NCBI GenBank assembly: GCA_963705505.1
Contig: CAVPJU010000010.1
Location: forward strand, 768,001-832,000
Direction of reading: 5' to 3'
Length of the DNA: 64,000 nucleotides
DNA from: an uncultured bacterium
GTDB taxonomy: Bacteria; Desulfobacterota_D; UBA1144; Nemesobacterales; UBA2774
Shown here: piece after piece, positions 1 to 64,000 of the stretch
How positions within the stretch are numbered: position 1 is the first letter of the stretch
Layout: each line of letters opens with the position of its first letter
Translations under genes and position numbers: made by a program
Notes under the pieces: model-generated
Told to the model about the DNA's origin: nothing
Seen by the model: the letters and a program-made list of their open reading frames with translations, nothing else
Database searches by the model: none

Positions 1-319
1 CATCGACAGCGCCATAGACATAATCATTAACCAGCTGAAGAAGGAAACGGACAAGAAAATCAAGTCTAAAAGAAGAAACGGGGCAAAAAATAAAGAAGGA
101 ACCGCCCAGACGCGTTTTACCGCCTCGGAGACCGGTTTCGGAAGTTTTACAAATATCAGGATCAAGAAACTCCCGCCAAAGCCCATGACGGTTGAAGAAG
201 CGTCGTTACAGCTCCAGGTATCGGATGCGAATTTCGTAACGTTCCGGAACAGCGCAAACGATAACATGAACGTGCTGTATATAGACAACAGAGGACAGAT
301 CACCTTAATTGAACCCTAG
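1..319 (+). CDS. hpf: Ribosome hibernation promoting factor (long HPF / sigma54 modulation protein), 5'-truncated by the window edge
   Basis: Not in the ORF track. Hand translation of frame +2 gives IDSAIDIIINQLKK...KPMTVEEASLQLQVSDANFVTFRNSANDNMNVLYIDNRGQITLIEP*, the long-HPF C-terminal signature (KPMxxEEA...FRN...NVLY...LIEP). Usual position upstream of ptsN. Confidence 0.9.
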   Translation, partial: IDSAIDIIINQLKKETDKKIKSKRRNGAKNKEGTAQTRFTASETGFGSFTNIRIKKLPPKPMTVEEASLQLQVSDANFVTFRNSANDNMNVLYIDNRGQITLIEP

Positions 320-336
320 AGTTGATAAGCGGCGCA

Positions 337-798
337 ATGAAAATCTCCGATGTCCTGGAACGAAAAGCGATTATCCCCGACCTCGAGTCCAGATCCAAAC
401 CCGACGTGATCAGGGAGCTCGCGGAAAAATTATCCTCCGTATACCCGAATATAAATGACGAAAAACTGATCGAAGTCCTGCTTGAGCGGGAGAAGCTCTG
501 CAGCACGGCGGTCGATTCCGGTGTCGCGATACCTCACGCAAAGCTGAGCGGGATCTCCGACATCGTCGCCGGATTCGGGAGAAGCATCGAGGGTATCGAC
601 TTCGACTCTCTCGACTCCAAGCCGACTCACCTGTTTATCATCCTCGTCGCGCCTGAGAACTCGATCGGGTCCCATATACAGCTCCTCGCCAGGATTTCCA
701 AGATATTCAAAAACCCGGAGCTGCGCTCGAAGTTAATGACACTCGAATCTCAGGAGGAGATTTACGATTCCATAATCACGGAAGATGCGAAACTTTGA
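337..798 (+). CDS. ptsN: PTS EIIA component, nitrogen-regulatory/fructose type
   Basis: LLEREKLCSTAVDSGVAIPHAK phospho-His motif and GIDFDSLD motif. Lies between hpf and hprK. ATG at 337 preferred over the upstream TTG. Confidence 0.9.
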   Translation: MKISDVLERKAIIPDLESRSKPDVIRELAEKLSSVYPNINDEKLIEVLLEREKLCSTAVDSGVAIPHAKLSGISDIVAGFGRSIEGIDFDSLDSKPTHLFIILVAPENSIGSHIQLLARISKIFKNPELRSKLMTLESQEEIYDSIITEDAKL

Positions 799-1708
799 AA
801 ACGTGAACGCCCTGCTGGTAGAAGAGCTTTACAAATCGTGGGGCAAAGAGCTCGAGATAGAGCTAATAGCGGGCAGGAAGGGGCTTTCACGGGAAATACA
901 TTCCGACAGGATACAGAAACCCGGCCTTAAGCTGCTGGACCCGGACCTGAAACTGGAAGAGGGGACGATTCAAATCCTCGGTAAAACCGAAATAGCCTAT
1001 TTCGAGCGGCTGAGGGAATTGGAAAAAGAGAAAGTAACCAAAATCCTGTCTTCTCAGGATGTCCCCTGCTTCATAATCTCGAAAGAGCTCAATCCAGACC
1101 AGGTGCTCAAGGCATCCTGCAACCAGAGGGATATACCGCTCTTTACGACGAGACTCTATACGGGGAAACTTATCTCTCTGCTCCAGGAAATTTTAGAAGT
1201 GAGGCTCGCCCCTTTTGCCACGGCTCACGGGGTATTGATGGACATACACAGACTCGGGGTCCTGATACTCGGAAAAAGCGGAATCGGCAAAAGCGAGTGC
1301 GCTCTTGACTTAATAAACAGAGGTTCTAAACTGATTTCGGATGACATTGTCGAGATAAGGAAAGTCGGAGCATCGAAGCTGGTCGGAAACGGGCCCGAAC
1401 GGATCAAGCACCTCATGGAGGTCAGAGGTGTGGGTATAATTAATATAAAGGACCTGTTCGGGACTACATCGGTTATGGATAAAAGAGAAATCGACATGGT
1501 TATAGAGCTCGTTCACTGGAACTCGGACACGGAGTATGACAGACTCGGACTGGAAACAAGTAATTATAATATTCTCGGCGTTCAACTCCCCCATTTGGTT
1601 ATCCCCGTCAGTCCCGGCAGAAATATGGCTACCATTATAGAAGTAGCGGCGCGAAATCAATTACTGAAAATGAGCGGAGTCCATTCCGCTCATAATTTCG
1701 ATATTTGA
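785..1708 (+). CDS. hprK: HPr(Ser) kinase/phosphorylase
   Basis: HGVLMDI..GVLILGKSGIGKSE Walker A, ISDD, MEVRGVGIINI and PVSPGRN..IIEVAARN motifs. Confidence 0.95.
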   Translation: MRNFENVNALLVEELYKSWGKELEIELIAGRKGLSREIHSDRIQKPGLKLLDPDLKLEEGTIQILGKTEIAYFERLRELEKEKVTKILSSQDVPCFIISKELNPDQVLKASCNQRDIPLFTTRLYTGKLISLLQEILEVRLAPFATAHGVLMDIHRLGVLILGKSGIGKSECALDLINRGSKLISDDIVEIRKVGASKLVGNGPERIKHLMEVRGVGIINIKDLFGTTSVMDKREIDMVIELVHWNSDTEYDRLGLETSNYNILGVQLPHLVIPVSPGRNMATIIEVAARNQLLKMSGVHSAHNFDI

Positions 1709-1741
1709 TTTAATAATCTCAGCCGCCAAATAAGGACTTAA

Positions 1742-2593
1742 ATGACTAATCTGGTTATTATCAGCGGCGTCTCAGGCTCGGGCAAAAGCACGGCTATGAA
1801 CGTACTTGAGGACCTCGGTTATTACTGCGTCGATAACCTCCCGATGACGCTGCTGCCGAAATTCATCGAACTATGCGATAATTCCCAGGGGGACATAAAT
1901 AAAGTGGCCCTTGCGGTGGATATAAGGGAAGGTGTGTTCTTCGAGGGGGCTCCGGAGATAATTAAAGAGCTTAAGGAAAAAGGCCACCCTATCGACGTAA
2001 TCTTCCTCGATTCGTCGGACACCACGCTGGTCAGGAGATACAAGGAAACCCGGAGAAAACACCCGCTCTCGGTAGACGGGAATATCCTCGAGGGAATCTC
2101 GAGGGAGAGGGAAATGCTGAGAGAACTGAAGGAGCTCTCGAGCTATAACTTAGATACCACCGATTTCAACGTGCATCAGCTTAAAGAGCTGATTAAAAAG
2201 AAATTCGACAAATCGCTTTCCCAGAATTTACTCATCAACATACTGTCCTTCGGATACAAGCACGGATACCCTTATGACGCCGACATGATCTTCGATGTGA
2301 GGTTCCTTCCGAACCCCTTCTTTATCGAGGAACTCAAGGATTTAAACGGTCTCGACGCCGAGATCGTGGAATTCATAATCGGCAAAGAAGATACTAAAGA
2401 GTATATAAAAAAACTCACGGAATTCCTCGAATTCCTCATACCGAGGTACGAAAAAGAAGGGAAAACATACCTCACGATAGCCATAGGGTGCACCGGAGGA
2501 AAGCACAGGTCGGTCGTGATTGCCAAGAAGCTGTCGGAACACTTCAGCCACCTGTCCCCCGTTACCATACACAGGGATATATCAAAGAGCTAA
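1742..2593 (+). CDS. rapZ: RNase adapter RapZ / YvcJ P-loop protein
   Basis: SGVSGSGKS, GYYCVDNLP, ETRRKHPL, FDVRFLPNP and IGCTGGKHRSV motifs. Confidence 0.95.
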   Translation: MTNLVIISGVSGSGKSTAMNVLEDLGYYCVDNLPMTLLPKFIELCDNSQGDINKVALAVDIREGVFFEGAPEIIKELKEKGHPIDVIFLDSSDTTLVRRYKETRRKHPLSVDGNILEGISREREMLRELKELSSYNLDTTDFNVHQLKELIKKKFDKSLSQNLLINILSFGYKHGYPYDADMIFDVRFLPNPFFIEELKDLNGLDAEIVEFIIGKEDTKEYIKKLTEFLEFLIPRYEKEGKTYLTIAIGCTGGKHRSVVIAKKLSEHFSHLSPVTIHRDISKS

Positions 2594-2606
2594 GGAGATT
2601 ATCGGA

Positions 2607-3026
2607 ATGGTCGGTATCGTCGTAGTGACCCATGGAGAACTGGCAAAAGAGCTTATTTCAGCCGTCAATTTCGTGCTTTCATCAAATCCCTCGGTGAAAA
2701 TGGAAGGGGTGTGTCTTCACCCGGACAGGGAATTCGAAACCTTCAAGCAGGAAATAAAAAGCGCTATCAAAAAAGTTAAAGGGAAAGACGGCATCCTGCT
2801 CGTAACGGACATGTTCGGCGGTACTCCGTCTAATATCAGCCTTACATTTCTGGAAGAAAACAACGTGGAGGTAATTTCGGGGGTCAACCTGCCTATGCTG
2901 CTTAAGCTCGCCACGCTTTCGGATAAGGTAAAGCTGGCCGAGGCCGTTAAAATAGCCGAGGCCGCCGGCAGGGACAACATAATCGTCGCAAGCAAGCTCC
3001 TCCACAACAGGAACACCGATAAGTGA
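2607..3026 (+). CDS. PTS EIIA component, mannose/fructose family
   Basis: MVGIVVVTHG, TDMFGGTPSN and SGVNLPMLL motifs. AAGGAG RBS precedes the ATG at 2607. Confidence 0.9.
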   Translation: MVGIVVVTHGELAKELISAVNFVLSSNPSVKMEGVCLHPDREFETFKQEIKSAIKKVKGKDGILLVTDMFGGTPSNISLTFLEENNVEVISGVNLPMLLKLATLSDKVKLAEAVKIAEAAGRDNIIVASKLLHNRNTDK

Positions 3027-3098
3027 GACTTATTCTTTAAGTCCGGCCGTTATTTATTTGAAAAATCACGCTCCTGAATACTATCATGCCCAAAGTAC

Positions 3099-3127
3099 TT
3101 GAAGCGCGGCCCGATAATAGTTAGGTT
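3099..3127 (+). promoter_or_regulatory. Putative sigma70 promoter, probably leaderless, for the gene at 3134
   Basis: TTGAAG(3099)-17 bp-TAGGTT(3122), then 6 nt to the ATG. No Shine-Dalgarno. Confidence 0.4.
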
Positions 3128-3133
3128 ATTACT

Positions 3134-3457
3134 ATGAAGAAGGAAGAGATAGAGAAAGTCATCCAGGCGTGGAAGAACCACCTCCTCGTAGATCAGCTGG
3201 AGGGTTATCAACTGGAAATTGCGGAGGACGTGCCTCTGGAGTTTGCGGCGATAGCTCTCTATCTCGATTCCAAAACCGTAAGAGCGGCGGGGGAGGTGGA
3301 AGAGTTCTATGAAGGTTACAGACAGGCCGCGGTCGATGTGCTTAACCTTATAGGGGTAGAGATTGCGCAGGACGACCAATTGAGGGTTATTTCGCTCTTC
3401 AGGAAAGTATCCGGAGACAGCAAGCAGGAAGAACTGATAAAGCATATCTGGGGTTGA
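3134..3457 (+). CDS. Hypothetical acidic cytoplasmic protein (107 aa)
   Basis: Clean ORF filling the intergenic space with protein-like composition. No motif recognised. Confidence 0.7.
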   Translation: MKKEEIEKVIQAWKNHLLVDQLEGYQLEIAEDVPLEFAAIALYLDSKTVRAAGEVEEFYEGYRQAAVDVLNLIGVEIAQDDQLRVISLFRKVSGDSKQEELIKHIWG

Positions 3458-3519
3458 TACGCGCTGCGGGTTAAAATGCCTCGGAAAAACCCTCACGATA
3501 CTCCATCCAAAAAACCCGA

Positions 3520-4359
3520 ATGAGACTAGCCGACCTATTTGACTGTTTCCTCATCGACCTCGACGGAGTGGTGTACGTGGGGGACAGCCCGACCGAGGGC
3601 TCGGTGGAAACGATAAGCCTTTTAAAGAAAAGCGGGAAAATAGTAATTTTTTTAACGAACGACCCCAGAAAGACCGCAGCCGAATATTCCGAGAAACTCA
3701 GAGGAATGGGGATACCGGTAAGTCCGGGAGACGTCGTTACGTCAGGGATGGCAATCGCGTACCATATCAAGAGTTCTTACGAGGACATAAGCGGCAAGAA
3801 AGCGTACGTCGTCGGAAGCAAATCCTTAAAGAAAGAAATCGAGCTTACGGGGCTCGGTATAGTTGACGGCGAGGAAGCCGTAAACGCAGACTTCGTCATA
3901 GTGGGGGGACATCCCGATTTCCATTATGAGGAAATGAAGCTGGCAACGCTCGCTATCCGGAACGGGGCTGAATTTTTTGCCACTAACCGCGACCCCGCCT
4001 ACCCGTCTCCCGAGGGGCTGATACCGGCGACAGGAGCGATCGTCGCATCCATAGAGACCGCTTGCGGCAAGAAAGCGGTCGTCGCGGGGAAGCCCGAGAT
4101 CATAATGTTCGAAGTGGCGCTTGCCGAGCATCTCCACAGGGACAGAGACAGATTCGCAATCATAGGCGACCGCCTGGATACCGACGTCTCCGGCGGCAGG
4201 AAATCCGGCATATCGACGATACTCGCCCTCTCGGGCTCGACCTCAGAGGAAGATATACGAAATTCAGAAATTAAACCCGACTATGTAATAAAAGACCTCA
4301 GGGATCTTTTGAAAGATACTCCCCGGGTCTTGAACCAGGATGCCCAGAGTCAAAATTAA
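3520..4359 (+). CDS. HAD-IIA family hydrolase (NagD-like phosphatase)
   Basis: DLDGVVY, LTND, GKP and IGDRLDTD motifs. Confidence 0.9.
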   Translation: MRLADLFDCFLIDLDGVVYVGDSPTEGSVETISLLKKSGKIVIFLTNDPRKTAAEYSEKLRGMGIPVSPGDVVTSGMAIAYHIKSSYEDISGKKAYVVGSKSLKKEIELTGLGIVDGEEAVNADFVIVGGHPDFHYEEMKLATLAIRNGAEFFATNRDPAYPSPEGLIPATGAIVASIETACGKKAVVAGKPEIIMFEVALAEHLHRDRDRFAIIGDRLDTDVSGGRKSGISTILALSGSTSEEDIRNSEIKPDYVIKDLRDLLKDTPRVLNQDAQSQN

Positions 4360-5140
4360 CTCGATAGAGTTACATTACGAAATTTCAGGCTACGGACCTC
4401 CCGTCGTGTTCATAAACGGCTTGACAATGGATGTGAACGGCTGGTTATTGCAGGTCGAGCCTTTCAGCAGAAAATACAGGACACTGAGATACGATTGCAG
4501 GGGGCAGGGAGCCTCCGATAAACCCGACGCCGAATATTCCCAGGAACTGCATGCCGAGGACCTGAAGCACCTTCTCGAAAAGCTGGAAATACCGAGAGCG
4601 CATTTGATCGGTCTCTCGAACGGCGGCATGATCGCCCAGCACTTCGCCCTCCTCTGCCCGGAAAAGACGGGAGCGCTCGTATTGGTCGATACGTGTTCAT
4701 ACGTGGACACGATGCTGGAGCTGATAATTATGTCATGGATAAGATCCGCTGAGACCGGCGGGAGCGGACTCAGGTACGACGTGGCCCTGCCCTATCTCTT
4801 TTCGGAATCGTTCACGAAAAAGAACCTCGACAAAATCATGGCGCTGAAGAGTTCGAATTCGGGGATTAACCCCGCGAAGGCGATCATAAACCTGTCTAAA
4901 GCCAGTATAAGGCACGACCTCCGTGACCGTGTTGCGGAAATAAAGGCCCCTACCCTGATTATATCCGGGGATGAGGACATACTCATACCGCCTAAGTATT
5001 CGAGGATACTGAGAGAGAAAATAAAGAACTCGACCCTAGTCACGCTCAAGGGCTGCGGCCATGTCCCTCCGATCGAAAAACCCGAAGAGTTCAACAGCAT
5101 AGTCATGAGTTTTCTAAAGGACTACGACAGCCTCCTTTGA
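4340..5140 (+). CDS. Alpha/beta fold hydrolase (3-oxoadipate enol-lactonase-like)
   Basis: YDCRGQGAS, GLSNGG nucleophile elbow, GDED and GH catalytic motifs. Confidence 0.85.
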   Translation: MPRVKINSIELHYEISGYGPPVVFINGLTMDVNGWLLQVEPFSRKYRTLRYDCRGQGASDKPDAEYSQELHAEDLKHLLEKLEIPRAHLIGLSNGGMIAQHFALLCPEKTGALVLVDTCSYVDTMLELIIMSWIRSAETGGSGLRYDVALPYLFSESFTKKNLDKIMALKSSNSGINPAKAIINLSKASIRHDLRDRVAEIKAPTLIISGDEDILIPPKYSRILREKIKNSTLVTLKGCGHVPPIEKPEEFNSIVMSFLKDYDSLL

Positions 5141-5360
5141 GTCGACAAGGTAAAGACGGCCCGGGCCTCAGACGCCGCCCTCGAACGAAAGAACACTCTT
5201 CACGTACACGGGTTTGCCGACAGACATTATTTAGCGGGGGTCACGCGCCGGTCGGGTATATTATCAATATACTTTTTGGAGACCCTTCAATCGTTACAAG
5301 CTTGAGAAAACGAAGGCTTATCGCGAACAAGAAAATGCGCTCGGCAAGAAGCTTCACTAA

Positions 5361-6302
5361 ATGAACATTAAAAAAGGATTGAGTTCGCTTACTTTCTCGA
5401 ACAATAAGGCCATCTTCTGGATGATACTGGGAGGATTCGATTTCGCGACTATGGGGGCCCTCATCCACGCTCTCGGGGACAAGTGCGACTGGCTGATCCT
5501 GGCTTTCCTCAGGATGCTCATGTCCTTCGTTATTTCACTCATCCTCACGCGGCGCGCGGGCCTTAAGCCTTTCTTGTTCAACAGGCCGCTTTTGTGGCTG
5601 AGGAGCCTTGTTGGCTGCTCGGCTATGATAGCCACGTTCTACGCCCTCACCAGGCTCCCCATCTCCGACGTCGCCGTCATCACCGAATCGAGACCCATAT
5701 GGGTCGCCCTTTTAGCGGGTTTCCTGCTCGGGGAGACGACCGGCAGGAGGATATGGGTATCGATAATATTAGGCATGGCGGGCGTGATATTGGTCGAGCA
5801 GGCGCACCTCATGGACCGGAATATCGCGGGGCTCACGGCGCTTTTCGCCGCCTTCGCGGGCGCCGTGGTTATGATTTTGCTCCGCAAGCTGAGGGATATC
5901 GACCCCAGGATCATCGTTACACACTTCTCGGGGACTGCTGCTGCGATATGTCTTATTTTGATTATCGCCCTCGGTAAAGATTTCGACTTTTCTTTTATGG
6001 AGAAATCGACGAACCTACTCATGCTGGCCGGCGTCGGGGTGTTCGGGACTATCGGTCAGCTCGCCATGACAAAGGCCTTTTCGATCGGCGAAGCTCCGAG
6101 CGTCGCTTCGGCCGGATTCATCCGAGTCGGGTTCTCGGCGGCGTACGATCTATTCATCTGGCAGCATGTCTTTCAAATTACTACACTCCTCGGCGTGGCC
6201 TTAATCCTAGGCTCGACCGGGGGGCTTTTGAAAGCCCCGCAAAGCTCAGATGAAAAGGAAGAGCCCATTGAAGCAAAGGCTCAAAAGATAGAGCCGGGGT
6301 AG
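5361..6302 (+). CDS. DMT/EamA family transporter
   Basis: About 10 hydrophobic segments in two EamA-like repeats (P.WVALLAGFLLGE; GQLAMTKAF). Confidence 0.85.
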   Translation: MNIKKGLSSLTFSNNKAIFWMILGGFDFATMGALIHALGDKCDWLILAFLRMLMSFVISLILTRRAGLKPFLFNRPLLWLRSLVGCSAMIATFYALTRLPISDVAVITESRPIWVALLAGFLLGETTGRRIWVSIILGMAGVILVEQAHLMDRNIAGLTALFAAFAGAVVMILLRKLRDIDPRIIVTHFSGTAAAICLILIIALGKDFDFSFMEKSTNLLMLAGVGVFGTIGQLAMTKAFSIGEAPSVASAGFIRVGFSAAYDLFIWQHVFQITTLLGVALILGSTGGLLKAPQSSDEKEEPIEAKAQKIEPG

Positions 6303-6317
6303 GACAATTCCACACAC

Positions 6318-7313
6318 TCAGTCAAGAGACTTCCACACGAAATTCCCCTTCCTGTCTATGTAGGCCCACCTGCCGTTTCCAAGCTCCACTATCGCGAGCC
6401 CCTGAGAGAAGCTTACCGCCGTCTGGAACTGCGGTTTTATCACGACCTCGCCCCTTTTATTGACGAACCCCCATTTGCCGCCCGACCTCACGGTCGCGAG
6501 CCCTTCTGAGAAATCGCCCACTTCGTCGTATTCCGGCTGGACAATAATCAGTCCGCTCTTGTTTATAAAACCCTGCCTGCCATTTCTCGTTATTGCCGCC
6601 GCGCCTTCATTGAAATGCCTCGCTCCTTCAAAATCCGTTTTGAGCGCTACCTTTCCGTACTCGTCCAGGTATACGAATTTACCGTCTTGAGCGACGCAGG
6701 CGAGTCCGTCCGAATACCCCTCCGCCCACTCGTACTTCGGCTTAATAAACACATCCCCGTTCTTATTTATATAACCCCCCTCACCGTCAACCACTATCAG
6801 AGCGTGGCCGTCCGAGAAACTGAATGCCTTATCGTAGCGGGGCTCGATGACCATCTTGCCATCTTTATTTATATATCCCCACCTTCCGTTGACCTTCACG
6901 CTTGCGAGCCCTTCCGAAAAGGGCTCCGATTTTTCGAATCGGGGCTCGGCGACTATTTTCCCGACCTTGTCTATATAACCGTAACGGCCGTCGATCTTGA
7001 CCTGGGCCCGTCCTTCCGAAAATTTCTGCGCCTCTTCGAACTGAGGGGTTATGACCATGATATCGAACTCATTTATATAACCCCATTTCTCGCCGTCCTT
7101 CACAAGCGCCCTGTCCTCCGAAAAATCGACTGCTCCATCGTACTTATAAGGTATGACCATCTCCCCCTTCTTATCTATAAACCCCCACTTAGTATCATTC
7201 TCCACCGGGAAGAGGGGACCCTTCCCCGACTCTCCGTGGTATTGAGAGCCCGGCGAAGCGCATGACTGAATTATAAGAAGAAGCAGACAAAGTAAAGCGG
7301 CAAATCGTTTCAA
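6318..7313 (-). CDS. WG (KWG)-repeat lipoprotein
   Basis: About 9 tandem ~33-aa repeats FSEGLAxV..xGKWGYInKxG. Signal peptide with lipobox-like IQSC. TTG start at 7313 follows GGGAG. Confidence 0.85.
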   Translation of the reverse strand: MKRFAALLCLLLLIIQSCASPGSQYHGESGKGPLFPVENDTKWGFIDKKGEMVIPYKYDGAVDFSEDRALVKDGEKWGYINEFDIMVITPQFEEAQKFSEGRAQVKIDGRYGYIDKVGKIVAEPRFEKSEPFSEGLASVKVNGRWGYINKDGKMVIEPRYDKAFSFSDGHALIVVDGEGGYINKNGDVFIKPKYEWAEGYSDGLACVAQDGKFVYLDEYGKVALKTDFEGARHFNEGAAAITRNGRQGFINKSGLIIVQPEYDEVGDFSEGLATVRSGGKWGFVNKRGEVVIKPQFQTAVSFSQGLAIVELGNGRWAYIDRKGNFVWKSLD

Positions 7314-7647
7314 TCGAGTCTCCCTGTGTCTTTTAATACAAACGCGCTGACGGTCGCGGTCATCGAGCATACGAACAGGCCATAATGATAAACAAAATGA
7401 CAATTTTTTAAAGGAACACCGGTACGGACCGCCTATTATAAGGTCATACGGGAGCTTCGCAACGATTTATTGATCTCTTCTGTTCGTATTGTGTAGCCGC
7501 GCCTTCCAAATCAAGGGGCGGAATAATTTATAAATCTGCACAAATTTGGACCGGCAGGCAGTCAGAACCCAAAAAGCATAGATTACATCGAACTCGAAAG
7601 AACTTGCTTATTTACTGTGAATACAGAATAATCTGGTAATACGGGTT

Positions 7648-7663
7648 ATAGCGGTACCGCTAT
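7648..7663. promoter_or_regulatory. Perfect 16-bp palindrome, candidate operator in the divergent WG-repeat/Lon intergenic region
   Basis: ATAGCGGTACCGCTAT equals its own reverse complement. Confidence 0.45.
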
Positions 7664-7765
7664 TCGCCATTTTGATTGGACTACGCAAGATGGTAGTATT
7701 TTAGGCTGATTTCGAATTATTACTCATTTATACACAGGAAATAATCCGCACAAAGGGGAATACCG

Positions 7766-10207
7766 ATGAGAAAGGTTCAGGAATTAAAGGCCTCCCAGGT
7801 TTACCGGTTATGCGATTTAAGCCAGCTAAACTTTAAAACGACGGAAGACCTCCCCCCGTGTACCGACTTCATCGGTCAGAAGAGGGCGGTCGAATCGATA
7901 CAATTCGGCATTGGAATGGACTACGCCGAGTACAATATTTTCCTCGTGGGGCCGACCGGAGTGGGGAAGTCGACGACGATAGAGACGATATTGGCCAGAG
8001 TGGCCAAAGCCAAGCCAACACCGAAAGACTGGTGCTATGTATATAATTTTCTGGACCCGAATGAGCCCAAGGCTATAGAGCTGCCGATGGGAAAGGGAAA
8101 GCTCTTTAAAAAGGACATGGACGAGTTCCTCCAGATACTGAAAACGGATATCCCGAGAGCATTCGAAAGCAAGGAATTCGAAGAGCAGAGACAAAACCTC
8201 ATGAACGAATTCCAGAAGAAAAAGAACGTCCTCTTCGAGGATCTCCAGAAAAATGCTGCCGAGAACAATATCCAGATCCAGTTTTCCCCGACCGGGATAA
8301 TCACGATCCCGCTCGTCGAGGGGAAGCCCATCACTCAGGAGCAGTACAACGCGCTCGACGACGCCGCGAAGGAAGAAATCAATAAACGAAAAGAAATTAT
8401 CGACAACCAGGTGGCAGAAGCCATGAAGACGGCGAGGAAGCTTGAGAACGAAGCGGGTGAGAGGCTGAAGGAGCTCGAAAGACGGGTCGCTCTTTTTGCC
8501 GTGCGCGACCTCATAGAAAGCCTGAGTGAGAAATATAAAATTTTTCCGAAGATAATCGATTACTTCGACCAGCTGCAGAAACACATACTGGAGAACATCG
8601 ACAACTTCCTTCCGGACAAGAATATGCAAGCCGCAGGAATGCCCTTCCCTTTCAGGATGCCCCAGCAGCAGCAGCCGACATTTACGGAATACAAGGTTAA
8701 CGTTTTCATCGATAATTCCCTTACCGAAGGGGCTCCCGTAATTTTTGAAGCACACCCTACGTATCCGAACCTTTTCGGCTCGATCGAAAAAGAGGCGAGG
8801 TTCGGAGCGCTTTTCACGGACTTCACGATGATACGCCCGGGCTCACTCGCCAAGGCGAACGGCGGATATATAGTGCTCGAAGCGCTCGACATGTTTAAAT
8901 TCCCATTCGTGTGGGACTCACTTAAGAAGGCCTTAGAGAACCAGGAGCTGAGAATTGAGGACCTCTATCAGCAGTTCGGGTATTCGAGCACCGTCGGACT
9001 CAGGCCCGAGCCTATAAAGCTCGACATCAAAGTGATTGTCGCGGGCAACTCGTATCTCTATCAAATGCTTTACGCGTATGACGAGGATTTCAGGAAGCTC
9101 TTCAAGGTGAAAGCGGATTTCGACTCGGTAGTGGACAGAAACGACGGAACGTTATCCCAGTACTCGTGTTTTATAAAATCTATATGCGACAGGGACGGTC
9201 TTAACCCGTTTGACAGAAGCGGGCTTGAAACAGTGCTCGAGTATTCTTCGAGACTTGCGGGGGATCAGACCAAACTGTCTGTCCAGCTGGGGTCCATAAC
9301 CAAAATACTGAAAGAAGCCGATTACTGGGCCAAGCTCGACAACGGGGAAGGACTCACGAAACGCGTGCACGTCGAGAAGGCGATAGAGGAAAAGATATAC
9401 AGATCGAATTTGGTCGAAGAGAAGATTCAGGAGCTGATTGCAAAAGGGGTTTTGCTCGTGGACACGGAAGGGATGGTCACGGGGCAGATAAACGGCCTTG
9501 CCGTCTATAACATGGGGGACTATGCGTTCGGCAAACCGTCGCGAATAACGTGCGAAACGTTCATGGGGACCGAAGGGGTCGTAAACATCGAGAGGAAATC
9601 GAGAATGAGCGGGAACATACACGATAAGGGCGTACTTATACTGAGCGGCTACATCGGCGCAAAATACGCTCAGAATAAGCCGCTCAGCCTCTCGGCGAGC
9701 ATCGGGTTCGAGCAGAGCTACGAAACGATAGACGGGGACAGCGCATCGGCAGCGGAGCTGATAGTGCTCCTCTCGAGTCTCTCCGGAATACCCGTAAAAC
9801 AGAGCCTCGCAATTACGGGCTCCGTGAACCAGAAGGGCCAGATACAGCCTATCGGCGGCGCAAACGAAAAGATCGAGGGGTTCTATGACGTATGCAAGGC
9901 CAAGGGCATGACGGGCGAGCAGGGAGTCGTTATACCGTACCAGAACGTGAAAAACCTCATGCTCAAGAAGGAGGTCGTGGAAGCGGTCAAAGCGGGGAGA
10001 TTCCATATTTACCCGGTCGAAACTATTGACCAGGCCATAGAGACAATCACGGGCAAAGAGGCCGGGCAAAGGGGGGCCAGCGGAAAGTTCAAGCGTGGGA
10101 CCATCAACTACCTGGTCGACAAGAGGCTCAGGGAATTCGCCGAGGACTACAGGAAGTTCGGAAAACAGCAGGCTTCCAAAAAGACGGACAACTCGAACGA
10201 AAAGTAA
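7766..10207 (+). CDS. Lon-family (LonC/YcbZ-like) S16 protease with AAA-like domain
   Basis: FIGQKRA, GPTGVGKST, coiled-coil insertion, GQINGL, DGDSAS catalytic Ser and GGANEKIEGF catalytic Lys. Confidence 0.9.
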   Translation: MRKVQELKASQVYRLCDLSQLNFKTTEDLPPCTDFIGQKRAVESIQFGIGMDYAEYNIFLVGPTGVGKSTTIETILARVAKAKPTPKDWCYVYNFLDPNEPKAIELPMGKGKLFKKDMDEFLQILKTDIPRAFESKEFEEQRQNLMNEFQKKKNVLFEDLQKNAAENNIQIQFSPTGIITIPLVEGKPITQEQYNALDDAAKEEINKRKEIIDNQVAEAMKTARKLENEAGERLKELERRVALFAVRDLIESLSEKYKIFPKIIDYFDQLQKHILENIDNFLPDKNMQAAGMPFPFRMPQQQQPTFTEYKVNVFIDNSLTEGAPVIFEAHPTYPNLFGSIEKEARFGALFTDFTMIRPGSLAKANGGYIVLEALDMFKFPFVWDSLKKALENQELRIEDLYQQFGYSSTVGLRPEPIKLDIKVIVAGNSYLYQMLYAYDEDFRKLFKVKADFDSVVDRNDGTLSQYSCFIKSICDRDGLNPFDRSGLETVLEYSSRLAGDQTKLSVQLGSITKILKEADYWAKLDNGEGLTKRVHVEKAIEEKIYRSNLVEEKIQELIAKGVLLVDTEGMVTGQINGLAVYNMGDYAFGKPSRITCETFMGTEGVVNIERKSRMSGNIHDKGVLILSGYIGAKYAQNKPLSLSASIGFEQSYETIDGDSASAAELIVLLSSLSGIPVKQSLAITGSVNQKGQIQPIGGANEKIEGFYDVCKAKGMTGEQGVVIPYQNVKNLMLKKEVVEAVKAGRFHIYPVETIDQAIETITGKEAGQRGASGKFKRGTINYLVDKRLREFAEDYRKFGKQQASKKTDNSNEK

Positions 10208-10216
10208 TCCGCTATT

Positions 10217-10963
10217 TTATCTCGAAGGAAGGGTCTGCCTCTTTTTGCTGAAACCGAAAAGCTTAATGAATTCCGCAAACGCCTTATCGCTTAACTCCTT
10301 AAGACGGGAAATGTAAGCGTGGGTTTCCTCCCTGATCCTGTCGGGGATTATTTTCCCGTTTAGTTCGTCAATCTCTTTTTTATTCACGGGGATGCGGAGC
10401 CACCGCTCGACCATGGGCTCATCGACCTCAAGGTGAAACTGGAGCCCGTAGACATTGTCTCCGTAACGGAATGCCTGGTTTTTACAGAGAGGAGAAGACG
10501 CGAGAAGGAGCGCCCCTTCCGGAATATCGAAAGTGTCCCCATGCCACTGGAAAATCTTCTCCATCCCCGAGAAATGGGAGATGAGTGGGTCTTTTTTGCC
10601 GGTTGGGGTGGGAGAAAGATCGTACCACCCTATTTCCTTTTCACGATTTTTGTATACCTTCGCGCCGAGCGCTTTTGCGATTAATTGTGATCCCAGACAA
10701 ATGCCCAGGACCGGCATTCCCCTCTCCATAGCCTTGCGGATCGAATACACCTCTCTTTCCAGATAAGGGTATTTGTCGACTTCATCCACGTTCATCGGCC
10801 CGCCCAGCACGATCAATCCGTCATACCCTTCGAGATTCGGCTCGAAGTCCGGATGACGCTCGAAATTAACGTATTTTATCCTGAACCCGGAACCTCTTAA
10901 AACGGGATCGAGGGTCCCGAGAATCTCGTGCGCGACATGTTGAAAAACAAGAAGTCTGGGCAT
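10217..10963 (-). CDS. Class I glutamine amidotransferase (GMP synthase-like)
   Basis: LGGPM, GICLGSQ (catalytic Cys), QWHGD and QFHLE motifs. Confidence 0.9.
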   Translation of the reverse strand: MPRLLVFQHVAHEILGTLDPVLRGSGFRIKYVNFERHPDFEPNLEGYDGLIVLGGPMNVDEVDKYPYLEREVYSIRKAMERGMPVLGICLGSQLIAKALGAKVYKNREKEIGWYDLSPTPTGKKDPLISHFSGMEKIFQWHGDTFDIPEGALLLASSPLCKNQAFRYGDNVYGLQFHLEVDEPMVERWLRIPVNKKEIDELNGKIIPDRIREETHAYISRLKELSDKAFAEFIKLFGFSKKRQTLPSR

Positions 10964-11105
10964 TTGGGAAATACCGTTATCGAATTACATGATCAGCAAC
11001 GGACACGAATGATTTTACCCATTAATTACATCTTAAGGAAATATCCGACGTGGAAAAAATCTTAGAGTAAATATCCGGAAGGGCCATGCAAATGACGGGC
11101 GTGCT

Positions 11106-11429
11106 TTAGAGCTTCATCTTCCCCGTCATAATGTCTTTAAACATTACCCATTCGCCCATAAGGCTCCAAAGCGGATGCCTGAAAGTCGCAGGTTTATTTT
11201 TCTCGACGAAGAAGTGTCCCGACCATGCGAGCCCGTATCCGAACACAGGAGCGAGGACGAGCAATGTCAAATTGCCGGAAAGGAAGGTGGAGAGGACTAA
11301 TATAAGTACGATAATACACCCCGCGAAATGGAGGCGCCTGTTCAGCGGGTCGCTGTGCTCGGAAAGATAATATTCGTAAAATTGACGAAAGTTGCTGAAT
11401 TCCTTTTCCTGATTATTAACCTTTACCAT
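11106..11429 (-). CDS. DUF962 / Mpo1-like membrane protein
   Basis: FYEYYLSEHS..NRRLHFAG and GYGLAWSGHFFVEKNKPATF signature. Confidence 0.85.
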   Translation of the reverse strand: MVKVNNQEKEFSNFRQFYEYYLSEHSDPLNRRLHFAGCIIVLILVLSTFLSGNLTLLVLAPVFGYGLAWSGHFFVEKNKPATFRHPLWSLMGEWVMFKDIMTGKMKL

Positions 11430-11552
11430 TTCACCCGCTCTCAATCAATTAACTTCCAGCAATATTATAATCACAATTTGAAAAACGAGTTCATAGTTTA
11501 TTGAGCTCACCTCTCAAGTCCTGTTAATAAATAATTATTTTGCGGTTTGGCT

Positions 11553-11587
11553 AAACAAGGAGGAGACGGCTTCAAGGCCGCCTCCCC
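11553..11587 (-). terminator. Rho-independent terminator downstream of the nucleotidyltransferase gene
   Basis: Minus strand GGGGAGGCGGC-CTTGAA-GCCGTCTCCTC (11-bp stem with two G-U pairs) followed by CTTGTTT. Confidence 0.65.
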
Positions 11588-11639
11588 GTACTCGATTTCA
11601 ATACTTGGGAAAAGGATGAAGGGGGATTACAACCGTAAG

Positions 11640-12098
11640 CTACTCTCCTTTGAGATACCTGACGACGTCCTCCTGTATTGATCCATCGACCAGACTCCGC
11701 CAATCGTTATTGCCTTCGGAAATGGCGGTCCTGATCTTCGTCGCGGAAATAAACCCGATGTTCTCGGGCGGGAAAAATTCGTTCATTTCATAACCCACTC
11801 CCCTGCCCCAGTTCACGGACTCTATATCCGGTATGACCATCACTACGACGTCGTCGCCCTTGCTCTCGTGATACTTTCTAATCATGTCGACGGTCTGCTC
11901 GGTCGTAAACGGGTTCTGCGGGTCGGGCGGTATGTCCCTCACCATAATGAGGCACGGAATCCCCTTATCGAGCTTCTGTCTAACCAGGCTCACATGGCCC
12001 ATGTGATAGGGCTGGTACCTGCCTATGAAAATAGCCCTTCTGTTCTTCGAGGGTTTGATATCCGCATTTCCGTGATTTATGACCTTCCATTCGCTCAT
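11640..12098 (-). CDS. Cytidylyltransferase-like (HxGH) nucleotidyltransferase
   Basis: FIGRYQPYHMGH and ISATKIR motifs. AGGAGG RBS precedes the ATG at 12098. Confidence 0.8.
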   Translation of the reverse strand: MSEWKVINHGNADIKPSKNRRAIFIGRYQPYHMGHVSLVRQKLDKGIPCLIMVRDIPPDPQNPFTTEQTVDMIRKYHESKGDDVVVMVIPDIESVNWGRGVGYEMNEFFPPENIGFISATKIRTAISEGNNDWRSLVDGSIQEDVVRYLKGE

Positions 12099-12224
12099 TA
12101 AAAGCCTCCTTGTGCATATCAATCGTTTATTGATAAACGGGTTTTATTCCACGGTCAGATTAAGAACTATAAAACGGACTTCATTATACATGCCGTAAGG
12201 CTTTTTTCAATTATTCAGCCGGGA

Positions 12225-12866
12225 TTAGAGCCGCTTACCGCCCAGGATAGATAAAACGGACTTTTTCACTCCTGAAGCGAGCTTTTTCTGCTCGGCGGCA
12301 TCGAGGTGAACCCCGTCGACCCTGCTGGATTTTACATATTTCGAAGCGTCGAGAAAATGGCAGCCTGTCATGTGAGCAATCTTCTCATACTCACGGGCCA
12401 GCTGCCGCGAAACGGCGGCCCGCCCTTCAAAAAATGTCTTCATGAACGGAGAGAGCGGACCCAGGGGCTGGGGGGCGACGAGCAGTATTTCGGGTACTCC
12501 GAAACCGGGGCCCGCCATGGCCTTCTGCACGGTCCAAATGAGAAACGCGCAGGACCCGGCTATTTCCGATGCGCTGAAATTAAACGTTTTCCAGAGGTCG
12601 TTCGTGCCGAGCATCAGTATAAAGAGATCGATCGGCAAGTTAGTCTCAAGTACGAGGGGAAGAGATTTGCGTCCGTTCCTCTCGGGAAGAAAGGGGCTGT
12701 CCCAGTTGGTCGTCCTTCCCGGCACGGATTCCTCTATTACCCTGTATGAGTCCCCGAGCTCCAGCTGCAAAATACCGGGCCAGCGGTCCTCAAAAGAGAA
12801 CCTCGTACCGTCTTTAGGGCTATAGCCCCACGTGATAGAATCTCCGTAACATAAAATCGACTTCAT
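12225..12866 (-). CDS. SGNH/GDSL hydrolase (arylesterase-like)
   Basis: CYGDSITWG, GRTT, MLGTND and DGVH motifs. Confidence 0.9.
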   Translation of the reverse strand: MKSILCYGDSITWGYSPKDGTRFSFEDRWPGILQLELGDSYRVIEESVPGRTTNWDSPFLPERNGRKSLPLVLETNLPIDLFILMLGTNDLWKTFNFSASEIAGSCAFLIWTVQKAMAGPGFGVPEILLVAPQPLGPLSPFMKTFFEGRAAVSRQLAREYEKIAHMTGCHFLDASKYVKSSRVDGVHLDAAEQKKLASGVKKSVLSILGGKRL

Positions 12867-12930
12867 CCGAATCCTCCTTTAAGCATTTTTTCCTATTTTC
12901 GCATTCAGAAAGAGGCAGACAAGTGAATTC

Positions 12931-13638
12931 TCAAAGCCGCACGTATTTGCGATTCGCGCTATCGCTCCAGCTGCCGCGGAGCGTCTCCTTATTAAGGGCC
13001 TCCGCGAGCATAACGAGGAAGCGCTCTCTGCTTACCTCTCTCCCGCCCATCCGCTTCATATGGCTGTTGGGCACCTGAGAATCGATGAAATCGAAGCCCC
13101 ATTCTTTGAGCCTCTCGACCAGGTAATAGAGGGCTACTTTTGACGCGTCGCTCCTGATATGAAACATGGATTCGCCGAAGAACGCCCCTCCGAGCGCAAT
13201 ACCGTAGAGCCCTCCGACGAGCTTACCCTCCTCGTATGTTTCGACAGAATGCGCGTATCCTTCCCTGTGGAGCGTCGTGTATGCGCCGATCATCTCTTCG
13301 GTTATCCACGTCCCCGATTGCCCTCTCCTGCTTATCGCCGAACAACCCCTTATAACCTCTTCGAAAGACGTATCGAACGTGATTTCAAAAAGACCCGATC
13401 TTATGATTTTCCCTAATCTCCTCGAGACATGAAGGTCGGAAAGAGACAGCACGAGGCGAGGGTCGGGGGAGAACCAGAGGATCGGATTGCCCTCGGAATA
13501 CCAGGGGAAGATGCCGCTTCTGTAGGCGAGGAGAAGCCTGGGGACGCTGAGGTCGCCTCCTATTGCCAGAAGTCCGTTCGATTCCGCGTGCATGGGATGC
13601 GGGAAAACGAGGGACTCGTTTAATAGATATACAGGCAT
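12931..13638 (-). CDS. aat: Leucyl/phenylalanyl-tRNA--protein transferase
   Basis: GLLAIGGDL, AYRSGIFPW, WFSPDPR, GYAHSVE and FFGESMF motifs. Confidence 0.95.
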   Translation of the reverse strand: MPVYLLNESLVFPHPMHAESNGLLAIGGDLSVPRLLLAYRSGIFPWYSEGNPILWFSPDPRLVLSLSDLHVSRRLGKIIRSGLFEITFDTSFEEVIRGCSAISRRGQSGTWITEEMIGAYTTLHREGYAHSVETYEEGKLVGGLYGIALGGAFFGESMFHIRSDASKVALYYLVERLKEWGFDFIDSQVPNSHMKRMGGREVSRERFLVMLAEALNKETLRGSWSDSANRKYVRL

Positions 13639-13760
13639 AACGAGTTAATATACATCATTCCGGTTTTCCCGGGTCCGCCCGCACGGGGAATCCCGTAAGA
13701 GCTTTATACAGGCGGATTCCCCTAGAATACCGACATTCTCATTCCGGACAATAATCAAAA

Positions 13761-14039
13761 TCATACATCCGTATGTCCGAGGTCTCTCCCGGGAGCTATC
13801 CGGTCCCTCACTAATTGTTTAAGCTCCTTTATGTCTGGGAACCTGCCTTTTTCCTTCCTCGACCATATGAGCTCGTCCCCGACCCGCACCTCGAATATAC
13901 CGCCTGTGCCGGGCACGAGCGCCACTTCACCGATCTCAACGTCGAATGTCGTCAAAAGCTCCTGCGCCATCCAGGACGACCTCAATAACCAGCGGCACTG
14001 TCTGCAGTATATTATTTCAACTCTCTTTTTGTCTTCCAT
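13761..14039 (-). CDS. SelT/SelW/SelH (Rdx) family protein, Cys form
   Basis: YCRQCRWLLR..WMAQELL.TF, PGTGGIFEV and GRDLGH motifs. Confidence 0.9.
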   Translation of the reverse strand: MEDKKRVEIIYCRQCRWLLRSSWMAQELLTTFDVEIGEVALVPGTGGIFEVRVGDELIWSRKEKGRFPDIKELKQLVRDRIAPGRDLGHTDV

Positions 14040-14181
14040 GATAGACGCCGATGCCTCAACAACGGTATTTTATCAGCCCGCAAATACCGAGTCTAATATC
14101 AAGTAGTTTAATACGAATAAATTATTGATATTAAAAATAGTATGTGAGATAATAAAATCAAGTTCCGCACAACGGAGATCA

Positions 14182-14613
14182 ATGATGCTTAAAGAATTCA
14201 GAGAATTCGCAATGCGGGGAAATGTCGTCGATATGGCCGTGGGCATTATTATCGGCGCCGCTTTCGGAACGATCGTTCAATCGCTCGTTAACGACGTCAT
14301 AATGCCGCCCATAGGTCTTGTTCTCGGCAACGTCGACTTTTCGAACCTGTTCTTTGTGCTCAAGGAAGGTACCCCCGCCGGACCCTATGCCGCATTGACG
14401 GATGCGATGAAATCAGGCGCCGTAACGATTAATTACGGAAGGTTTATAAATACGATCATCAGCTTCCTGATAGTCTCATTCGCGGTTTTTATTCTCGTGC
14501 GGAACATCAACCGGTTGAGAATGCAGAAGGAGGCAGCGCCTCCTCCGCCCCCCGGGCCGTCAAACGAAGAGAAGCTCCTTACGGAGATAAGGGACATCCT
14601 TAAAAATAAGTAA
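14182..14613 (+). CDS. mscL: Large-conductance mechanosensitive channel
   Basis: [26 protein letters not shown] and LLTEIRDIL motifs. Confidence 0.97.
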
Positions 14614-14689
14614 GGCAGACGGCAACAGCGAAGAAAGAATTTTATCGATTACAATAAAAATACGCACTCCCGCAGAGCCGGGAAAGGGG

Positions 14690-17600
14690 TTATTCGGTAT
14701 TATTTCCCACATCCCCTTCATTTGTTTCCTTTTTGACCTCTTCCTTCTTTTCCTCTTTCTTCTCTTTCTTGCTAATGGGCTTGAAGATCGTCACGGGTAT
14801 ATTGAGAGTCTGTTTGATAAGTCCGAACAGACCGAAGCTAATCGCGGAGGGAGATAATTTTTCCACATCGGGATTGGACAAGTCCCCCGTGACCCTTATC
14901 GGGATCGAAACGAAGTTCTTTCCAAGGACAAAATTCACAAGGGGAATCTTTTCGATCACGGAATCCACGGCCATAACCGGAATCACGAGAAGCTGGAGAT
15001 CCAATTTCTTATTTACGAGGTCGATAAACCCCTCGCATACGACCTTAATGGAAGGGCCGTCCATAGCCGCTTCCCTGATTGTTACCTTTCCGTCCTTTAT
15101 ATCCGCTTTGGCCGTCAATTTATCGTAGGGAAAGCCTTCCTTGTCGAATTCCGGACCCTGACCCCGGAATAGCTCGCCGAAATTAAGAATAGTGAAAAAT
15201 TTCGCAAGTCCGCCGTATTTTTCGACACGCCCGTTCCGGGAAGTGAGCTCCATTCCGCCTTCGAGGTTGGTATACACGTCCCGCGCGCTCCCGTCCGAAG
15301 ACACTTTGGCATCGAGATCGAGCTCGCCGGATATGATTCCGGCCTTGTCTAAAAGACACTTCACAACTGAAGCAAGCTCCTCCTCGCTCGTAGTAGGCTT
15401 AAATTCGAAACTGAGGCCCGGCGGATAGATCTGAAGCAGTCCGGGCGTCGAAATGCCGCATAAATCGGCTTGTGTTACATCGATATTTATGCCGTGGTCG
15501 AGGAACGTGACCACCGCGTCGAGGGAGTCCCAGTTTAACTTCTTGAATTTAAAATTTTCCGATTTTACATTAACAGTGCCATTCACAGGCGAGTTCCAGG
15601 CATCCTTTCCGGGAGGCTCCGGTTTCGGAGGTGTCTGAGTTTCCGAATCTTTCCATTCGAGCTTATCCGTCCGGATATTCACGTTCAAATTCAGTTTTCT
15701 CCCGGCATCCGCGGCGGAATTCGGAGGAGCCTGGACAGCCCCGGCGGGGGTCACGTCACCCTTCCGCAGGACGAGTGAAGAATCCGTTACGGAGAGGGGG
15801 CTCTCGAATACGAGCTCTTTGGGCAGATTAACATATTCGGAAAAGAGGCCCATCTCCCGGGGCTCGAGGGTGCCGGTAAAATCTATTCTCATCTCGAGGA
15901 GGTCGGTGAGGTAGTTATTCAAAACCATATTGAGATTCATATTGCTATTTTGTACGGACACACCGGCATTGGACACGGACAGCCGGCCGGGGGTCGATTT
16001 GATATCGGCGCTCGTAACGTTTATGAGATCGTTAAAACCTGTAAGGTTCAGGTTAACGGCCGAGAGGTTCCCTTCCCCGCTTATCTTCCAATCCGCCGGG
16101 TTCGAAACGGAGCCCGAGAATTCGAGCGTCTTGAAAAAAGCAGTCCCCTTAGCCGACCCGATGTCTTTGAGACGGGTTTTCAGAGAATCGAGGGACGACA
16201 GCCAGGGGTAAAATTCCCCCAGGTCGACAGTCGTATCGGAAGACGAAACATTAAAGTAGCTATTATCCTTCCATTCGTATGTAGCTGACGATATGGATGA
16301 TTTCAATTTACCTGCCGCCACACTGAGACCTTCGACACCGATCTTCTTATCTTCGTAATCGAACGTGCCGCCCTTTACGCTCACTGGATAGGGAAAGCGT
16401 CCGTAATCGGCGGTGATGTCAAACTCCGACACACTGACCTTCGCTTCGGCGGATTTCTTTTGTCCTTCGAGTACGAGCCTCCCCTTTGCAAAGCCCTTTA
16501 CGTTCCTTATAAGATCCATCTCTTTTCTAAAACTTTCAGTTTGTATAAACTGCCCGAGCACGGGAGGAATCTGAGAGGGATCGGCGTCCACCATTATATC
16601 GAGATTGAGCGGCCCGTCAGGCCCTTTAAGGCCGATAAGGAGGGTCCCCTCGTGACCGGTCGAATTGCCGAGCTTGCCGCTGAGGTTAGACCCTTTCAGC
16701 ACGCCGTCAGCTATCACAGCGTTCCCGTTTGCGGCTACGATATCGAACTCGGCCTTGGGGATATATATTTCTCCGTTCACCATATTCCCCTCTATTTTAA
16801 AATTCCCCGGCCTCCACAAATCCCTGAATGTCGCGGCCTTTGCGTCGAGCGTGACCGTGGGGACCGTCCCCGCTCTCACGACCTCGAATATATTGTCGAC
16901 TATGTTATTTTCACCCGCGACGAAGAGCGCGCTGTCCCTTGCAGAGACGACATCGACGTTATTCCCGAGAAGAGACAAACTCACTCCGGGCGGATTTTTA
17001 TCAGCCGTGTATTTTCCGCTGAGCTCAAGCCCGGGATTTATGAGCCTTGCGCTCTTCAGTGTGAAAACCTGCTTTTCGCCGTCGATATAGAGGTCGGCAA
17101 TAATATCCCGAGTGCTTACGTTAAGCTCTTCACCGCCGCCGGTCAATGTCAGTTTAGGCACCGAGGCTTCGATCTTGGATTGAAATATCTTTAAGTCCTG
17201 AGTATTGAACTTTACTGCCAGATTGAGGACGGAATCGGAGACAAGCTTTTTATCCGGAAGGTAAAAATCCATGAACCTGTGAGGCTTGCCGCCTTTAATA
17301 ACCAAACTGCCTGAACCCTTATAATTCTTGACGTCGATCCATGCCCTGAAATCAAATGCGGCCCAAAGATTAGACTCGCTCCTGACTTCGATCCTCAGCC
17401 TGTCGTCAGGCAGTATGAGATCCGCATTCATATTGCTGAAGCTTAAAACGGGCGCAGAGTCCTTCTGCAATATCAAAGTCCCGTTCTCTATCTCGGCATT
17501 GAGCCCTCTCCCGTGGGAGTCGAGGTAGCCCAACGCTCCGGCGAGGTAGTCTTTTAAGACTCCGAATGAAAAAGAATCCTCCGGCTCACGGCTCTCTTCG

Positions 17601-17971
17601 GCAGCTATCTCATGTATCAACACTTTTATTTCCGGCTTGATTATTTTCAGCTTTGAGACATCCACTTCACCGCGGAGCAATGGCAAAGCTTTCGGATATA
17701 CGATCATGGTCTCGAAGTTCCCTTCAAGCTTATCGGGAACGGAGAATTTGCCCCCTTTCAGCACAACATGGGGACCGGGAAAGAAATTAATTTCTACAGT
17801 ATTAAATTCGACTCCCCCGCCTATCTTTTCGGAGAGATAGGCCAGCAGCTCCTCCTTGACGCGCTCGGGCGTAACAAGCCTTTTAACGAGCATTAGAGAG
17901 AGGGCGGCAAGAATAATTACTATTCCAAGACCGGCACCCGAAAATAAAAAGATTTTTCTATATTTTTTCAA
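14690..17971 (-). CDS. AsmA/YhdP-like bridge protein (lipid transfer)
   Basis: N-terminal TM anchor, long beta-rich body and an AsmA_2-like C-terminus (FPYDKLTAKADIKDGKV...IEKIPLV...IRVTGDLSNPDV). Confidence 0.8.
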   Translation of the reverse strand: MKKYRKIFLFSGAGLGIVIILAALSLMLVKRLVTPERVKEELLAYLSEKIGGGVEFNTVEINFFPGPHVVLKGGKFSVPDKLEGNFETMIVYPKALPLLRGEVDVSKLKIIKPEIKVLIHEIAAEESREPEDSFSFGVLKDYLAGALGYLDSHGRGLNAEIENGTLILQKDSAPVLSFSNMNADLILPDDRLRIEVRSESNLWAAFDFRAWIDVKNYKGSGSLVIKGGKPHRFMDFYLPDKKLVSDSVLNLAVKFNTQDLKIFQSKIEASVPKLTLTGGGEELNVSTRDIIADLYIDGEKQVFTLKSARLINPGLELSGKYTADKNPPGVSLSLLGNNVDVVSARDSALFVAGENNIVDNIFEVVRAGTVPTVTLDAKAATFRDLWRPGNFKIEGNMVNGEIYIPKAEFDIVAANGNAVIADGVLKGSNLSGKLGNSTGHEGTLLIGLKGPDGPLNLDIMVDADPSQIPPVLGQFIQTESFRKEMDLIRNVKGFAKGRLVLEGQKKSAEAKVSVSEFDITADYGRFPYPVSVKGGTFDYEDKKIGVEGLSVAAGKLKSSISSATYEWKDNSYFNVSSSDTTVDLGEFYPWLSSLDSLKTRLKDIGSAKGTAFFKTLEFSGSVSNPADWKISGEGNLSAVNLNLTGFNDLINVTSADIKSTPGRLSVSNAGVSVQNSNMNLNMVLNNYLTDLLEMRIDFTGTLEPREMGLFSEYVNLPKELVFESPLSVTDSSLVLRKGDVTPAGAVQAPPNSAADAGRKLNLNVNIRTDKLEWKDSETQTPPKPEPPGKDAWNSPVNGTVNVKSENFKFKKLNWDSLDAVVTFLDHGINIDVTQADLCGISTPGLLQIYPPGLSFEFKPTTSEEELASVVKCLLDKAGIISGELDLDAKVSSDGSARDVYTNLEGGMELTSRNGRVEKYGGLAKFFTILNFGELFRGQGPEFDKEGFPYDKLTAKADIKDGKVTIREAAMDGPSIKVVCEGFIDLVNKKLDLQLLVIPVMAVDSVIEKIPLVNFVLGKNFVSIPIRVTGDLSNPDVEKLSPSAISFGLFGLIKQTLNIPVTIFKPISKKEKKEEKKEEVKKETNEGDVGNNTE

Positions 17972-18114
17972 CCAGAAAATCCGAGCCGCAATAACCCGCC
18001 GGCATTAATGAATATTAAAGGTGAACATTATCTTTGTATTAAGATTAACCAACATATACGACTTCCACAATCAGAATTTCGAACTCGCAGTCAATTACGA
18101 AAAATTGACCGGAA

Positions 18115-19626
18115 TCATGCGGTTTTCCTGTTCCCGACGAAAAAAGTGAGGACAGCTCCGATCGCCACGACTATGGCTGCAAACCCCAGACCGTATTTAA
18201 GACCCGATATATACGCACTATAAATATGATGATATAAGTCGTTAAATGTCGCCTGACCAAAATCGTTAAGCAGTGTTTGCTTGCTGCCGCTTCCCAGCAT
18301 GAAGCTGAGGATGTCCGATTGATACCCCTCCGATAGATTCAATCCGTAACCGCTTATCCTCTCCGTAACATCTTTCTTCGCTGCATCCGTGAATATCGTG
18401 GTAACTACGGCGAGGCCGAGCGCTCCTCCGACCAGCTGAAACATATATACAATACCTCCGGCCAGACTGGTCCTCGATTCCCGGACATACCCGACAGCCG
18501 CGGTTGTTATCGAAGGTATGGCAAATCCGAAGCCTGCTCCCGAAATAATCAACCCGGGTAAAAAACTGTAATAACCGCTGCCGAACCCAAAAACGATGAT
18601 ACAGACGGTCCCGACCAAGGTTAAAGACATTCCGATAAATATAGATAACCGGGAGCCCATAAGATTATATATTTTCCCGGATATCGGGGCTACTACAGCA
18701 AATGTCAACATCATCGGGACAAGGGACGCGCCTGCCAGGAGGGGAGAATAATCAAAAAACTTTTCATAATATTGCGGCATATAAAGGAGGAGGCTGAAAA
18801 GGGCCGGGATGACAGAAAACATTATCGTAGACATTAGCATGAACGGGATGTTGGACATAACATCTTTCGGTATGAGCGCGTCTTCGGTCCTCCTCTCGAT
18901 ACGGATAAACAAGAACATGACCGCAGCGAACAATACGAGGAGTGAAACCGTTTTATATGATCCCCATCCCCAGGAGGTGGACTGGTTTAATGCATACATA
19001 AGCGACACCAGCGAAATTGAGACCGCGGCGATTCCCAGATAATCGACATTCTTTTCACCGCTCTCGCCGGGTTGTTTACCTACCGCCAGATATGTGAGAA
19101 TACCCGCCGTGAGTGACAAAGGTACGTTCACGAAAAGCACCCAGCGCCAGGATGCGTATTCCGTCAAAAAACCGCCTATAAGAGGACCCGCGGCGTTCCC
19201 TACCCCGGCCGCTCCGAGAATGAGACCCACGGCAATACCCTTTTGATCATCCGAAACAGAGGAGTACACGATTCCGAGAATTGAAGGCCATAACAAAGCC
19301 GCTCCCGCCCCCTGAATCACCCTCGCTCCGATCAGGACACCGGCGTTGTCCGACAACCCGCCGATAAGTGAAGTCAACCCGAAGATAACTAATCCCAGGA
19401 AAAATATTCTTCTGCGACCGAAAGTATCGGCCAGTCTGCCGCACGTAACCATCAGCACCGCGAACGTCAGAACGTACCCGTTTACAACCCATTCGATGGT
19501 ATCCACATCGGTTCGGAAAGCCTTCTCGACCGCCGGTAGCGCGACGTTAATTGCGGCTATGTCCACCGCAATAACCATCACTCCTATCCCCATCGCGATA
19601 AAGGTCAGTACGAGTTTGCCCGTCAT
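18115..19626 (-). CDS. MFS drug:H+ antiporter, DHA2 (EmrB/QacA) family
   Basis: About 14 TM segments. GRLADTFGRRR motif A, GPLIGG and WRWVLFVNVP. Confidence 0.9.
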   Translation of the reverse strand: MTGKLVLTFIAMGIGVMVIAVDIAAINVALPAVEKAFRTDVDTIEWVVNGYVLTFAVLMVTCGRLADTFGRRRIFFLGLVIFGLTSLIGGLSDNAGVLIGARVIQGAGAALLWPSILGIVYSSVSDDQKGIAVGLILGAAGVGNAAGPLIGGFLTEYASWRWVLFVNVPLSLTAGILTYLAVGKQPGESGEKNVDYLGIAAVSISLVSLMYALNQSTSWGWGSYKTVSLLVLFAAVMFLFIRIERRTEDALIPKDVMSNIPFMLMSTIMFSVIPALFSLLLYMPQYYEKFFDYSPLLAGASLVPMMLTFAVVAPISGKIYNLMGSRLSIFIGMSLTLVGTVCIIVFGFGSGYYSFLPGLIISGAGFGFAIPSITTAAVGYVRESRTSLAGGIVYMFQLVGGALGLAVVTTIFTDAAKKDVTERISGYGLNLSEGYQSDILSFMLGSGSKQTLLNDFGQATFNDLYHHIYSAYISGLKYGLGFAAIVVAIGAVLTFFVGNRKTA

Positions 19627-19746
19627 CGGGACCTCCTCATAAATATCGGCGTCGGGGAGAGAGATTGCCGGACATTTTTGTTGACTTCCATGGATTAATC
19701 ATTTATTTATGAAGGTAGATACAATACCATACGGGGGAATAATTTC

Positions 19747-20550
19747 ATGAGAATATTAGGTTTTACTCTCATAGTTTTATTCGCACTCTCCACGACTCAG
19801 GCATTCTCCAAAATCGTAGGTGAAACAGTCGAGTACAAATCAAACGGCACTACACTCAAGGGTTACCTCGCTTATAACGACAGCATCAAGGGAAAAAGGC
19901 CGGGGGTTCTGATCGTCCACGAATGGTGGGGTCTTAACGATTATGTCAGGAGAAGGGCGGACATGATTGCGGGGCTCGGGTATACAGCGCTCGCCGTGGA
20001 CATGTACGGCGAAGGGAAGAACAGCGATCATCCGGAAGACGCTCAAAAGTACGTGACGGAGGTCATGAATAATATGGGTATAGGCGAGAAGAGGTTCAAC
20101 GCCGCGCTCGAGTTTATTAAGCAGCAGCCGACCGTAAACTCAGAAGAGATCGCCGCGATAGGTTACTGCTTCGGCGGGGCGATCGTCCTCCACATGGCGC
20201 GTACCGGGGCTGACCTCGACGGCGTTGTCAGCTTCCACGGGAACCTGAGCTCCATGTATAAGGCTGCGCCGGATACGGTAAAGACAAAGATCCTCGTGCT
20301 CACGGGAGGCGACGACACGTTCGTGACTCGGGAGGAGGTAGACGCGTTTAAAAAGGAGATGGATGCGGCTCACGCCGACTATGAGATAATTATCTATCCG
20401 GGAGCAAAGCACAGCTTCACGAACCCCGATGCGGATAGGCTAGGCAAGGAATACAATCTGCCTATCGCCTACAACAAGGATGCCGATAAGAAGTCCTGGG
20501 CCGAGATGCAGAAATTTCTCAAGGCACTGTTCCCGCCCGGGAAAAACTGA
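19747..20550 (+). CDS. Dienelactone hydrolase family protein, exported
   Basis: Signal peptide, then HEWWGLN, GYCFGG and HSFTNP motifs. Confidence 0.9.
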   Translation: MRILGFTLIVLFALSTTQAFSKIVGETVEYKSNGTTLKGYLAYNDSIKGKRPGVLIVHEWWGLNDYVRRRADMIAGLGYTALAVDMYGEGKNSDHPEDAQKYVTEVMNNMGIGEKRFNAALEFIKQQPTVNSEEIAAIGYCFGGAIVLHMARTGADLDGVVSFHGNLSSMYKAAPDTVKTKILVLTGGDDTFVTREEVDAFKKEMDAAHADYEIIIYPGAKHSFTNPDADRLGKEYNLPIAYNKDADKKSWAEMQKFLKALFPPGKN

Positions 20551-20624
20551 AAAGGGAAATCCGAATATCTCGGAGAAGAGGCGCTGGGTTTTATTATTCC
20601 GTTAACGCAAGAAGCAAGATTCTC

Positions 20625-21884
20625 TCAAATATCGACAGATAACTGCATCCCGGCTACGAGAGCATCGGGGATGCTTCCGCTGCCCCCGGGATGAACGATA
20701 AGCTGCACATCGGGCTGTAAACCGAGCCAGGGCGTTACCTGAAATATATACGTGCCCTCGAGCCCGATCTCATAGTCCTGGTCTTCGAGATCCCGGCTTA
20801 GCTTGCCGTAGGCGAAGCCGAATCCTGCTGCATCGTTATCCCTCCCCGGAAAAACCCCTTCATACTCAAACCCCCCTGACAGGAATAGCGGGAATAGATT
20901 AATTTCATCTTCCGGAGCATATGTGGCAGTCGCCCATAGGGTCAGGCCCTGGCTTCCCGCTCCGGGCTCGCGGTATACCATCTGGTCGGTGACGACGTAA
21001 AACCCGTAGTTGCCGTCACGCGTACTCTCTACGTCCGAAAGCTCGTTGAACTGCCCGGTATCATAGTAAACCCCGAATTTGTAATCCCCCGGGAGTACCG
21101 TGGAACCTGTACCCCTGCCCGGCGTATAGCCCGCTTCGCTTATCAGTATCACGCCGTCATCAAATGTGAAATCGAAGTCAATCGACACATCCTGATTGCG
21201 GGCCGCGTCGGGGTCGGCGTTATACACGCCCGCTGCAACGTAAAAATCGTCCACAGGTTTTACGCGCAGACGCGCCCCCAGGGCTGCATCCGGGTTGCTG
21301 AGGTATGCCGGAATATTGTAGGTCAAGCTTATTGGGTTTGTGTTGAAAGCGGAGCTAACATAAATTCCAAACACATCTGCCGTGCTAAAATCATCCCCTA
21401 TTCCCATACGCCCGACGGCAAGAGTAAATTTGTCTTCCCACAGATTCGTCTCGACGAACAGCTGGTAAAGGCCTATGAAATTACCGTTGAAATCATTCGA
21501 CACGGTAAAGAAATTCCCTATGTCAGCCGCACTCAGATTCTCCCCGAACGCCCACGCACCGGACACGACGAACCTCGTTCCGCCGATCTTGAGCAGTTTC
21601 TCGAGATCGAAATCGAGATAAACATTGAGGAGCCCGGCATACTTTACCCCCTTCCTCATCCCGCCGACGGGATTCCCAAGAATCGCTGCGGAGTATGTCG
21701 CCGTGGGAGTAAGGCCCCAATCTATTAACTTGTCCCTCGACCCGCCCCAATTGCCTGTAAGATATTCGCGGGAGGAAAGGTCTGAGAAAAATGAACCGGC
21801 ATCGTTGGGATTATCTGTTGCCTGAGCGCCCGGCACCACCGCTAGTATGCAGAGATAGAATAAGAAGGCGGCAATATGCTTCAT
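20625..21884 (-). CDS. Carbohydrate-selective porin, OprB family
   Basis: LTGNWGGSR.KL...G, DLEKLL, DQMVYRE and LQPDVQLIVHPGG motifs. Signal peptide. Confidence 0.85.
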   Translation of the reverse strand: MKHIAAFLFYLCILAVVPGAQATDNPNDAGSFFSDLSSREYLTGNWGGSRDKLIDWGLTPTATYSAAILGNPVGGMRKGVKYAGLLNVYLDFDLEKLLKIGGTRFVVSGAWAFGENLSAADIGNFFTVSNDFNGNFIGLYQLFVETNLWEDKFTLAVGRMGIGDDFSTADVFGIYVSSAFNTNPISLTYNIPAYLSNPDAALGARLRVKPVDDFYVAAGVYNADPDAARNQDVSIDFDFTFDDGVILISEAGYTPGRGTGSTVLPGDYKFGVYYDTGQFNELSDVESTRDGNYGFYVVTDQMVYREPGAGSQGLTLWATATYAPEDEINLFPLFLSGGFEYEGVFPGRDNDAAGFGFAYGKLSRDLEDQDYEIGLEGTYIFQVTPWLGLQPDVQLIVHPGGSGSIPDALVAGMQLSVDI

Positions 21885-22015
21885 ATCGGAACGGTCCAAA
21901 ATTTCAACGTATCTTTAACGAGAGAGATAGCTAATTCTACTGCCCGGGTCCGGTGTATGTAAATATGTTTTCGGAGCGGTATTAAACTAATGTGCAACGG
22001 CTAACCGCTATAGTC

Positions 22016-23764
22016 CTAAAATAAACCCCAGAAAGAATTTCGGAGGTTATACCCTATCCCGTCCCAGAATTTACAATCGGCGTCATTATAAGGCCCGGCT
22101 TTGATTTCGTCCACAGGGGTAACGAATATAAGGCTCAGGGAACCGGGCATGAATTCGGGCCATGCGTTTGATTTACCGCCCGGGTCCGGGTCCTTTGCAA
22201 ATTCCGTCCAGTATTCGACCATCAGATCGGACAGGGCGTCTTCCGGAGGGGTAAATTTATTTCCCCTGCCCTCAGGCGTATGGAATACAAACGATAGTTC
22301 CGCTGAATGGCACACCGCATCGGCGCAGGCCGGAATCAGAGGCCAGACATTGAAGGACGGTACGTGGTCGAACAGGTACGACCAGGTCTCGGGGGAGGCA
22401 TGCGTAGCCGCATCCAGGTTCGGGCAGGTAAAGAGATAATCCGTAAGTACCTTTGAAATGAGCCTGGTGTTATCCTTCCCGTTAGGCGGATACTTCCCAT
22501 ATATTTTCCTGCGCAACTCATGATCCCGGAAAATGAAATCCATCGTAAGACGGTAATCGAAATCGGATACAGTTTTCCAACCGAGCCCGGATTTTGCCTT
22601 TTCTACAAATAGGAGCGCTTCGTTTGTGTTGGTGCCTATGATCACGGGCTTCTTCAGCTTGCCGCTTAAAGCCGCCTCGAGCGGCTGCTCAATTAATATT
22701 CCCCCGTCGATGGCGGGCGACCAGACGAGCATATCTTTTATACCCTGAAAGAGCGCAGGCCAGACGAAGTCTCTCTGCTGCTGTGCATCCAGTACAAGCT
22801 CCGGCAGCTTATTCCTCATGCAGCCAATATCGTCGGAGGCGCATCCCACGTTGCCTGCGAACTCTTTCGCCAGGGGCTCCGCCTGTTTTAGAGTCTTGTA
22901 AGGCAGTCCGTAAGGGTTACTCTCCATTATGGCCGCCCTGAATAATCCAGCCGACTTCGGGGAAACAAGGTGAATTCCCGTGCTCATTGCGCCCGCGCTC
23001 TCGCCGTAAATGGTTACTTTATCCGGGTCGCCGCCGAATGCGCTGATATTTTCATGCACCCACTCGAGAGCGAGTATCTGGTCCAGAATTCCGAAATTGC
23101 CGTTAATCTCCTCCCCCGTTTTCTTATCTTTAACCCCGGCAAGGAATCCGAGAGCGCCCAGACGGTAGTTCAGATTAACCACGACCACGTTCCCGTTTGC
23201 CGCCGTGTACGCGCCGTCGTATAAAGGGTCCGCATCAGAGCCGTAAATAAACGCTCCGCCGTAAATGAAGACCATAACAGCCTTTGGGCCATTTGAAGTG
23301 CCGGCGGGGGTCCAGACGTTCACGCTTAGGCAGTCCTCGCTCTGGGGATACATGACGTCCGTATTTTGCGGACACGCGGGTCCGAGCCTCGTCGCTTCGA
23401 ACGTCCCTTCCCATGCCGCCCTGGGCACAGGGGCCTTCCAGCGGTTCTTCCCCGCCGTGGATTCGGCGAAGGGGATGCCGAGGTATGCGTTTACCGGTTT
23501 ACCGTTCGATGTGCCTACGAGGTTCCCGCACAGGGAGCCCTGTTTTATTTTTAATTCACCGGTCGAGCAGGGAGGTTTTTCAAACCCTGAAATATCTTCA
23601 TATATGGGCGGTGATGGAGGGACCCCGGGAGGCGTCTTCGAAGTGGTGACCGGCTTATTTCCGGCGCAGCCGAAGGTTATGAAAGAGATGAGAATGACCG
23701 AGAGAGAAATCCTTAAAAGTTGACACACTTTGACCTTTTTCCAGATAGCAGGATCAGAGCTCAT
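22016..23764 (-). CDS. Type-B carboxylesterase, probable lipoprotein
   Basis: YLGIPFA, SEDCLSVNVWTP, FGGDPDKVTIYGESAG, GTNTNE and CHSAEL motifs. Lipobox-like ITFGC. Start codon uncertain. Confidence 0.9.
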   Translation of the reverse strand: MSSDPAIWKKVKVCQLLRISLSVILISFITFGCAGNKPVTTSKTPPGVPPSPPIYEDISGFEKPPCSTGELKIKQGSLCGNLVGTSNGKPVNAYLGIPFAESTAGKNRWKAPVPRAAWEGTFEATRLGPACPQNTDVMYPQSEDCLSVNVWTPAGTSNGPKAVMVFIYGGAFIYGSDADPLYDGAYTAANGNVVVVNLNYRLGALGFLAGVKDKKTGEEINGNFGILDQILALEWVHENISAFGGDPDKVTIYGESAGAMSTGIHLVSPKSAGLFRAAIMESNPYGLPYKTLKQAEPLAKEFAGNVGCASDDIGCMRNKLPELVLDAQQQRDFVWPALFQGIKDMLVWSPAIDGGILIEQPLEAALSGKLKKPVIIGTNTNEALLFVEKAKSGLGWKTVSDFDYRLTMDFIFRDHELRRKIYGKYPPNGKDNTRLISKVLTDYLFTCPNLDAATHASPETWSYLFDHVPSFNVWPLIPACADAVCHSAELSFVFHTPEGRGNKFTPPEDALSDLMVEYWTEFAKDPDPGGKSNAWPEFMPGSLSLIFVTPVDEIKAGPYNDADCKFWDGIGYNLRNSFWGLF

Positions 23765-24251
23765 AAAGGGTTTCGTCCACACTAGGTTTTGGAGTGGTTT
23801 TCTTTGCGCCCTTTTTCTTCTTGGATTCGAATTGAAACGAGTCCTCTCCGAGCAGATCGCCTAACTCCTCCTCGATCTTATCCGGGTCCTCGCCCCTCTC
23901 CATGCGGTTAAGAGCCTCCTCCATTCCTTCGCCGAGCGAAATACCGGCCGCATCGGAGAGCTTTCTCATCAGATCCGCGGCCTGACGGGGGTCGTCCTCG
24001 TCGATCGCACCCGATTCCTCCTCCAGCATATCCATAGCCTTCTCGAGCCTGGATTCGTCTATATCCGGAATACCGGACTCGGGGCCGCTTTCTTTATCCT
24101 TTTTACTCAGAGTGGCAAAGGAAGAGAAAACCCTTTCGAGTTTCCTTCTCCCGCATTTGGGACATTTGGGGATAGTCGTGGTATCTATCGTCCGGGAGAA
24201 GAATTTGTATATCGTATTGCACTTTTTGCAGAAGAACTCGTAGATCGGCAT
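23754..24251 (-). CDS. FmdB-family zinc-ribbon protein
   Basis: MPIYEFFCKKC...CPKCG, followed by an acidic helical C-terminal domain. Confidence 0.85.
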   Translation of the reverse strand: MPIYEFFCKKCNTIYKFFSRTIDTTTIPKCPKCGRRKLERVFSSFATLSKKDKESGPESGIPDIDESRLEKAMDMLEEESGAIDEDDPRQAADLMRKLSDAAGISLGEGMEEALNRMERGEDPDKIEEELGDLLGEDSFQFESKKKKGAKKTTPKPSVDETLYEL

Positions 24252-24378
24252 ATCCGTTCCCCGTTGTGACTCTATTATACACAAATATTAAATTTTCTTC
24301 CCGCAGGAAAACGGAGTGTTAAAGCGTCGTCCTTCCTCCGTCGATAACGATGTCGGAGCCGGTTACGTTATAGAGGGC

Positions 24379-24630
24379 ATACTTCGTGTGCGCTCAGGAC
24401 GAACGGGCTCATCGAAACTAGTTCAGGGTGACGAAATGATGAGATTGCTTCGTCTTTGGCTCGCAGTGACACCCTCACCTTCGTCCTCTTCTCTCAAGGG
24501 CGAGGAAATAATGTATCAATGCAGGCCCTGTCCTTGGCTTGACCCGGGAACTCGCTCCTACATATCTTAAGATTTGGAAAGAGAATTATATAAAATCCAC
24601 CCTAACCCTCCTTTACGAAAGGAGGGAATC
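24379..24630. repeat. Composite array of REP-like short palindromic repeats (left copy)
   Basis: CTTCG..GCTCAGGACGAA (24382-24403), GAGATTGCTTCG..GCTCGCAGTGAC (24441-24470), CCCTCACCT..CCTC..GGGCGAGGAAAT (24472-24509) and hairpin CCCTCCTTT-ACG-AAAGGAGGG (~24606-24626). The first three motif types recur at 32611-32743. Confidence 0.7.
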
Positions 24631-24828
24631 GAATGACAAGAGACTGGATTTCTTATACTTAGTTCCATACGACAGGGCATGTGAGTTCTGATCATAGTCG
24701 CGGGATACCGCTTCTAGAGAAGGGACCGGTTATTATAGAGAACCTTTGCTGAAGAGCCGCACAGAAACCGTATATGAGCACACATTGTGTGCCGCTCGTG
24801 CAATTTTAAGATAGAGAACTCCGTATTA

Positions 24829-25494
24829 TCAAACGAGGAGCTTCGAACCCCTCTTCTCGGCTTCGCTCTCATCGGCTTTTTTCGTCTTGGGTATGTCCAT
24901 GCCCGCTTTGACAGCGGGGCGACGCCTTACCGTCGTCATCCATCTCCTCAAGTTAGTGAGGTCGTCTATTTCGACACCGGCCCAGTTGTGGAGCGCGATC
25001 CAGGGGTATGTCGCTATATCGGCAATGGAGTAAAAATCCCCGGCTAAATACTCGCTGTCCCTGAGGCGTGTATCGAGCACCGTGTAGAGCCTCTTTGTCT
25101 CGCGCTGATAACGGCCTATGGCGTATTCGATCTTTTCAGGCGCGTACCTGAAAAATACGTGCGCCTGACCCTGCATCGGGCCTATCCCGGCCATCTGGAA
25201 CATGAGCCACTGTATCACTGTCGAGCGGCCTTTGACGTCCGAGGGCAGGAGCTTCCCCGTTTTCTCGGCGAGGTAAATCAAAATAGCCCCCGACTCGAAA
25301 ACGGCAAAATCGCCGTTATCGCGGTCGACGATCGCGGGTATCCTGCCGTTCGGGTTAATTTTCAGATACCAGTCCTGCCTCTGCTCGAACTTGCTCAGGT
25401 GGAGATGGATGAGGTTGTATGGAAGCCCGACCTCCTCGAGCATTACCGAGACCTTTCTACCGTTTGGCGTCGTGGACGTGTAAAAATCGATCAT
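24829..25494 (-). CDS. Glutathione S-transferase, YfcG/YghU-like
   Basis: [23 protein letters not shown] and YSIADIA motifs. Confidence 0.92.
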
Positions 25495-25578
25495 GGGGCT
25501 TCTCCCTGCGTTTTTATTTAACGAGTTTAAAATTGGCGTCAGCTTATAATGTTACTTTAAAGATTTAGTTGATGAAAA

Positions 25579-26208
25579 CTATTTCAGGGATTCGGCAAGG
25601 AAGGTTTTGGCCGCGTTTATCTCTTCGCGGGTGAGGCTATGCCCATTATCCTGCCAGAATACCTCCACGCGGGCGCCCGCCCCCTTAAGAAGTTTGACGA
25701 GGTTCTCCGTTCCCTCGGGGCTGACTACGGGATCGTTAGTACCGGCAGTTATCAAGATATCGGTATCAGATAAATCAGGTAGCTGATCCGGCACAAAGGG
25801 GACCATGGGGTGGAACAATACAGCCCTCGGAATGACGCCGGAATATGTGAGGAGAATACTGGCCGCTATATTCGCCCCGTTCGAATAGCCGGCTGCGGTC
25901 AATTTACTCCTGTCGAAGCCGTAGGCACCGGAAGCCTCGATTATGAATTCCGCAAGCTCCGCGGTTCTCACGCGCAAATCCTCGAGATCGAAGACCCCTT
26001 CCGCGAAGCGTCTGAAAAATCGGGGCATCCCGTTCTCCAATATCTTGCCCCGGGGACTCAGTATTGCGGCGCCAGGCAATATCCTCTCCGCTACAGGAAC
26101 GAGGCTTTCCTCGTCCCCTCCGGTCCCGTGCAAAAGCAGTATGGTCGCCCGGTTATCCGGGTCAGAAGCCGGAATAAATACGTGTATAAACCCTAAATCG
26201 GTGCTCAC
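25579..26208 (-). CDS. Alpha/beta hydrolase, MhqD/YodD-like carboxylesterase
   Basis: LLHGTGGDE, ENGMPRFFRR and GYSNGANIA motifs. Directly downstream of the ring-cleaving dioxygenase. Confidence 0.88.
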   Translation of the reverse strand: MSTDLGFIHVFIPASDPDNRATILLLHGTGGDEESLVPVAERILPGAAILSPRGKILENGMPRFFRRFAEGVFDLEDLRVRTAELAEFIIEASGAYGFDRSKLTAAGYSNGANIAASILLTYSGVIPRAVLFHPMVPFVPDQLPDLSDTDILITAGTNDPVVSPEGTENLVKLLKGAGARVEVFWQDNGHSLTREEINAAKTFLAESLK

Positions 26209-26219
26209 TGAAACCTCTA

Positions 26220-27149
26220 TCAGAGCTCTGGCAGGACTCCTTCGATTTCGTTTCTATGGGACTCGAGCCAGCGGGGCAGCATTAATCCGCGCCCCAGGTT
26301 AGCGGCATCTTCATCGACTGTAAAGCCGGGCGGATCGGTCGCTATTTCAAACAGCACACCGCCCGGCTCCCGGAAGTAAACGGATTTGAAATAGTTCCTG
26401 TCGAGCTGCGGAGTGACGTTGTAGCCAAGACCGACGAGCTGCTCTCTTATCGCGAGCTGCGCCCCTTCATCAGGAGCCCTGAATGCAATGTGGTGTACGC
26501 ATCCCCCGGCCACACTCCCGCGCTGCCCGGAGGGAAGGCAGACGAGGTCCAAGATATTCGCGTGTCTGCAGTTTCCGTTAACGAACCTGAAACGGTTCGC
26601 ATGCTCGTCCTTTTTTTCATATCCGAGGATTTCAGTAAGCAATTTCGCAGTCGCCTCGTAACCTTCGAGCGTCAATGCGGCGTCATAAAAACCCCTGATC
26701 CCATACTCCGGGGGAACTTCATCCGCGCTCCATGCCGGTCTCTCATCGTCTTCCGAGGCAACGAGCTCGAGCTTGAGCCCGTCGGGGTCGAGGAACACGA
26801 GGACTTCTTCACCGAGCCTCGAAGAAGGATTGTTGTATGTGACGTTAGAGCTTTGGAATCTATCGAGCCAGAAGCTCATCGAGGCCTCCGGGATAGAGAA
26901 TGACACGGCGGTCACCTGACCCGTCCCCGCCCTGCCTCTCCTTATCCCTTCCCAGGGAAAGAAAGTAAGGATGGTTCCCGGCTCGCCCTTTTCGTTGCCG
27001 TAGTAAAGATGGTATGTGGTCGGGTCGTCGAAATTTACGGTCTTTTTGACCAGACGCAGTCCGAGGATTTTCGTATAGAATTCATAATTCTTCTTTGCAC
27101 TAGTGGCGATCGCGGTTATGTGATGAATCCCCAAAATTTTGCCCGGCAT
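26220..27149 (-). CDS. Ring-cleaving dioxygenase (MhqO/MhqA, VOC family)
   Basis: GIHHITAI, KKTVNFDDP.TYHLYYG, VHHIAFR and DRNYFKSVYFREPGGVLFEIATD motifs. Confidence 0.93.
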   Translation of the reverse strand: MPGKILGIHHITAIATSAKKNYEFYTKILGLRLVKKTVNFDDPTTYHLYYGNEKGEPGTILTFFPWEGIRRGRAGTGQVTAVSFSIPEASMSFWLDRFQSSNVTYNNPSSRLGEEVLVFLDPDGLKLELVASEDDERPAWSADEVPPEYGIRGFYDAALTLEGYEATAKLLTEILGYEKKDEHANRFRFVNGNCRHANILDLVCLPSGQRGSVAGGCVHHIAFRAPDEGAQLAIREQLVGLGYNVTPQLDRNYFKSVYFREPGGVLFEIATDPPGFTVDEDAANLGRGLMLPRWLESHRNEIEGVLPEL

Positions 27150-27175
27150 ATTTCCCTCGCGGAATTTTGAAATAT

Positions 27176-27526
27176 TTACCCGAGCGTCACGAATAAGGAC
27201 CTGCGCGGTTTGTTGTTCGTAACCCTCGTCCTGTGCCCCTTACCTGTCACATCCTCGACAAGGAGTACATCTCCGCCCCTGAACAGCCTTTTCTCCCCGT
27301 CGCTGACCTCAATTTCAATCTCGCCGTCGAGGAGAACTATATATTGCCTCTGCGGAGCGTTATGCCAGTCGTAATCATAGTCGGCGTCGTTTTCCCTGAA
27401 GATTATTTCTTTCACAGGCGATCTTTCCGAAAGCCGCCCGATCGGACCCATATCTCTAAGGTCGATCTCGATTTCTCCGAAATGGGACTCACCATCACGG
27501 TCGGCATATAGTCTTGTGATATTCAT
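27176..27526 (-). CDS. Cupin-domain protein
   Basis: YADRDGESHF, WHNAPQRQY..LLDGEIEIEVSDG and EDVTGKGH motifs. Confidence 0.8.
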   Translation of the reverse strand: MNITRLYADRDGESHFGEIEIDLRDMGPIGRLSERSPVKEIIFRENDADYDYDWHNAPQRQYIVLLDGEIEIEVSDGEKRLFRGGDVLLVEDVTGKGHRTRVTNNKPRRSLFVTLG

Positions 27527-27561
27527 CGTGTCGCTGCGCGAAGACGATTCTCAGTCTTCAA

Positions 27562-27933
27562 TCAATACCTCGAATATTCGGGGTCGAGATAGATATACAC
27601 GCGTTGTATCTTTCCGTCTCTTATCTCGAACACGTCGCACCACTTACTATCGCTCCAGGTCTCGCCCGTCTTGAGCTTGCCCTTGCTGGAACCCTCGGCC
27701 ACGACCATGTCGCCCTGAATTATCCAGTTTATGTATGCGTGGTAGTGAGTGAAGTCTTCAACCAGTGACCCGAGGTGGGTGAAAAGCTTTTTATATTCGA
27801 CCGCGCCCCTCGCTACGCCCCAGTTCGGGAAAAACACCTCGGCGTCCTCAGCCATCAGATGATAAAAGTCCCTCTTGTAATCGAGGCTCTTCAAATATTC
27901 CGCCGCGATGGATTTTCTCTCTTCGTCAGTCAT
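27562..27933 (-). CDS. SnoaL/NTF2-like protein
   Basis: GDMVVAEG...WCDVFEIRDGKIQRVYIYLDP motif. Confidence 0.8.
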   Translation of the reverse strand: MTDEERKSIAAEYLKSLDYKRDFYHLMAEDAEVFFPNWGVARGAVEYKKLFTHLGSLVEDFTHYHAYINWIIQGDMVVAEGSSKGKLKTGETWSDSKWCDVFEIRDGKIQRVYIYLDPEYSRY

Positions 27934-28044
27934 TTATAACCCCCTTAGAAAGTGATCATGCGTCTTGAAATATATTTTATGGGTTCGGTCTAATAATTCA
28001 ACCGGGTACATGTTTGTTATTTAGTTCCATTTTATGTACCAGCT

Positions 28045-28218
28045 ATGGAAAGAAGGATAAAAACAGAAGAAAAAGCGTGTCCCGTCGGCGCGATCAATAC
28101 ATTCGGGGGGAAATGGAAGCCCGAGATCATTTATTACCTAAACCTGTCGCCGCGGAGGTTTAACGAACTCAGGAGGCTGATCCCGCTTGTCACACAGCGG
28201 ATGCTCACGCAGCAATAG
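28045..28218 (+). pseudogene. Truncated HxlR-family (winged helix) transcriptional regulator
   Basis: Not in the ORF track. Hand translation: MERRIKTEEKACPVGAINTFGGKWKPEIIYYLNLSPRRFNELRRLIPLVTQRMLTQQ*. This is an HxlR N-terminal half (CPV, GGKWK, RFNEL, MLTQQ) ending in TAG inside the HTH. Confidence 0.85.
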
Positions 28219-28282
28219 TATGATCTCTCGAATAAGACATCGCCTCGCGAGAAAATCAAAGCCTGAGGAATGAGCCCGGTAT

Positions 28283-28978
28283 TCACTTAATCAGATCGCT
28301 CAGCCATTTATGCAGGGGGGACATGTCCCTGAATATTTCAAAACAATAATCGACGAAACCGGAGGAATAAATTTCTTCCGGCAGAGGGCTCTCGCGGTAC
28401 GCGTAAAGTCCGTTATGGAGCAATAACTCCGCTCTCGGGTGACCGGGATCATAGCCCGCGGGTACTCTCTTGTAATGCTGTCCGCCTATTTTGTATAACG
28501 GGTTTGCGGTTATTCGCTTTAAAATTCTTTTGAGCTCCGCCCCCCGCTTCGTATGAACCACGGAGTCCCTGTACGGCCTGAGCAGATCGGAGGGAAAACG
28601 GTACTCGCCCGCGCCTACGAAGATCGAGGACTTATTGAGCTGCAGGTAATAATTCGAATTCTCGAGTTTTTTCCTCGCGCCTTCCCAGAAGAGGATGCCG
28701 ACGTGGGTCTTGTAAGGCGTCTTATCCTCGGAAAACCTCGTGTCCCTGTAAAGCCGGAATATCGATTTATCTATTCGCGGAATGGCGGAGATTCGCGGGG
28801 ATATCGTTTTAAGCCTCTCTCCCATTTCGACGACGAACTCCTGAGCTGGTTCCAATACATGTTCGTCGAATACGCTTCGGTGCTCCTCAAACCACTGCCT
28901 TGTATTATTGAGCTCGAGCTCCTTTAAGAACCCGAAAGCTTCTTTTGTAAATCCGCCGAATTTTCTTTCGCTCGTCAT
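28283..28978 (-). CDS. DUF2461 family protein
   Basis: FLKELELNNTRQWF, IFRLYRDTRFSEDKTPYKTH and KRVPAGYDPGHP motifs. Confidence 0.88.
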   Translation of the reverse strand: MTSERKFGGFTKEAFGFLKELELNNTRQWFEEHRSVFDEHVLEPAQEFVVEMGERLKTISPRISAIPRIDKSIFRLYRDTRFSEDKTPYKTHVGILFWEGARKKLENSNYYLQLNKSSIFVGAGEYRFPSDLLRPYRDSVVHTKRGAELKRILKRITANPLYKIGGQHYKRVPAGYDPGHPRAELLLHNGLYAYRESPLPEEIYSSGFVDYCFEIFRDMSPLHKWLSDLIK

Positions 28979-29025
28979 ATAACAGCGCCAGATATTTTAA
29001 ACCGTACCGGAATGCGAAAGCTTAC

Positions 29026-29643
29026 CTAACTATTAGATGAACGAATCTTGCGATAGGATTTTAAATAGTTAATGGCGTGTGCTACGGTTTTCTCGGCCGC
29101 TTCGGAGTCCTTTCTCACCTTCGAAACAAGGAGAGCCCCCTGGACCGAAGCTAGGCAGAAATCAGCCATGGATTCGGGGTCGGCGGTCTCCTTCAATTCC
29201 CCGCGCGACTTAAGCTCATCGAAAAAAGACGAGATGTTGTCCCTTACGTATTCGAATACAAGGTTGACGTCTCGGCGCACGCGTTCATTTTCGGATGCGA
29301 GCTCGTCTCCGATAGAGCCTATGGGACACGACCGTTCATAGTCATACTTTTTTGCCGCCTTTACATGGTCGTGGAAGAAACTTTCGAGGTCGTCCCAGTT
29401 TTCAATTTGTACTCTTACCGGTGCTTTGCCGCTCCTGAAGACATCCAGATAGAACCTGAGCACTTCATGGACTATCTCATCTTTGCTGCCGAAGTAATGG
29501 TAAAACTGACTCTTTCCCGTCCCCGACGCTACGAGTATCTGATCGATGCTCGTAGCCCTGACGCCCTGGCGGTGAAAAAGCTCTCGAGCGGTCTCGATTA
29601 TGACGGCACGGGTCTTATTACCCTTTTCCGATAAAACACTCAT
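29026..29643 (-). CDS. TetR/AcrR family transcriptional regulator
   Basis: N-terminal HTH (LFHRQGVRATSIDQI...GKSQFYHYFGSKD) and C-terminal SCPIG motif. Confidence 0.93.
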   Translation of the reverse strand: MSVLSEKGNKTRAVIIETARELFHRQGVRATSIDQILVASGTGKSQFYHYFGSKDEIVHEVLRFYLDVFRSGKAPVRVQIENWDDLESFFHDHVKAAKKYDYERSCPIGSIGDELASENERVRRDVNLVFEYVRDNISSFFDELKSRGELKETADPESMADFCLASVQGALLVSKVRKDSEAAEKTVAHAINYLKSYRKIRSSNS

Positions 29644-29649
29644 CCTATA

Positions 29650-29677
29650 ATTGTACTAATCAGTTCAGTTTTATCAA
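29650..29677 (-). promoter_or_regulatory. Putative leaderless sigma70 promoter of tetR with an overlapping imperfect palindrome (autoregulatory operator)
   Basis: Minus strand TTGATA-16 bp-TACAAT-6 nt-ATG. Near-palindrome TGTACTAATCAGTTCA at 29652-29667. Confidence 0.6.
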
Positions 29678-29804
29678 ACGGGAATTCGCCGGAAGTAGGA
29701 AGCATGACAGGATGGCGCTTTTTTGGATTCGAGGGCAAGAACCGGAGTGCGGTGTAATAGCGAGATTGATATATTACTTCTAACACACAAACAGGAGGTC
29801 TGTA

Positions 29805-30890
29805 ATGTCTTCTACAATAACGATAGAATATTCTACGATGACTTTACCGCTCAGCGACGATGACAGGTGGGCTGCTGTAAAGAGACGCGACCCGAGGGCA
29901 GACGGCATATTTTACTATTCCGTGCTGACGACGGGCGTTTATTGCCGCCCGTCTTGCGCGTCGCGGTTGGCCCGGCGGGAAAATGTCCGCTTCCATTCGA
30001 CATGTGAAGAGGCCGAGAGTGCGGGCTTCAGACCGTGCAGGAGATGCTGTCCGAATGAGGCGGCGCTCAATGATAAACGAGCAGCTCTGGTCGTGAAAGC
30101 CTGCCGCCTTATAGAGCAGGCGGACGAAACGCTGAGCCTCGATACGCTCGCGAATACACTCGGCATGAGCCGTTTCCACTTTCACCGCGTTTTCAAAGCC
30201 GTGACCGGTCTCACGCCAAAGGCTTATGCAGACGCTCTCCGGGCAAAGCGTGTGAAAGACGAATTGTCCCGAAGAGATAGCGTGACGGGCGCGATCTACG
30301 GCTCGGGCTTCAATTCGAGCGGACGGTTCTACGCCTCGACATCGGATATGCTCGGTATGACGCCCACCGAATTCCGCACTGGCGGCAGCGGTGCATCGAT
30401 CCGCTTCGCCGTCGGTGAATGCTCCCTGGGCGCGATCCTCGTCGCGGCTACGGATAAAGGTGTCTGCGCCATCATGCTCGGCGACGACCCCGATGCACTC
30501 GTACGCGAGATTCAGGACCGATTTCACAAAGCGGAGCTGATAGGCGGCGATAAAGATTTCGAGAAACTCGTCGCGCGTGTCGTCGGCTTTGTCGAAGCCC
30601 CTCGGCTCGGCTTCGATTTACCCCTCGACGTGCTCGGGACTGCCTTCCAGAAGCGGGTCTGGCAGGCGCTGAGTAAAATCCCCGCCGGATCCACGGCTAG
30701 CTACGGGGAAATTGCAGAAATGATCGGAGCGCCGAAAGCCGCGCGCGCCGTGGCCGGGGCCTGCGCGTCCAACATGATCGCGGTCGCTATCCCGTGTCAC
30801 CGCGTGCTGCGTAATGACGGGTCGCTCTCCGGTTATCGCTGGGGGGTCGAGCGCAAGCGTTCACTGCTGGACAGGGAGCGGAATGATTAA
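29805..30890 (+). CDS. ada: Bifunctional transcriptional activator / O6-methylguanine-DNA methyltransferase Ada
   Basis: TTGVYCRPSC and FRPCRRC zinc site, AraC-type HTH, and IPCHRV acceptor Cys. Confidence 0.96.
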   Translation: MSSTITIEYSTMTLPLSDDDRWAAVKRRDPRADGIFYYSVLTTGVYCRPSCASRLARRENVRFHSTCEEAESAGFRPCRRCCPNEAALNDKRAALVVKACRLIEQADETLSLDTLANTLGMSRFHFHRVFKAVTGLTPKAYADALRAKRVKDELSRRDSVTGAIYGSGFNSSGRFYASTSDMLGMTPTEFRTGGSGASIRFAVGECSLGAILVAATDKGVCAIMLGDDPDALVREIQDRFHKAELIGGDKDFEKLVARVVGFVEAPRLGFDLPLDVLGTAFQKRVWQALSKIPAGSTASYGEIAEMIGAPKAARAVAGACASNMIAVAIPCHRVLRNDGSLSGYRWGVERKRSLLDRERND

Positions 30891-30907
30891 TGCCCCGGTC
30901 AACCACA

Positions 30908-31498
30908 TCAGATAACCTGATAACCGCGCTTCGTGCTTATGAGCAGTCTTATGAAAATCACTATATGCGTGAATATGATTACCGGGACGACGAATGTAAG
31001 CAGCAAACTCAGAGGGAATTTCAGAAGCTCGATCATCGAGCCGGGCTCGGACAATGCGAGCCTGGCCGCGGTCAGGACGACGAATAGAATATCGATAAGC
31101 CCGAACAGGTTCCATAAGAGATAGAGAGCCCATCCGGTTTTTTTCACAGGTCTGACGAATAAAACCAGAATAAGGGCCGCAGCTGCGGAAACTATATCTC
31201 CCCAACCTCCGGGCACGGCGAAATCGTATGGCAGCCTGCCTTCAGAATGAAGAATCAGGAAATAGATACCGACGAAACGTGTCAGGTGGAAGAGTACGAG
31301 AGCCCTTACGTCAACCGAGAGGCACCAGCTTTTGAAACAGGGAGAAAACGCAAATATAAGGAGCTGGATAATTACGAGTCCCAGGAGAACTACCTGTGGG
31401 AACGGAGGGACAAGCGAAGAGATGAGTCCGGATGCTCCTGCGAAAACGGCTGCCAGAAGCCAGACTGTTACAACGATCGCTACTCTATTTGAATTCAT
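30908..31498 (-). CDS. Hypothetical integral membrane protein (about 6 TM)
   Basis: Hydrophobic ORF with motif-like segments H..RFVG, FA.PGGWGD and WNLFGLIDI. Confidence 0.75.
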   Translation of the reverse strand: MNSNRVAIVVTVWLLAAVFAGASGLISSLVPPFPQVVLLGLVIIQLLIFAFSPCFKSWCLSVDVRALVLFHLTRFVGIYFLILHSEGRLPYDFAVPGGWGDIVSAAAALILVLFVRPVKKTGWALYLLWNLFGLIDILFVVLTAARLALSEPGSMIELLKFPLSLLLTFVVPVIIFTHIVIFIRLLISTKRGYQVI

Positions 31499-31522
31499 GT
31501 GTGGTTTCGGGTTATCGATACA

Positions 31523-32464
31523 CTATAAAAGAAAACCTTCCGTCTTCCAATCCCTGACAATCTGATCGAGCCCTTCTTTGTAAGTCGGATACTTAGGCGA
31601 CCAGCTCGACCCCGTGCGGAGCTTATTGTTCGACGTATATGTCGATGCGGTGAAAAAATTCACGGCATAGCTTCCCGCGAGAATGCGGCCGAGCCATTCC
31701 GGAATGCGGCGGGGCGCCGGGGCGCCGAGCCGATCGGCGAATCCATTCAGAAACTCGCTCACTCTAACCGGACCGTCGTCCACCACATGCCAGACACCTT
31801 TGAGATCTTCAAGCGCGGCAGTCACGAAGGCTGCCGCCGCATCGTCGACATGAACATTAGACCAGAGAGAATCGCCGCTGCCGATTATCGGAAACTTTCT
31901 TTTTTTGAGTCCTTCGCCGATAGTCCTCGTGTGAGCAGTGTCCGACCCGTAAAAAAAGCCGCAGCGCAGAACTGTAGGGATAAAACCGTATTTCTCTCCC
32001 GCCTGAAGAACGATGTTCTCGCCGTCTATACCGGATTGCACTGACTTATCGGGATTGGCCGGGGAGCTTTCATCGAAATAAGACCCGTCCGGAGGCCTGG
32101 CGACCCAAACGACGTCCTGGAATATTAGCTTCTTCGCTCCGGCTTTCACGGCGCATTCGGTAAGTATTCGTGTCCCTTCGCGCCTGATCCGGTCGTTCAA
32201 TGCGAAATCTTCGAGCTTCATCCTCGCCTTCACAGGGATCGACGTCGCGGCATGGATAACAACATCCGATCCCTCGACTGCGGGGAGAAGCGCCTCCTTG
32301 TCGAAGAGACCCGCACGGGATGGATTACCTCCCAAAGAGTTGACAAGCTCCTCCCCCTGAGTGCTTCTGACCATGCCTGTAACTGAATGGCCGCGGCTTA
32401 CGAATTCTTTGACGAGCCTTTTGCCGAGGACGCCTGTCGCGCCTGTAATGAAAATCTTCATCAT
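31523..32464 (-). CDS. NAD-dependent epimerase/dehydratase family protein (atypical SDR)
   Basis: IFITGATGVLG Rossmann motif and VHVDDAA. Confidence 0.88.
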   Translation of the reverse strand: MMKIFITGATGVLGKRLVKEFVSRGHSVTGMVRSTQGEELVNSLGGNPSRAGLFDKEALLPAVEGSDVVIHAATSIPVKARMKLEDFALNDRIRREGTRILTECAVKAGAKKLIFQDVVWVARPPDGSYFDESSPANPDKSVQSGIDGENIVLQAGEKYGFIPTVLRCGFFYGSDTAHTRTIGEGLKKRKFPIIGSGDSLWSNVHVDDAAAAFVTAALEDLKGVWHVVDDGPVRVSEFLNGFADRLGAPAPRRIPEWLGRILAGSYAVNFFTASTYTSNNKLRTGSSWSPKYPTYKEGLDQIVRDWKTEGFLL

Positions 32465-32610
32465 CGGCTCCTATGAAGGTAAATTCACCCTTTACGCCAA
32501 GCCCTCTGATTATTAAGATGAAAAAATAATGATACCGGATTCGGAAAAACGATTGAATGACCCTGCGTAACCATAGATTAATTAAGGGATGAGAATGACA
32601 GAAAGGAAGG

Positions 32611-32743
32611 CGTCCTTCGACATGCTCAGGACGAATAGGCAATAAAATTAAGGTACCCCCTCACCTAAATTCTCTCCCACCGAGGGGAGAGGAAATTTAA
32701 GGCAGAAGAAAGGCTAAGATTTCTCGCATACGCTCGAAATGAC
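32611..32743. repeat. Composite array of REP-like short palindromic repeats (right copy)
   Basis: CGTCCTTCGACATGCTCAGGACGAA (32611-32635), CCCTCACCTAAATTCTCTCCCACCGAGGGGAGAGGAAAT (32658-32696) and AGATTTCTCGCATACGCTCGAAATGAC (32717-32743). Confidence 0.7.
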
Positions 32744-32776
32744 AAAGCGGCCCGGTTCGGTGTGTGAAGTGAAAGG

Positions 32777-33313
32777 TTAGTGAAGCCGGAATAAGTTGAG
32801 AGGTGTATAGACCGATCCGTCCCTGCGTGTCTCGCTCTTTATGACGCCGACTTCATCGATGGTGAACTTACACTTATCGGGTGTCGGCAGAGGCTCCTTT
32901 ATCCTGAGCCTGCTCTTGATCCTGCCTATTGTCACATGCGGGACGAACTTTCGCGCCTCCCGCGAAAACCCGAGGGGTTCGAGCTCGCCTTCAATCCTGT
33001 CCTGAAGCGACGAAAGCCCGGGGTTCTCGGATAAACCTATGACCAAGACGCGGGGATTCCCGAGGTCGGGGAAGCCGCCGAAATTCAATACGTCCATTTC
33101 GAAGGGGGAATAATCCCGGACGAGGCTGCCGACTGCGGACGACACCTGCTCCGCCATCGAATCCTCGACGTTACCCAGGAACTTTAAAGTGACGTGGAGC
33201 TTATCGTGATTCTCCCACTTAACGCCCTCGCACCGGGGCTTCACGACTCTTATGTACTCGTCGATACGGGCCTTGATCTCTTCGGGCAAAAGGGCGGCGA
33301 TAAAGAGTCTCAA
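32777..33313 (-). CDS. thpR: RNA 2',3'-cyclic phosphodiesterase
   Basis: MRLFIA start and two HxT motifs (LHVTLKFLG; PHVTIGR). Confidence 0.92.
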   Translation of the reverse strand: MRLFIAALLPEEIKARIDEYIRVVKPRCEGVKWENHDKLHVTLKFLGNVEDSMAEQVSSAVGSLVRDYSPFEMDVLNFGGFPDLGNPRVLVIGLSENPGLSSLQDRIEGELEPLGFSREARKFVPHVTIGRIKSRLRIKEPLPTPDKCKFTIDEVGVIKSETRRDGSVYTPLNLFRLH

Positions 33314-33380
33314 TATTTCTCACCCGTATAAAAGCACCATAGCATTTTATCCGAACTGCGAAGATAGTACGCCTGCGATT

Positions 33381-34643
33381 CTATTTGCACCAGGTGGGGA
33401 AGGACTTCCCTCCGCCCTGGCTGAGACGCTTCTGGTTTTCTCCGGTCATATACATGAGGTATATGTCCCTTGCCCCGTCACGGCTTGAGCTGTACGCTAT
33501 GTAACGACCATCGGGCGACCATGCGGGGTTCTCATTTCTGGAACCGGCGGTAAGCCTCTGCTCACCTGAGCCATCGGGGTTAATAGTGTAGATATTAGCC
33601 CCGTTTCCCTCGACCTTCACGAACGCTATCTTGTTGACCTGAGGGTTCGGCGACCACGAAGGGTCGGTGCTGTATCCGCCGCCGCTGATTTTCCTCAGCG
33701 CACCTCCGCTCGAGCTCATTACGTAGATCGCCGGATTTCCGCCCCTGTCCGACACAAACGCAATCATGCTGCCGTCCGGGGACCATGTCGGGGAGACGTC
33801 TATGGCGTTGCTCCTCGTAAGGTTGACCGCCCCTTTCCCGGTGGGCCCGGACACGTATATGTCGCCGTTCGAGCTGAAAGCGATCTGGTTTCCGCTCGGA
33901 GACCATGCGGCGCTCTGCTCGAGCTTGAATGCGCGCGTTATTCTCTGCTCGGATACCGTGGGGGTAAGGGTCATTATGTAGAGGTCCTGATCCCACACCT
34001 TATCGGAGTTGAATACGATCTTGCTGCCGTCGGGAGAGCAGTCCGGGGACATGACCAGGGCGCCGTGCCTGGTCAGCTGGTTCAACTTGGCGCCGTCATA
34101 GTCCATTATAAAGAGGTTCCTGCTCCTGCTCCCGCCGAGGACAAAAGCTATCCTCGACGTAAAGAAGCCGTCGTTCCCGGTGATCTGTTTCATCACCTGG
34201 TCGGCGAACCTGTGTGCAGCCTCCCTCACCTTGCCCGGAGTTGCTTCGTAAGACCTTCCGAGTATGGGCCTCTCCTCCCTGACGTTGAAAAGCTGGACCG
34301 CGAATTTTATTTTTCCGCCGCTCACCTGGTATTGACCCGCTATTAAATAGTCGGCGCCGGCATCGAAAAACGCCTGAAAACTGATGTTGTTGACGTCCGT
34401 TATTACCACCCCGCCCGAGCTGACTTCAAATAGAGCGGCATTCTCAAGGTCGTTCCTCAGTACTTCCGTAAATTCCTTCCCTTTAGCGTCCGCAGGGCCG
34501 ATGCTCGTCAGCTCCGGAATGAATATCGGAATCCTCTGTATAGTCGGACCCGTGACGTCCGGCAGCTTGATCTGGGAATAAGCTCCGACAGTGACAGTGA
34601 AAAATATTGAAAGCGATAGTAAGAGAATTCTAAATGCCATCAT
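33381..34643 (-). CDS. tolB: Tol-Pal beta-propeller protein TolB
   Basis: Signal peptide, TolB_N-like region (AHRFAD...G.F.SRIAFV), MDYDG, and PD40 repeats (P.WSPDG..IAF.S). Confidence 0.85.
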   Translation of the reverse strand: MMAFRILLLSLSIFFTVTVGAYSQIKLPDVTGPTIQRIPIFIPELTSIGPADAKGKEFTEVLRNDLENAALFEVSSGGVVITDVNNISFQAFFDAGADYLIAGQYQVSGGKIKFAVQLFNVREERPILGRSYEATPGKVREAAHRFADQVMKQITGNDGFFTSRIAFVLGGSRSRNLFIMDYDGAKLNQLTRHGALVMSPDCSPDGSKIVFNSDKVWDQDLYIMTLTPTVSEQRITRAFKLEQSAAWSPSGNQIAFSSNGDIYVSGPTGKGAVNLTRSNAIDVSPTWSPDGSMIAFVSDRGGNPAIYVMSSSGGALRKISGGGYSTDPSWSPNPQVNKIAFVKVEGNGANIYTINPDGSGEQRLTAGSRNENPAWSPDGRYIAYSSSRDGARDIYLMYMTGENQKRLSQGGGKSFPTWCK

Positions 34644-34760
34644 AGTCCCCCTCTCAATCTATGGGTAGATTATTGAAATGATAAAAGTATCGAAAATAAA
34701 TCTAGCCTATGCGGAAATGAAAAGCCACCTTAATTATTTTACCCGGTAAAGACAGGATTT

Positions 34761-35360
34761 TTATTCTTCGAGTTCCACGTTCCAGTATGAGATATCGATG
34801 AAATTCAGAAACGGTTCCCATTCCTTGTACATTACGGTTTTTATGTAAATATTTGAAAACGGGTCCCAGAGGGGTTTCTTCGGTTTCCTTTTGAGCCTCA
34901 TCCTCGCCTGCTCGGGTGTCCGGCCGCCTTTTTTCCGGTTGCATTCGATACAGCAGCATACTACGTTATCCCAAATGCTCCTCCCCCCTTGTGAGCGGGG
35001 CACGACGTGGTCGATCGTGAGCTCGGAGCGGGAAAACTTTTTCACACAGTACTGGCACATTCCTCCGTCACGTCTGAATATGTTGATACGGTTGAACTTC
35101 GCCTCTTTCCGGATGAAGCCCTCGTATCTCACGAGCACGATTACACGGGGAGTCAATATCACCGCGTTTACCGTCCTGATTACGTCCGTTTCCGCCTTCA
35201 TCGAGGATATCTGTGACCAGGATTCGAAATCGAATGTCTCGTAGCCGGTGCCCACAGCCTTTGCGACACCGCTGTACATCAGAACGAAAGCCCTTTTAAC
35301 GCTTGTAATTGTGACGGGGACGAAGTAACGGTTAAGAACTAACACGGGAGCGGTTAACAT
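34761..35360 (-). CDS. HNH endonuclease (McrA-like)
   Basis: VLVLN, NIFRRD..CQYC, TIDHVVPRSQGG and CIECNRKKG motifs. Confidence 0.9.
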   Translation of the reverse strand: MLTAPVLVLNRYFVPVTITSVKRAFVLMYSGVAKAVGTGYETFDFESWSQISSMKAETDVIRTVNAVILTPRVIVLVRYEGFIRKEAKFNRINIFRRDGGMCQYCVKKFSRSELTIDHVVPRSQGGRSIWDNVVCCCIECNRKKGGRTPEQARMRLKRKPKKPLWDPFSNIYIKTVMYKEWEPFLNFIDISYWNVELEE

Positions 35361-35509
35361 ACGGAATGAGAATTTACCCTTTTTTAAAGTGCTATTCAAG
35401 TAATAATGTGTTAAAGTTCCGTTAAGATATAATTTTTTCAGGAAAACCGGCGAAAAAAGAAATTACTTGACTTATAGCCTCGACCATTCAAATTATTAAA
35501 GGTGGCCCG

Positions 35510-35659
35510 ATGAATACACTAGTCTCCGCATTTTTGATTCAGCTCCTTCTGTGCGCAATCCTATTCGCTCTGATTTTTTATCTCGTCGTCAGCAACACCG
35601 AGCTGAAAAAAGAGATCGAGTCCCAAAGCGAAAACCGTATAAAACCCGCGAGAGACTAG
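35510..35659 (+). CDS. Small single-pass membrane protein (49 aa) upstream of lgt
   Basis: Below the ORF-track cutoff. Hand translation: MNTLVSAFLIQLLLCAILFALIFYLVVSNTELKKEIESQSENRIKPARD*. AAGGTGG RBS-like sequence upstream. Stop is 4 nt before the lgt ATG. Confidence 0.6.
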   Translation: MNTLVSAFLIQLLLCAILFALIFYLVVSNTELKKEIESQSENRIKPARD

Positions 35660-35663
35660 CCGA

Positions 35664-36467
35664 ATGTATCCCGAATTAATCAAGATCGGAAACTTTACCA
35701 TATCTTCGTTCGGCGTCATGATGGCGCTCTGCTTCATTGCCGGATACTGGGTCATAACACTGGAGGCCAAAAGAAAGGGGCTCGACGAGAAACTCGTCGG
35801 GAACATGTTCCTGGCAACGATGTTAGGCGGCATCGTCGGGGCGAAGCTCCTCTATGTATTCGAGAACGTATCGTTATCGGAACTGGCAAGGCATCCCCTC
35901 AACAGCCTGCTGTCACGAGGGGGATTGACGTATTACGGCGGATTTTTCGGAGCGATAATCCTGACCTGGATCATTGCATATAAGAACAGGCTCAGCATGT
36001 GGGTTGTCGGCGATCTGGCCGCCCCTGCCCTTGCCCTTGCATACGCGATCGGACGGATCGGCTGTTTTCTCGTGGGGGACGATTACGGAGTCCCGTCAAA
36101 CCTCCCCTGGGCCATGCCGTTTCCGAAAGGGCTGCCTCCCACAAACGTACCCGTCCATCCGACTCAGCTCTACGAAATAATAATCATGTCGATCGTGTTC
36201 GTATTCATATGGAAGATCCGGAAAAAGGAAAAGCCCGCGGGATGGCTGTTCTCCGTCTATCTCGTCATAGCGGGACTCGAAAGATTCCTGATCGAATTCC
36301 TGAGGAGCACGACGCCGAGCCCCATACCCGACCTGTCCGTGGCGCAGTTGATGGCGATCTTTCTAATCGCCATAGGAGCGTTCAAGCTCTACAAGACCCG
36401 CTCGGCTGGCGAAACTGCGGAAGAGCCCATAGACCCGAAAAAATTCGGAAAGAAGAAAAAGGCTTAA
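35664..36467 (+). CDS. lgt: Prolipoprotein diacylglyceryl transferase
   Basis: GGLTYYGG, AIGRIGCFLVG, HPTQLYE and RFLIEFLR motifs. Confidence 0.95.
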   Translation: MYPELIKIGNFTISSFGVMMALCFIAGYWVITLEAKRKGLDEKLVGNMFLATMLGGIVGAKLLYVFENVSLSELARHPLNSLLSRGGLTYYGGFFGAIILTWIIAYKNRLSMWVVGDLAAPALALAYAIGRIGCFLVGDDYGVPSNLPWAMPFPKGLPPTNVPVHPTQLYEIIIMSIVFVFIWKIRKKEKPAGWLFSVYLVIAGLERFLIEFLRSTTPSPIPDLSVAQLMAIFLIAIGAFKLYKTRSAGETAEEPIDPKKFGKKKKA

Positions 36468-36546
36468 CCAAAAATCCTTTCCGCTCGTAATCATCGACAC
36501 CTATCGTCCTTCCCATCACACGCGCGTTGGGTATCTTTTATGCACC

Positions 36547-38109
36547 ATGAACAAGATCGGCAGGCACGACCTCGTTTTATCGGCGCTCACAGGCATCTTA
36601 TACCCGCTCACATTCATGATCCCTTACACGGGGATCCTTTCCTGGGTGCTGCTCATACCGCTATTTTGGTCTATAGAGAAGAAGTCCCCTTCCGATGCCT
36701 TTAAGCTCGGGCTCCTCGCGGGGCTTGTATCGAACCTCGCCGGCACCTACTGGCTCATAGGGACTCTCAGCAGGTTCGGGGGGTTCCCGATTATAATTAG
36801 CGTACTGTTCATCGCCGTCCTGAGCGCGTTCTCCGGTCTCTCGTTCGCAATATTTTCATACATAGTCACAAAGCTCGGATTCCTTAAGAAACCGGGCGTG
36901 GTTTCCGCGCTCCTCGTCGCCGCCGTGTGGACATCGGTCGAGTACCTCTTTCCGTTCCTCTTCCCTTACGGAATCGCGAACGCGCAGGCGGACTACATAC
37001 CCGTCATACAGATATTCGACCTCTTCGGCGTCTATGCGCTGAGCTTCATAATAGTTGTCGTCAATCTGACGCTCATGAGGGCGCTTAAAAGATTCACCGA
37101 AGGCGGCTCCTACCCCTCACATGAGACTTTATTATCGGCTGCGCTTATTATTGTCACACTCCTTTACGGGTTCTGGAGAATAGGCGAGGTCGACAGGGAA
37201 ATCGCCCAGGCGCCAAAGCTCAAGATCGGCATGGTGCAGGCGAATTTCGATTTCCTGGAAAAGTCAGAGAGCCAGGAAGACGTCGTGACGGAAAGGCACA
37301 AGGAGATGTCTCAAGCTCTCAAATCCGCAGACCTCATAATCTGGCCCGAAACCGCCATACAGGCATGGTTTCCGACCGATTCGGATTATCTCCTGGTCAG
37401 GGACAAGATGGGCGTGCCCCGGATGGACGGGAAATACTTCATCGTAGGCGGCATGTCGTTCACCCCTAAGGACCCGGAAGCAGAGGTGCTTACGGACGAC
37501 GACCTCCTCAAATACAACACGGCGTTTCTCACTAATTCCGACGGCGTGATCCTCGGAAGGTACCATAAAATCAAGCTTCTGCTCTTCGGCGAGTATCTCC
37601 CGTTCGCAAATTTAATACCGGCGCTTAAGAATATCAGCCCTGCGTCAGGCGACTTCACTCCGGGCGGAGACCTCAACCTGTTCGAGATAAAGGACAAGGG
37701 CGCGAGGATAGCCCCTATAATCTGCTACGAGGACATCATCCCTTCATTCAGCAGGAGGTTCGTCGAAAAGGGTGCAAACCTTATCGTCAATATAACGAAC
37801 GACGCATGGTTCGGAAGGACCGTTGCCCCTTACCAGCACCTCTTCGTATCCATACCGAGGACTGTAGAGACCAGGAGGTACCTGTTGCGGTCAACGAACA
37901 CGGGGATAAGCGCGATCATCGATCCCGTGGGCAGAGTTGTCAAAAAAACACCTATATTCGTACAAACCGACCTCGAAGGGGAAGTGGGTCTCATGAACGG
38001 GGACAAAACGCTCTATACAAGAATAGGCGATGTATTCCCGGCGGCGTGCCTCGTTTTCTGGATAGGATTCGCAATATTAACGAAGCTAAGAGGCAAGAAT
38101 TTCTCCTAG
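36547..38109 (+). CDS. lnt: Apolipoprotein N-acyltransferase
   Basis: TM domain plus nitrilase triad WPETA, YHKIKLLLFGEY and ICYED; TNDAWFG. Confidence 0.95.
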   Translation: MNKIGRHDLVLSALTGILYPLTFMIPYTGILSWVLLIPLFWSIEKKSPSDAFKLGLLAGLVSNLAGTYWLIGTLSRFGGFPIIISVLFIAVLSAFSGLSFAIFSYIVTKLGFLKKPGVVSALLVAAVWTSVEYLFPFLFPYGIANAQADYIPVIQIFDLFGVYALSFIIVVVNLTLMRALKRFTEGGSYPSHETLLSAALIIVTLLYGFWRIGEVDREIAQAPKLKIGMVQANFDFLEKSESQEDVVTERHKEMSQALKSADLIIWPETAIQAWFPTDSDYLLVRDKMGVPRMDGKYFIVGGMSFTPKDPEAEVLTDDDLLKYNTAFLTNSDGVILGRYHKIKLLLFGEYLPFANLIPALKNISPASGDFTPGGDLNLFEIKDKGARIAPIICYEDIIPSFSRRFVEKGANLIVNITNDAWFGRTVAPYQHLFVSIPRTVETRRYLLRSTNTGISAIIDPVGRVVKKTPIFVQTDLEGEVGLMNGDKTLYTRIGDVFPAACLVFWIGFAILTKLRGKNFS

Positions 38110-39195
38110 GGCGTGGAGGAACGCGTCGTTTTCCCGCGGCGTTCCGATCGTGACACGCATGCAGTTCTCGAGCCTCCCCGGCTTATTGAAGTTCCTTATG
38201 AGCACATCCCTCGCGATGAGGGCCTTAAATACGTAGTCCGCATCCCCGACCTTAAAGAATATAAAGTTGGCGTCGCTATGATACGGCTCCACCCCTCTCA
38301 TTTTAGAAAGGGATTTATATACCCTGTCCCTCTCCCTTACGATGAGCTGGATATTTTCGTAGACGAATTCGTGGTTCCTCAGGACGACTTCCGCAACGCC
38401 CTGCGTCAGGGAGTTGATGTTGTAGGGGTATCTGACCTTATTTATCTCGTGGACGAGGTTCGCCCTGCCGTATAGAATGCCGAGCCTTATCCCGGCGAAC
38501 CCGACCTTGGACAGGGTGCGCAGTATTATCAGGTTCTCATGCTCTTCGATCAAAGGCAAAAACGTATATCCGCTGAAATCGGAATACGCCTCGTCAACGA
38601 CTACCACACCCCTCGAGAGCCTTATTATCTCCCGGATTTTGTCTGCCGAGTACACGTTGCCGGTGGGGTTATTGGGGGACGCGAGGAAAATGAGGTCGGG
38701 GTCTTTTCGCCCGATCAGGTCGGCAATTTTATCTATGTCCAGATCGAATTTACGGTCGAGCTCGACCTCGAGCAATTCCATTCCGAGCGCAAGCCCGCTG
38801 ATCCCGTACATCGAGAACGTGGGAGTGGGGTAGAGAATCCTGCCTGTCCCTCCCGAAAATGCGGTTATGAGCATGCCTATGAGCTCGTCAGAGCCGTTCC
38901 CGAGAAGGATGCCGCCTAAGGGGAAACCGTTTATGTCGGATATCCGCTTCCGCAATTCTCGGGCTTCCGGGTCGGGATACCTGTTGACGTCGATCCTGCT
39001 TAGTTTATCCAAGACCTTTTTCGCGACTTCGGGAGGGAGGGAAAAGGGGCTTTCATTGCCGTCGAGTCTGACACCGGCATCATAGCGGGGAACGGAGTAA
39101 GCGGAGAGGTTTCTTATCCCGGGTTTTACTCTCGATTCCGTGAGGGTTTTATTTTTCGACTTTCCCTTTTCTTTATCTTTAGCGGACATATTCAA
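38086..39195 (-). CDS. hisC: Histidinol-phosphate aminotransferase
   Basis: LDGNESPF, RYPD, GNGSDE, SPNNPTG, DEAY and RTLSK motifs. Downstream of hisD. Confidence 0.95.
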   Translation of the reverse strand: MNMSAKDKEKGKSKNKTLTESRVKPGIRNLSAYSVPRYDAGVRLDGNESPFSLPPEVAKKVLDKLSRIDVNRYPDPEARELRKRISDINGFPLGGILLGNGSDELIGMLITAFSGGTGRILYPTPTFSMYGISGLALGMELLEVELDRKFDLDIDKIADLIGRKDPDLIFLASPNNPTGNVYSADKIREIIRLSRGVVVVDEAYSDFSGYTFLPLIEEHENLIILRTLSKVGFAGIRLGILYGRANLVHEINKVRYPYNINSLTQGVAEVVLRNHEFVYENIQLIVRERDRVYKSLSKMRGVEPYHSDANFIFFKVGDADYVFKALIARDVLIRNFNKPGRLENCMRVTIGTPRENDAFLHALGEILAS

Positions 39196-39245
39196 CGGTA
39201 AGGCATGCTGCCCGGAATTACATCATCTCAATTAACGATGGATGC

Positions 39246-40547
39246 TCAGGAGGGCTGCTTTCCGCCGACCCTTACACCTACGGACAGGGCGTGGGCTTCA
39301 AGCTTTTCACTGTACGCGAGATTCATGACCGAACCTGAAAGCGAATCGAAGCCCTTTTTCGAAATAGAGATCACGCTCGGCATCCTCAGGAAATCGTAAA
39401 CACTGAGTGGGGACGAGAACCGCGCCGCTCCCCCCGTAGGCAGGACGTGGCTCGGCCCCGCTATATAGTCGCCGAAGGCTTCTGTCGACATCGAGCCCAA
39501 AAATATCGCCCCAGCGTGTCTGATTTTTTTCAGGATTTCTTTGGGTTTTCTTACGCAAAGCTCCAGGTGCTCGGGCGCAAGCGCGTTTGCGATATCGATT
39601 GCCTGATCGATCGTTCCCGTGACGAATATCCTGCCCTGTTTCGTTATCGATTCTCGGGCGATTTCTTTTCTCTCGAGTTTCCGGAGCTGGAGGGACACCT
39701 CTTTTTCGATTTCCCTGGCGTAGGTAATGGAATCGGTGACAGCGATCGGAACCGCCATTTCATCGTGCTCAGCCTGAGCGAGGAGGTCGGCCGCCACCCA
39801 CTGCGCGGGAGCGCTCCCGTCGGCGATGATAAGAACCTCGCTCGGCCCGGCTATCATATCGATATCCACCTCTCCGAAGACGAGCTTCTTGGCTATCGTC
39901 ACGTAAATATTTCCCGGGCCGACGATCTTATCCACTTTCGGGACCGACTCCGTTCCGTAAGCGAGCGCCGCGACGGCCTGAGCGCCGCCGACTTTATATA
40001 CGGCATCGACACCGGCTATTTCCGCGGCCGCAAGAACGGCGGGATTTAACTCTCCGCCCGGGCAGGGAGTGACGAGGATAATCTCTCTCACGCCAGCCAC
40101 CTTTGCCGGGATCGCCGTCATAAGCACCGTAGAGGGATATGCCGCCTTTCCGCCAGGAACATATAATCCGGCCCTTTCGATCGGGCGTATGAGCCAGCCG
40201 AGCTCATTGCCGAGCGTGTCCCTGAATGTGTTTCCCGAGGGGAGCTTGAGTCTATGAAAATCCCTGATGCGCTTTCCGGCCCTAAGGAGGTCATCCATTA
40301 ATCTTTTCGGGACGGCAGACCGGGCTTGCCTGAATTGCTTTTCCGTGACCTTAACGGTTTTGCTATTGAGCCCGAGCTTATCGAACTTCTTCGTATATTT
40401 GAAAAGCGCCCTGTCCCCGTTTTTCCTCACGTCCTCGACTATATTTCTGGTGGTGCTTTCAAGCCCGGGGTCCCTAAGCGAGGAGCCCCTCCTCAATCCC
40501 TTTAACGCACCGTCGAGATTCCTTTTATTTATCTCTATAATCTTCAC
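39246..40547 (-). CDS. hisD: Histidinol dehydrogenase
   Basis: YVPGGKAAYPSTVLM, IDMIAGPSE, AQAEHD, APEHLEL and GDYIAGPSHVLPT motifs. Confidence 0.97.
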   Translation of the reverse strand: MKIIEINKRNLDGALKGLRRGSSLRDPGLESTTRNIVEDVRKNGDRALFKYTKKFDKLGLNSKTVKVTEKQFRQARSAVPKRLMDDLLRAGKRIRDFHRLKLPSGNTFRDTLGNELGWLIRPIERAGLYVPGGKAAYPSTVLMTAIPAKVAGVREIILVTPCPGGELNPAVLAAAEIAGVDAVYKVGGAQAVAALAYGTESVPKVDKIVGPGNIYVTIAKKLVFGEVDIDMIAGPSEVLIIADGSAPAQWVAADLLAQAEHDEMAVPIAVTDSITYAREIEKEVSLQLRKLERKEIARESITKQGRIFVTGTIDQAIDIANALAPEHLELCVRKPKEILKKIRHAGAIFLGSMSTEAFGDYIAGPSHVLPTGGAARFSSPLSVYDFLRMPSVISISKKGFDSLSGSVMNLAYSEKLEAHALSVGVRVGGKQPS

Positions 40548-40747
40548 AATGAGAGAGGATTATACATAGGAAAGGGGATAATCAAAAGTAAGCCGTATAG
40601 CCGCTGCGAAATGCTTCCGACCCTCCGGCGTGCCGAGATTAGCGCATAAACGAATTTTGCATGATCCGGTAAACTCAATATTATCTACTCCGCCGTGGGG
40701 GAAGGACCGAGTCCGTCGGTCCCCTGGAAAGCGGACCGGGTAATGAT

Positions 40748-41212
40748 ATGAAATTATATTTATTAGAGAGAAAACTGGGGCTCCCGATTACGGTGACGGA
40801 GGCGTGGGACTTCTTTTCGAATCCCGCGAACCTGACGCTTATCACGCCGCCGGGGCTCGGGTTTAAGATGATTTCGGAGACGCCCGGGAGAATTCATCCC
40901 GGTCTCATTCTGACATATGAGCTCTCGCCCTTTTTCGGCTTACGCGTAAAATGGGTTACCGAAATAACTCATGTGAACGAGCCCGAATTTTTCGTGGACG
41001 ACCAGCGCCTGGGCCCGTACAAGTTCTGGCACCATATGCATATTTTTAAAGAAATTAAAGGAGGCGTTGAGGTCAGCGACCGGGTGCATTATGCCCTGCC
41101 TCTCGGCCCAATCGGGAGCATTGCTCATGAATTAATGGTGAAAAAGCAGCTCGACGAAATATTCGATTACAGAGGGGAGTATCTGGAAAAGAAGTTCGGG
41201 AGGATTTGCTGA
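40748..41212 (+). CDS. SRPBCC family protein
   Basis: AWDFFSNPANL..ITPP, WVTEIT and FVDDQRLGPYKFWHH motifs. Confidence 0.88.
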   Translation: MKLYLLERKLGLPITVTEAWDFFSNPANLTLITPPGLGFKMISETPGRIHPGLILTYELSPFFGLRVKWVTEITHVNEPEFFVDDQRLGPYKFWHHMHIFKEIKGGVEVSDRVHYALPLGPIGSIAHELMVKKQLDEIFDYRGEYLEKKFGRIC

Positions 41213-41256
41213 ACATCCACTATAAATTTCGGCGGAGAGTCGGCGTTCTTATCCGA

Positions 41257-41284
41257 TTGACACTGTTGTCAGGGAAAATATAAT
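41257..41284 (+). promoter_or_regulatory. Consensus sigma70 promoter, near-leaderless, for the gene at 41293
   Basis: TTGACA(41257)-16 bp-TATAAT(41279). ATG lies 8 nt downstream with no SD. Confidence 0.75.
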
Positions 41285-41292
41285 TTTCTAAT

Positions 41293-42579
41293 ATGAAGGA
41301 TCCGATAATAGATATCGCACAGTATAAATACGACCAGGCCGAGAAAGAGCTCCGCATCAAGCTCTCGGAGTACACCGAGCGGCCAGAAATACAATCGCAG
41401 ATAGGGGAAGCCTTTTATATATGGAAGGACGACCCAGACTTCCTGGACGAGGAGATATCCGAAGACAGGGTCGACGATCTCACATTCGAGAAGTTCTTCG
41501 ACTGGTTCTTATACGACTTCAAGCTTCTGGATACGGGTGAAAGGGTTATCGAAAATTTCTATGAAGATGCAAGAGGAACGCTTTCCGAGGCTGAAGAATC
41601 AATAATCAAAGGATGGCTCGATAGTATTTATAGCTTTTTCGAGGTCGAGGAGGTCGTACCGGGAGAATATTGCAGCGTAAGGGACCTGCTCTTGAAAAAA
41701 GAATACAAGGTCCACGACTCTTCATCGTCGAAGAAGCTTCAGCGTTCCGATATTATAGGGGCAAGACCCCTGAACACAGGCGACAATACATACTTCTCGG
41801 GAGTCATCTCCGTCTACCCTGCAGCCTTTAAAAAAATAATTCTCGAGTACTTCGACAGCGAATTTAGACACTACAGGAAATCCTACGGCGCGGATAGGAA
41901 TGTAAACGAATACCTGAGAGACTGGGGCTTTCAGATATCCAACTACGTAGAGGACCTGGCAAATAACCCTCAATTCATTACTCCCGAAGGCGAAGAGGTG
42001 GTCCTGGCATCGGCAACCTACATCATGAAGGACAGATCCGAAGTACTGAAACTGATAGAAAAAATCAAATCACTTAAGCTGATAAGCGGGACTAACGACG
42101 AGATACGGATATACAGCCTGGAAAAAGAAGGGGATAACAATATATCCGGCTCCCTGGAGGCTTCAGATAACAAAATTAAAATTGAGACTTATTCGCTCGA
42201 TATGCTTAATAAAGCCAAATCCATGATCGAGAAAGAGCTTGAGGGCCGCATAGAGCACCTGGAAGACAGCACAAAGGGCCTGGATTCCTACATAAGAAAA
42301 AATAAAGATGAGAAAATGAAATTGAAGAAACTCCCGCCGGGTGTCAAAAGCATAAAAGAACTTGAGAAGAAACTGGACGAATACTACGCCGGCTGGATAG
42401 ACCAGCCTCTCCCCGCGCTCGAAGGCAGAACACCGAGAGAAGCGACAAGAACACCGGAGGGAAGAAAGGAGCTTAATCTTGTTTTAACCGAGCTCGAGAA
42501 TATATACAAACACGCGAAAACGCGCGGCGAACCTTATTTTGATCTTAATAAAATAAGGAAAGAACTGAATTTGAAATAA
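41293..42579 (+). CDS. Conserved hypothetical protein with C-terminal Xre/MbcA/ParS (DUF2384)-like motif
   Basis: FFDWFLYD and YSFFEVEEV.PG motifs plus C-terminal WIDQPLPALEGRTPREA, resembling SEC-C-associated proteins. No SEC-C cysteine motif is present. Confidence 0.65.
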   Translation: MKDPIIDIAQYKYDQAEKELRIKLSEYTERPEIQSQIGEAFYIWKDDPDFLDEEISEDRVDDLTFEKFFDWFLYDFKLLDTGERVIENFYEDARGTLSEAEESIIKGWLDSIYSFFEVEEVVPGEYCSVRDLLLKKEYKVHDSSSSKKLQRSDIIGARPLNTGDNTYFSGVISVYPAAFKKIILEYFDSEFRHYRKSYGADRNVNEYLRDWGFQISNYVEDLANNPQFITPEGEEVVLASATYIMKDRSEVLKLIEKIKSLKLISGTNDEIRIYSLEKEGDNNISGSLEASDNKIKIETYSLDMLNKAKSMIEKELEGRIEHLEDSTKGLDSYIRKNKDEKMKLKKLPPGVKSIKELEKKLDEYYAGWIDQPLPALEGRTPREATRTPEGRKELNLVLTELENIYKHAKTRGEPYFDLNKIRKELNLK

Positions 42580-42768
42580 CCGGCCGGCTCAAACACCGCG
42601 CCCTTTCCCGAACCGTAAGCAGGATTGAAAAACTTCGAGTGAATCGGCATAAACAGACCCGGTTATCAACCCGAATGCGGAGGAAGAGAAATCAAAAAGA
42701 AATAATAAAGGTTAATAAACGGCAAATAGAAGAAAAATAATTATCACCTAACGATACTTAATGGCTTG

Positions 42769-42891
42769 TGACGGTTGGTAAGTACCCGTCATAATACTAA
42801 AGTATTAACCAATTTGTCAGAATACATACTTTCTTAGTATCAAAAGACCTACTTAAGTCTCGTTGACTGTGTCTAACCCCACACATATACT
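42769..42891 (+). promoter_or_regulatory. Promoter of the polysaccharide locus with upstream inverted repeats
   Basis: TTGACT(42863)-17 bp-TATACT(42886). Inverted repeats TAATACT-AA-AGTATTA (42792-42807), ATACT-N5-AGTAT (42826-42840) and TGACGG..CCGTCA (42769-42791). AGGAGG RBS at 42905. Confidence 0.7.
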
Positions 42892-42924
42892 ATATTATAG
42901 ATTCAGGAGGGGAGGGTAACGATC

Positions 42925-43678
42925 ATGTCCCAATGTAAAAAGATAACCTTTTCATTATTCGTGGCGGCACTGATATCACTCCAAACTGTCAGCACGGTAT
43001 TTGCCCAAACTTCCCTGGACGCCCAGGTTTCGCTCGGTACAATGAAGGTATCGGACGAAGTGAAGGTTACACTCATTGACGGCAGTGAAGTTATGCTAAA
43101 GAACGAAAGTTATCCGATTTACCCTGATATGATTATAGATACTCTCAATAACGGCAAAGCTACGCTTATAGTCAACGGCGGCAAATACGTGATTGAGCCC
43201 AATTCAGTTTTCAAAGTCCAATCCATAGGGGACGGAATGGCCGGGCTTTTACTCACTCAAGGGCGATCAGGGGGAAGTCTGTTATTGCTTTAATCCGAAA
43301 GGCGGTTTCCTTGTAGATACGCCCGAGGCCGATACGATTCCTCCGAACGGGAGCGCGGTTAAAACGGGGACACCCCAGTACGTCGACGGCAGGACAAATG
43401 TCAAAAATAACATTACTTCAGCTATTCAATACGACGGGTACGCCGATTTTAAAACGAATATCAATACTCAAACACTCGAGCCGGGAGACGCCGCTTCAAG
43501 TCCTAAGGAACAAAACCCATATGATTCATTCGAAAACAAATCCGGATGTTGCACACCTGCTGCAGCTCCCCTACTGATACCGGCGGCGGTCGGCGCGGCT
43601 GCAGTTACCGGCGCTGTCATTTGCGGAGCCGCTTGCGGCAATGATGACGATAGTAACGCCAGCAACGTACTCAGGTAG
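42925..43678 (+). CDS. Exported FecR-like beta-rich protein with C-terminal hydrophobic anchor, interrupted by a +1 frameshift near 43261
   Basis: Signal-peptide ORF 42925-43293. The next frame is open from 43262 to TAG at 43678: GDQGEVCYCFNPKGGFLVDTPEA...GCCTPAAAPLLIPAAVGAAAVTGAVICGAACGNDDDSNASNVLR*. Confidence 0.65.
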
Positions 43679-43786
43679 AGGCAATAGGGACTTTAATATC
43701 AACTAATAAAGATTACTTAAATTTGCTATAACGATTATACTACTCGCACGGAGAGGATGTATAATTAAGTTATAGGTGGAGAGGGT

Positions 43787-44788
43787 GTGTATTTGAATAA
43801 ATTTTTTAAATTCGGATTATATTTGCTGGTGCTGGCGAGTGTTCTTTACACATCGTGCGGCGGGGGTTCAAAATCCAGCAGCGAATATACGCTGCCCCAG
43901 GCTAAAAGAGACGTTAACACGGAGAGTCAGGAGCTCAACCGAAAGCTCATTCAGGAAACGTTCAGTTCAAACGTTGCAGTCGATTATCTCATAGGGCCGG
44001 GAGACCTCCTGAGTATTCAAGTGCTTGAAGCGCCGGAACTCAATACGGAAGCAAGAGTGAACTCGCAGAACACCATCTCATTCCCGCTTTTGGGGAAGGT
44101 CGATATCGGAGGACTTACAGCTCAAGAGTCGGAGCAAAAAATCCAGGAGCTTCTGACCGAAAAATATATGAATGATCCCCATGTCGTTGTATCCATAAAG
44201 GAGTTCAGGAGTCAAAGGGTAGCGGTGATAGGCAGTGTGAAAAACCCGGGGACTTATGAGCTTCTGGGTAAGGGAAACCTTCTCGACGCCCTTGCACTGG
44301 CAGGCGGATTGTCCGAAAAAGCCAGTCAGGTCGCGTATGTGTCCCGCAAGAACAAAGAGGGACAGGAAAAATCTGTCCAAATAGATCTCAATGAGCTGCT
44401 CGACGAAGGCAAATCGGATCTGAATATTCCTATTAATATGGGGGACGTCGTTTATATTCCTCAGGCCGGCGTAGTATACGTAGACGGAGCTGTAAACAAA
44501 CCCGGAACATTCCAAATACAGGAAAATATGACCGTCAGCCAGGCACTTACCGCGGCCGGAGGCCTCTCCAAAACGGCAGAGTCATCCGACGTGAGATTAA
44601 TAAGAAATAAAAAAGGGCAGATGCAGGTCACTCCGGTGGATCTGGATCAAATAAAAGACGGGCAAACACCGGATATAATTATAGAGGATCAGGATGTAAT
44701 AGTGGTAGGCAAGAATGCAATAAAATCCTTCTTCGATACTATCAAACTTGGATTGTTCTTCCCGCCATTCAGCGTAGGGGTTCAGTAA
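43787..44788 (+). CDS. wza: Polysaccharide export protein (OPX/Wza family, SLBB domains), lipoprotein
   Basis: Lipobox-like YTSC, DYLIGPGDLL..V poly_export motif, and two SLBB repeats (V.VIGSVKNPG; VYVDGAVNKPG). Confidence 0.88.
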   Translation: MYLNKFFKFGLYLLVLASVLYTSCGGGSKSSSEYTLPQAKRDVNTESQELNRKLIQETFSSNVAVDYLIGPGDLLSIQVLEAPELNTEARVNSQNTISFPLLGKVDIGGLTAQESEQKIQELLTEKYMNDPHVVVSIKEFRSQRVAVIGSVKNPGTYELLGKGNLLDALALAGGLSEKASQVAYVSRKNKEGQEKSVQIDLNELLDEGKSDLNIPINMGDVVYIPQAGVVYVDGAVNKPGTFQIQENMTVSQALTAAGGLSKTAESSDVRLIRNKKGQMQVTPVDLDQIKDGQTPDIIIEDQDVIVVGKNAIKSFFDTIKLGLFFPPFSVGVQ

Positions 44789-44819
44789 CACTAAATGAGA
44801 TCGCAAGAGAAGACACAAT

Positions 44820-47186
44820 ATGGAAAATAATAGAGATAATATGATCGGAGATAACAGAGGCAGGAACCTGGTTCCGGAAAATGAGGAGAGAGCACTCCGT
44901 ACGTATCAACATGCCCCTGAGACATTAAGGGCTTACCCGGTCGAGGAAGAAAGCAGCATACACCGCTACGTGGAAGTCGTGCTGAGGCGGAAAAAAATTA
45001 TCATCGCCTTTTTTGCAATCGTGCTGATATCGACCATGATTGCCACATATTTAACAGAGCCGGAATACAAAGCAACAGCCAAATTGGAAATCTCGCTTGA
45101 AAACCCGAAAGTAGTAAACTTTGACCAGGTGGTCGAACTCGAAACCAAATCCCAAGAGTTTTATGAAACGCAGTATCTGCTCCTTAAAAGCCAGACTCTG
45201 GCGAAACAGGTAGTAGAAAAGCTCAACCTGGCCGAGAACCCGGAATTCAGCGGGAAGAACAAGAAGCCGAGCCTGATCTCAAGGGTAACGTCCAGCATCA
45301 AGGGCACGATACGAAGCACCCTAAGCGGAATAAAAAGGATGATCATCAGGCCGCCCGACATCGTACCCTCGAGCGCCGACGCGGCAATTGCCGAGATCAC
45401 CAAACAGGACGGACTCATAAACGGTTTTATCGGCAGGCTTGAAATATCGCCCGTCGGCAACTCCCGACTCGTCGAAGTAAGCTTCGTATCACACGACCGC
45501 AAGCTCGCGGCCGACGCAGTTAATACATTGAGCGATACATTCATAGACTGGATCCTCAACAGAAAACTGGACGCGACTAAACAGGGAAGGGATTTCCTGA
45601 GAAAACAGATAGAGCAGGCCCAGACAAACCTTGAACAGTCCGAAGAGAAGCTCAATGAATTCGCCAAGAGCAACGATATCGTTTCTCTGGACGAAAAGAT
45701 GAACATAACTTACCACACGTTCTCAGAACTGAACGACGCCCTGGCGAAAGCGGAGACATCGAGGCTCGAGAAGGAATCGCTTTACAAGCACGTTCAAAAC
45801 GGAAACATAGGTTCACTGCCTTTGGTGGTAAACGACCCGTATATACAGAACCTGAAGGGAGAGCAGGCTAAAGCAAATTCGGAATACAGCCAGATGAGTG
45901 CGACTTTCAAACCCGGCTACCCAAAGGTGAAGGAGCTCGGAGCCAAGGTAGCTGAATTGCAGAGGAAGATCGACGAGGCAGAAAACAGCGTAGCCGCTTC
46001 GATCAAATCCGATTATGAAGGCGCATTGCAAAAAGAAGAAACTTTAAGAGAAAGCTACCAGAAGCAGAAGACCCTTGCATCCGCACTTAACGATAAATCG
46101 ATCCAGTACAACATCTTAAAGAGGGAAGTGGAATCGAATGAAACCATTTATAACACTCTTTTACAAAGATTAAAAGAAACTGAGGTCTCTTCCGCTATCA
46201 AAGCAAGCAGCATACAGGTCGTAGATTATGCTCAAATACCCTTTATGCCGTTTAAACCCAATGTGACTTTGAATCTGCTTTTTGCCTGCATAATCGGGTT
46301 AGGCGGAGGAATTTTCCTGGCCTTTTTCATGGAGTTCTACGACAATACCATAAAGACACCCGAAGAAGTGAGGGACAAGCTGAAACTCCCGGTCCTCGGA
46401 GGGGTATTCGAATCGCATCAGACGGACGGCTTAGGTTCTCCGGTGGAGAAATCGTTCCTGCTCGACCCGAGATCCCATATTGCCGAATCATTCAGGACGA
46501 TCAGGACCTCCCTGCTCCTTTCGACCCCCGGAAAACCGCCCCGCTCGATTCTTATAACGAGCTGCTTCCCGGCGGAAGGAAAAACTACCGTTTCAATCAA
46601 TCTGGCCTCGTCTTTCGCGCAGGCCGGAAGCAAAGTCCTTCTTCTCGAGGCCGACCTCAGGCGTCCGAGAATCGGAACGGTTCTGGGGAACAACGGGAAC
46701 GGCCTCAGCAGTTACCTGACCGGCAACTCGAATCTCAGCGAGATCATATCTCAGGGGGAGATACCGAACTTATATGTACTCCCCGTCGGTCCGATACCCA
46801 TCAACCCCGCAGAGCTTCTGGGCTCAAATCACATGAAAGAGTTACTTCAGACGCTGAGCCAGGAATACGACTACATTATCGTTGACGGTCCCCCTGCATT
46901 AGGGTTTGTCGATGCCCATATCATATCCAGTCTCGTGGACGGAGTCGCAGTAGTCATAAGGGCCGGAAAAACACCCAGGAATTCGATCAGGGAGCTGATA
47001 GAGAGACTCTGGAGCCTAAAATCCAATTTCCTGGGAGTAATTGTCAACGGCATAGAACTCAATCAGAACAGTTACTACTATAAGTCTTACAATTATTACT
47101 ACGGCGAAGAGGAAGAAAAGAAAAAGCTCACAGCCGCGACGTCCGACGAGAAAAAAAGGCGGGACGATTTGGGTAAATCTTTATAA
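44820..47186 (+). CDS. wzc: Polysaccharide co-polymerase / BY-kinase (Wzc/GumC)
   Basis: Two TMs flanking a coiled-coil, ESFRTIRT, Walker A PAEGKTT, ADLRRP, VDGPP and a C-terminal Tyr cluster SYYYKSYNYYYG. Confidence 0.93.
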   Translation: MENNRDNMIGDNRGRNLVPENEERALRTYQHAPETLRAYPVEEESSIHRYVEVVLRRKKIIIAFFAIVLISTMIATYLTEPEYKATAKLEISLENPKVVNFDQVVELETKSQEFYETQYLLLKSQTLAKQVVEKLNLAENPEFSGKNKKPSLISRVTSSIKGTIRSTLSGIKRMIIRPPDIVPSSADAAIAEITKQDGLINGFIGRLEISPVGNSRLVEVSFVSHDRKLAADAVNTLSDTFIDWILNRKLDATKQGRDFLRKQIEQAQTNLEQSEEKLNEFAKSNDIVSLDEKMNITYHTFSELNDALAKAETSRLEKESLYKHVQNGNIGSLPLVVNDPYIQNLKGEQAKANSEYSQMSATFKPGYPKVKELGAKVAELQRKIDEAENSVAASIKSDYEGALQKEETLRESYQKQKTLASALNDKSIQYNILKREVESNETIYNTLLQRLKETEVSSAIKASSIQVVDYAQIPFMPFKPNVTLNLLFACIIGLGGGIFLAFFMEFYDNTIKTPEEVRDKLKLPVLGGVFESHQTDGLGSPVEKSFLLDPRSHIAESFRTIRTSLLLSTPGKPPRSILITSCFPAEGKTTVSINLASSFAQAGSKVLLLEADLRRPRIGTVLGNNGNGLSSYLTGNSNLSEIISQGEIPNLYVLPVGPIPINPAELLGSNHMKELLQTLSQEYDYIIVDGPPALGFVDAHIISSLVDGVAVVIRAGKTPRNSIRELIERLWSLKSNFLGVIVNGIELNQNSYYYKSYNYYYGEEEEKKKLTAATSDEKKRRDDLGKSL

Positions 47187-47285
47187 GACAATTGAATCTC
47201 GGGGATATTCTCCCTTCGTAACGTATTTTCTTCAGCGATAAATACACTTATCCGTAAATTTTTTCTTAATTCCGCGGCTCGTCAT

Positions 47286-48512
47286 ATGAAATTTACGATA
47301 GGCTCGAGGCTTTCCCTCTATGTATCAATCCTCCTGACGATACTGATATCGTTATTTCTGGCCTGGAATTCGGCGAGGAACTGGCTCGCATACGTTTATG
47401 CGAGCGACCCGCCTCCCGAAGGATTCATGGAAGCTATCTCGATCGAGGGTGGGAATTCGGATTTCTACTTCCTGCTGGGGCAATATTATGATAATTACGA
47501 CATCTCCGCTCCACGAGACCGGGTCTATAAACTGTATAGGAGCGCTCTTGAACTTAACCCGTTAAACTACAATTACTGGTACTACCTGGCCGAATTCCTT
47601 TCGGAGGAAGGCAAACGGGACAAGGCGCTATTTGCCCTTAATCAGGCTACGGAGCTATCCCCCGGCGTCGTTGCACTCAGATGGAGGGCGGGAATGCTTG
47701 CCTCGAGGCTTGGAGACGAGAAATCTCTCGCGGACAACCTCAGCCCCGTAATGGCCTTTGATCCGGAAAGGCGGAAAAAAGCTTTTATAGTCGTTTGGCA
47801 GTCACTCAGGAACGGAGATAAAATCTTAAAAATCATCCCCGAGATCGCACTCCCCGAATATTTGAATTTCCTCATAGAAACGCGGAGAATACCCGAGGCC
47901 CAAAAAGCTTTGGGGAAATTTTCAAATATCAAAGAAATCCCTGAATCTACATTCCTCAGATACGTAAGCATGTTGATCGATGAGAGCATGATTGAGAGCG
48001 CCAAACACACCTGGGTCAGCAAATTCGGAGACTGGGACGGAATCTGGAACGGTAATTTTGATAAGGGTCTCACGAACGGCGGGTTTGATTGGAATTTCAA
48101 CGACGCGCAAGGTGCGAAGATAACAATGGACAATGACACCGGCGGAAAGGGGAACTCAGTCAAGATAGAATTCGACGGAACGAACAACGTGGATTTTTAT
48201 AATTTCCGGCAACACGTTCCCGTTGAGGGAAATACACGCTACGAGCTCAGTGCGTTTATGAAAAGTCAGGATTTGTCGACGAGAAACGGCCTCTTTTGGG
48301 AAGTATATTGCCCCCGGAGTAAAGAATTAGACGCAAAAACCGAAGAAGTTCTGGGAACAACGGATTGGCATCCGGTTACCGTTACATTCCAAACACCCGA
48401 AGACTGCAATTTCCTCAGGATAGTACTGCGCCGTTCCAAAAGCGATGAAATACACGGCAATATTTCCGGGACTGTCTGGATCGATGATATAGCTTTGAAG
48501 AAAATAAACTAG
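47286..48512 (+). CDS. Membrane-anchored TPR protein with C-terminal carbohydrate-binding-like domain
   Basis: N-terminal TM, TPR-like YRSALELNP / A.ELSP segments, and a CBM4/9-like C-terminus (IWNGNF...GGFDW...GTTDW...F.TP...GTVWIDDI). Confidence 0.75.
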   Translation: MKFTIGSRLSLYVSILLTILISLFLAWNSARNWLAYVYASDPPPEGFMEAISIEGGNSDFYFLLGQYYDNYDISAPRDRVYKLYRSALELNPLNYNYWYYLAEFLSEEGKRDKALFALNQATELSPGVVALRWRAGMLASRLGDEKSLADNLSPVMAFDPERRKKAFIVVWQSLRNGDKILKIIPEIALPEYLNFLIETRRIPEAQKALGKFSNIKEIPESTFLRYVSMLIDESMIESAKHTWVSKFGDWDGIWNGNFDKGLTNGGFDWNFNDAQGAKITMDNDTGGKGNSVKIEFDGTNNVDFYNFRQHVPVEGNTRYELSAFMKSQDLSTRNGLFWEVYCPRSKELDAKTEEVLGTTDWHPVTVTFQTPEDCNFLRIVLRRSKSDEIHGNISGTVWIDDIALKKIN

Positions 48513-48528
48513 AACGACGTTATCGTAG

Positions 48529-49911
48529 ATGCCCTTTATAAAAGACAAGCTAATACCTCTGATTATCAACGTCGGGATTGTGCTGATTCTAATGTCCCCT
48601 TTGCCATACGGTAATGTGGAGACATGGTCGGTATCCCTGATTGAGATAATCGCATTCCTGACATTCGGGGTCTGGTCGATCGGGGAAATACTTAAAAGAC
48701 GCATACGTATATTACAGTCGCCCTTATATCTGCCGATAGCACTCTTTTTCATCGTTATTCTGTTTCAGACAGTGGAGCTTCCGGACTCAATTCTCGATTT
48801 CATATCCCCCCATAAGGCGGAGCTGTTTCAAAACAAGAGCGCAGCGCTCCGGAATATATTCGGCGACGGCATAAAACTCTCAAATTCAATCAGTCTCTAC
48901 CCGTTCCTGACAAAAGAAAAATTACTAATATACCTTTCGTACGCCGCATTTTTCCTTATCGTTTCCAACTACATAAAAACAAGCACACAAATAAAGAGAT
49001 TCATCCGTATTGTCTTTACAATATCGATCGTGGAATCACTGATCGGACTTCTCCAGTATATCGCCAGCGGGACTAAGGTGCCGGCGTCAGGCACTTACAT
49101 CAATCCCAACCATTTCGCGGGACTGCTGATCGTAGTTATCCCTTTATTTTTAGGATACATACTATATCGTGGCACCAATAAAAATGCCGGATCAAACCGG
49201 CGGGAAGACAGAATAAAAATTCTATTTTCCGCTCAATTTCTCCTGCTGTTCGCAACGTCCCTTATGGCTATAAGCTTAATAGTCGCACAATCCCGGGGAG
49301 CGATATTCTCGTTTGTGGTCTCAATTATAATCTTTTATATATTGATCTCCCGCAATAAAAAAAGCGGTTCGATAAAATTATTTCTGGGCATATTTTTTGC
49401 GATTGTAATCCTCTACTCGATATGGATAGGATTGGACCCGGTAATTGAAAAATTTTCGGATACGACAAAAGAACTCCCTAATCGTACGTACATATGGAAA
49501 GATTCGCTTAACCTTATAAAAGACTTTCCTATTTTAGGCACAGGTCTAGGGAATTTTAACCTGGCTTACACGCTCTATAAAAAAGAAGCGTTTTGGCCCT
49601 ATGTCTACGACCACGCTCATAATGATTATATCGAACTTGCCGCAGAGACCGGGTTGGTAGGATTCATCTTGGTTCTATGGGCATTGGTAGCGTTTTTTAA
49701 AACCGCGTTGTCTGACGAGAGAAATTTCTCTCCGAACCGGGACCCTCTCAGGTATTATCTCTTCCTGGGGTGCCTGAGCGGGATGCTGGGTATGCTGACT
49801 CACGCTATTACAGAATTCGATTTCCAAATACCGGCTAATACGTACTACTTCGTATTCTTATTGGGACTGTCGAGCAGCATGTCGAATGTGCTAATCGGAA
49901 GGAAGAAATAA
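48529..49911 (+). CDS. O-antigen ligase family (Wzy_C) membrane protein
   Basis: Multi-TM with GTYINPNHFAG, SRGA, R..IW, FP.LGTGLG and HAHNDY motifs. Confidence 0.88.
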   Translation: MPFIKDKLIPLIINVGIVLILMSPLPYGNVETWSVSLIEIIAFLTFGVWSIGEILKRRIRILQSPLYLPIALFFIVILFQTVELPDSILDFISPHKAELFQNKSAALRNIFGDGIKLSNSISLYPFLTKEKLLIYLSYAAFFLIVSNYIKTSTQIKRFIRIVFTISIVESLIGLLQYIASGTKVPASGTYINPNHFAGLLIVVIPLFLGYILYRGTNKNAGSNRREDRIKILFSAQFLLLFATSLMAISLIVAQSRGAIFSFVVSIIIFYILISRNKKSGSIKLFLGIFFAIVILYSIWIGLDPVIEKFSDTTKELPNRTYIWKDSLNLIKDFPILGTGLGNFNLAYTLYKKEAFWPYVYDHAHNDYIELAAETGLVGFILVLWALVAFFKTALSDERNFSPNRDPLRYYLFLGCLSGMLGMLTHAITEFDFQIPANTYYFVFLLGLSSSMSNVLIGRKK

Positions 49912-49973
49912 TTAAAACGATTCGTTTCTGAACCCCTCGCAGCCGTCGGCACCCGGCTCGAACTGACCGTCTT

Positions 49974-51063
49974 CTACGATTTTGTATTTTCGGTCCTTGC
50001 CATCGTTTGCCTGTCCAAACAGTCCTTCAGCGCAAGTTCCGAAATATACCCCATATCGATCAGAATCTGCCCGACTCTTGCCGCCTTGATTTTTTTGACA
50101 TTGTAATGCCTCTTCCAGTTGATCGACCGTGATCACGTTGGCGGCGAGCATTATTTCACCCAGCAAGTAATCATTTTTATTGTTTCTGAACGCCCAATTG
50201 GCGCTTGAATTCACGAATACCTGCAAGTTCAGAAAGTCCTTCAATTTTTGTTCGGTAATATAACCCTTTTCAATCAGAATCTCCCCGACTTTCCCGCCCC
50301 ATTTCTCCTGATGCTTAAGCGCTTCCTCAAGCTGCCCTTCGTTAATAACCCCGGATTCCAGTATGACCTGTCCTATCAGCTTATCTATACGCTTTTCCTT
50401 GCTGTCCCAATGGAGTGTGAACGTATACCATATAGAAGCAAAAATAAGCTTTAAATCGAGCCAGAAGCTCTGATTATAGATATAAATCAAATCATAGCGG
50501 AGCTTGTTCCTGGGATGAGTATTATAATGTCCATGGACCTGGGCAATCCCGGTTAAGCCCGGCTTGACACGGAGCCTGTGATCAAAACCCGGGATCATTT
50601 TCCTGAACTCATTAACCAATTCCGGCCGTTCGGCTCTGGGGCCGACGAAGCTCATGTCGCCCATAAGGATATTGAATAGTTGAGGAAGTTCGTCGAGCTT
50701 CGTTTTTCTGAGGAATTTGCCGACTCTCGTGATCCTGTAATCCTTCTTATAAGCCCAGACAGGACCCGTATTGAGCTCCGCATTCTTGATCATGGAACGA
50801 AACTTGTAAATCTTAAACCTTTTCCCGTTCACACCCAATCTTGTCTGAGAGAAAACTATGGGAACTCCGTCTTCCAGATAAATAGCTACAGCGACCAAAA
50901 TCCAAACAGGCAAAGAAACTATGATACCTATAAGGGAAAACAAAACGTCGAAGGGCCTCTTTAAAATTGGCTCTCTTGTAGGGTAGGAATTATAATCCGT
51001 CAGCGAATACCTTCCGCCCAACTTGTTTATGCCGTTGCCGTAGCTTTTGAACATCTTTTCCAA
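49974..51063 (-). CDS. Priming phosphoglycosyl transferase (Bac_transf, PglC/WcaJ-like) fused to two MshEN-like domains, with a +1 frameshift at ~50076-50079
   Basis: KRPFD, YKFRSM, DELPQL and GDMSFVGPR PGT motifs, then four 24-aa xxGxxLxxxGxIxxxxLxxxLxxQ motifs. The fourth is in the shifted frame, which ends at TAG 49974-49976. The uncorrected ORF runs to 49912. Confidence 0.85.
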
Positions 51064-51541
51064 TTCCGCTCAATTTACAAGTTATTTGTAATCCATTACC
51101 AAACAAAGCGACACTCCCGCAGACAACACCCTGCGGTTCTATCAATATGATACATTTAAATCAAAGCTTCGGTTCAAGAAATTTTATGACCCAATAAAGG
51201 AATTTTATGACCCCATTAACAAATGACAACCTTCATGCCAAACGCTACAGCCATAATAACCCACCGGATTTATTTAATAATAAGTTTATACTAATTACAT
51301 GCTTATACAAGAGTTGTCGGGAGATACAATCCGAAAAGACAATCTTCGTACATAATGTAATATTGACCAATCCGGCCATGTCGATAATATGATCTATTTA
51401 CGCGTACAAGCCTCTATTTTGTTCGACTTCCATAACAAAATTTAAGAAGTACTGTTGGGTTAAATGACATCCATACGCTTTCTAATCAGTTTATTTTGCA
51501 TTATAATTCTTTGAGGTATTATCACCGTCTTTCAATCAATC

Positions 51542-52459
51542 ATGAACCATATCACAAAGAAAGTAAAGAATTACCCGGAGAAAACTGACAAAAAACCCAA
51601 TATGGGTAATCCCGAGCGGGACAATGTCGGTTTTTCGAAAATAGAACCCTTTGCAGTACGCGAGCCCAGCGTAGGGGTTTCATTAAGACTTAGAGAGCTC
51701 CTGGAATATCACGAGCTTATTTATTTCCTTGTTTGGCGGGACCTTAAAGTACGGTACAAGCAAACCGCACTGGGTGTGGCCTGGGTAGCTATTCAACCGT
51801 TAATGACTATGATTGTGTTTACCATATTTTTCGGGAATCTCGCAAAAGTCCCTTCCGACGGACTGCCCTACCCTGTTTTTAGCTTTACGGCCCTATTGCC
51901 GTGGCAGCTCTTTGCTAACGCCTTAAACACCTCAAGCAACAGCCTTGTCAATAACCGCGACTTAATAACTAAACTCTATTTCCCCCGGTTAATTATTCCG
52001 TTGGCGTCGATAATAGCGGGATTTGTAGATTTTTGTATCGCATTCCTGGTGCTTATAGCCATGATAATCTATTATGGAATAGTCCCGACATCAGCCGTTT
52101 TTACGCTTCCCTTATTCATACTGTTGACAATCGCGACGTCAACAGCCGTAAGCCTTTGGCTTTCGGCGCTAAATGTAGAATATAGGGACGTACGTTACAC
52201 AATTCCTTTCCTGACCCAATTCTGGCTCTTCCTCACGCCTATCGCCTATCCAAGCAATTTAGTGCCCGAGAAATGGCGTATCCTATACGGATTAAACCCG
52301 ATGGCGGGCGTTGTCGAGGGTTTCAGGTGGGCTTTACTCGGAAAAACAAACGTTAGCTGGACCATAATTACGGTATCAGTGCTTATAGTTATAATTCTGC
52401 TTGTCGGCGGTTTGGTTTACTTCAGACGCATGGAAAGAACATTCGCGGATATAGTTTAA
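51542..52459 (+). CDS. wzm: ABC-2 polysaccharide exporter permease
   Basis: WRDLKVRYKQT.LG..W..IQPL, KLYFPR, YRDVRY and LNPMAGVVEGFR motifs. Confidence 0.92.
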   Translation: MNHITKKVKNYPEKTDKKPNMGNPERDNVGFSKIEPFAVREPSVGVSLRLRELLEYHELIYFLVWRDLKVRYKQTALGVAWVAIQPLMTMIVFTIFFGNLAKVPSDGLPYPVFSFTALLPWQLFANALNTSSNSLVNNRDLITKLYFPRLIIPLASIIAGFVDFCIAFLVLIAMIIYYGIVPTSAVFTLPLFILLTIATSTAVSLWLSALNVEYRDVRYTIPFLTQFWLFLTPIAYPSNLVPEKWRILYGLNPMAGVVEGFRWALLGKTNVSWTIITVSVLIVIILLVGGLVYFRRMERTFADIV

Positions 52460-52460
52460 T

Positions 52461-53825
52461 ATGAACGGAATCGCAATAAAAGTCAGAGATATAGGAAAAG
52501 AATACAGGATAGGGGAGAGAAATGAATTCAGGACTATCCGGGACAGTATTTCAACCTTCGCCACAAAAATTTTCAAAAGACTAATTTCCGGTATTGACGG
52601 AAAATCCGTAAGGAAAAATAATTCCGCGGGTATCGGAGCTCCGCCTTCCGGTGGAAATTATCAATCCGACGTGTCGCAGATCCCGGGTACAACTGACAAG
52701 ATAAATGATGAAAGAACCGATAATTACATATGGTCACTCAGGAAGGTGTCTTTCGATGTCCGAAACGGGGAAATCGTCGGAATAATCGGCCGCAATGGCG
52801 CGGGAAAGAGCACGCTGCTGAAAATTATAGCGGGTATAACCGAACCTACGGAAGGAAGGATAGATATATACGGCAGAATCGCTTCGCTGCTTGAAGTCGG
52901 AACAGGATTTCACCTCGAGCTAACGGGGAGAGAAAATATCTATTTAAACGGGGCGCTGCTTGGAATGAAAAAACGGGAAATAGACCGTAAATTCGATGAG
53001 ATAGTAGAGTTCTCGGAAGTTCATCAGTTTATCGACACGCCCGTTAAATTTTACTCCTCGGGCATGCGGGTGCGTCTGGGTTTCTCCGTGGCAGCACACC
53101 TCGAGCCCGAGATTCTGCTAATTGACGAAGCTCTTGCGGTAGGAGACGCAGCGTTCCAGAAAAAGTGTTTGGGCAAGCTGAACAATGTAGCTACCTCGGA
53201 AGGAAGGACCGTTATATTCGTCAGCCACGACATGGCGGCCATCCTGTCATTATGCCAGAGATCTATTCTATTGGACAGCGGACGAATGATCGCCGAAGGC
53301 ACCACTCATGAAGTAGTACAGCAGTACATGCAATCAATGAGTTCAACCTATGAAATCCCGCTTGACCAGAGAATGGATCGGACGGGAGACGGCAGTATCC
53401 TCGTTACATCACTTCAAATAGAGAATTCCGAGGGCAGAATACCTATTACACCGAGCTGTAAACTAAAAATCAAAATCGGTTATCGAAGCGAAAACCAAGT
53501 TCGCTTCCCTCAGTTCGTAGTTAATATTAAAGACTTTAGAACACACACGACTATACTCCGCCTGGATAGCGAAATGCTAAATGGTCTGCCTGAAACTCTT
53601 CCTTCCGCGGGAAGTGTGTCGTGCGTGACTGACAAAATATACCTGTCACCGGGACGATGCTACGTGGATGTCGGTATCAGAAAAGGGAAATCAACCGCCG
53701 ATTACATTGAACATGCGGGATACTTCGATATCGAGACAGAAGACCTATACGGATCCGGAAAGATACCGTCACGTGACCAGGCTATATACCTCCTAAAATA
53801 CAGATGGCTGGTTGAAAATGTTTAA
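52461..53825 (+). CDS. wzt: ABC polysaccharide exporter ATPase with C-terminal Wzt-C carbohydrate-binding domain
   Basis: GRNGAGKST, YSSGM.VRL.F and DEALAVGD..FQ.KC motifs, plus a beta-rich C-terminal extension (..LSPGRCYV..). Confidence 0.93.
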   Translation: MNGIAIKVRDIGKEYRIGERNEFRTIRDSISTFATKIFKRLISGIDGKSVRKNNSAGIGAPPSGGNYQSDVSQIPGTTDKINDERTDNYIWSLRKVSFDVRNGEIVGIIGRNGAGKSTLLKIIAGITEPTEGRIDIYGRIASLLEVGTGFHLELTGRENIYLNGALLGMKKREIDRKFDEIVEFSEVHQFIDTPVKFYSSGMRVRLGFSVAAHLEPEILLIDEALAVGDAAFQKKCLGKLNNVATSEGRTVIFVSHDMAAILSLCQRSILLDSGRMIAEGTTHEVVQQYMQSMSSTYEIPLDQRMDRTGDGSILVTSLQIENSEGRIPITPSCKLKIKIGYRSENQVRFPQFVVNIKDFRTHTTILRLDSEMLNGLPETLPSAGSVSCVTDKIYLSPGRCYVDVGIRKGKSTADYIEHAGYFDIETEDLYGSGKIPSRDQAIYLLKYRWLVENV

Positions 53826-53980
53826 ATGATACCATTTAACAAGCGATTGATTGACGTTAACTAGTTGCAACCATTAAAATAAGTCTAAACATACGAGGTG
53901 AATTTAATAAAGGGTATTTACACACTTTTTAAATTATTATAGATTTGCTTTAGCCAAATCAAAAAGTGAGGCATAAGAAT

Positions 53981-54724
53981 ATGAAGCGTGATCAGGTGTT
54001 TATTGAACAAAAGGGAAACATCAATGATTTTGAGTTCAATGACCAGGTGGTGGAAGTCTTCGATGATATGGTAAACCGGAGCGTTCCATTCTATTCGGAG
54101 CAGCAAAGGATGATAAATGAAATCGGGAAAGTTTTTTCAACCAGCGGCACAAATATATATGATCTAGGGTGCGCTACAGCTACCACTCTCATTAATCTTT
54201 GTCAAGACTCCGACCCGTCGATCCGCCTGATAGGATTTGACAATTCCAAGCCAATGATTGAGAGGGCTCAACAGAAAATATCAGAGCATGGATATGAGAA
54301 TCGAATCGAAGTGCGTTATGGTGACTTCAATGGAGATCTCGACTCTATCGATTTGAATAACGCCAGTCTGGTATTGATGTGCTGGACTCTGCAATTTGTG
54401 CGTCCTTTAAGAAGAGACAAACTCATTAAAAAAATTTACGATTCACTCAGTAAAGGCGGTGCGTTGCTGATTACTGAAAAAATACTCACAAACCACTCAC
54501 TCCTAAATCGCTATTTTATAAAATATTATTATGATTATAAGACGCGAAAAGGATATTCAACAGAAGAAATTGTAAATAAGAGGGAGGCACTGGAAAACAT
54601 TTTGGTCCCGTATAGAGTTGAAGAAAATTTCGAATTGTTGAGGCGGAATGGATTCGAAACCGTAGATACTTTTTTTCAATGGTACAATTTTGCCGGATTT
54701 ATTTGCATTAAAGACCCGGGTTAG
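53981..54724 (+). CDS. cmoA: Carboxy-S-adenosyl-L-methionine synthase CmoA homolog
   Basis: RDQVF...DFEFNDQVVEVFDDMVNRSVPFY, YDLGC, DNSKPM, NAS...TLQF, EK, KGYS.EEI..KREALEN and FFQWYNF match the CmoA pattern as I recall it along the whole length. Confidence 0.88.
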   Translation: MKRDQVFIEQKGNINDFEFNDQVVEVFDDMVNRSVPFYSEQQRMINEIGKVFSTSGTNIYDLGCATATTLINLCQDSDPSIRLIGFDNSKPMIERAQQKISEHGYENRIEVRYGDFNGDLDSIDLNNASLVLMCWTLQFVRPLRRDKLIKKIYDSLSKGGALLITEKILTNHSLLNRYFIKYYYDYKTRKGYSTEEIVNKREALENILVPYRVEENFELLRRNGFETVDTFFQWYNFAGFICIKDPG

Positions 54725-54744
54725 TCATTTAAATCTACTTACCA

Positions 54745-55503
54745 ATGATTAACGAAAAACCTTTTAATTTGATTACTGGCAATATGAACATTCATACATT
54801 AATAAAGCGAATAGCCATATATATAAGTGGTTTGATTTGTTACAGATGGGATAGATACTACAAATTACCGAGAAGTCTAAATCCTATAAGTCATAAATTC
54901 GGCTTTGACAGAGGATTGCCCATCGACCGCTATTATACTGAAAAATTTATACGCGCAAACGCCAATGATATACATGGCCGTGTTCTTGAAATTGGAGACG
55001 ACTACTACACTAAAAAGTTCGGAACCGATCTTATTACCAAAAGCGATGTATTGCATGTCGTCGATGGTAATCCTCAGGCAACGATCATCGCTGATTTGAC
55101 TAAGGCTGATAATATTCCTTCCGATACCTTTGACTGTATAATATTCACTCAAACCCTTCAAATGATTTATGATACGCACTCCGCTTTAAAAAACCTCCAC
55201 CGAATATTGAAACCCGGGGGCGTATTGCTAGTTACTACTCACGGAATATGCAAAGTGGGGAGATGGGAGGGTGAGGACGACTGGGGTAAATACTGGCATT
55301 TCACTTCTCAAGCAATAAAAAAGATGTTTGATACACACTTCATGACCGGGAACTATAAAATCGAGGTATATGGAAACGTACTCTCCGCGATCTCTTATCT
55401 GCACGGACTCTCGTCAAATGAACTAACAATAAATGAGTTAGATTATTCGGATCGTGAGTATGAGGTTTTAATTGCCGTAAGAGCAGTAAAACCTGCCGTA
55501 TAA
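54745..55503 (+). CDS. Class I SAM-dependent methyltransferase of the type found in glycan loci
   Basis: FGFDRGLPIDRYY, GRVLEIGD, FDCIIFTQTL, RILKPGGVLL, YWHFT and YGNV motifs. Confidence 0.85.
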   Translation: MINEKPFNLITGNMNIHTLIKRIAIYISGLICYRWDRYYKLPRSLNPISHKFGFDRGLPIDRYYTEKFIRANANDIHGRVLEIGDDYYTKKFGTDLITKSDVLHVVDGNPQATIIADLTKADNIPSDTFDCIIFTQTLQMIYDTHSALKNLHRILKPGGVLLVTTHGICKVGRWEGEDDWGKYWHFTSQAIKKMFDTHFMTGNYKIEVYGNVLSAISYLHGLSSNELTINELDYSDREYEVLIAVRAVKPAV

Positions 55504-55818
55504 ATCAATATTAATAATACGATCGAGTAAAAAATGTTAAAACTAAATAACAAGCATCCGATCACACTTCAAAGGAATCATGATAAATTTTCAAAGAAAA
55601 CTTTTAGAAAGAAATAAATCGCTATTTCGGAGTTAGATTCAGGAATATCTAGACTAATCTCGCTCCAATGCGATTCTTTAAAGGAGTAATAGCAGATAAT
55701 CCCAAATAATATAGAGTTGTAGCCGCTCCGGCCCGAACTATGTAATGTTCGATACTGTGTTATTTTTTTAGCTGGTGTAATATTTATATTCAGACTGTTA
55801 GGAGACATGTAAATACAA

Positions 55819-56631
55819 ATGAGGCGGAATCCGGATTTTTCCATACCCATTTTAATGTATCATCAGGTAAGCGACGATCCTCATCCAAATTTTCTGAAAT
55901 TTACTGTGACGACAAAGGGTTTTGAATCACAGATGAAGACCCTGAAACTCCTCGGCTATAAACCCATAGATTTCAGCCAACTAGCAAGATATAAGGAAGG
56001 AAAGGACCGACTGCCAAAAAGACCCGTCATAATCACATTTGACGACGGGTTTCAGGAAGCGGTGGATAATGCTGTTCCAATATTAAATTCTTGCGGATTC
56101 ACTGCGGTGTTTTATATCACAACCGATTATATCGGGAAAAAAAGCGGCTGGATGATTCCTGAAACATCAATCGAATTCCAGGTTATAGATTGGCCCACCG
56201 TAATTCATTTGGATTCACGCGGATATGAAGTCGGAGCTCACAGTATGACGCATCCTCATATGGATGCCATATCGTTGGAAGCCTGCTCAAAAGAGCTCCG
56301 CGGATCGAAAGAGGCTATTGAAGAAGTTTTGGGCCACGAAGTACGGCACATGGCATACCCTCACGGCTCGTTTAACGACGATGTTTTGAAATTAGCGCAC
56401 GAAACAGGCTATCAAACGTCCTGTTCATGCGAAATCGCCATTGCGCATTCCGGGAATGACCTTCTGGCCCTGCCGAGAGTCAATATCGAGGCCAGTGACT
56501 CCTTGATCGATTTTATATTCAAGCTGCACAAGGCCAGAACACCTGACGAAATTATGCTGATCACGATGAATAGCGTGAAAAGCAAGATCCCGGGAAGATT
56601 GAGGAGATTTATTAAAAAATTTGTTAATTGA
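55819..56631 (+). CDS. Polysaccharide deacetylase (CE4/NodB)
   Basis: PILMYHQV, ITFDDG, GAHSMTH and AYPHG motifs. Confidence 0.92.
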   Translation: MRRNPDFSIPILMYHQVSDDPHPNFLKFTVTTKGFESQMKTLKLLGYKPIDFSQLARYKEGKDRLPKRPVIITFDDGFQEAVDNAVPILNSCGFTAVFYITTDYIGKKSGWMIPETSIEFQVIDWPTVIHLDSRGYEVGAHSMTHPHMDAISLEACSKELRGSKEAIEEVLGHEVRHMAYPHGSFNDDVLKLAHETGYQTSCSCEIAIAHSGNDLLALPRVNIEASDSLIDFIFKLHKARTPDEIMLITMNSVKSKIPGRLRRFIKKFVN

Positions 56632-56657
56632 GGCCGTACGGTAACGACAATATTATT

Positions 56658-57668
56658 ATGATCAAAGTGAGTGTAATAATACCCACATACCAAAGAAAAC
56701 AATCCGTATTACGTCTTCTCGATGCACTTAGTTCGCAAACTTTTCCGTCAAACGAATTCGAGGTCATAATTTCGATCGACGGTTCGACAGACGGTACGAA
56801 GGAAGCGGTCGATAATTACAAAACTCCTTTCGAACTAGGGTCTATTTGGGAAAGTAACGCAGGTAAATCGTCTGCATGCAATAAGGGAATTAAAGACGCC
56901 CGGGGAGAATTGTTAATCATATTGGATGACGACATGGAGCCGTCTCCCGGACTAGTGCAAGCTCATTATACCGCACATCAGGGCCATACGAAAACCGGTG
57001 TAATAGGGGCCGCCCCTATAATAGTAGAAGAAAATTCACCGCTTGTTGTCCGTTATATCGCCGATAAGTTCAATTCTCATATAAAAAAAATATCAGAACC
57101 GGGTTTTAACCTAAGGATTTGGGACTTTTACGGCGGGAATTTCTCTATAAGAAGAAAGCTCATGCTGGACGTCGGTCTATTTGACGAAAACTTTAAAGTT
57201 TACGGGTACGAGGACGTCGAGCTCGTAAACCGGCTGCTAAAGGCGGGTGTAAAAATAATATTCAGCCCGGATGCTTTATGCGTTCAGCATTATGAGGATG
57301 ATCTCAAAGGCCAGGGGTACAAAACAATCAATTCGGGGAACAATGCTGTTCAACTAGTCAGTTCTCAACCGGAGACATTTACTGAACTCAAGCTCACCGA
57401 ATATAACTTAACGGGATGGAAGTGGCGCTCACTTCGTCTAACTTTAATATGGTTCAGTATCTTGATCCCCGTTACTACGGACATAGTAATCTCTTTAATT
57501 AACCTGTTTGAGAAATCAAACCCGAAGATGCATAGGAGGCTTTATTCCTTAGCCATGGATTACTTCTTTTGGCTCGGGGTGTGGACAGCTTTGAGACGTG
57601 ATAAAAACAAGCAACTCCGCTCCAAAATAAAATCCTTCAAGAAACCCCAAAAATGTCCAACACCGTAG
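56658..57668 (+). CDS. Glycosyltransferase family 2
   Basis: VSVIIPTYQR, DGSTD, LDDD and GLFDENF..YG.ED motifs. Confidence 0.92.
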   Translation: MIKVSVIIPTYQRKQSVLRLLDALSSQTFPSNEFEVIISIDGSTDGTKEAVDNYKTPFELGSIWESNAGKSSACNKGIKDARGELLIILDDDMEPSPGLVQAHYTAHQGHTKTGVIGAAPIIVEENSPLVVRYIADKFNSHIKKISEPGFNLRIWDFYGGNFSIRRKLMLDVGLFDENFKVYGYEDVELVNRLLKAGVKIIFSPDALCVQHYEDDLKGQGYKTINSGNNAVQLVSSQPETFTELKLTEYNLTGWKWRSLRLTLIWFSILIPVTTDIVISLINLFEKSNPKMHRRLYSLAMDYFFWLGVWTALRRDKNKQLRSKIKSFKKPQKCPTP

Positions 57669-58789
57669 TTTACTATATAGACAGCAATAATTTCGGCGGC
57701 GCGGAACAGGTGTTACTCAACCTCGTGAGTAAACTCGACCGAAATTCGTGGCGCCCGATCCTCGCATATCACCAGAGCCCCGGCATTTCCTCGTTTGTAG
57801 CAGCCGTAGAAAACCTGGACGTGGATACCATTTCTATGCCTGAGATTCGGAGCTATAAAGATATCAGGAACATTCTACAATTCGCAAAGAAACTGAAAAC
57901 CATACGTCCCGCTATCTTTCATGCAAATCTAAGCTGGCCGCTTTCATGTTCTTATGGCATTATCGCCGCATACCTGGCCGGGGTTAAGACTATTTTAGCC
58001 ACCCAGCACCTCTATTCGGATATGAACTCTCGACGGAGCCAACTAGAACAAAAGCTAATATCCTATTTCGTGGACAACTATATTGCGGTATCATTCGATG
58101 TAGCCAGACAGCTCAAAGAAATAATCACTTCCGAAAATAAAGTAAAAGTTGTGCACAACGGAATCATATTGGGAAATTACAGTCACGTAGCAAATAACAC
58201 ACCCGATAGCGACGTTTACAGCTCCGTGAAGATGAATAGAAATAATTTTCCGATCGTGCTTACCGTAGCACGTCTCGACAAGCAAAAGGGGCACACCTAT
58301 TTACTTCAAGCCGCGAGTGATATCCCGGGGACGCTTTTTGTATTCGCCGGGGACGGTCCCGAGAGGGCGAATCTCGAAAATGAGGCGCGTGAGCTGAGTT
58401 TGACGGACAGAGTCATTTTTTTAGGAAATAGGAACGACATCCCTGCATTGCTGCGCGGATGCGATTTGTTTGTACTCCCGTCTCTCTTCGAGGGATTGCC
58501 CCTTTCCATTATTGAAGCCATGGCGGCAGGCAAACCTGTCATAGCCTCCGATATCAGGGGAGTAGACGAACTGGTAATAAATGGCAAAACAGGATACCTG
58601 GCGCCCCCGGGAGACCCTACTGCTTTAGCGGCCGCGATAAAAACCATCGTGTCGAATCCCCAATTGTCTCAAAAAATCGCATCAGCGGGAAAAACCATGG
58701 TATTCAGTGAATTCTCCGCCGATCAAATGTTAAAAGGCATAACTGAAATATACAATGACAATCTATCCCGCAGAGGATTAATAAATTAA
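57653..58789 (+). CDS. Glycosyltransferase family 4
   Basis: GGAE, VARL..QKG and PS..EGLP.SIIEAMA motifs. Confidence 0.93.
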   Translation: MSNTVVYYIDSNNFGGAEQVLLNLVSKLDRNSWRPILAYHQSPGISSFVAAVENLDVDTISMPEIRSYKDIRNILQFAKKLKTIRPAIFHANLSWPLSCSYGIIAAYLAGVKTILATQHLYSDMNSRRSQLEQKLISYFVDNYIAVSFDVARQLKEIITSENKVKVVHNGIILGNYSHVANNTPDSDVYSSVKMNRNNFPIVLTVARLDKQKGHTYLLQAASDIPGTLFVFAGDGPERANLENEARELSLTDRVIFLGNRNDIPALLRGCDLFVLPSLFEGLPLSIIEAMAAGKPVIASDIRGVDELVINGKTGYLAPPGDPTALAAAIKTIVSNPQLSQKIASAGKTMVFSEFSADQMLKGITEIYNDNLSRRGLIN

Positions 58790-58941
58790 GCAAATGGGAA
58801 ATCACAGAATTACCGAAGAGCCCATTAATATCATCATAAGCTCGGGCTCACCCTGCTTCGTCGATCGATTGGAGCAGGGCAAATCAAACCTTTTTCTTAC
58901 AGTTCTTCGTATGAAATACGAATAAGGGATTGGCGATAACA

Positions 58942-60183
58942 ATGCGCATCCTCTTTATCTCAAGCTACTTCCCCGACGACATACGTACAAAGGCTCACGG
59001 CGTCTATAAGCGGATGGGGATGTTTATAGAGGCTATAAAAGAAATAGCCTCACTGGATATGCTCTTTTATACACGTCAGGATACGCATTACTCGCCCATA
59101 CAGACGTCCGAGACGGAACGTTCGTTAAGCGAACACTGGAAAACGGATATCAGGCTGTCACTCTCGCCCATGGCGGAATACAGGAATCGAACCAAATCCG
59201 AAAAACTGACGTCCTTCGGAAAAGGCATCTTCAGTATTTTCAATCAGCATGGTTACTACGAGCTTAGCGGAGCTGAGCAGGTGCGGGCCCTTGAAGAGTG
59301 CCTCGACAGAAGGCCTGATGCGATCTTCGCACACCGGCTGCCCTCGATGTGCCCTCTGCTGCTCACGAGGAAACCCCTCCCTCCGATTTTTTTCGACTTC
59401 GACGATATTGAGCATATAGTACAGTTAAGACACATCAAACAACTAAAAAGACTCCGGTCAAAGCTCTTATATCTGCTCATTCCTGCTCTGCGTTCGGGTG
59501 AAATGGATGCAGTAAGATTAGCCACAGAGACATACGTTTGCTCCGAAAAAGACCGCGCATACCTGGAAAATAAGTTCAACCAGTCCCGTGTAATTACAGT
59601 CCCGAATACGGTATCGATTCCGGCGTTACAGCCCCCCGCAAATGAAAAGACTCTACTTTTCATCGGTTCTTATTATACGGCCAATCTGCACGCCATAGAT
59701 TTTCTCGTTAAAAAGATCTGGCCTTACGTACATCGGGAAGTCCCGGACGCAAAGCTGATTATTGCCGGAATACCCGCTGATAAGCTCGACATAGATGTCT
59801 CCGGAGCACCGGATATAGAAATCACCGGATTCGTGGACGACCTGGACGGGCTCTACGGAAGATCCCGCATTATTACCACTCCAATATTCGTCGGAGGCGG
59901 CACGCGGATAAAGATCATCGAAGCCGCGGCTTACGGGAAGCCGGTAGTATCTAGCACGATAGGAATGGAAGGGATCGATTTGTCCCCCGGAACAGAAATT
60001 CTGATACATGACAATCCGAAAGAATTTGCAGAAGAGTGTGTAAAATTGCTTCGAGACCCCGAATTGTGTAAGGAAATAGGATCGGCGGCAAGGTCAAAAG
60101 CCAGACTCCTCTATGACAGCAACTCAGTCCTCAAGTTAGTCAGAGACCGTATAATGCATAACATGAAAATATCTGCATCATAA
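58942..60183 (+). CDS. Glycosyltransferase family 4
   Basis: GGGTRIKIIEAAAYGKPVVS.TIG.EG motif. Confidence 0.9.
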   Translation: MRILFISSYFPDDIRTKAHGVYKRMGMFIEAIKEIASLDMLFYTRQDTHYSPIQTSETERSLSEHWKTDIRLSLSPMAEYRNRTKSEKLTSFGKGIFSIFNQHGYYELSGAEQVRALEECLDRRPDAIFAHRLPSMCPLLLTRKPLPPIFFDFDDIEHIVQLRHIKQLKRLRSKLLYLLIPALRSGEMDAVRLATETYVCSEKDRAYLENKFNQSRVITVPNTVSIPALQPPANEKTLLFIGSYYTANLHAIDFLVKKIWPYVHREVPDAKLIIAGIPADKLDIDVSGAPDIEITGFVDDLDGLYGRSRIITTPIFVGGGTRIKIIEAAAYGKPVVSSTIGMEGIDLSPGTEILIHDNPKEFAEECVKLLRDPELCKEIGSAARSKARLLYDSNSVLKLVRDRIMHNMKISAS

Positions 60184-60209
60184 AACATCATTCCGATGTA
60201 TAATTTTAA

Positions 60210-61134
60210 ATGATGTCGCAAGTAAGCGTTATTATTCCAACTTATAACAGAGTGAAATTACTCAATAATTCAGTCGCGAGTGTGCTTTCCCAGACTTATC
60301 GGGATTTTGAGCTGCTGGTGATAGACGACTGTTCCACAGACAATACTTCCGATTTTCTTTCCAATATCGCTGACAAAAGAGTACGCTGCATAAAAAATAC
60401 CTCGAATAAAGGAATTACCGCGACAAGGAATATTGCTCTGTCCAATGCAAACGGGAAATACATCGCATTTCTCGACGACGATGATGAATGGATGCCGGAC
60501 AAGCTGGAAAAACAGATAAATTTAATGGAAAACAGTTCTAAGGGTCTCGGCTGCATATATACCGGATGCAATCTCGTCGACGCGGAAGATAATAGATTCA
60601 ATCAAACAACTGTACCACACTATAGAATAAGGATTTTGAATGAATTACTCTTGGAGAATTTCATTATCACTTCCTCGACTCTTATAAAGGCAGACTGTTT
60701 CGAAACAGTCGGGATGTTCGATGAAAGCATGCCGTTCGCCGAGGATTATGACATGTGGATACGAATAGCTCAGGAGTTCGAATTCGATTTCGTCAGATCA
60801 CCTTTGGTAAATTACCGCATTCATCGAAATTCGATCAGTTTCAACAATAATGCGATAATAATCGGATTAGAGCGATTACTCACAAAACACGAAAAGCTAT
60901 TCCTGAAAAACAAAAAGGCTTATAGTAATCACCTGCTTAGAATCGGTGTCGCATATTGCTATACTGGGAATACCAGAGAAGGCAGGAAAGCGCTTATGAA
61001 GTGCATTGGAATATTATAAATTCGACAAAAGAGTTTATTATAATCTCCTGCTGACAATCCTTGGTGCGGACATCTTCAAAAAGCTAAAGGAGTTGAAAAA
61101 GCAGTATTTCCCTATACGTATAAAAACCGGATAA
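60210..61134 (+). CDS. Glycosyltransferase family 2, with a probable +1 frameshift near 61007-61015
   Basis: VSVIIPTYNR, DDCSTD, FLDDDD and EDYDMW motifs. The ORF stops at 61019, but the next frame continues YKFDKRVYYNLLLTILGADIFKKLKELKKQYFPIRIKTG* to 61134. Confidence 0.8.
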
Positions 61135-61195
61135 GCGGGAGGCAACGAAGTGCGGATTCTATAAAATACAGTCCGCGACTTAGGATCAGAGCGCA

Positions 61196-62611
61196 ATGCA
61201 GAGATTAAACTTCGCCGATATAAATATCCAACACATTCTGATATTCTCCGCAATAATACTCGGTGCGATCCTGGGTATTTATATAGGATATAACGGGGCT
61301 TCCAAGCTAATAATAGGAGGGTTATTAGGGGCTATATTTTTTGTTCTGAGCATTATGAGGCCGTGGATAGCAGTAGCGGCCTTCTTCGCATTAATACCTC
61401 TCGAAAACCTGTTCGTGCTGCAGGGCAGTTTGACGGCGACGCTATCCAAGCTGATGGGCGCTTATTTGATCTTTCTTGTGATCATTACAGGGTCACTAAA
61501 ATATATACACGAAGTTTTTATAAATAAAAAGGTTTTGGTGCTGGTACTATACGGCGCCCTGGGAATAATTTCGGTCGCCGTATCCAAGCACAAAGATTAC
61601 GGCATCCCGCTCTTAATAACTCTATGGCTGTATATATTCCTATATTTCGTTTTTATAATCATGATAAGGGACATTAAGACGTTATATTATGCAACCTGGG
61701 CCTTGCTGGCGGGAGGAATAATTTCAATAATCAGCCCATACTTTTTCGGATTTGGGAGTGTCGGGGGCTACGAATTAAAACGCTATGGAGGGCTATGGGG
61801 AGACCAGAACGAGTTCGCAGCTCTGCTGCTCGTATTGATTCCACTTTCCATCATGAACTTCTTTATGGACCAGAAGTTAATTTACAAAGTAATCTCGGCA
61901 ATTACTTCACTCATACTTCTGACTGGTCTAATACTAACGTATTCGAGGGGTGGATTCATATCTCTGTTCCTCATGCTTGTACTAGCAATGTTTAAAATAG
62001 TAAGTGGGAAAAACAGGACTAAGATTCTTGCAATATCCGTTCCCTGTATCATCGTAGCTTTTATAATTTTTTATTACGCCTTTGCCGATCAGTTCCTTGC
62101 CAGAATGGAAACGCTGAGTGTATTGTCAAGCAGTGAATCGGCACAAACGGAAGGCTCGCTGAAGCAGAGATATTTCTACTACTTCCAATTAGCCCCGAAA
62201 CTCTTTATGCAGCACCCTGTTTTCGGAGTCGGATTTAGGGAGTTCGTGTTTAGCAACCCTTACGGGCAGGTAACACATAATACTTATTTAGAGGTATTGG
62301 TAGGAATGGGTGTAATAGGATTCATACCTTTCGTAGCCATATTATTTCTTTCATGGAAAGACCTGAGAAGCGCTCAGAAGTTCAATAACAACAATCCGTT
62401 TGTCCATTCTTATGCAGTTGCGCTTGAGATAGGATTCCTGGGTTATCTTTTCGCCAGTATGTTCCTTACGCTGGACTTAAATAAGGTGCTTTGGATGTCG
62501 ATCGCTCTTACATCAGTAGTTCTTAATTTAAGCAGGATTTATAGTGGGACTCAGACTACGAATAAAGTCACTAATCGCAACTACAAGACATTAGGAGTAA
62601 CATACTACTAG
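61196..62611 (+). CDS. O-antigen ligase/polymerase (Wzy-like) membrane protein
   Basis: Multi-TM with G..GDQNEFA, TYSRGG, HPVFGVG and THNTYL motifs. Confidence 0.85.
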   Translation: MQRLNFADINIQHILIFSAIILGAILGIYIGYNGASKLIIGGLLGAIFFVLSIMRPWIAVAAFFALIPLENLFVLQGSLTATLSKLMGAYLIFLVIITGSLKYIHEVFINKKVLVLVLYGALGIISVAVSKHKDYGIPLLITLWLYIFLYFVFIIMIRDIKTLYYATWALLAGGIISIISPYFFGFGSVGGYELKRYGGLWGDQNEFAALLLVLIPLSIMNFFMDQKLIYKVISAITSLILLTGLILTYSRGGFISLFLMLVLAMFKIVSGKNRTKILAISVPCIIVAFIIFYYAFADQFLARMETLSVLSSSESAQTEGSLKQRYFYYFQLAPKLFMQHPVFGVGFREFVFSNPYGQVTHNTYLEVLVGMGVIGFIPFVAILFLSWKDLRSAQKFNNNNPFVHSYAVALEIGFLGYLFASMFLTLDLNKVLWMSIALTSVVLNLSRIYSGTQTTNKVTNRNYKTLGVTYY

Positions 62612-62741
62612 ACGGTCGGGAAGACATAGCAGCGGCATTCCTCGCTCAAGAGTGTGAATATCGGTCTAAAGCAAACACATTATCCGATGAGAATTCAAAT
62701 TATCCGGCCAGACTGATAAGTACACATCGGGGAAAAAACAT

Positions 62742-63926
62742 ATGACAATATATATAATCGCGATTTTCATCTTCCTTATAATAGCGCCGTATGTTATCTA
62801 TCCGGCGGTTATGCTGGCACTCGGATACGTACTGACGGGTGTTAATCAAGAAAGGTCCGGAGAGACCCCTTATGTAACTATAATAATTCCGACATATAAC
62901 GAGGAAAAAGTAATAGCGGAGAGGTTCAAGAATCTGGAGGCCCTGTCGTATCCCATAGACTTGCTTCAAATCATAGTCATCGACAGCGGCTCAAAGGATA
63001 AAACTACAGAGCTGGCCAGGGAATTGGCAAAATCATCGAGCCTCGATTTCCATGTACTCAAACAGGACGAAAGGAAAGGGAAAGCCAATGCCGTCAATTT
63101 CGCCATTCAGCACGCAAAGGGTGAAATAATAATAGTGAGTGATGCGAATGCTCTATTCGAAAAAAACGGCATCGAAGAAATAGTAAAACCATTCGGGAAC
63201 GCGGAGGTAGGGGGAGCCGGAGGCAGATTTATAACTTTGGGAAATAACACGGTCGGGAAAGGCGAGGAGTTATATTGGTCCATAGAGGATTACATAAGGC
63301 AGACGGAAAGCCGTATATACTCGCTGACTAATTTCAGCGGAGAGTTCAATGCTTTTAGAAAGGGTCTGGGGCTCGTTCTGGATGAAAAAGCTTTGTCGGA
63401 AGACCTCGACCTGACCATACAAATAATAAAAATGGGGTATAAGGTGATTTATGTGCCGAGCGCCAGAGTTTACGAGCCCAGCGTCGAAAACACGGAGGAT
63501 TTAATAAAACAGAAAAAGAGAAGAGCGATTGGAGCTTTACAAGTAGTGTTTAAACACATGGATATGATAGCAAAGCCGAAATTACTCGCATTCAACGTCT
63601 TGTTCTTCTTTCACCGTACCCTGCGTCTTTTTACACCTATACTGACGCTGATATTGCTGATACCCCTTTGCTATCTATTCTTCGCATCCGGCTACCGTTA
63701 CAAATACGAGGCGCTCGGAATAACGGCTGCTGTAGTTGTTGTAGCGAGCCTCATAACCAGTCTTGTTTTTAAGAAAAGTCTAATACGGAATCTCTATTAC
63801 TTTCTAGTACTGCAGTATTCATACGTACTGGCTTGGATCGAGTTCATCACCGGCAAATATAAAGTCACGTGGGAGAAAACCGAAAGCAGCCGTGATCTGA
63901 AAAACGTGATGGGCAGGATGAAATGA
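62742..63926 (+). CDS. Membrane-bound glycosyltransferase family 2 (CESA/PgaC-like)
   Basis: N- and C-terminal TMs with IPTYNEE, GKANA, SDAN, SED and QKKR motifs. Confidence 0.88.
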   Translation: MTIYIIAIFIFLIIAPYVIYPAVMLALGYVLTGVNQERSGETPYVTIIIPTYNEEKVIAERFKNLEALSYPIDLLQIIVIDSGSKDKTTELARELAKSSSLDFHVLKQDERKGKANAVNFAIQHAKGEIIIVSDANALFEKNGIEEIVKPFGNAEVGGAGGRFITLGNNTVGKGEELYWSIEDYIRQTESRIYSLTNFSGEFNAFRKGLGLVLDEKALSEDLDLTIQIIKMGYKVIYVPSARVYEPSVENTEDLIKQKKRRAIGALQVVFKHMDMIAKPKLLAFNVLFFFHRTLRLFTPILTLILLIPLCYLFFASGYRYKYEALGITAAVVVVASLITSLVFKKSLIRNLYYFLVLQYSYVLAWIEFITGKYKVTWEKTESSRDLKNVMGRMK

Positions 63927-63948
63927 GTTTATTAGTACAACATTATAT

Positions 63949-64000
63949 ATGAGCGTACTCGTCGCTATTCCTACATTATTTACCAGAAACGCGCTTAAAA
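63949..64000 (+). CDS. Probable glycosyltransferase family 2, N-terminus only (cut by the window edge)
   Basis: MSVLVAIPTLFTRNALK resembles the GT2 start motif (SVxIPT..R). Only 17 codons are visible. Confidence 0.5.
   Translation, partial: MSVLVAIPTLFTRNALK

Follow-up and report, generated by a model that had tools for sequence, protein, structure and literature searches.

The window, a stretch of 64,000 nucleotides from one contig of an uncultured bacterium, carries a polysaccharide locus with a gene for a priming glycosyl-phosphate transferase (PGT) in its middle. A wza-wzc-TPR/CBM-wzy series runs toward this gene and a wzm-wzt pair followed by a variable block of transferase genes runs away from it, so that the locus holds both Wzy_C and ABC exporter genes (Table 1). 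No Rfam match was found between positions 40000 and 64000, and the predicted promoters (7 against 4.2 ± 2.0 by chance) and terminators (2 against 1.4 ± 1.1) around the PGT gene are near chance. Just upstream of wza, in all family loci read, lies a gene for a probable secreted protein of about 270 aa that belongs to no Pfam family (42863-43678, plus strand); in the assembly it is split by a frameshift near 43261, which two runs contradict. Upstream of the locus, here and in most family loci read, a 428-aa protein with a weak C-terminal Xre/MbcA/ParS-like match is encoded (41293-42579, plus strand). Within the tailoring block, a GT2 gene (60210-61125, plus strand) has a probable frameshift near 60950-61007, where a homologue continues in another frame.

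Table 1. Features of the polysaccharide locus; positions are counted from the first letter of the window.
Feature	Position	Strand	Remarks
wza-like polysaccharide export lipoprotein	43787..44788	+	PF02563, SLBB; synteny
wzc-like co-polymerase / tyrosine kinase	44820..47186	+	Wzz, GNVR, AAA_31; synteny
TPR + carbohydrate-binding-module-like protein	47286..48512	+	domain matches; synteny
Wzy_C gene (polymerase or ligase)	48529..49911	+	convergent on PGT gene; one border of priming slot
monoPGT-(MshEN_N)2 gene	49974..51054	-	ATG 51054 probable start, TTG 51063 possible; extra base near 50078-50080 in assembly
MshEN_N unit 2 (24+5+24)	50007..50166	-	motif 3 has Asn at the Gly10 turn; motif 4 in another frame here
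+1 base, very likely assembly indel	50076..50080	-	absent from contigs of runs X1, X2
MshEN_N unit 1 (24+5+24)	50221..50379	-	position 1 is Leu and Lys
small monotopic PGT catalytic domain (PF02397; PglC/WbaP fold)	50419..50961	-	KFR, DELPQ, GPR, PGLTG intact
wzm-wzt ABC exporter	51542..53825	+	divergent from PGT gene; other border of slot
variable tailoring block: 2 methyltransferases, deacetylase, GT2 x3, GT4 x2, second Wzy_C	53966..63926	+	

As assembled, the reading frame of the PGT gene extends from 51063 to 49912 on the minus strand and comprises the catalytic domain and the first three of four motifs in a C-terminal tail; its probable start Met at 51054 is shared with P0001, a homologue of 98% identity. 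The first-pass annotation had proposed a complete catalytic domain with a DELPQ dyad, and this was borne out: Bac_transf (PF02397) matches aa 35-215 (E-value of 2.3e-65, 219.9 bits against a cut-off of 27, profile positions 1-178 of 179), and the dyad motif lies at 50694-50680. An AlphaFold2 model was made of the intact P0001 (41-row alignment, mean pLDDT 67.7, pTM 0.51), and Foldseek matched its core with PglC (8E37, E 6e-14) and also with WbaP (8T53). The Asp-Glu dyad, KFR and GPR are invariant across the 41 aligned sequences, the core being aligned to PglC. Domain content, fold, conservation and locus are best explained if the product is the priming enzyme of a surface-polysaccharide locus, predicted to transfer a sugar 1-phosphate to undecaprenyl phosphate. 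It has PF02397, the fold, the dyad and the re-entrant helix in common with small monotopic PGTs (PglC, the WbaP catalytic domain) but adds a non-catalytic, predicted ligand-sensing tail, and it falls outside the small, large and bifunctional PGT classes as these are defined in PMC11626204. The same genome has one PF00953 gene and one other monoPGT, which is untailed and stands at the end of a second wza/wzc locus. That second wza/wzc/wzy locus (L219-L220; G000:C7:1-34000) ends with an aminotransferase, the untailed PGT and a 639-aa probable dehydratase, the type of cassette that fills the priming slot in two related genomes (G098 and G100).

The tail had been described as four 24-residue motifs in two 24+5+24 units, and the analysis of ORFs and frames, a phmmer search and the predicted fold all uphold this arrangement. 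Motifs 1-3 are in frame and start at 50379, 50292 and 50166 (minus strand); motif 4 (RVGQIL...CLDRQ) is in another frame, ends at 50007 and precedes a stop at 49976-49974. A strict 24-residue pattern matched 4 times in the window, 5 times in the whole genome and never in any of 10 residue shuffles (5.76 million six-frame genome residues). Searched against solved structures with phmmer, the tail hit PilF (E 5e-14) and MshE (5HTL, E 6e-8). A structure prediction had also been suggested, and in the P0001 model the tail is a four-helix bundle that superposes on 5HTL with an rmsd of 0.8 Å over 57 columns (Foldseek E weak, 0.012); a tail modeled from the WecA-type form of relatives, described below, gave 0.9 Å over 54 columns (Foldseek E weak, 0.31). 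These matches support the MshEN-type identity of the tail. Of the two profile matches expected in the first-pass annotation, that to PF02397 was obtained, but a profile search with PF05157 (MshEN) gave no match in the window PGT or in its relatives searched. In the PilB of the same genome, PF05157 covers aa 68-155, while the ligand-binding motifs occupy aa 16-67 of the same frame. Since the profile starts only after the ligand-binding motifs, its absence from the PGT is no refutation. The alpha/beta subdomain MshEN_C is absent after the tail motifs; hence, the tail consists of bare MshEN_N units instead of a full MshEN domain. Two other assignments were not taken up: FumaraseC_C matched under the cut-off, and so did DUF4388 in the window ORF and in P0001, though it appears in the precomputed annotations that accompany the homologue listing.

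Motif 4 was said to become readable only after removal of one base, and sequencing data agree. Runs X1-X4 were compared over 42800-52500, of which X1 and X2 cover the site and X3 and X4 have zero depth there; their strains may differ from the source. A 278-nt contig of X1 lacks one base at 50080 and has 2 other differences, and a 1789-nt contig of X2, which belongs to a study other than that of X1, lacks one base at 50078 and has 74 differences. All four motifs are in frame in P0001. Comparison with the proteins of four relatives shows that the frame also breaks elsewhere in the window, once at about 43230-43261 and once at about 60950-61007; X1 and X4 contradict the former break. An error of the assembly is very likely the source of the additional base near 50078-50080.

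Conservation was assessed in 31 monoPGT and 20 WecA-type two-unit proteins taken from best-match listings (204 motif copies), and the 24+5+24 arrangement is present in all 51. Gly3 and Gln24 occur in 204/204 copies; because the pattern used to find motifs 1 and 3 requires these residues, while motifs 2 and 4 were placed by a fixed offset, the unbiased count is 102/102 (motifs 2 and 4). Leu17 is found in 203/204 and Leu21 in 200/204 copies, the remainder being Ile. In the window, all four motifs have Gly3, Leu17, Leu21 and Gln24; position 1 reads L, K, L, R and position 2 reads I, V, L, V in motifs 1-4, and position 10 of motif 3 is Asn (the strict consensus has Leu2 and Gly10). Ile or Val is frequent at position 2 of the tail motifs, and Gly10 of motif 3 is kept in 12/31 monoPGT tails and 0/20 WecA tails. 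The latter also have Ile/Val at position 1 of motif 1 and Trp at position 1 of motif 4, which is outside the published extended consensus, and seven of the 20 have Thr at position 2 of motif 2. The distance from DELP to motif 1 is 105 aa in 31/31 monoPGT two-unit proteins, and the linker between the units measures 16-21 aa. In six of seven pairs, the dN/dS of the tail is 0.04-0.09 and equals that of the catalytic parts (the seventh is saturated), which indicates purifying selection on the tail, also after the swap of the catalytic fold described below.

Each MshEN_N unit of the tail, which would be cytoplasmic, is strongly predicted to bind one molecule of the biofilm signal c-di-GMP, probably with high affinity. 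The first-pass annotation had cautioned that Leu or Lys in place of the first Arg might leave binding weak or lost; published data reverse this expectation, and we rejected it. GSPII-B of PilF has Lys and Leu at position 1, as the PGT tail does, and binds with a KD of 6 nM, which is 2 nM for K167L and 150 nM for K167R; the extended consensus at this position is R/K/L (PMC11731258). Binding is likelier than the caveat allowed because Lys and Leu raise the affinity in PilF and because Gly3 and Gln24 are invariant. In MshE, changes of Arg9, Asp12 and Gln32 cost at most fivefold, loss of Gly11 abolishes binding and the leucine clusters have a more than tenfold effect; the isolated four-helix MshEN_N binds c-di-GMP at 0.35 µM, and non-binders lose residues such as the Gly3/Gln24 contacts (PMC5013675). 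MshE (5HTL) and PilF GSPII-B agree with the PGT tail in the 24+5+24 layout, the four-helix bundle (rmsd 0.8-0.9 Å) and Gly3/Leu17/Leu21/Gln24. The PGT tail differs from MshE and PilF in that it is doubled and C-terminal on a PGT, not N-terminal on an ATPase, in the common Ile at position 2 and in the unconserved Gly10 of motif 3. Counting against binding are the loss of this Gly10, Ile/Val at position 2 and an extension of helix 1 that possibly occludes the site; in PilF, GSPII-A has near-consensus motifs and does not bind, its stabilized helix 1 extension blocking the ligand (PMC12002112). Four small non-ATPase proteins with full MshEN domains (L174, L175, L177, L179) also have a first motif starting with Leu, which suggests that this variant is common in the lineage.

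Similar proteins were searched for in databases and related genomes, as the first-pass annotation had advised. Among the best 120 of 6719 homologues, 41 have such motifs, namely 31 with two units, eight with one unit and two with the motifs N-terminal on a VanZ-PGT. Names among the relatives are ‘Candidatus Dadabacteria’, ‘Thermodesulfobacteriota’, ‘bacterium HR37’ and ‘Deltaproteobacteria’, and judging from these names the lineage carrying the architecture is probably Ca. Dadabacteria. A profile of the tail, applied to 120 genomes of the phylum, detected the two-unit tail in 16, always on PGTs; single MshEN_N units were also present on pilus-type ATPases and small MshEN proteins. When proteins were searched with the tail only (142 candidates), 25/25 matches were PGTs. 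Of 24 metagenome loci, 13 were strong and all of these PGTs (9 monotopic, 4 WecA), some of them from duplicates of genomes already counted; the other 11 contained unrelated MshEN-like proteins or no ORF with the motif. A whole-library profile search was clustered at 50% identity, and three of the 150 top-ranking clusters contained MshEN_N (P0027, P0071, P0110), hence the architecture looks narrow, although distant tailed PGTs could rank below 150. Tailed PGTs thus recur in relatives within a narrow, uncultured lineage. A contig scan with generic PGT patterns returned at least 80 loci, none of those listed with a tailed PGT, and is uninformative on distribution. A tree of the cores (quick method, with long-branch warnings) contains many untailed close PGT cores and has MshEN tails on at least 3 core subclades, but is too weak to count origins.

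The position between wzy and wzm is an exchangeable priming slot. Of 33 family genomes surveyed, 17 have an orthologous wzy (at least 49% identity) and one contig ends there, which leaves 16 readable loci (slot adjacency was read from coordinates in G090 and G099). The slot holds a monoPGT with the tail in nine loci, a WecA-type enzyme with the same tail in five, and in two (G098, G100) an untailed cassette of a PglC-like PGT, an aminotransferase and a dehydratase; the locus, therefore, works without a tail. The WecA-type enzyme has PF00953, the MraY fold and the DD, NxxDGxDG and His-rich loop motifs in common with the polytopic PGTs WecA/TagO, from which it differs by the two-unit tail and by Asn in place of the Asp of VFMGD. 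In a tail tree of 49 rows (root placed with six divergent monoPGT tails; two WecA proteins excluded as partial), the WecA tails form one clade (100/99) inside the monoPGT tails. The closest WecA relatives without a tail have 50-62% identity; where an organism is named, it is alphaproteobacterial. Trees of the flanking wzc, wzy and wzm (12 genomes each) reject a clade of the WecA genomes (AU p 2.6e-4, 4.3e-5 and 2.2e-3); each requires 3 changes of the slot, compared with 1 on the tail tree. Because the tails form one clade while the flanking trees reject one, the fused gene has moved between lineages as an allele; the simplest history is that an imported WecA acquired the tail once, in frame. 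The Asn is present in 20/20 tailed WecA proteins, aligns with the Asp of VFMGD in MraY and gives the motif FLGN; the other 100 sequences listed have Asp in 89 cases and Asn in 1, and the pattern was unmatched in 10. We take Asp252 of DPAGT1 to be the equivalent residue. As Asp252Asn raised the activity of DPAGT1 5-fold (PMC6218659), the reading of tailed WecA as an enzyme killed by this exchange was not adopted, and by analogy it need not be dead.

Receptor domains of other kinds and in other positions were also found on PGTs. P0042, whose core matches at 61% identity over 196 residues, carries PilZ at the position of the tail (30 bits, cut-off 22.5) with both binding motifs, RxxxR and NxSxxG; its nearest relatives are mostly without PilZ. 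P0042 alone was counted as a PilZ fusion because P0053 scores 21.8 against the same cut-off and fails the motif pattern, its second motif being altered. Both candidates fall in a core subclade in which one protein bears the name Ca. Aminicenantes. In P0061, P0110 and L121:9167-10525 (G005), N-terminal MshEN_N-like motifs with a lengthened spacer are followed by a VanZ-like part and a monoPGT, putatively a second arrangement of an MshEN_N-like receptor on a priming enzyme. GGDEF matches, counted as presence, number 5 in the source genome and occur in 20/20 genomes with a tailed PGT and in 55/101 genomes of the order overall; genomes without a tailed PGT have GGDEF genes as well.

The odds slightly favor, in our view, that c-di-GMP binding to the tail switches the priming reaction, most likely on; the direction is suggested by analogy with NfrB (PMC8669469). 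The same receptors on a structurally unrelated enzyme in relatives suggest that the polysaccharide pathway is switched at its first reaction. PGTs draw on a small pool of undecaprenyl phosphate that is shared with peptidoglycan, and the lipid carrier would be committed to the glycan only at high levels of c-di-GMP. The coupling of binding to the reaction is the weakest step of the proposal: without ligand, the linker of fixed length would form one continuous helix with helix 1 of unit 1. The P0001 model has a single helix (216-234) that connects the PGT domain with unit 1; it is uncertain because of the pTM of 0.51 and a pLDDT under 50 at residues 217-225. It is nevertheless a plausible lever, since in PilF GSPII-B the first turn of helix 1 has to be unwound by c-di-GMP (PMC11731258): the ligand would have to do the same here and, thereby, free the tail or reposition it at the membrane face. 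Unit 2, behind the variable linker, may act as a second site or sharpen the threshold.

The most far-reaching reading, at a probability of roughly 0.45, is that a portable tandem MshEN_N directly gates the priming of undecaprenyl phosphate on both unrelated PGT superfamilies and that PilZ fusions are convergent. The invariant 105-aa spacing from the dyad to unit 1 suggests rigid coupling, and the PilZ domain of P0042 at the same position of a related core is a further hint of c-di-GMP control. Retention of the tail across the swap of the catalytic fold supports gating, but docking or oligomerization would explain it equally well. Against gating, the fold swap is a single event, a docking surface common to both unrelated folds is difficult to imagine, 2/16 loci are untailed, the lineage is narrow and uncultured, and the helix 1 extension may block binding.

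Less probable, though the strongest of the alternatives, is that the tail binds c-di-GMP and acts through assembly, i.e., by ligand-dependent dimerization, by bringing the enzyme to Wzc/Wzy or a local diguanylate cyclase, or by shielding it from proteolysis. The pathway would then still be controlled by c-di-GMP, and the activity of the purified enzyme would be unchanged. A tail on two unrelated folds suits such a fold-independent mechanism, and the monoPGT model has no confident packing of tail on core; moreover, EpsW activates EpsZ by promoting its dimer (PMC12802240) and NfrB is paired with a local cyclase (PMC8669469). The fixed spacing speaks for rigid coupling instead, and no GGDEF gene was seen among the 20 ORFs scanned in the polysaccharide locus of the window. 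We regard as distinctly improbable that the tail is a structural or protein-binding four-helix module which binds c-di-GMP poorly or not at all, as do PilF GSPII-A and XpsE, or favors another dinucleotide, WecA having acquired it because a recombination breakpoint fell within the gene. GSPII-A is indeed near consensus yet non-binding (PMC12002112), the linker helix is predicted to continue into unit 1, all WecA tails can be traced to one fusion event, and two loci do without the tail. However, Gly3 and the polar ligand contact Gln24 are invariant here, whereas non-binders lose such residues (PMC5013675), the C-terminal subdomain that could occlude the site is absent, purifying selection persists after the swap, and a close core has PilZ at the same position. 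Finally, a true frameshift of the window copy, with unit 2 destroyed, a 54-residue junk end and a one-unit or decaying allele, is very improbable: although the base is present in the assembly, one-unit forms occur naturally (P0035, P0040, P0067, P0071) and the runs lacking it may be other strains than the source, near-identical contigs from two studies are without it, the 98% homologue is intact, and two further frame breaks lie within about 11 kb, one contradicted by the runs as well.

Direct gating of a PGT would have precedents in part. NfrB of E. coli, a GT2 synthase with a C-terminal MshEN, needs c-di-GMP binding for function and is activated by it (PMC8669469). Both NfrB and the window enzyme are membrane glycan-making enzymes with a C-terminal MshEN-type receptor, but the former combines processive synthesis with a complete MshEN domain (PMC8669469), in contrast to a lipid-carrier priming PGT of a Wzy/ABC-type locus with two bare MshEN_N units; the processive GT2 catalytic domain is absent from the window enzyme, whose catalytic domain is PF02397. 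Known post-translational controls of PGTs are CapB1-CapM, phosphorylation of WcaJ, and EpsW-EpsZ (PMC12802240). EpsW-EpsZ of Myxococcus xanthus and CapB1-CapM of Staphylococcus aureus act on the initiating PGT, as predicted for the window enzyme, but their inputs come in trans (a phosphorylated response regulator and tyrosine phosphorylation, respectively), whereas a second messenger in cis is predicted here (PMC12802240). The same source calls post-translational control of such pathways poorly understood and places allosteric control by c-di-GMP in synthase pathways (PMC12802240). No report of a c-di-GMP receptor fused to a PGT was found in the literature searched, a scope that did not extend to the main survey of monoPGT fusions. 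That survey, by O'Toole et al. 2021, reportedly includes fusions with regulatory domains and could bear on novelty. A term search of PMC11626204 and PMC12564702 gave no mention of such a fusion, and neither Bac_transf, sugar transferase, VanZ nor undecaprenyl appears in the supplements of PMC5013675, except that tables set as pictures would escape. Since the Pfam MshEN profile does not detect the units, surveys of domain architecture may overlook similar fusions. Within the literature searched, each of the parts has been described, and what is new is their combination and the proposed point of control.

With a PGT and predicted high-affinity c-di-GMP receptors in one polypeptide, the question is directly testable in vitro, and two natural versions on unrelated folds are controls for each other. 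If gating is true, lipid-carrier-dependent pathways gain an allosteric c-di-GMP switch of the kind so far known for synthase pathways, and engineered glycan synthesis a transferable switch. The restriction of this architecture to an uncultured lineage sets a limit. Some further gene arrangements were observed in passing. In G097, a histidine kinase + FIST-domain gene is inserted between the tailed PGT and wzm (L115:11141-13374). A 676-aa frame in G013 (L221:10150-12177) joins a WecB-like UDP-GlcNAc 2-epimerase, a monoPGT and one MshEN_N, either as a fusion or by a lost stop codon, and P0037 and P0241 have two tandem monoPGT catalytic domains in one chain.

Follow-up and report, generated by a model that had tools for sequence, protein, structure and literature searches.

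In the 64,000-nucleotide stretch of DNA analysed here (the window), a gene for a probable carboxy-SAM synthase, cmoA, lies in a glycan export locus immediately upstream of the gene for P0002 ("MT2"), a protein of the class I methyltransferase fold, and our estimate is evenly poised on the proposal that, with carboxy-SAM (Cx-SAM) supplied by CmoA, P0002 adds a carboxymethyl group to the ABC-exported glycan, perhaps at an amine that a neighbouring deacetylase has freed. In the proposed pathway, CmoA would convert SAM and prephenate to Cx-SAM, P0002, working in the cytoplasm, would move the carboxymethyl group onto a sugar residue of the lipid-linked glycan, either as a chain-end cap or as a repeat-unit decoration, and Wzm-Wzt would export the chain after carboxymethylation; such a scheme calls for no binding between CmoA and P0002. 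The deacetylase, of family CE4, may free the amine of an N-acetyl amino sugar as the acceptor to give an N-carboxymethyl sugar, with an O-carboxymethyl ether as the alternative. The original prediction, that the neighbouring methyltransferase uses the Cx-SAM of CmoA on a glycan, gains comparative support from the lack of any CmoB above cut-off in the order, from the recurrence of the pair across phyla and from a linked clade with a neutral-to-cationic change, whereas several of its parts do not hold as written.

The locus is read on the + strand throughout, starting with wzm (51542..52459), the ABC-2 permease of a polysaccharide exporter (Pfam ABC2_membrane, 76.8 bits), which shares 72% identity with its counterpart in a metagenome locus arranged wzm-wzt-MT2 (L169). 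It is followed by wzt (52461..53825; ABC_tran, 81 bits), an ABC ATPase for which a C-terminal extension had been predicted; such an extension is likely, residues 306-426 reaching 28.9 bits against Pfam Wzt_C, which is below the gathering score of 30.4. The ATPase part of Wzt is 79-87% identical to those of five relatives and one metagenome locus, all without cmoA at this place, and the C-terminal part shares 49-63% identity with those six cmoA-less loci and a seventh relative locus. Next come an AT-rich spacer (53826..53965, GC 0.27), by composition the left border of a low-GC cmoA-MT2 cassette, then cmoA itself (53966..54724, GC 0.393; product P0001) and, after a gap of 20 bp, the gene for the candidate carboxymethyltransferase P0002 (54745..55503, GC 0.387), which has generic methyltransferase Pfam matches; a second AT-rich spacer (55504..55818, GC 0.31) forms the right border. 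The CE4 polysaccharide deacetylase P0122 is encoded further downstream (55819..56631; Polysacc_deac_1, 96.8 bits), together with four glycosyltransferases in the order GT2, GT4, GT4, GT2 (56628..61019; Pfam and NCBIfam matches) that presumably build the exported chain. P0122 has no evident signal peptide, is 48-57% identical to the deacetylases 3' of MT2 in relatives, and contains TFDD and HSMTH, which we take to be the Asp-Asp and His-x3-His metal motifs of CE4 deacetylases. The originally described order of wzm-wzt, full-length CmoA-like ORF, closely spaced methyltransferase, deacetylase and glycosyltransferases was thus found in place, as were the motifs KREALEN, MCWTLQF and FGFDRGLPIDRYY in the translations. 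A promoter and terminator scan of 53700-56000 predicted no terminator and gave nine promoter-like sites against 8.2 expected, which is chance level, so that the scan is uninformative; the short spacing of cmoA and P0002 with no terminator suggests a single transcript.

The assignment of P0001 rests on a score of 233.6 bits against the TIGR00740 equivalog (cut-off 193.3; 233.2 bits in the whole-genome profile search) and on end-to-end alignment with the CmoA structures 1im8 (E 1.2e-46) and 4gek (E 6.5e-44), the identity to E. coli CmoA being about 38-40% as judged by eye on the alignment. The same profile search, which also covered the possibility of a second cmoA, returned P0001 as the sole CmoA above cut-off in the genome; another CmoA-like place (C10:476323-476925), with 65.7 bits and 24% identity, was rejected as a generic methyltransferase. 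The "CmoA" named in a paper on EPS (PMC6976573) is a motility protein of Paenibacillus and is not related. The true start of cmoA is probably ATG 53981 and not GTG 53966, because the matching MK.D is the start of two of three orthologues and GAGG stands 9 nt 5' of this ATG. Chorismate mutase is encoded in the genome, so that prephenate should be available, and P0001 would be expected from its sequence to make Cx-SAM from SAM and prephenate.

In E. coli CmoA, Arg199 is the one residue contacting the Cx-SAM carboxylate, and the contact of Phe133 is made via its backbone (PMC4482062). Arg206 of P0001, the arginine of KREALEN, aligns with Arg199 of 4gek, as had been proposed, and is invariant in 80/80 CmoA relatives along with eleven other positions shared by all three CmoA groups; the comparison sampled 80 CmoA relatives from a set of at least 444, and 10 genomes for CmoB. 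At positions 139-140, P0001 has Cys-Trp, next to the active site, in place of the Asn-Phe of E. coli LNFTLQF. The Asn-to-Cys change had been raised as a caveat, and the pair bears on a decidedly unlikely alternative, namely that the CmoA proteins of this clade have given up Cx-SAM synthesis and instead form another SAM derivative or methylate the glycan themselves. Such a change of function would fit the presence of Cys139 in 26/30 and Trp140 in 30/30 rows of the window's clade, as opposed to Asn-Tyr in 11/14 CmoB-linked rows, and the fact that several methyltransferases are common within glycan loci. However, the pair differs from group to group (Cys-Trp, Leu/Cys-Leu or Asn-Tyr) with no family-wide combination, and the caveat loses weight because Cys-Trp is clade-typical, Arg206 is invariant and the contact of Phe133, the residue after the E. 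coli Asn, is made by the backbone. Moreover, P0001 scores above the curated equivalog cut-off, and the distant homologues TglE, MccS and phage CmoA have all been shown to make Cx-SAM. TglE (3-thiaglutamate) and MccS (Bacillus microcin C) are CmoA homologues that give Cx-SAM to a dedicated transferase within a specialised cluster (PMC10491745), their acceptors being a peptide and a nucleotide antibiotic and not a polysaccharide.

If P0001 makes Cx-SAM, its customary outlet in tRNA has to be considered, and with it the reading that P0002, like most of its family, methylates sugars with SAM in the ordinary way, that Cx-SAM serves another use (in tRNA, by way of a transferase other than CmoB that has escaped recognition, or in some other enzyme of the locus) and that the adjacency of the two genes reflects co-transfer; this reading is unlikely, although it draws on several observations. 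The E. coli CmoA-CmoB system (tRNA cmo5U34; PDB 4gek, 4qnu) resembles the present pair in the CmoA family and in the placing of a Cx-SAM synthase beside a transferase of methyltransferase fold, but the partner differs, P0002 lacking the N-terminal domain, with Lys91, that is specific to CmoB, and a glycan export locus takes the place of the tRNA context. P0002 has no match to the CmoB model TIGR00452 at E<=0.001, and comparison of its family with the CmoB profile aligned only about 55 residues of shared fold. A genome-wide search for cmoB, as the original prediction called for, gave a best match in the genome (93.6% complete) of 22.1 bits, where the cut-off is 275, and nothing by tblastn with a true CmoB, and no CmoB exceeded the cut-off in any of the 61 genomes of the order, this one included, all of which speaks against the tRNA route. 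At the same time, neither cmoB nor another tRNA-modification gene was found among the 42 remaining ORFs of the window (E<=1e-30) or the 16 ORFs of the locus, in agreement with what had been noted earlier. Room for tRNA use is left by a TrhO-like tRNA hydroxylase gene in the genome, through which ho5U may be made, and by two gammaproteobacterial genomes with CmoB whose sole CmoA, encoded far from the true CmoB, is of the window's type and may serve tRNA; these two genomes also suggest that this type does make Cx-SAM.

The window's CmoA type is intact in 4/61 genomes of the order, with one additional pseudogene, and in 2/10 genomes of the genus; cmoA is an accessory gene in the order. The window's CmoA belongs, in a tree built from 80 relatives, to a 30-row clade (SH-aLRT 100) that spans at least eight phyla and lies apart from the CmoB-linked rows. 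Of 32 loci of this clade, 25 have a gene or domain of methyltransferase fold no more than two genes from cmoA (P0002-like in 7, TIGR04325-like, or MT3, in 13, FkbM in a further 3 and, in one locus each, another methyltransferase and an NRPS methyltransferase domain), and 19 have glycan genes within five genes of cmoA; three CmoA loci without a methyltransferase neighbour (L054, L055, L057) are more easily reconciled with Cx-SAM being used elsewhere. Comparison of the P0002-like, TIGR04325-like and FkbM families by hhalign gave probabilities of 0.1-3% and nothing in common beyond the fold; a single ancestral Cx-SAM transferase was rejected on this ground, and, with at least three mutually dissimilar partner families, the model would need several independent cofactor switches. 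The MT3 and FkbM partner types were not found in the genome of the window, where only a weak generic ICMT-like match was obtained, and the alternative of another dedicated Cx-SAM user is weakened to that extent. One locus (L039) joins deacetylase and methyltransferase in a single ORF of 741 aa, the sole such case; its 99%-identical relative (L038) is unfused, so that the fusion may be a sequencing frameshift and carries little weight.

P0002 is the sole MT2 homologue in the genome, and its AlphaFold2 model (pLDDT 85.7) has a class I fold for which Foldseek against the PDB returned generic class I methyltransferases (BioC, PMT, METTL6; TM 0.41-0.51) that offered no clue to the acceptor. Fusions to glycosyltransferases also occur: ORFs of 536-556 aa that start with a GT2 domain were found at four loci (L114, L115, L126, L123). 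For L114, L115 and L126 Pfam also gives a methyltransferase domain, and in L123 that part is seen only by tblastn, at 40% identity; the presence of both domains in 3/4 of those tested indicates that the family acts on glycans. Most of the family does without CmoA, an adjacent cmoA being absent in 10/12 relative genomes that have the family and an upstream cmoA in 39/64 members examined; P0002 could hence be a plain SAM methyltransferase, and, as Cx-SAM is about 400-fold rarer than SAM in E. coli (PMC4482062), it would need real selectivity to be anything else. Against this stands the tree of 60 P0002 relatives, in which all 13 cmoA-linked rows fall into one cross-phylum clade of 17 rows (UFBoot 94, SH-aLRT 99), with support just below the strict threshold and with two members lacking a nearby cmoA (L150, L129), while the wzt-linked copies of cmoA-less relatives form a separate clade (99/96). 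Linkage to cmoA requires four label changes on this tree, compared with a shuffled mean of 11.9, and 0/500 shuffles were as low. As to the co-occurrence sought in the original prediction, the pair recurs across phyla and its linked copies share one clade, and P0002 would belong to a branch of a glycan methyltransferase family that has become specialised; together with the 20-bp spacing suggestive of one transcript, this clustering argues against mere co-transfer with an ordinary methyltransferase.

The linked clade carries a signature, although some signature is expected for any clade when it is read from the tree-building alignment: position 170 is Lys or Arg in 17/17 members versus 4/41 others (mostly Gln), position 166 is His in 14/17 versus 2/41, and position 140 is Met in 16/17 versus 0/41. 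The window's P0002 has Met140, His166 and Lys170, and differs from most of the clade at two further positions of the signature, with Trp174 in place of the consensus Arg and Lys182 in place of the consensus Glu. Positions 139/140 align with the catalytic His, and 166 with the acceptor-site Tyr, of phosphoethanolamine methyltransferases (PMT), and Lys170, in a loop of the lowest confidence within the folded core of the model (pLDDT 70-75), is a candidate cationic residue for the Cx-SAM carboxylate. A neutral-to-Arg/Lys change is the mark of CmoX and of engineered Cx-SAM users. Phage CmoA-CmoX makes 5-carboxymethylcytosine in DNA, and the Asn of a methyl-using relative has become in CmoX the Arg that binds the Cx-SAM carboxylate (PMC12783734). 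In the phage, and presumably here, CmoA is diverted from tRNA to an ordinary-looking methyltransferase homologue, with Asn to Arg in the phage and Gln to Lys/Arg170 in the P0002 clade; the phage acceptor, however, is cytosine C5 of DNA and its enzyme a relative of the C5-methyltransferase fold, whereas the acceptor here is presumed to be a sugar and the role of Lys170 is deduced.

The cassette itself seems to have taken the place of another gene. Close relatives have at this place wzm-wzt, a GT2-methyltransferase fusion gene and a deacetylase, with no cmoA, and the low-GC cmoA-P0002 pair (GC 0.39 between genes of 0.44-0.46, with AT-rich spacers on both sides) appears to stand where the fusion gene would be; a methyltransferase-deacetylase fusion in these relatives was rejected, as ORF calling and Pfam gave the GT2-methyltransferase fusion and a separate deacetylase gene. 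In several relatives, the deacetylase gene follows that of the methyltransferase after a gap of only 9-15 bp or with a 4-bp overlap. The low GC with its AT-rich borders, the patchy distribution with a decayed copy bearing three stops (G052), and the IS transposases flanking two members of the cmoA-linked P0002 clade would also suit a recently acquired passenger with no role in the host glycan. That explanation is very improbable, since both ORFs are intact and oriented like the operon, the pair persists in a genome of the same genus (G003), with 72% and 58% identity, and the cassette sits exactly at the position of the relatives' methyltransferase gene, so that the locus would otherwise be without that step.

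With a role in the host glycan thus preferred, the neighbouring genes bear on where the carboxymethyl group would go. In the rhizobial NodB-NodS pair, a CE4 deacetylase frees the terminal GlcNAc amine, which a class I methyltransferase then alkylates. The deacetylase and P0002 follow the same gene logic, by analogy only, for Pfam gives no NodS match to P0002 at E<=0.001 and P0122 reaches 36 bits against NodB, where the cut-off is 240. A CE4 gene accompanies the P0002 family with or without cmoA, standing directly downstream in 19/39 of the cmoA-less members. The O-carboxymethyl group of the original prediction is accordingly not supported as written, since, with this conserved neighbour, an amino sugar carrying an N-carboxymethyl group is no less likely. 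WbdD-type chain terminators, as in E. coli O8/O9a, are read by the C-terminal domain of Wzt. The present locus is similar in having a methyltransferase gene beside wzm-wzt and a C-terminal extension of Wzt, but the Wzt_C match is sub-threshold here, and a carboxymethyl cap read by Wzt is speculation. A broader conjecture, to which we attach little credence, is that many phyla place a glycine-like, zwitterionic N-carboxymethyl amino sugar on ABC-exported glycans, with CE4 freeing the amine and the change of Gln to Lys/Arg170 switching P0002 from SAM to Cx-SAM, and that the group serves here as a chain-end export signal for the diverged Wzt C-terminal domain.

The published acceptors of Cx-SAM fall into four classes, namely tRNA, a peptide and microcin C (the last two reviewed in PMC10491745) and phage DNA (PMC12783734). 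The pair described here would accordingly not be the first use of Cx-SAM outside tRNA, as the original prediction had implied, since TglE, MccS and phage CmoA-CmoX precede it; a sugar acceptor would be the addition. No description of a carboxymethyl (+58 Da) glycan substituent, the modification predicted here, was found in the literature searched. If the proposal is true, carbohydrates would join the acceptors of Cx-SAM, and the changed surface charge would affect recognition by phages, antibodies and lectins. Moreover, the P0002 family, with and without cmoA, would constitute a natural experiment on the retuning of a transferase from SAM to Cx-SAM, with direct use in enzyme engineering.

The genes lie where the original prediction had placed them, all on the + strand: wzm (51542-52459) and wzt (52461-53825), with their ORF positions confirmed, are followed by the CmoA-like ORF (53966-54724; TIGR00740), 20 bp later by P0002, a class I methyltransferase-fold ORF (54745-55503), by a CE4 deacetylase gene (55819-56631), and by GT2, GT4, GT4, and GT2 genes on the same strand, named by Pfam/NCBIfam-type family calls. 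Upstream of wzm are Wza-, Wzc-, and Wzy-like genes and a phosphoglycosyl transferase. The C-terminal extension claimed for Wzt is likely, its match to Pfam Wzt_C scoring 28.9 bits, just below the gathering score of 30.4. Because Wza/Wzc/Wzy-type genes (Wzx/Wzy-pathway, PEP-CTERM-like; 43787-51063 and 61196-62611) are mixed with the wzm-wzt ABC exporter, the locus encodes two neighbouring export routes. The phosphoglycosyl transferase (49912-51063, - strand; Bac_transf, 219.9 bits) has at its C-terminus an MshE-related domain with a c-di-GMP-binding motif (NF053729, 84.3 bits; cut-off 38), which suggests that chain initiation is under c-di-GMP control. Between the genes for the Wzc-like and Wzy-like proteins, a TPR-repeat protein is encoded (47286-48512) that matches the carbohydrate-binding family CBM_4_9 weakly, at a sub-threshold 21.6 bits.

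The CmoA assignment is firm at the level of homology: the ORF scores 233.6 bits against TIGR00740 (curated cut-off 193.3) and aligns over its full length with the solved CmoA structures 1im8 (E 1e-46) and 4gek (E 6.5e-44), with the true start probably the ATG at 53981. According to PMC4482062, Arg199 of E. coli CmoA is the sole contact to the Cx-SAM carboxylate, and Phe133 gives a backbone carbonyl contact. The Arg199 equivalent, Arg206, is invariant in an alignment of 80 CmoA relatives (80/80), as are Lys205, Glu210, Asn211, Gln143, Phe144, Lys172, Tyr188, Lys192, Tyr197, Asn241, and Phe242. The worry that an Asn-to-Cys replacement might alter the product loses force, since Cys-Trp in place of the E. 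coli Asn-Phe is a trait of the window's CmoA clade (Cys in 26 of 30 rows, Trp in all 30) and the position varies by group, being Leu/Cys-Leu elsewhere or Asn-Tyr in 11 of the 14 CmoB-linked rows. A chorismate mutase is encoded in the genome, so prephenate is available. The window's CmoA is predicted to be a Cx-SAM synthase.

As had been claimed, no tRNA-modification gene accompanies it: a search of the window's 42 remaining ORFs gave no match to such a family at E <= 1e-30. A search of the genome (93.6% complete) for CmoB, the usual tRNA partner, and for a second CmoA found a single CmoA over the cut-off and no CmoB over its own (best match 22.1 bits against 275); tblastn of the genome with a true CmoB, taken from a Desulfobulbus-type locus, gave no match, and CmoB is over the cut-off in none of the 61 genomes of the order. 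Within those genomes, window-type CmoA at 57% identity or more is confined to five (G000, G003, G048, G044, and G052), the next best match being 30% identical; the copy of G003, of the same genus, is 72% identical, and that of G052 is a pseudogene with three stops. This decayed copy (L028:9676-10425, G052:C86) is in three pieces with two TGA and one TAA, beside an intact FkbM methyltransferase. Less probably, CmoA might serve tRNA through an enzyme other than CmoB: a TrhO-like gene is present, so the ho5U precursor may exist, and no U32 peptidase was found in the genome. Judged from its distribution, window-type cmoA is an accessory gene outside the translation apparatus of the lineage.

To place the gene in its family, one genome per species was scanned and the best 80 of at least 444 CmoA relatives were taken, with neighbouring ORFs called, clustered, and named by Pfam and NCBIfam. 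The resulting tree of 80 rows (4 of 84 omitted, namely the G052 pseudogene and three with a short or stop-holding ORF call) falls into three groups: a CmoB-linked group of 14, with a true cmoB directly downstream in 3 (TIGR00452, 365.8 bits); a clade of 36, in 31 of which, and in one CmoB-linked row, a membrane PEMT/ICMT-type protein of ~245 aa follows cmoA; and the window's clade of 30 (SH-aLRT 100). The membrane methyltransferase, found in loci L058-L095 (e.g., L063:309-1801) of Rhizobium, Niastella, Alphaproteobacteria, Omnitrophota, and Planctomycetota, adjoins cmoA in 34 of 84 CmoA loci (window counted), downstream in 33. Its resemblance to LmtA, which methylates lipid A (103 bits to TIGR04571, short of the 325-bit cut-off), suggests a separate, lipid-directed use of Cx-SAM.

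The window's clade spans Thermodesulfobacteriota, Acidobacteriota, Methylomirabilota, Myxococcota, Pseudomonadota, Omnitrophota, Gemmatimonadota, and Binatota, together with a MAG labelled Spirochaetia. Its pairing of cmoA with a methyltransferase-fold gene or domain recurs within two genes in 25 of 32 loci, the partner being P0002-like in 7, of the TIGR04325-like family (MT3) in 13, FkbM in 3 more, another methyltransferase in one, and an NRPS with a methyltransferase domain in one; glycosyltransferase, deacetylase, nucleotidyl-sugar, or exosortase genes lie within five genes in 19. CmoB is absent from 8 of 10 other genomes with window-type CmoA; the remaining two, both Gammaproteobacteria, have CmoB and no other CmoA, which hints that window-type CmoA does supply Cx-SAM. 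In one gammaproteobacterial MAG (L044:7001-12304), window-type CmoA is directly followed by a 1509-aa NRPS module (C-A-methyltransferase-PCP), and a carboxymethylated peptide is a possible product. The genome encodes CmoB at a distance of 83 kb and lacks a second CmoA. Elsewhere (L039:4709-6934), a single 741-aa ORF directly upstream of cmoA joins a CE4 deacetylase domain to a TIGR04325-like methyltransferase; as the two parts are separate ORFs in L038, which is 99% identical, and in the related L041, the joined ORF may be genuine or may result from a frameshift.

P0002 itself has only generic methyltransferase Pfam matches, and its AlphaFold2 model (pLDDT 85.7) shows a class I fold with generic PDB neighbours; the genome encodes no other protein from the known families of CmoA partners. 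The P0002 family numbers 4510 proteins at E <= 1e-5 and for the most part occurs without CmoA: among the 61 relatives it occurs in 12 genomes at 17 places, two of them adjoining cmoA, and a metagenome scan with P0002 alone found window-type CmoA directly upstream in 8 of 54 loci. In four loci of relatives (L114:493-2130, L115:463-2133, L126:481-2145, and L123:1495-3105) an ORF of 536-556 aa starts with a GT2 domain and has the methyltransferase domain as its C-terminal part, both domains being seen by Pfam in three; a CE4 deacetylase gene directly follows in three, and wzt lies upstream in one (L115). This fusion shows that the P0002 family acts on glycans, and the fused proteins could be a chain-terminating module. 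Unfused copies directly follow wzt in L117-L121 and L169, a CE4 gene lies directly downstream of 19 of 39 cmoA-less members, and the deacetylase accompanies the MT3 family as well.

In a careful tree of 60 distinct P0002-family members, all 13 cmoA-linked relatives fall in one 17-row clade (UFBoot 94, SH-aLRT 99, just below the strict mark), and the cmoA label requires 4 changes; shuffling the labels gave a mean of 11.9 and never, in 500 trials, so low a count. The copies that adjoin wzt in relatives without cmoA make up another clade (99/96). Of the four rows in the cmoA-linked clade lacking the label, two have flanking IS transposases and one lacks any cmoA within 4 kb. In the fourth (L154:545-1985) a divergent CmoA-like gene, scoring 181 bits with the CmoA profile, comes after the methyltransferase gene instead of before it, and its carboxylate-binding Arg is shifted by one position. 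Compared with 41 other members, in the same alignment that defined the clade, the 17 rows carry Met at position 140 (16/17; 0/41, with Phe/Leu), His at 166 (14/17; 2/41, with Pro), Lys/Arg at 170 (17/17; 4/41, mostly Gln), Arg at 174 (15/17; 2/41), a one-residue insertion at 176 (16/17; a residue in 7/41, Gly in 1, and a gap in 34/41), and Gln at 189 (15/17; 1/41); the window's P0002 has Trp at 174 against the clade's Arg. In weak but consistent alignments with phosphoethanolamine methyltransferases (E 2.5e-4 to 5e-3), positions 139/140 correspond to the catalytic His and 166 to an acceptor-site Tyr, roles described in PMC6661969, and by the FD-motif register Gln139 corresponds to CmoB Tyr200; on these alignments, the clade's changes cluster in two loops flanking the transferred group. 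A neutral-to-cationic change marks the switch from SAM to Cx-SAM in CmoX (Asn to Arg350) and in the engineered M.MpeI N374K and CNMT Y81R (PMC12783734, PMC7496830), and the Gln to Lys/Arg change at 170, in a loop modelled at pLDDT 70-75, is a similar candidate carboxylate contact.

With a GC content of 0.39, cmoA and P0002 stand below wzt (0.46) and the deacetylase gene (0.44), and AT-rich spacers of 140 and 315 bp flank the pair. The ATPase part of Wzt is 79-87% identical to that of six related cmoA-less loci (five relatives and one metagenome locus), whereas identity over its C-terminal domain falls to 49-63% in a comparison that takes in a seventh relative locus too, a divergence that would fit a changed ligand; the deacetylase is 48-57% identical to those after the P0002-type gene in relatives, and P0002 belongs to the cmoA-linked clade, which crosses phyla, and stands apart from the copies in the relatives. 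From the composition, the borders, the conserved wzt ATPase and deacetylase, and this placement, the locus is most simply explained by a foreign cmoA-P0002 cassette having taken the place of a methyltransferase gene that was resident there, after wzt and before the deacetylase gene.

In the proposed mechanism, CmoA would make Cx-SAM, and P0002 would move the carboxymethyl group of this cofactor onto the glycan while the chain is still lipid-linked and cytoplasmic, ahead of its export by Wzm-Wzt. The deacetylase has intact TFDD and HSMTH motifs and no evident signal peptide, and may expose an amine as acceptor, an N or O acceptor and a cap or decoration all being conceivable. NodB exposes an amine for NodS, and the gene logic of deacetylase and P0002 may be likened to that pair. 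Cx-SAM already has published uses outside tRNA, in TglE (3-thiaglutamate), MccS (microcin C), and phage CmoA-CmoX (PMC10491745, PMC12783734). Among the titles and abstracts listed, which cover few subscription journals, those on CmoA and polysaccharides yielded no glycan acceptor or P0002-type partner for Cx-SAM, and those on carboxymethyltransferases no sugar-acting enzyme; the "CmoA" of an EPS paper (PMC6976573) is an unrelated Paenibacillus motility protein. The original interpretation is thus partly supported: its observation was confirmed, and what is shown comprises the genes present, the families they belong to, their linkage, the structure of the clades, and the residue patterns, including the cationic signature. 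Cx-SAM-dependent glycan carboxymethylation by P0002 is about as likely as not. Given the published precedents, the kind of system is already known, and it is the glycan acceptor and the P0002 partner family that would be new against the literature found.
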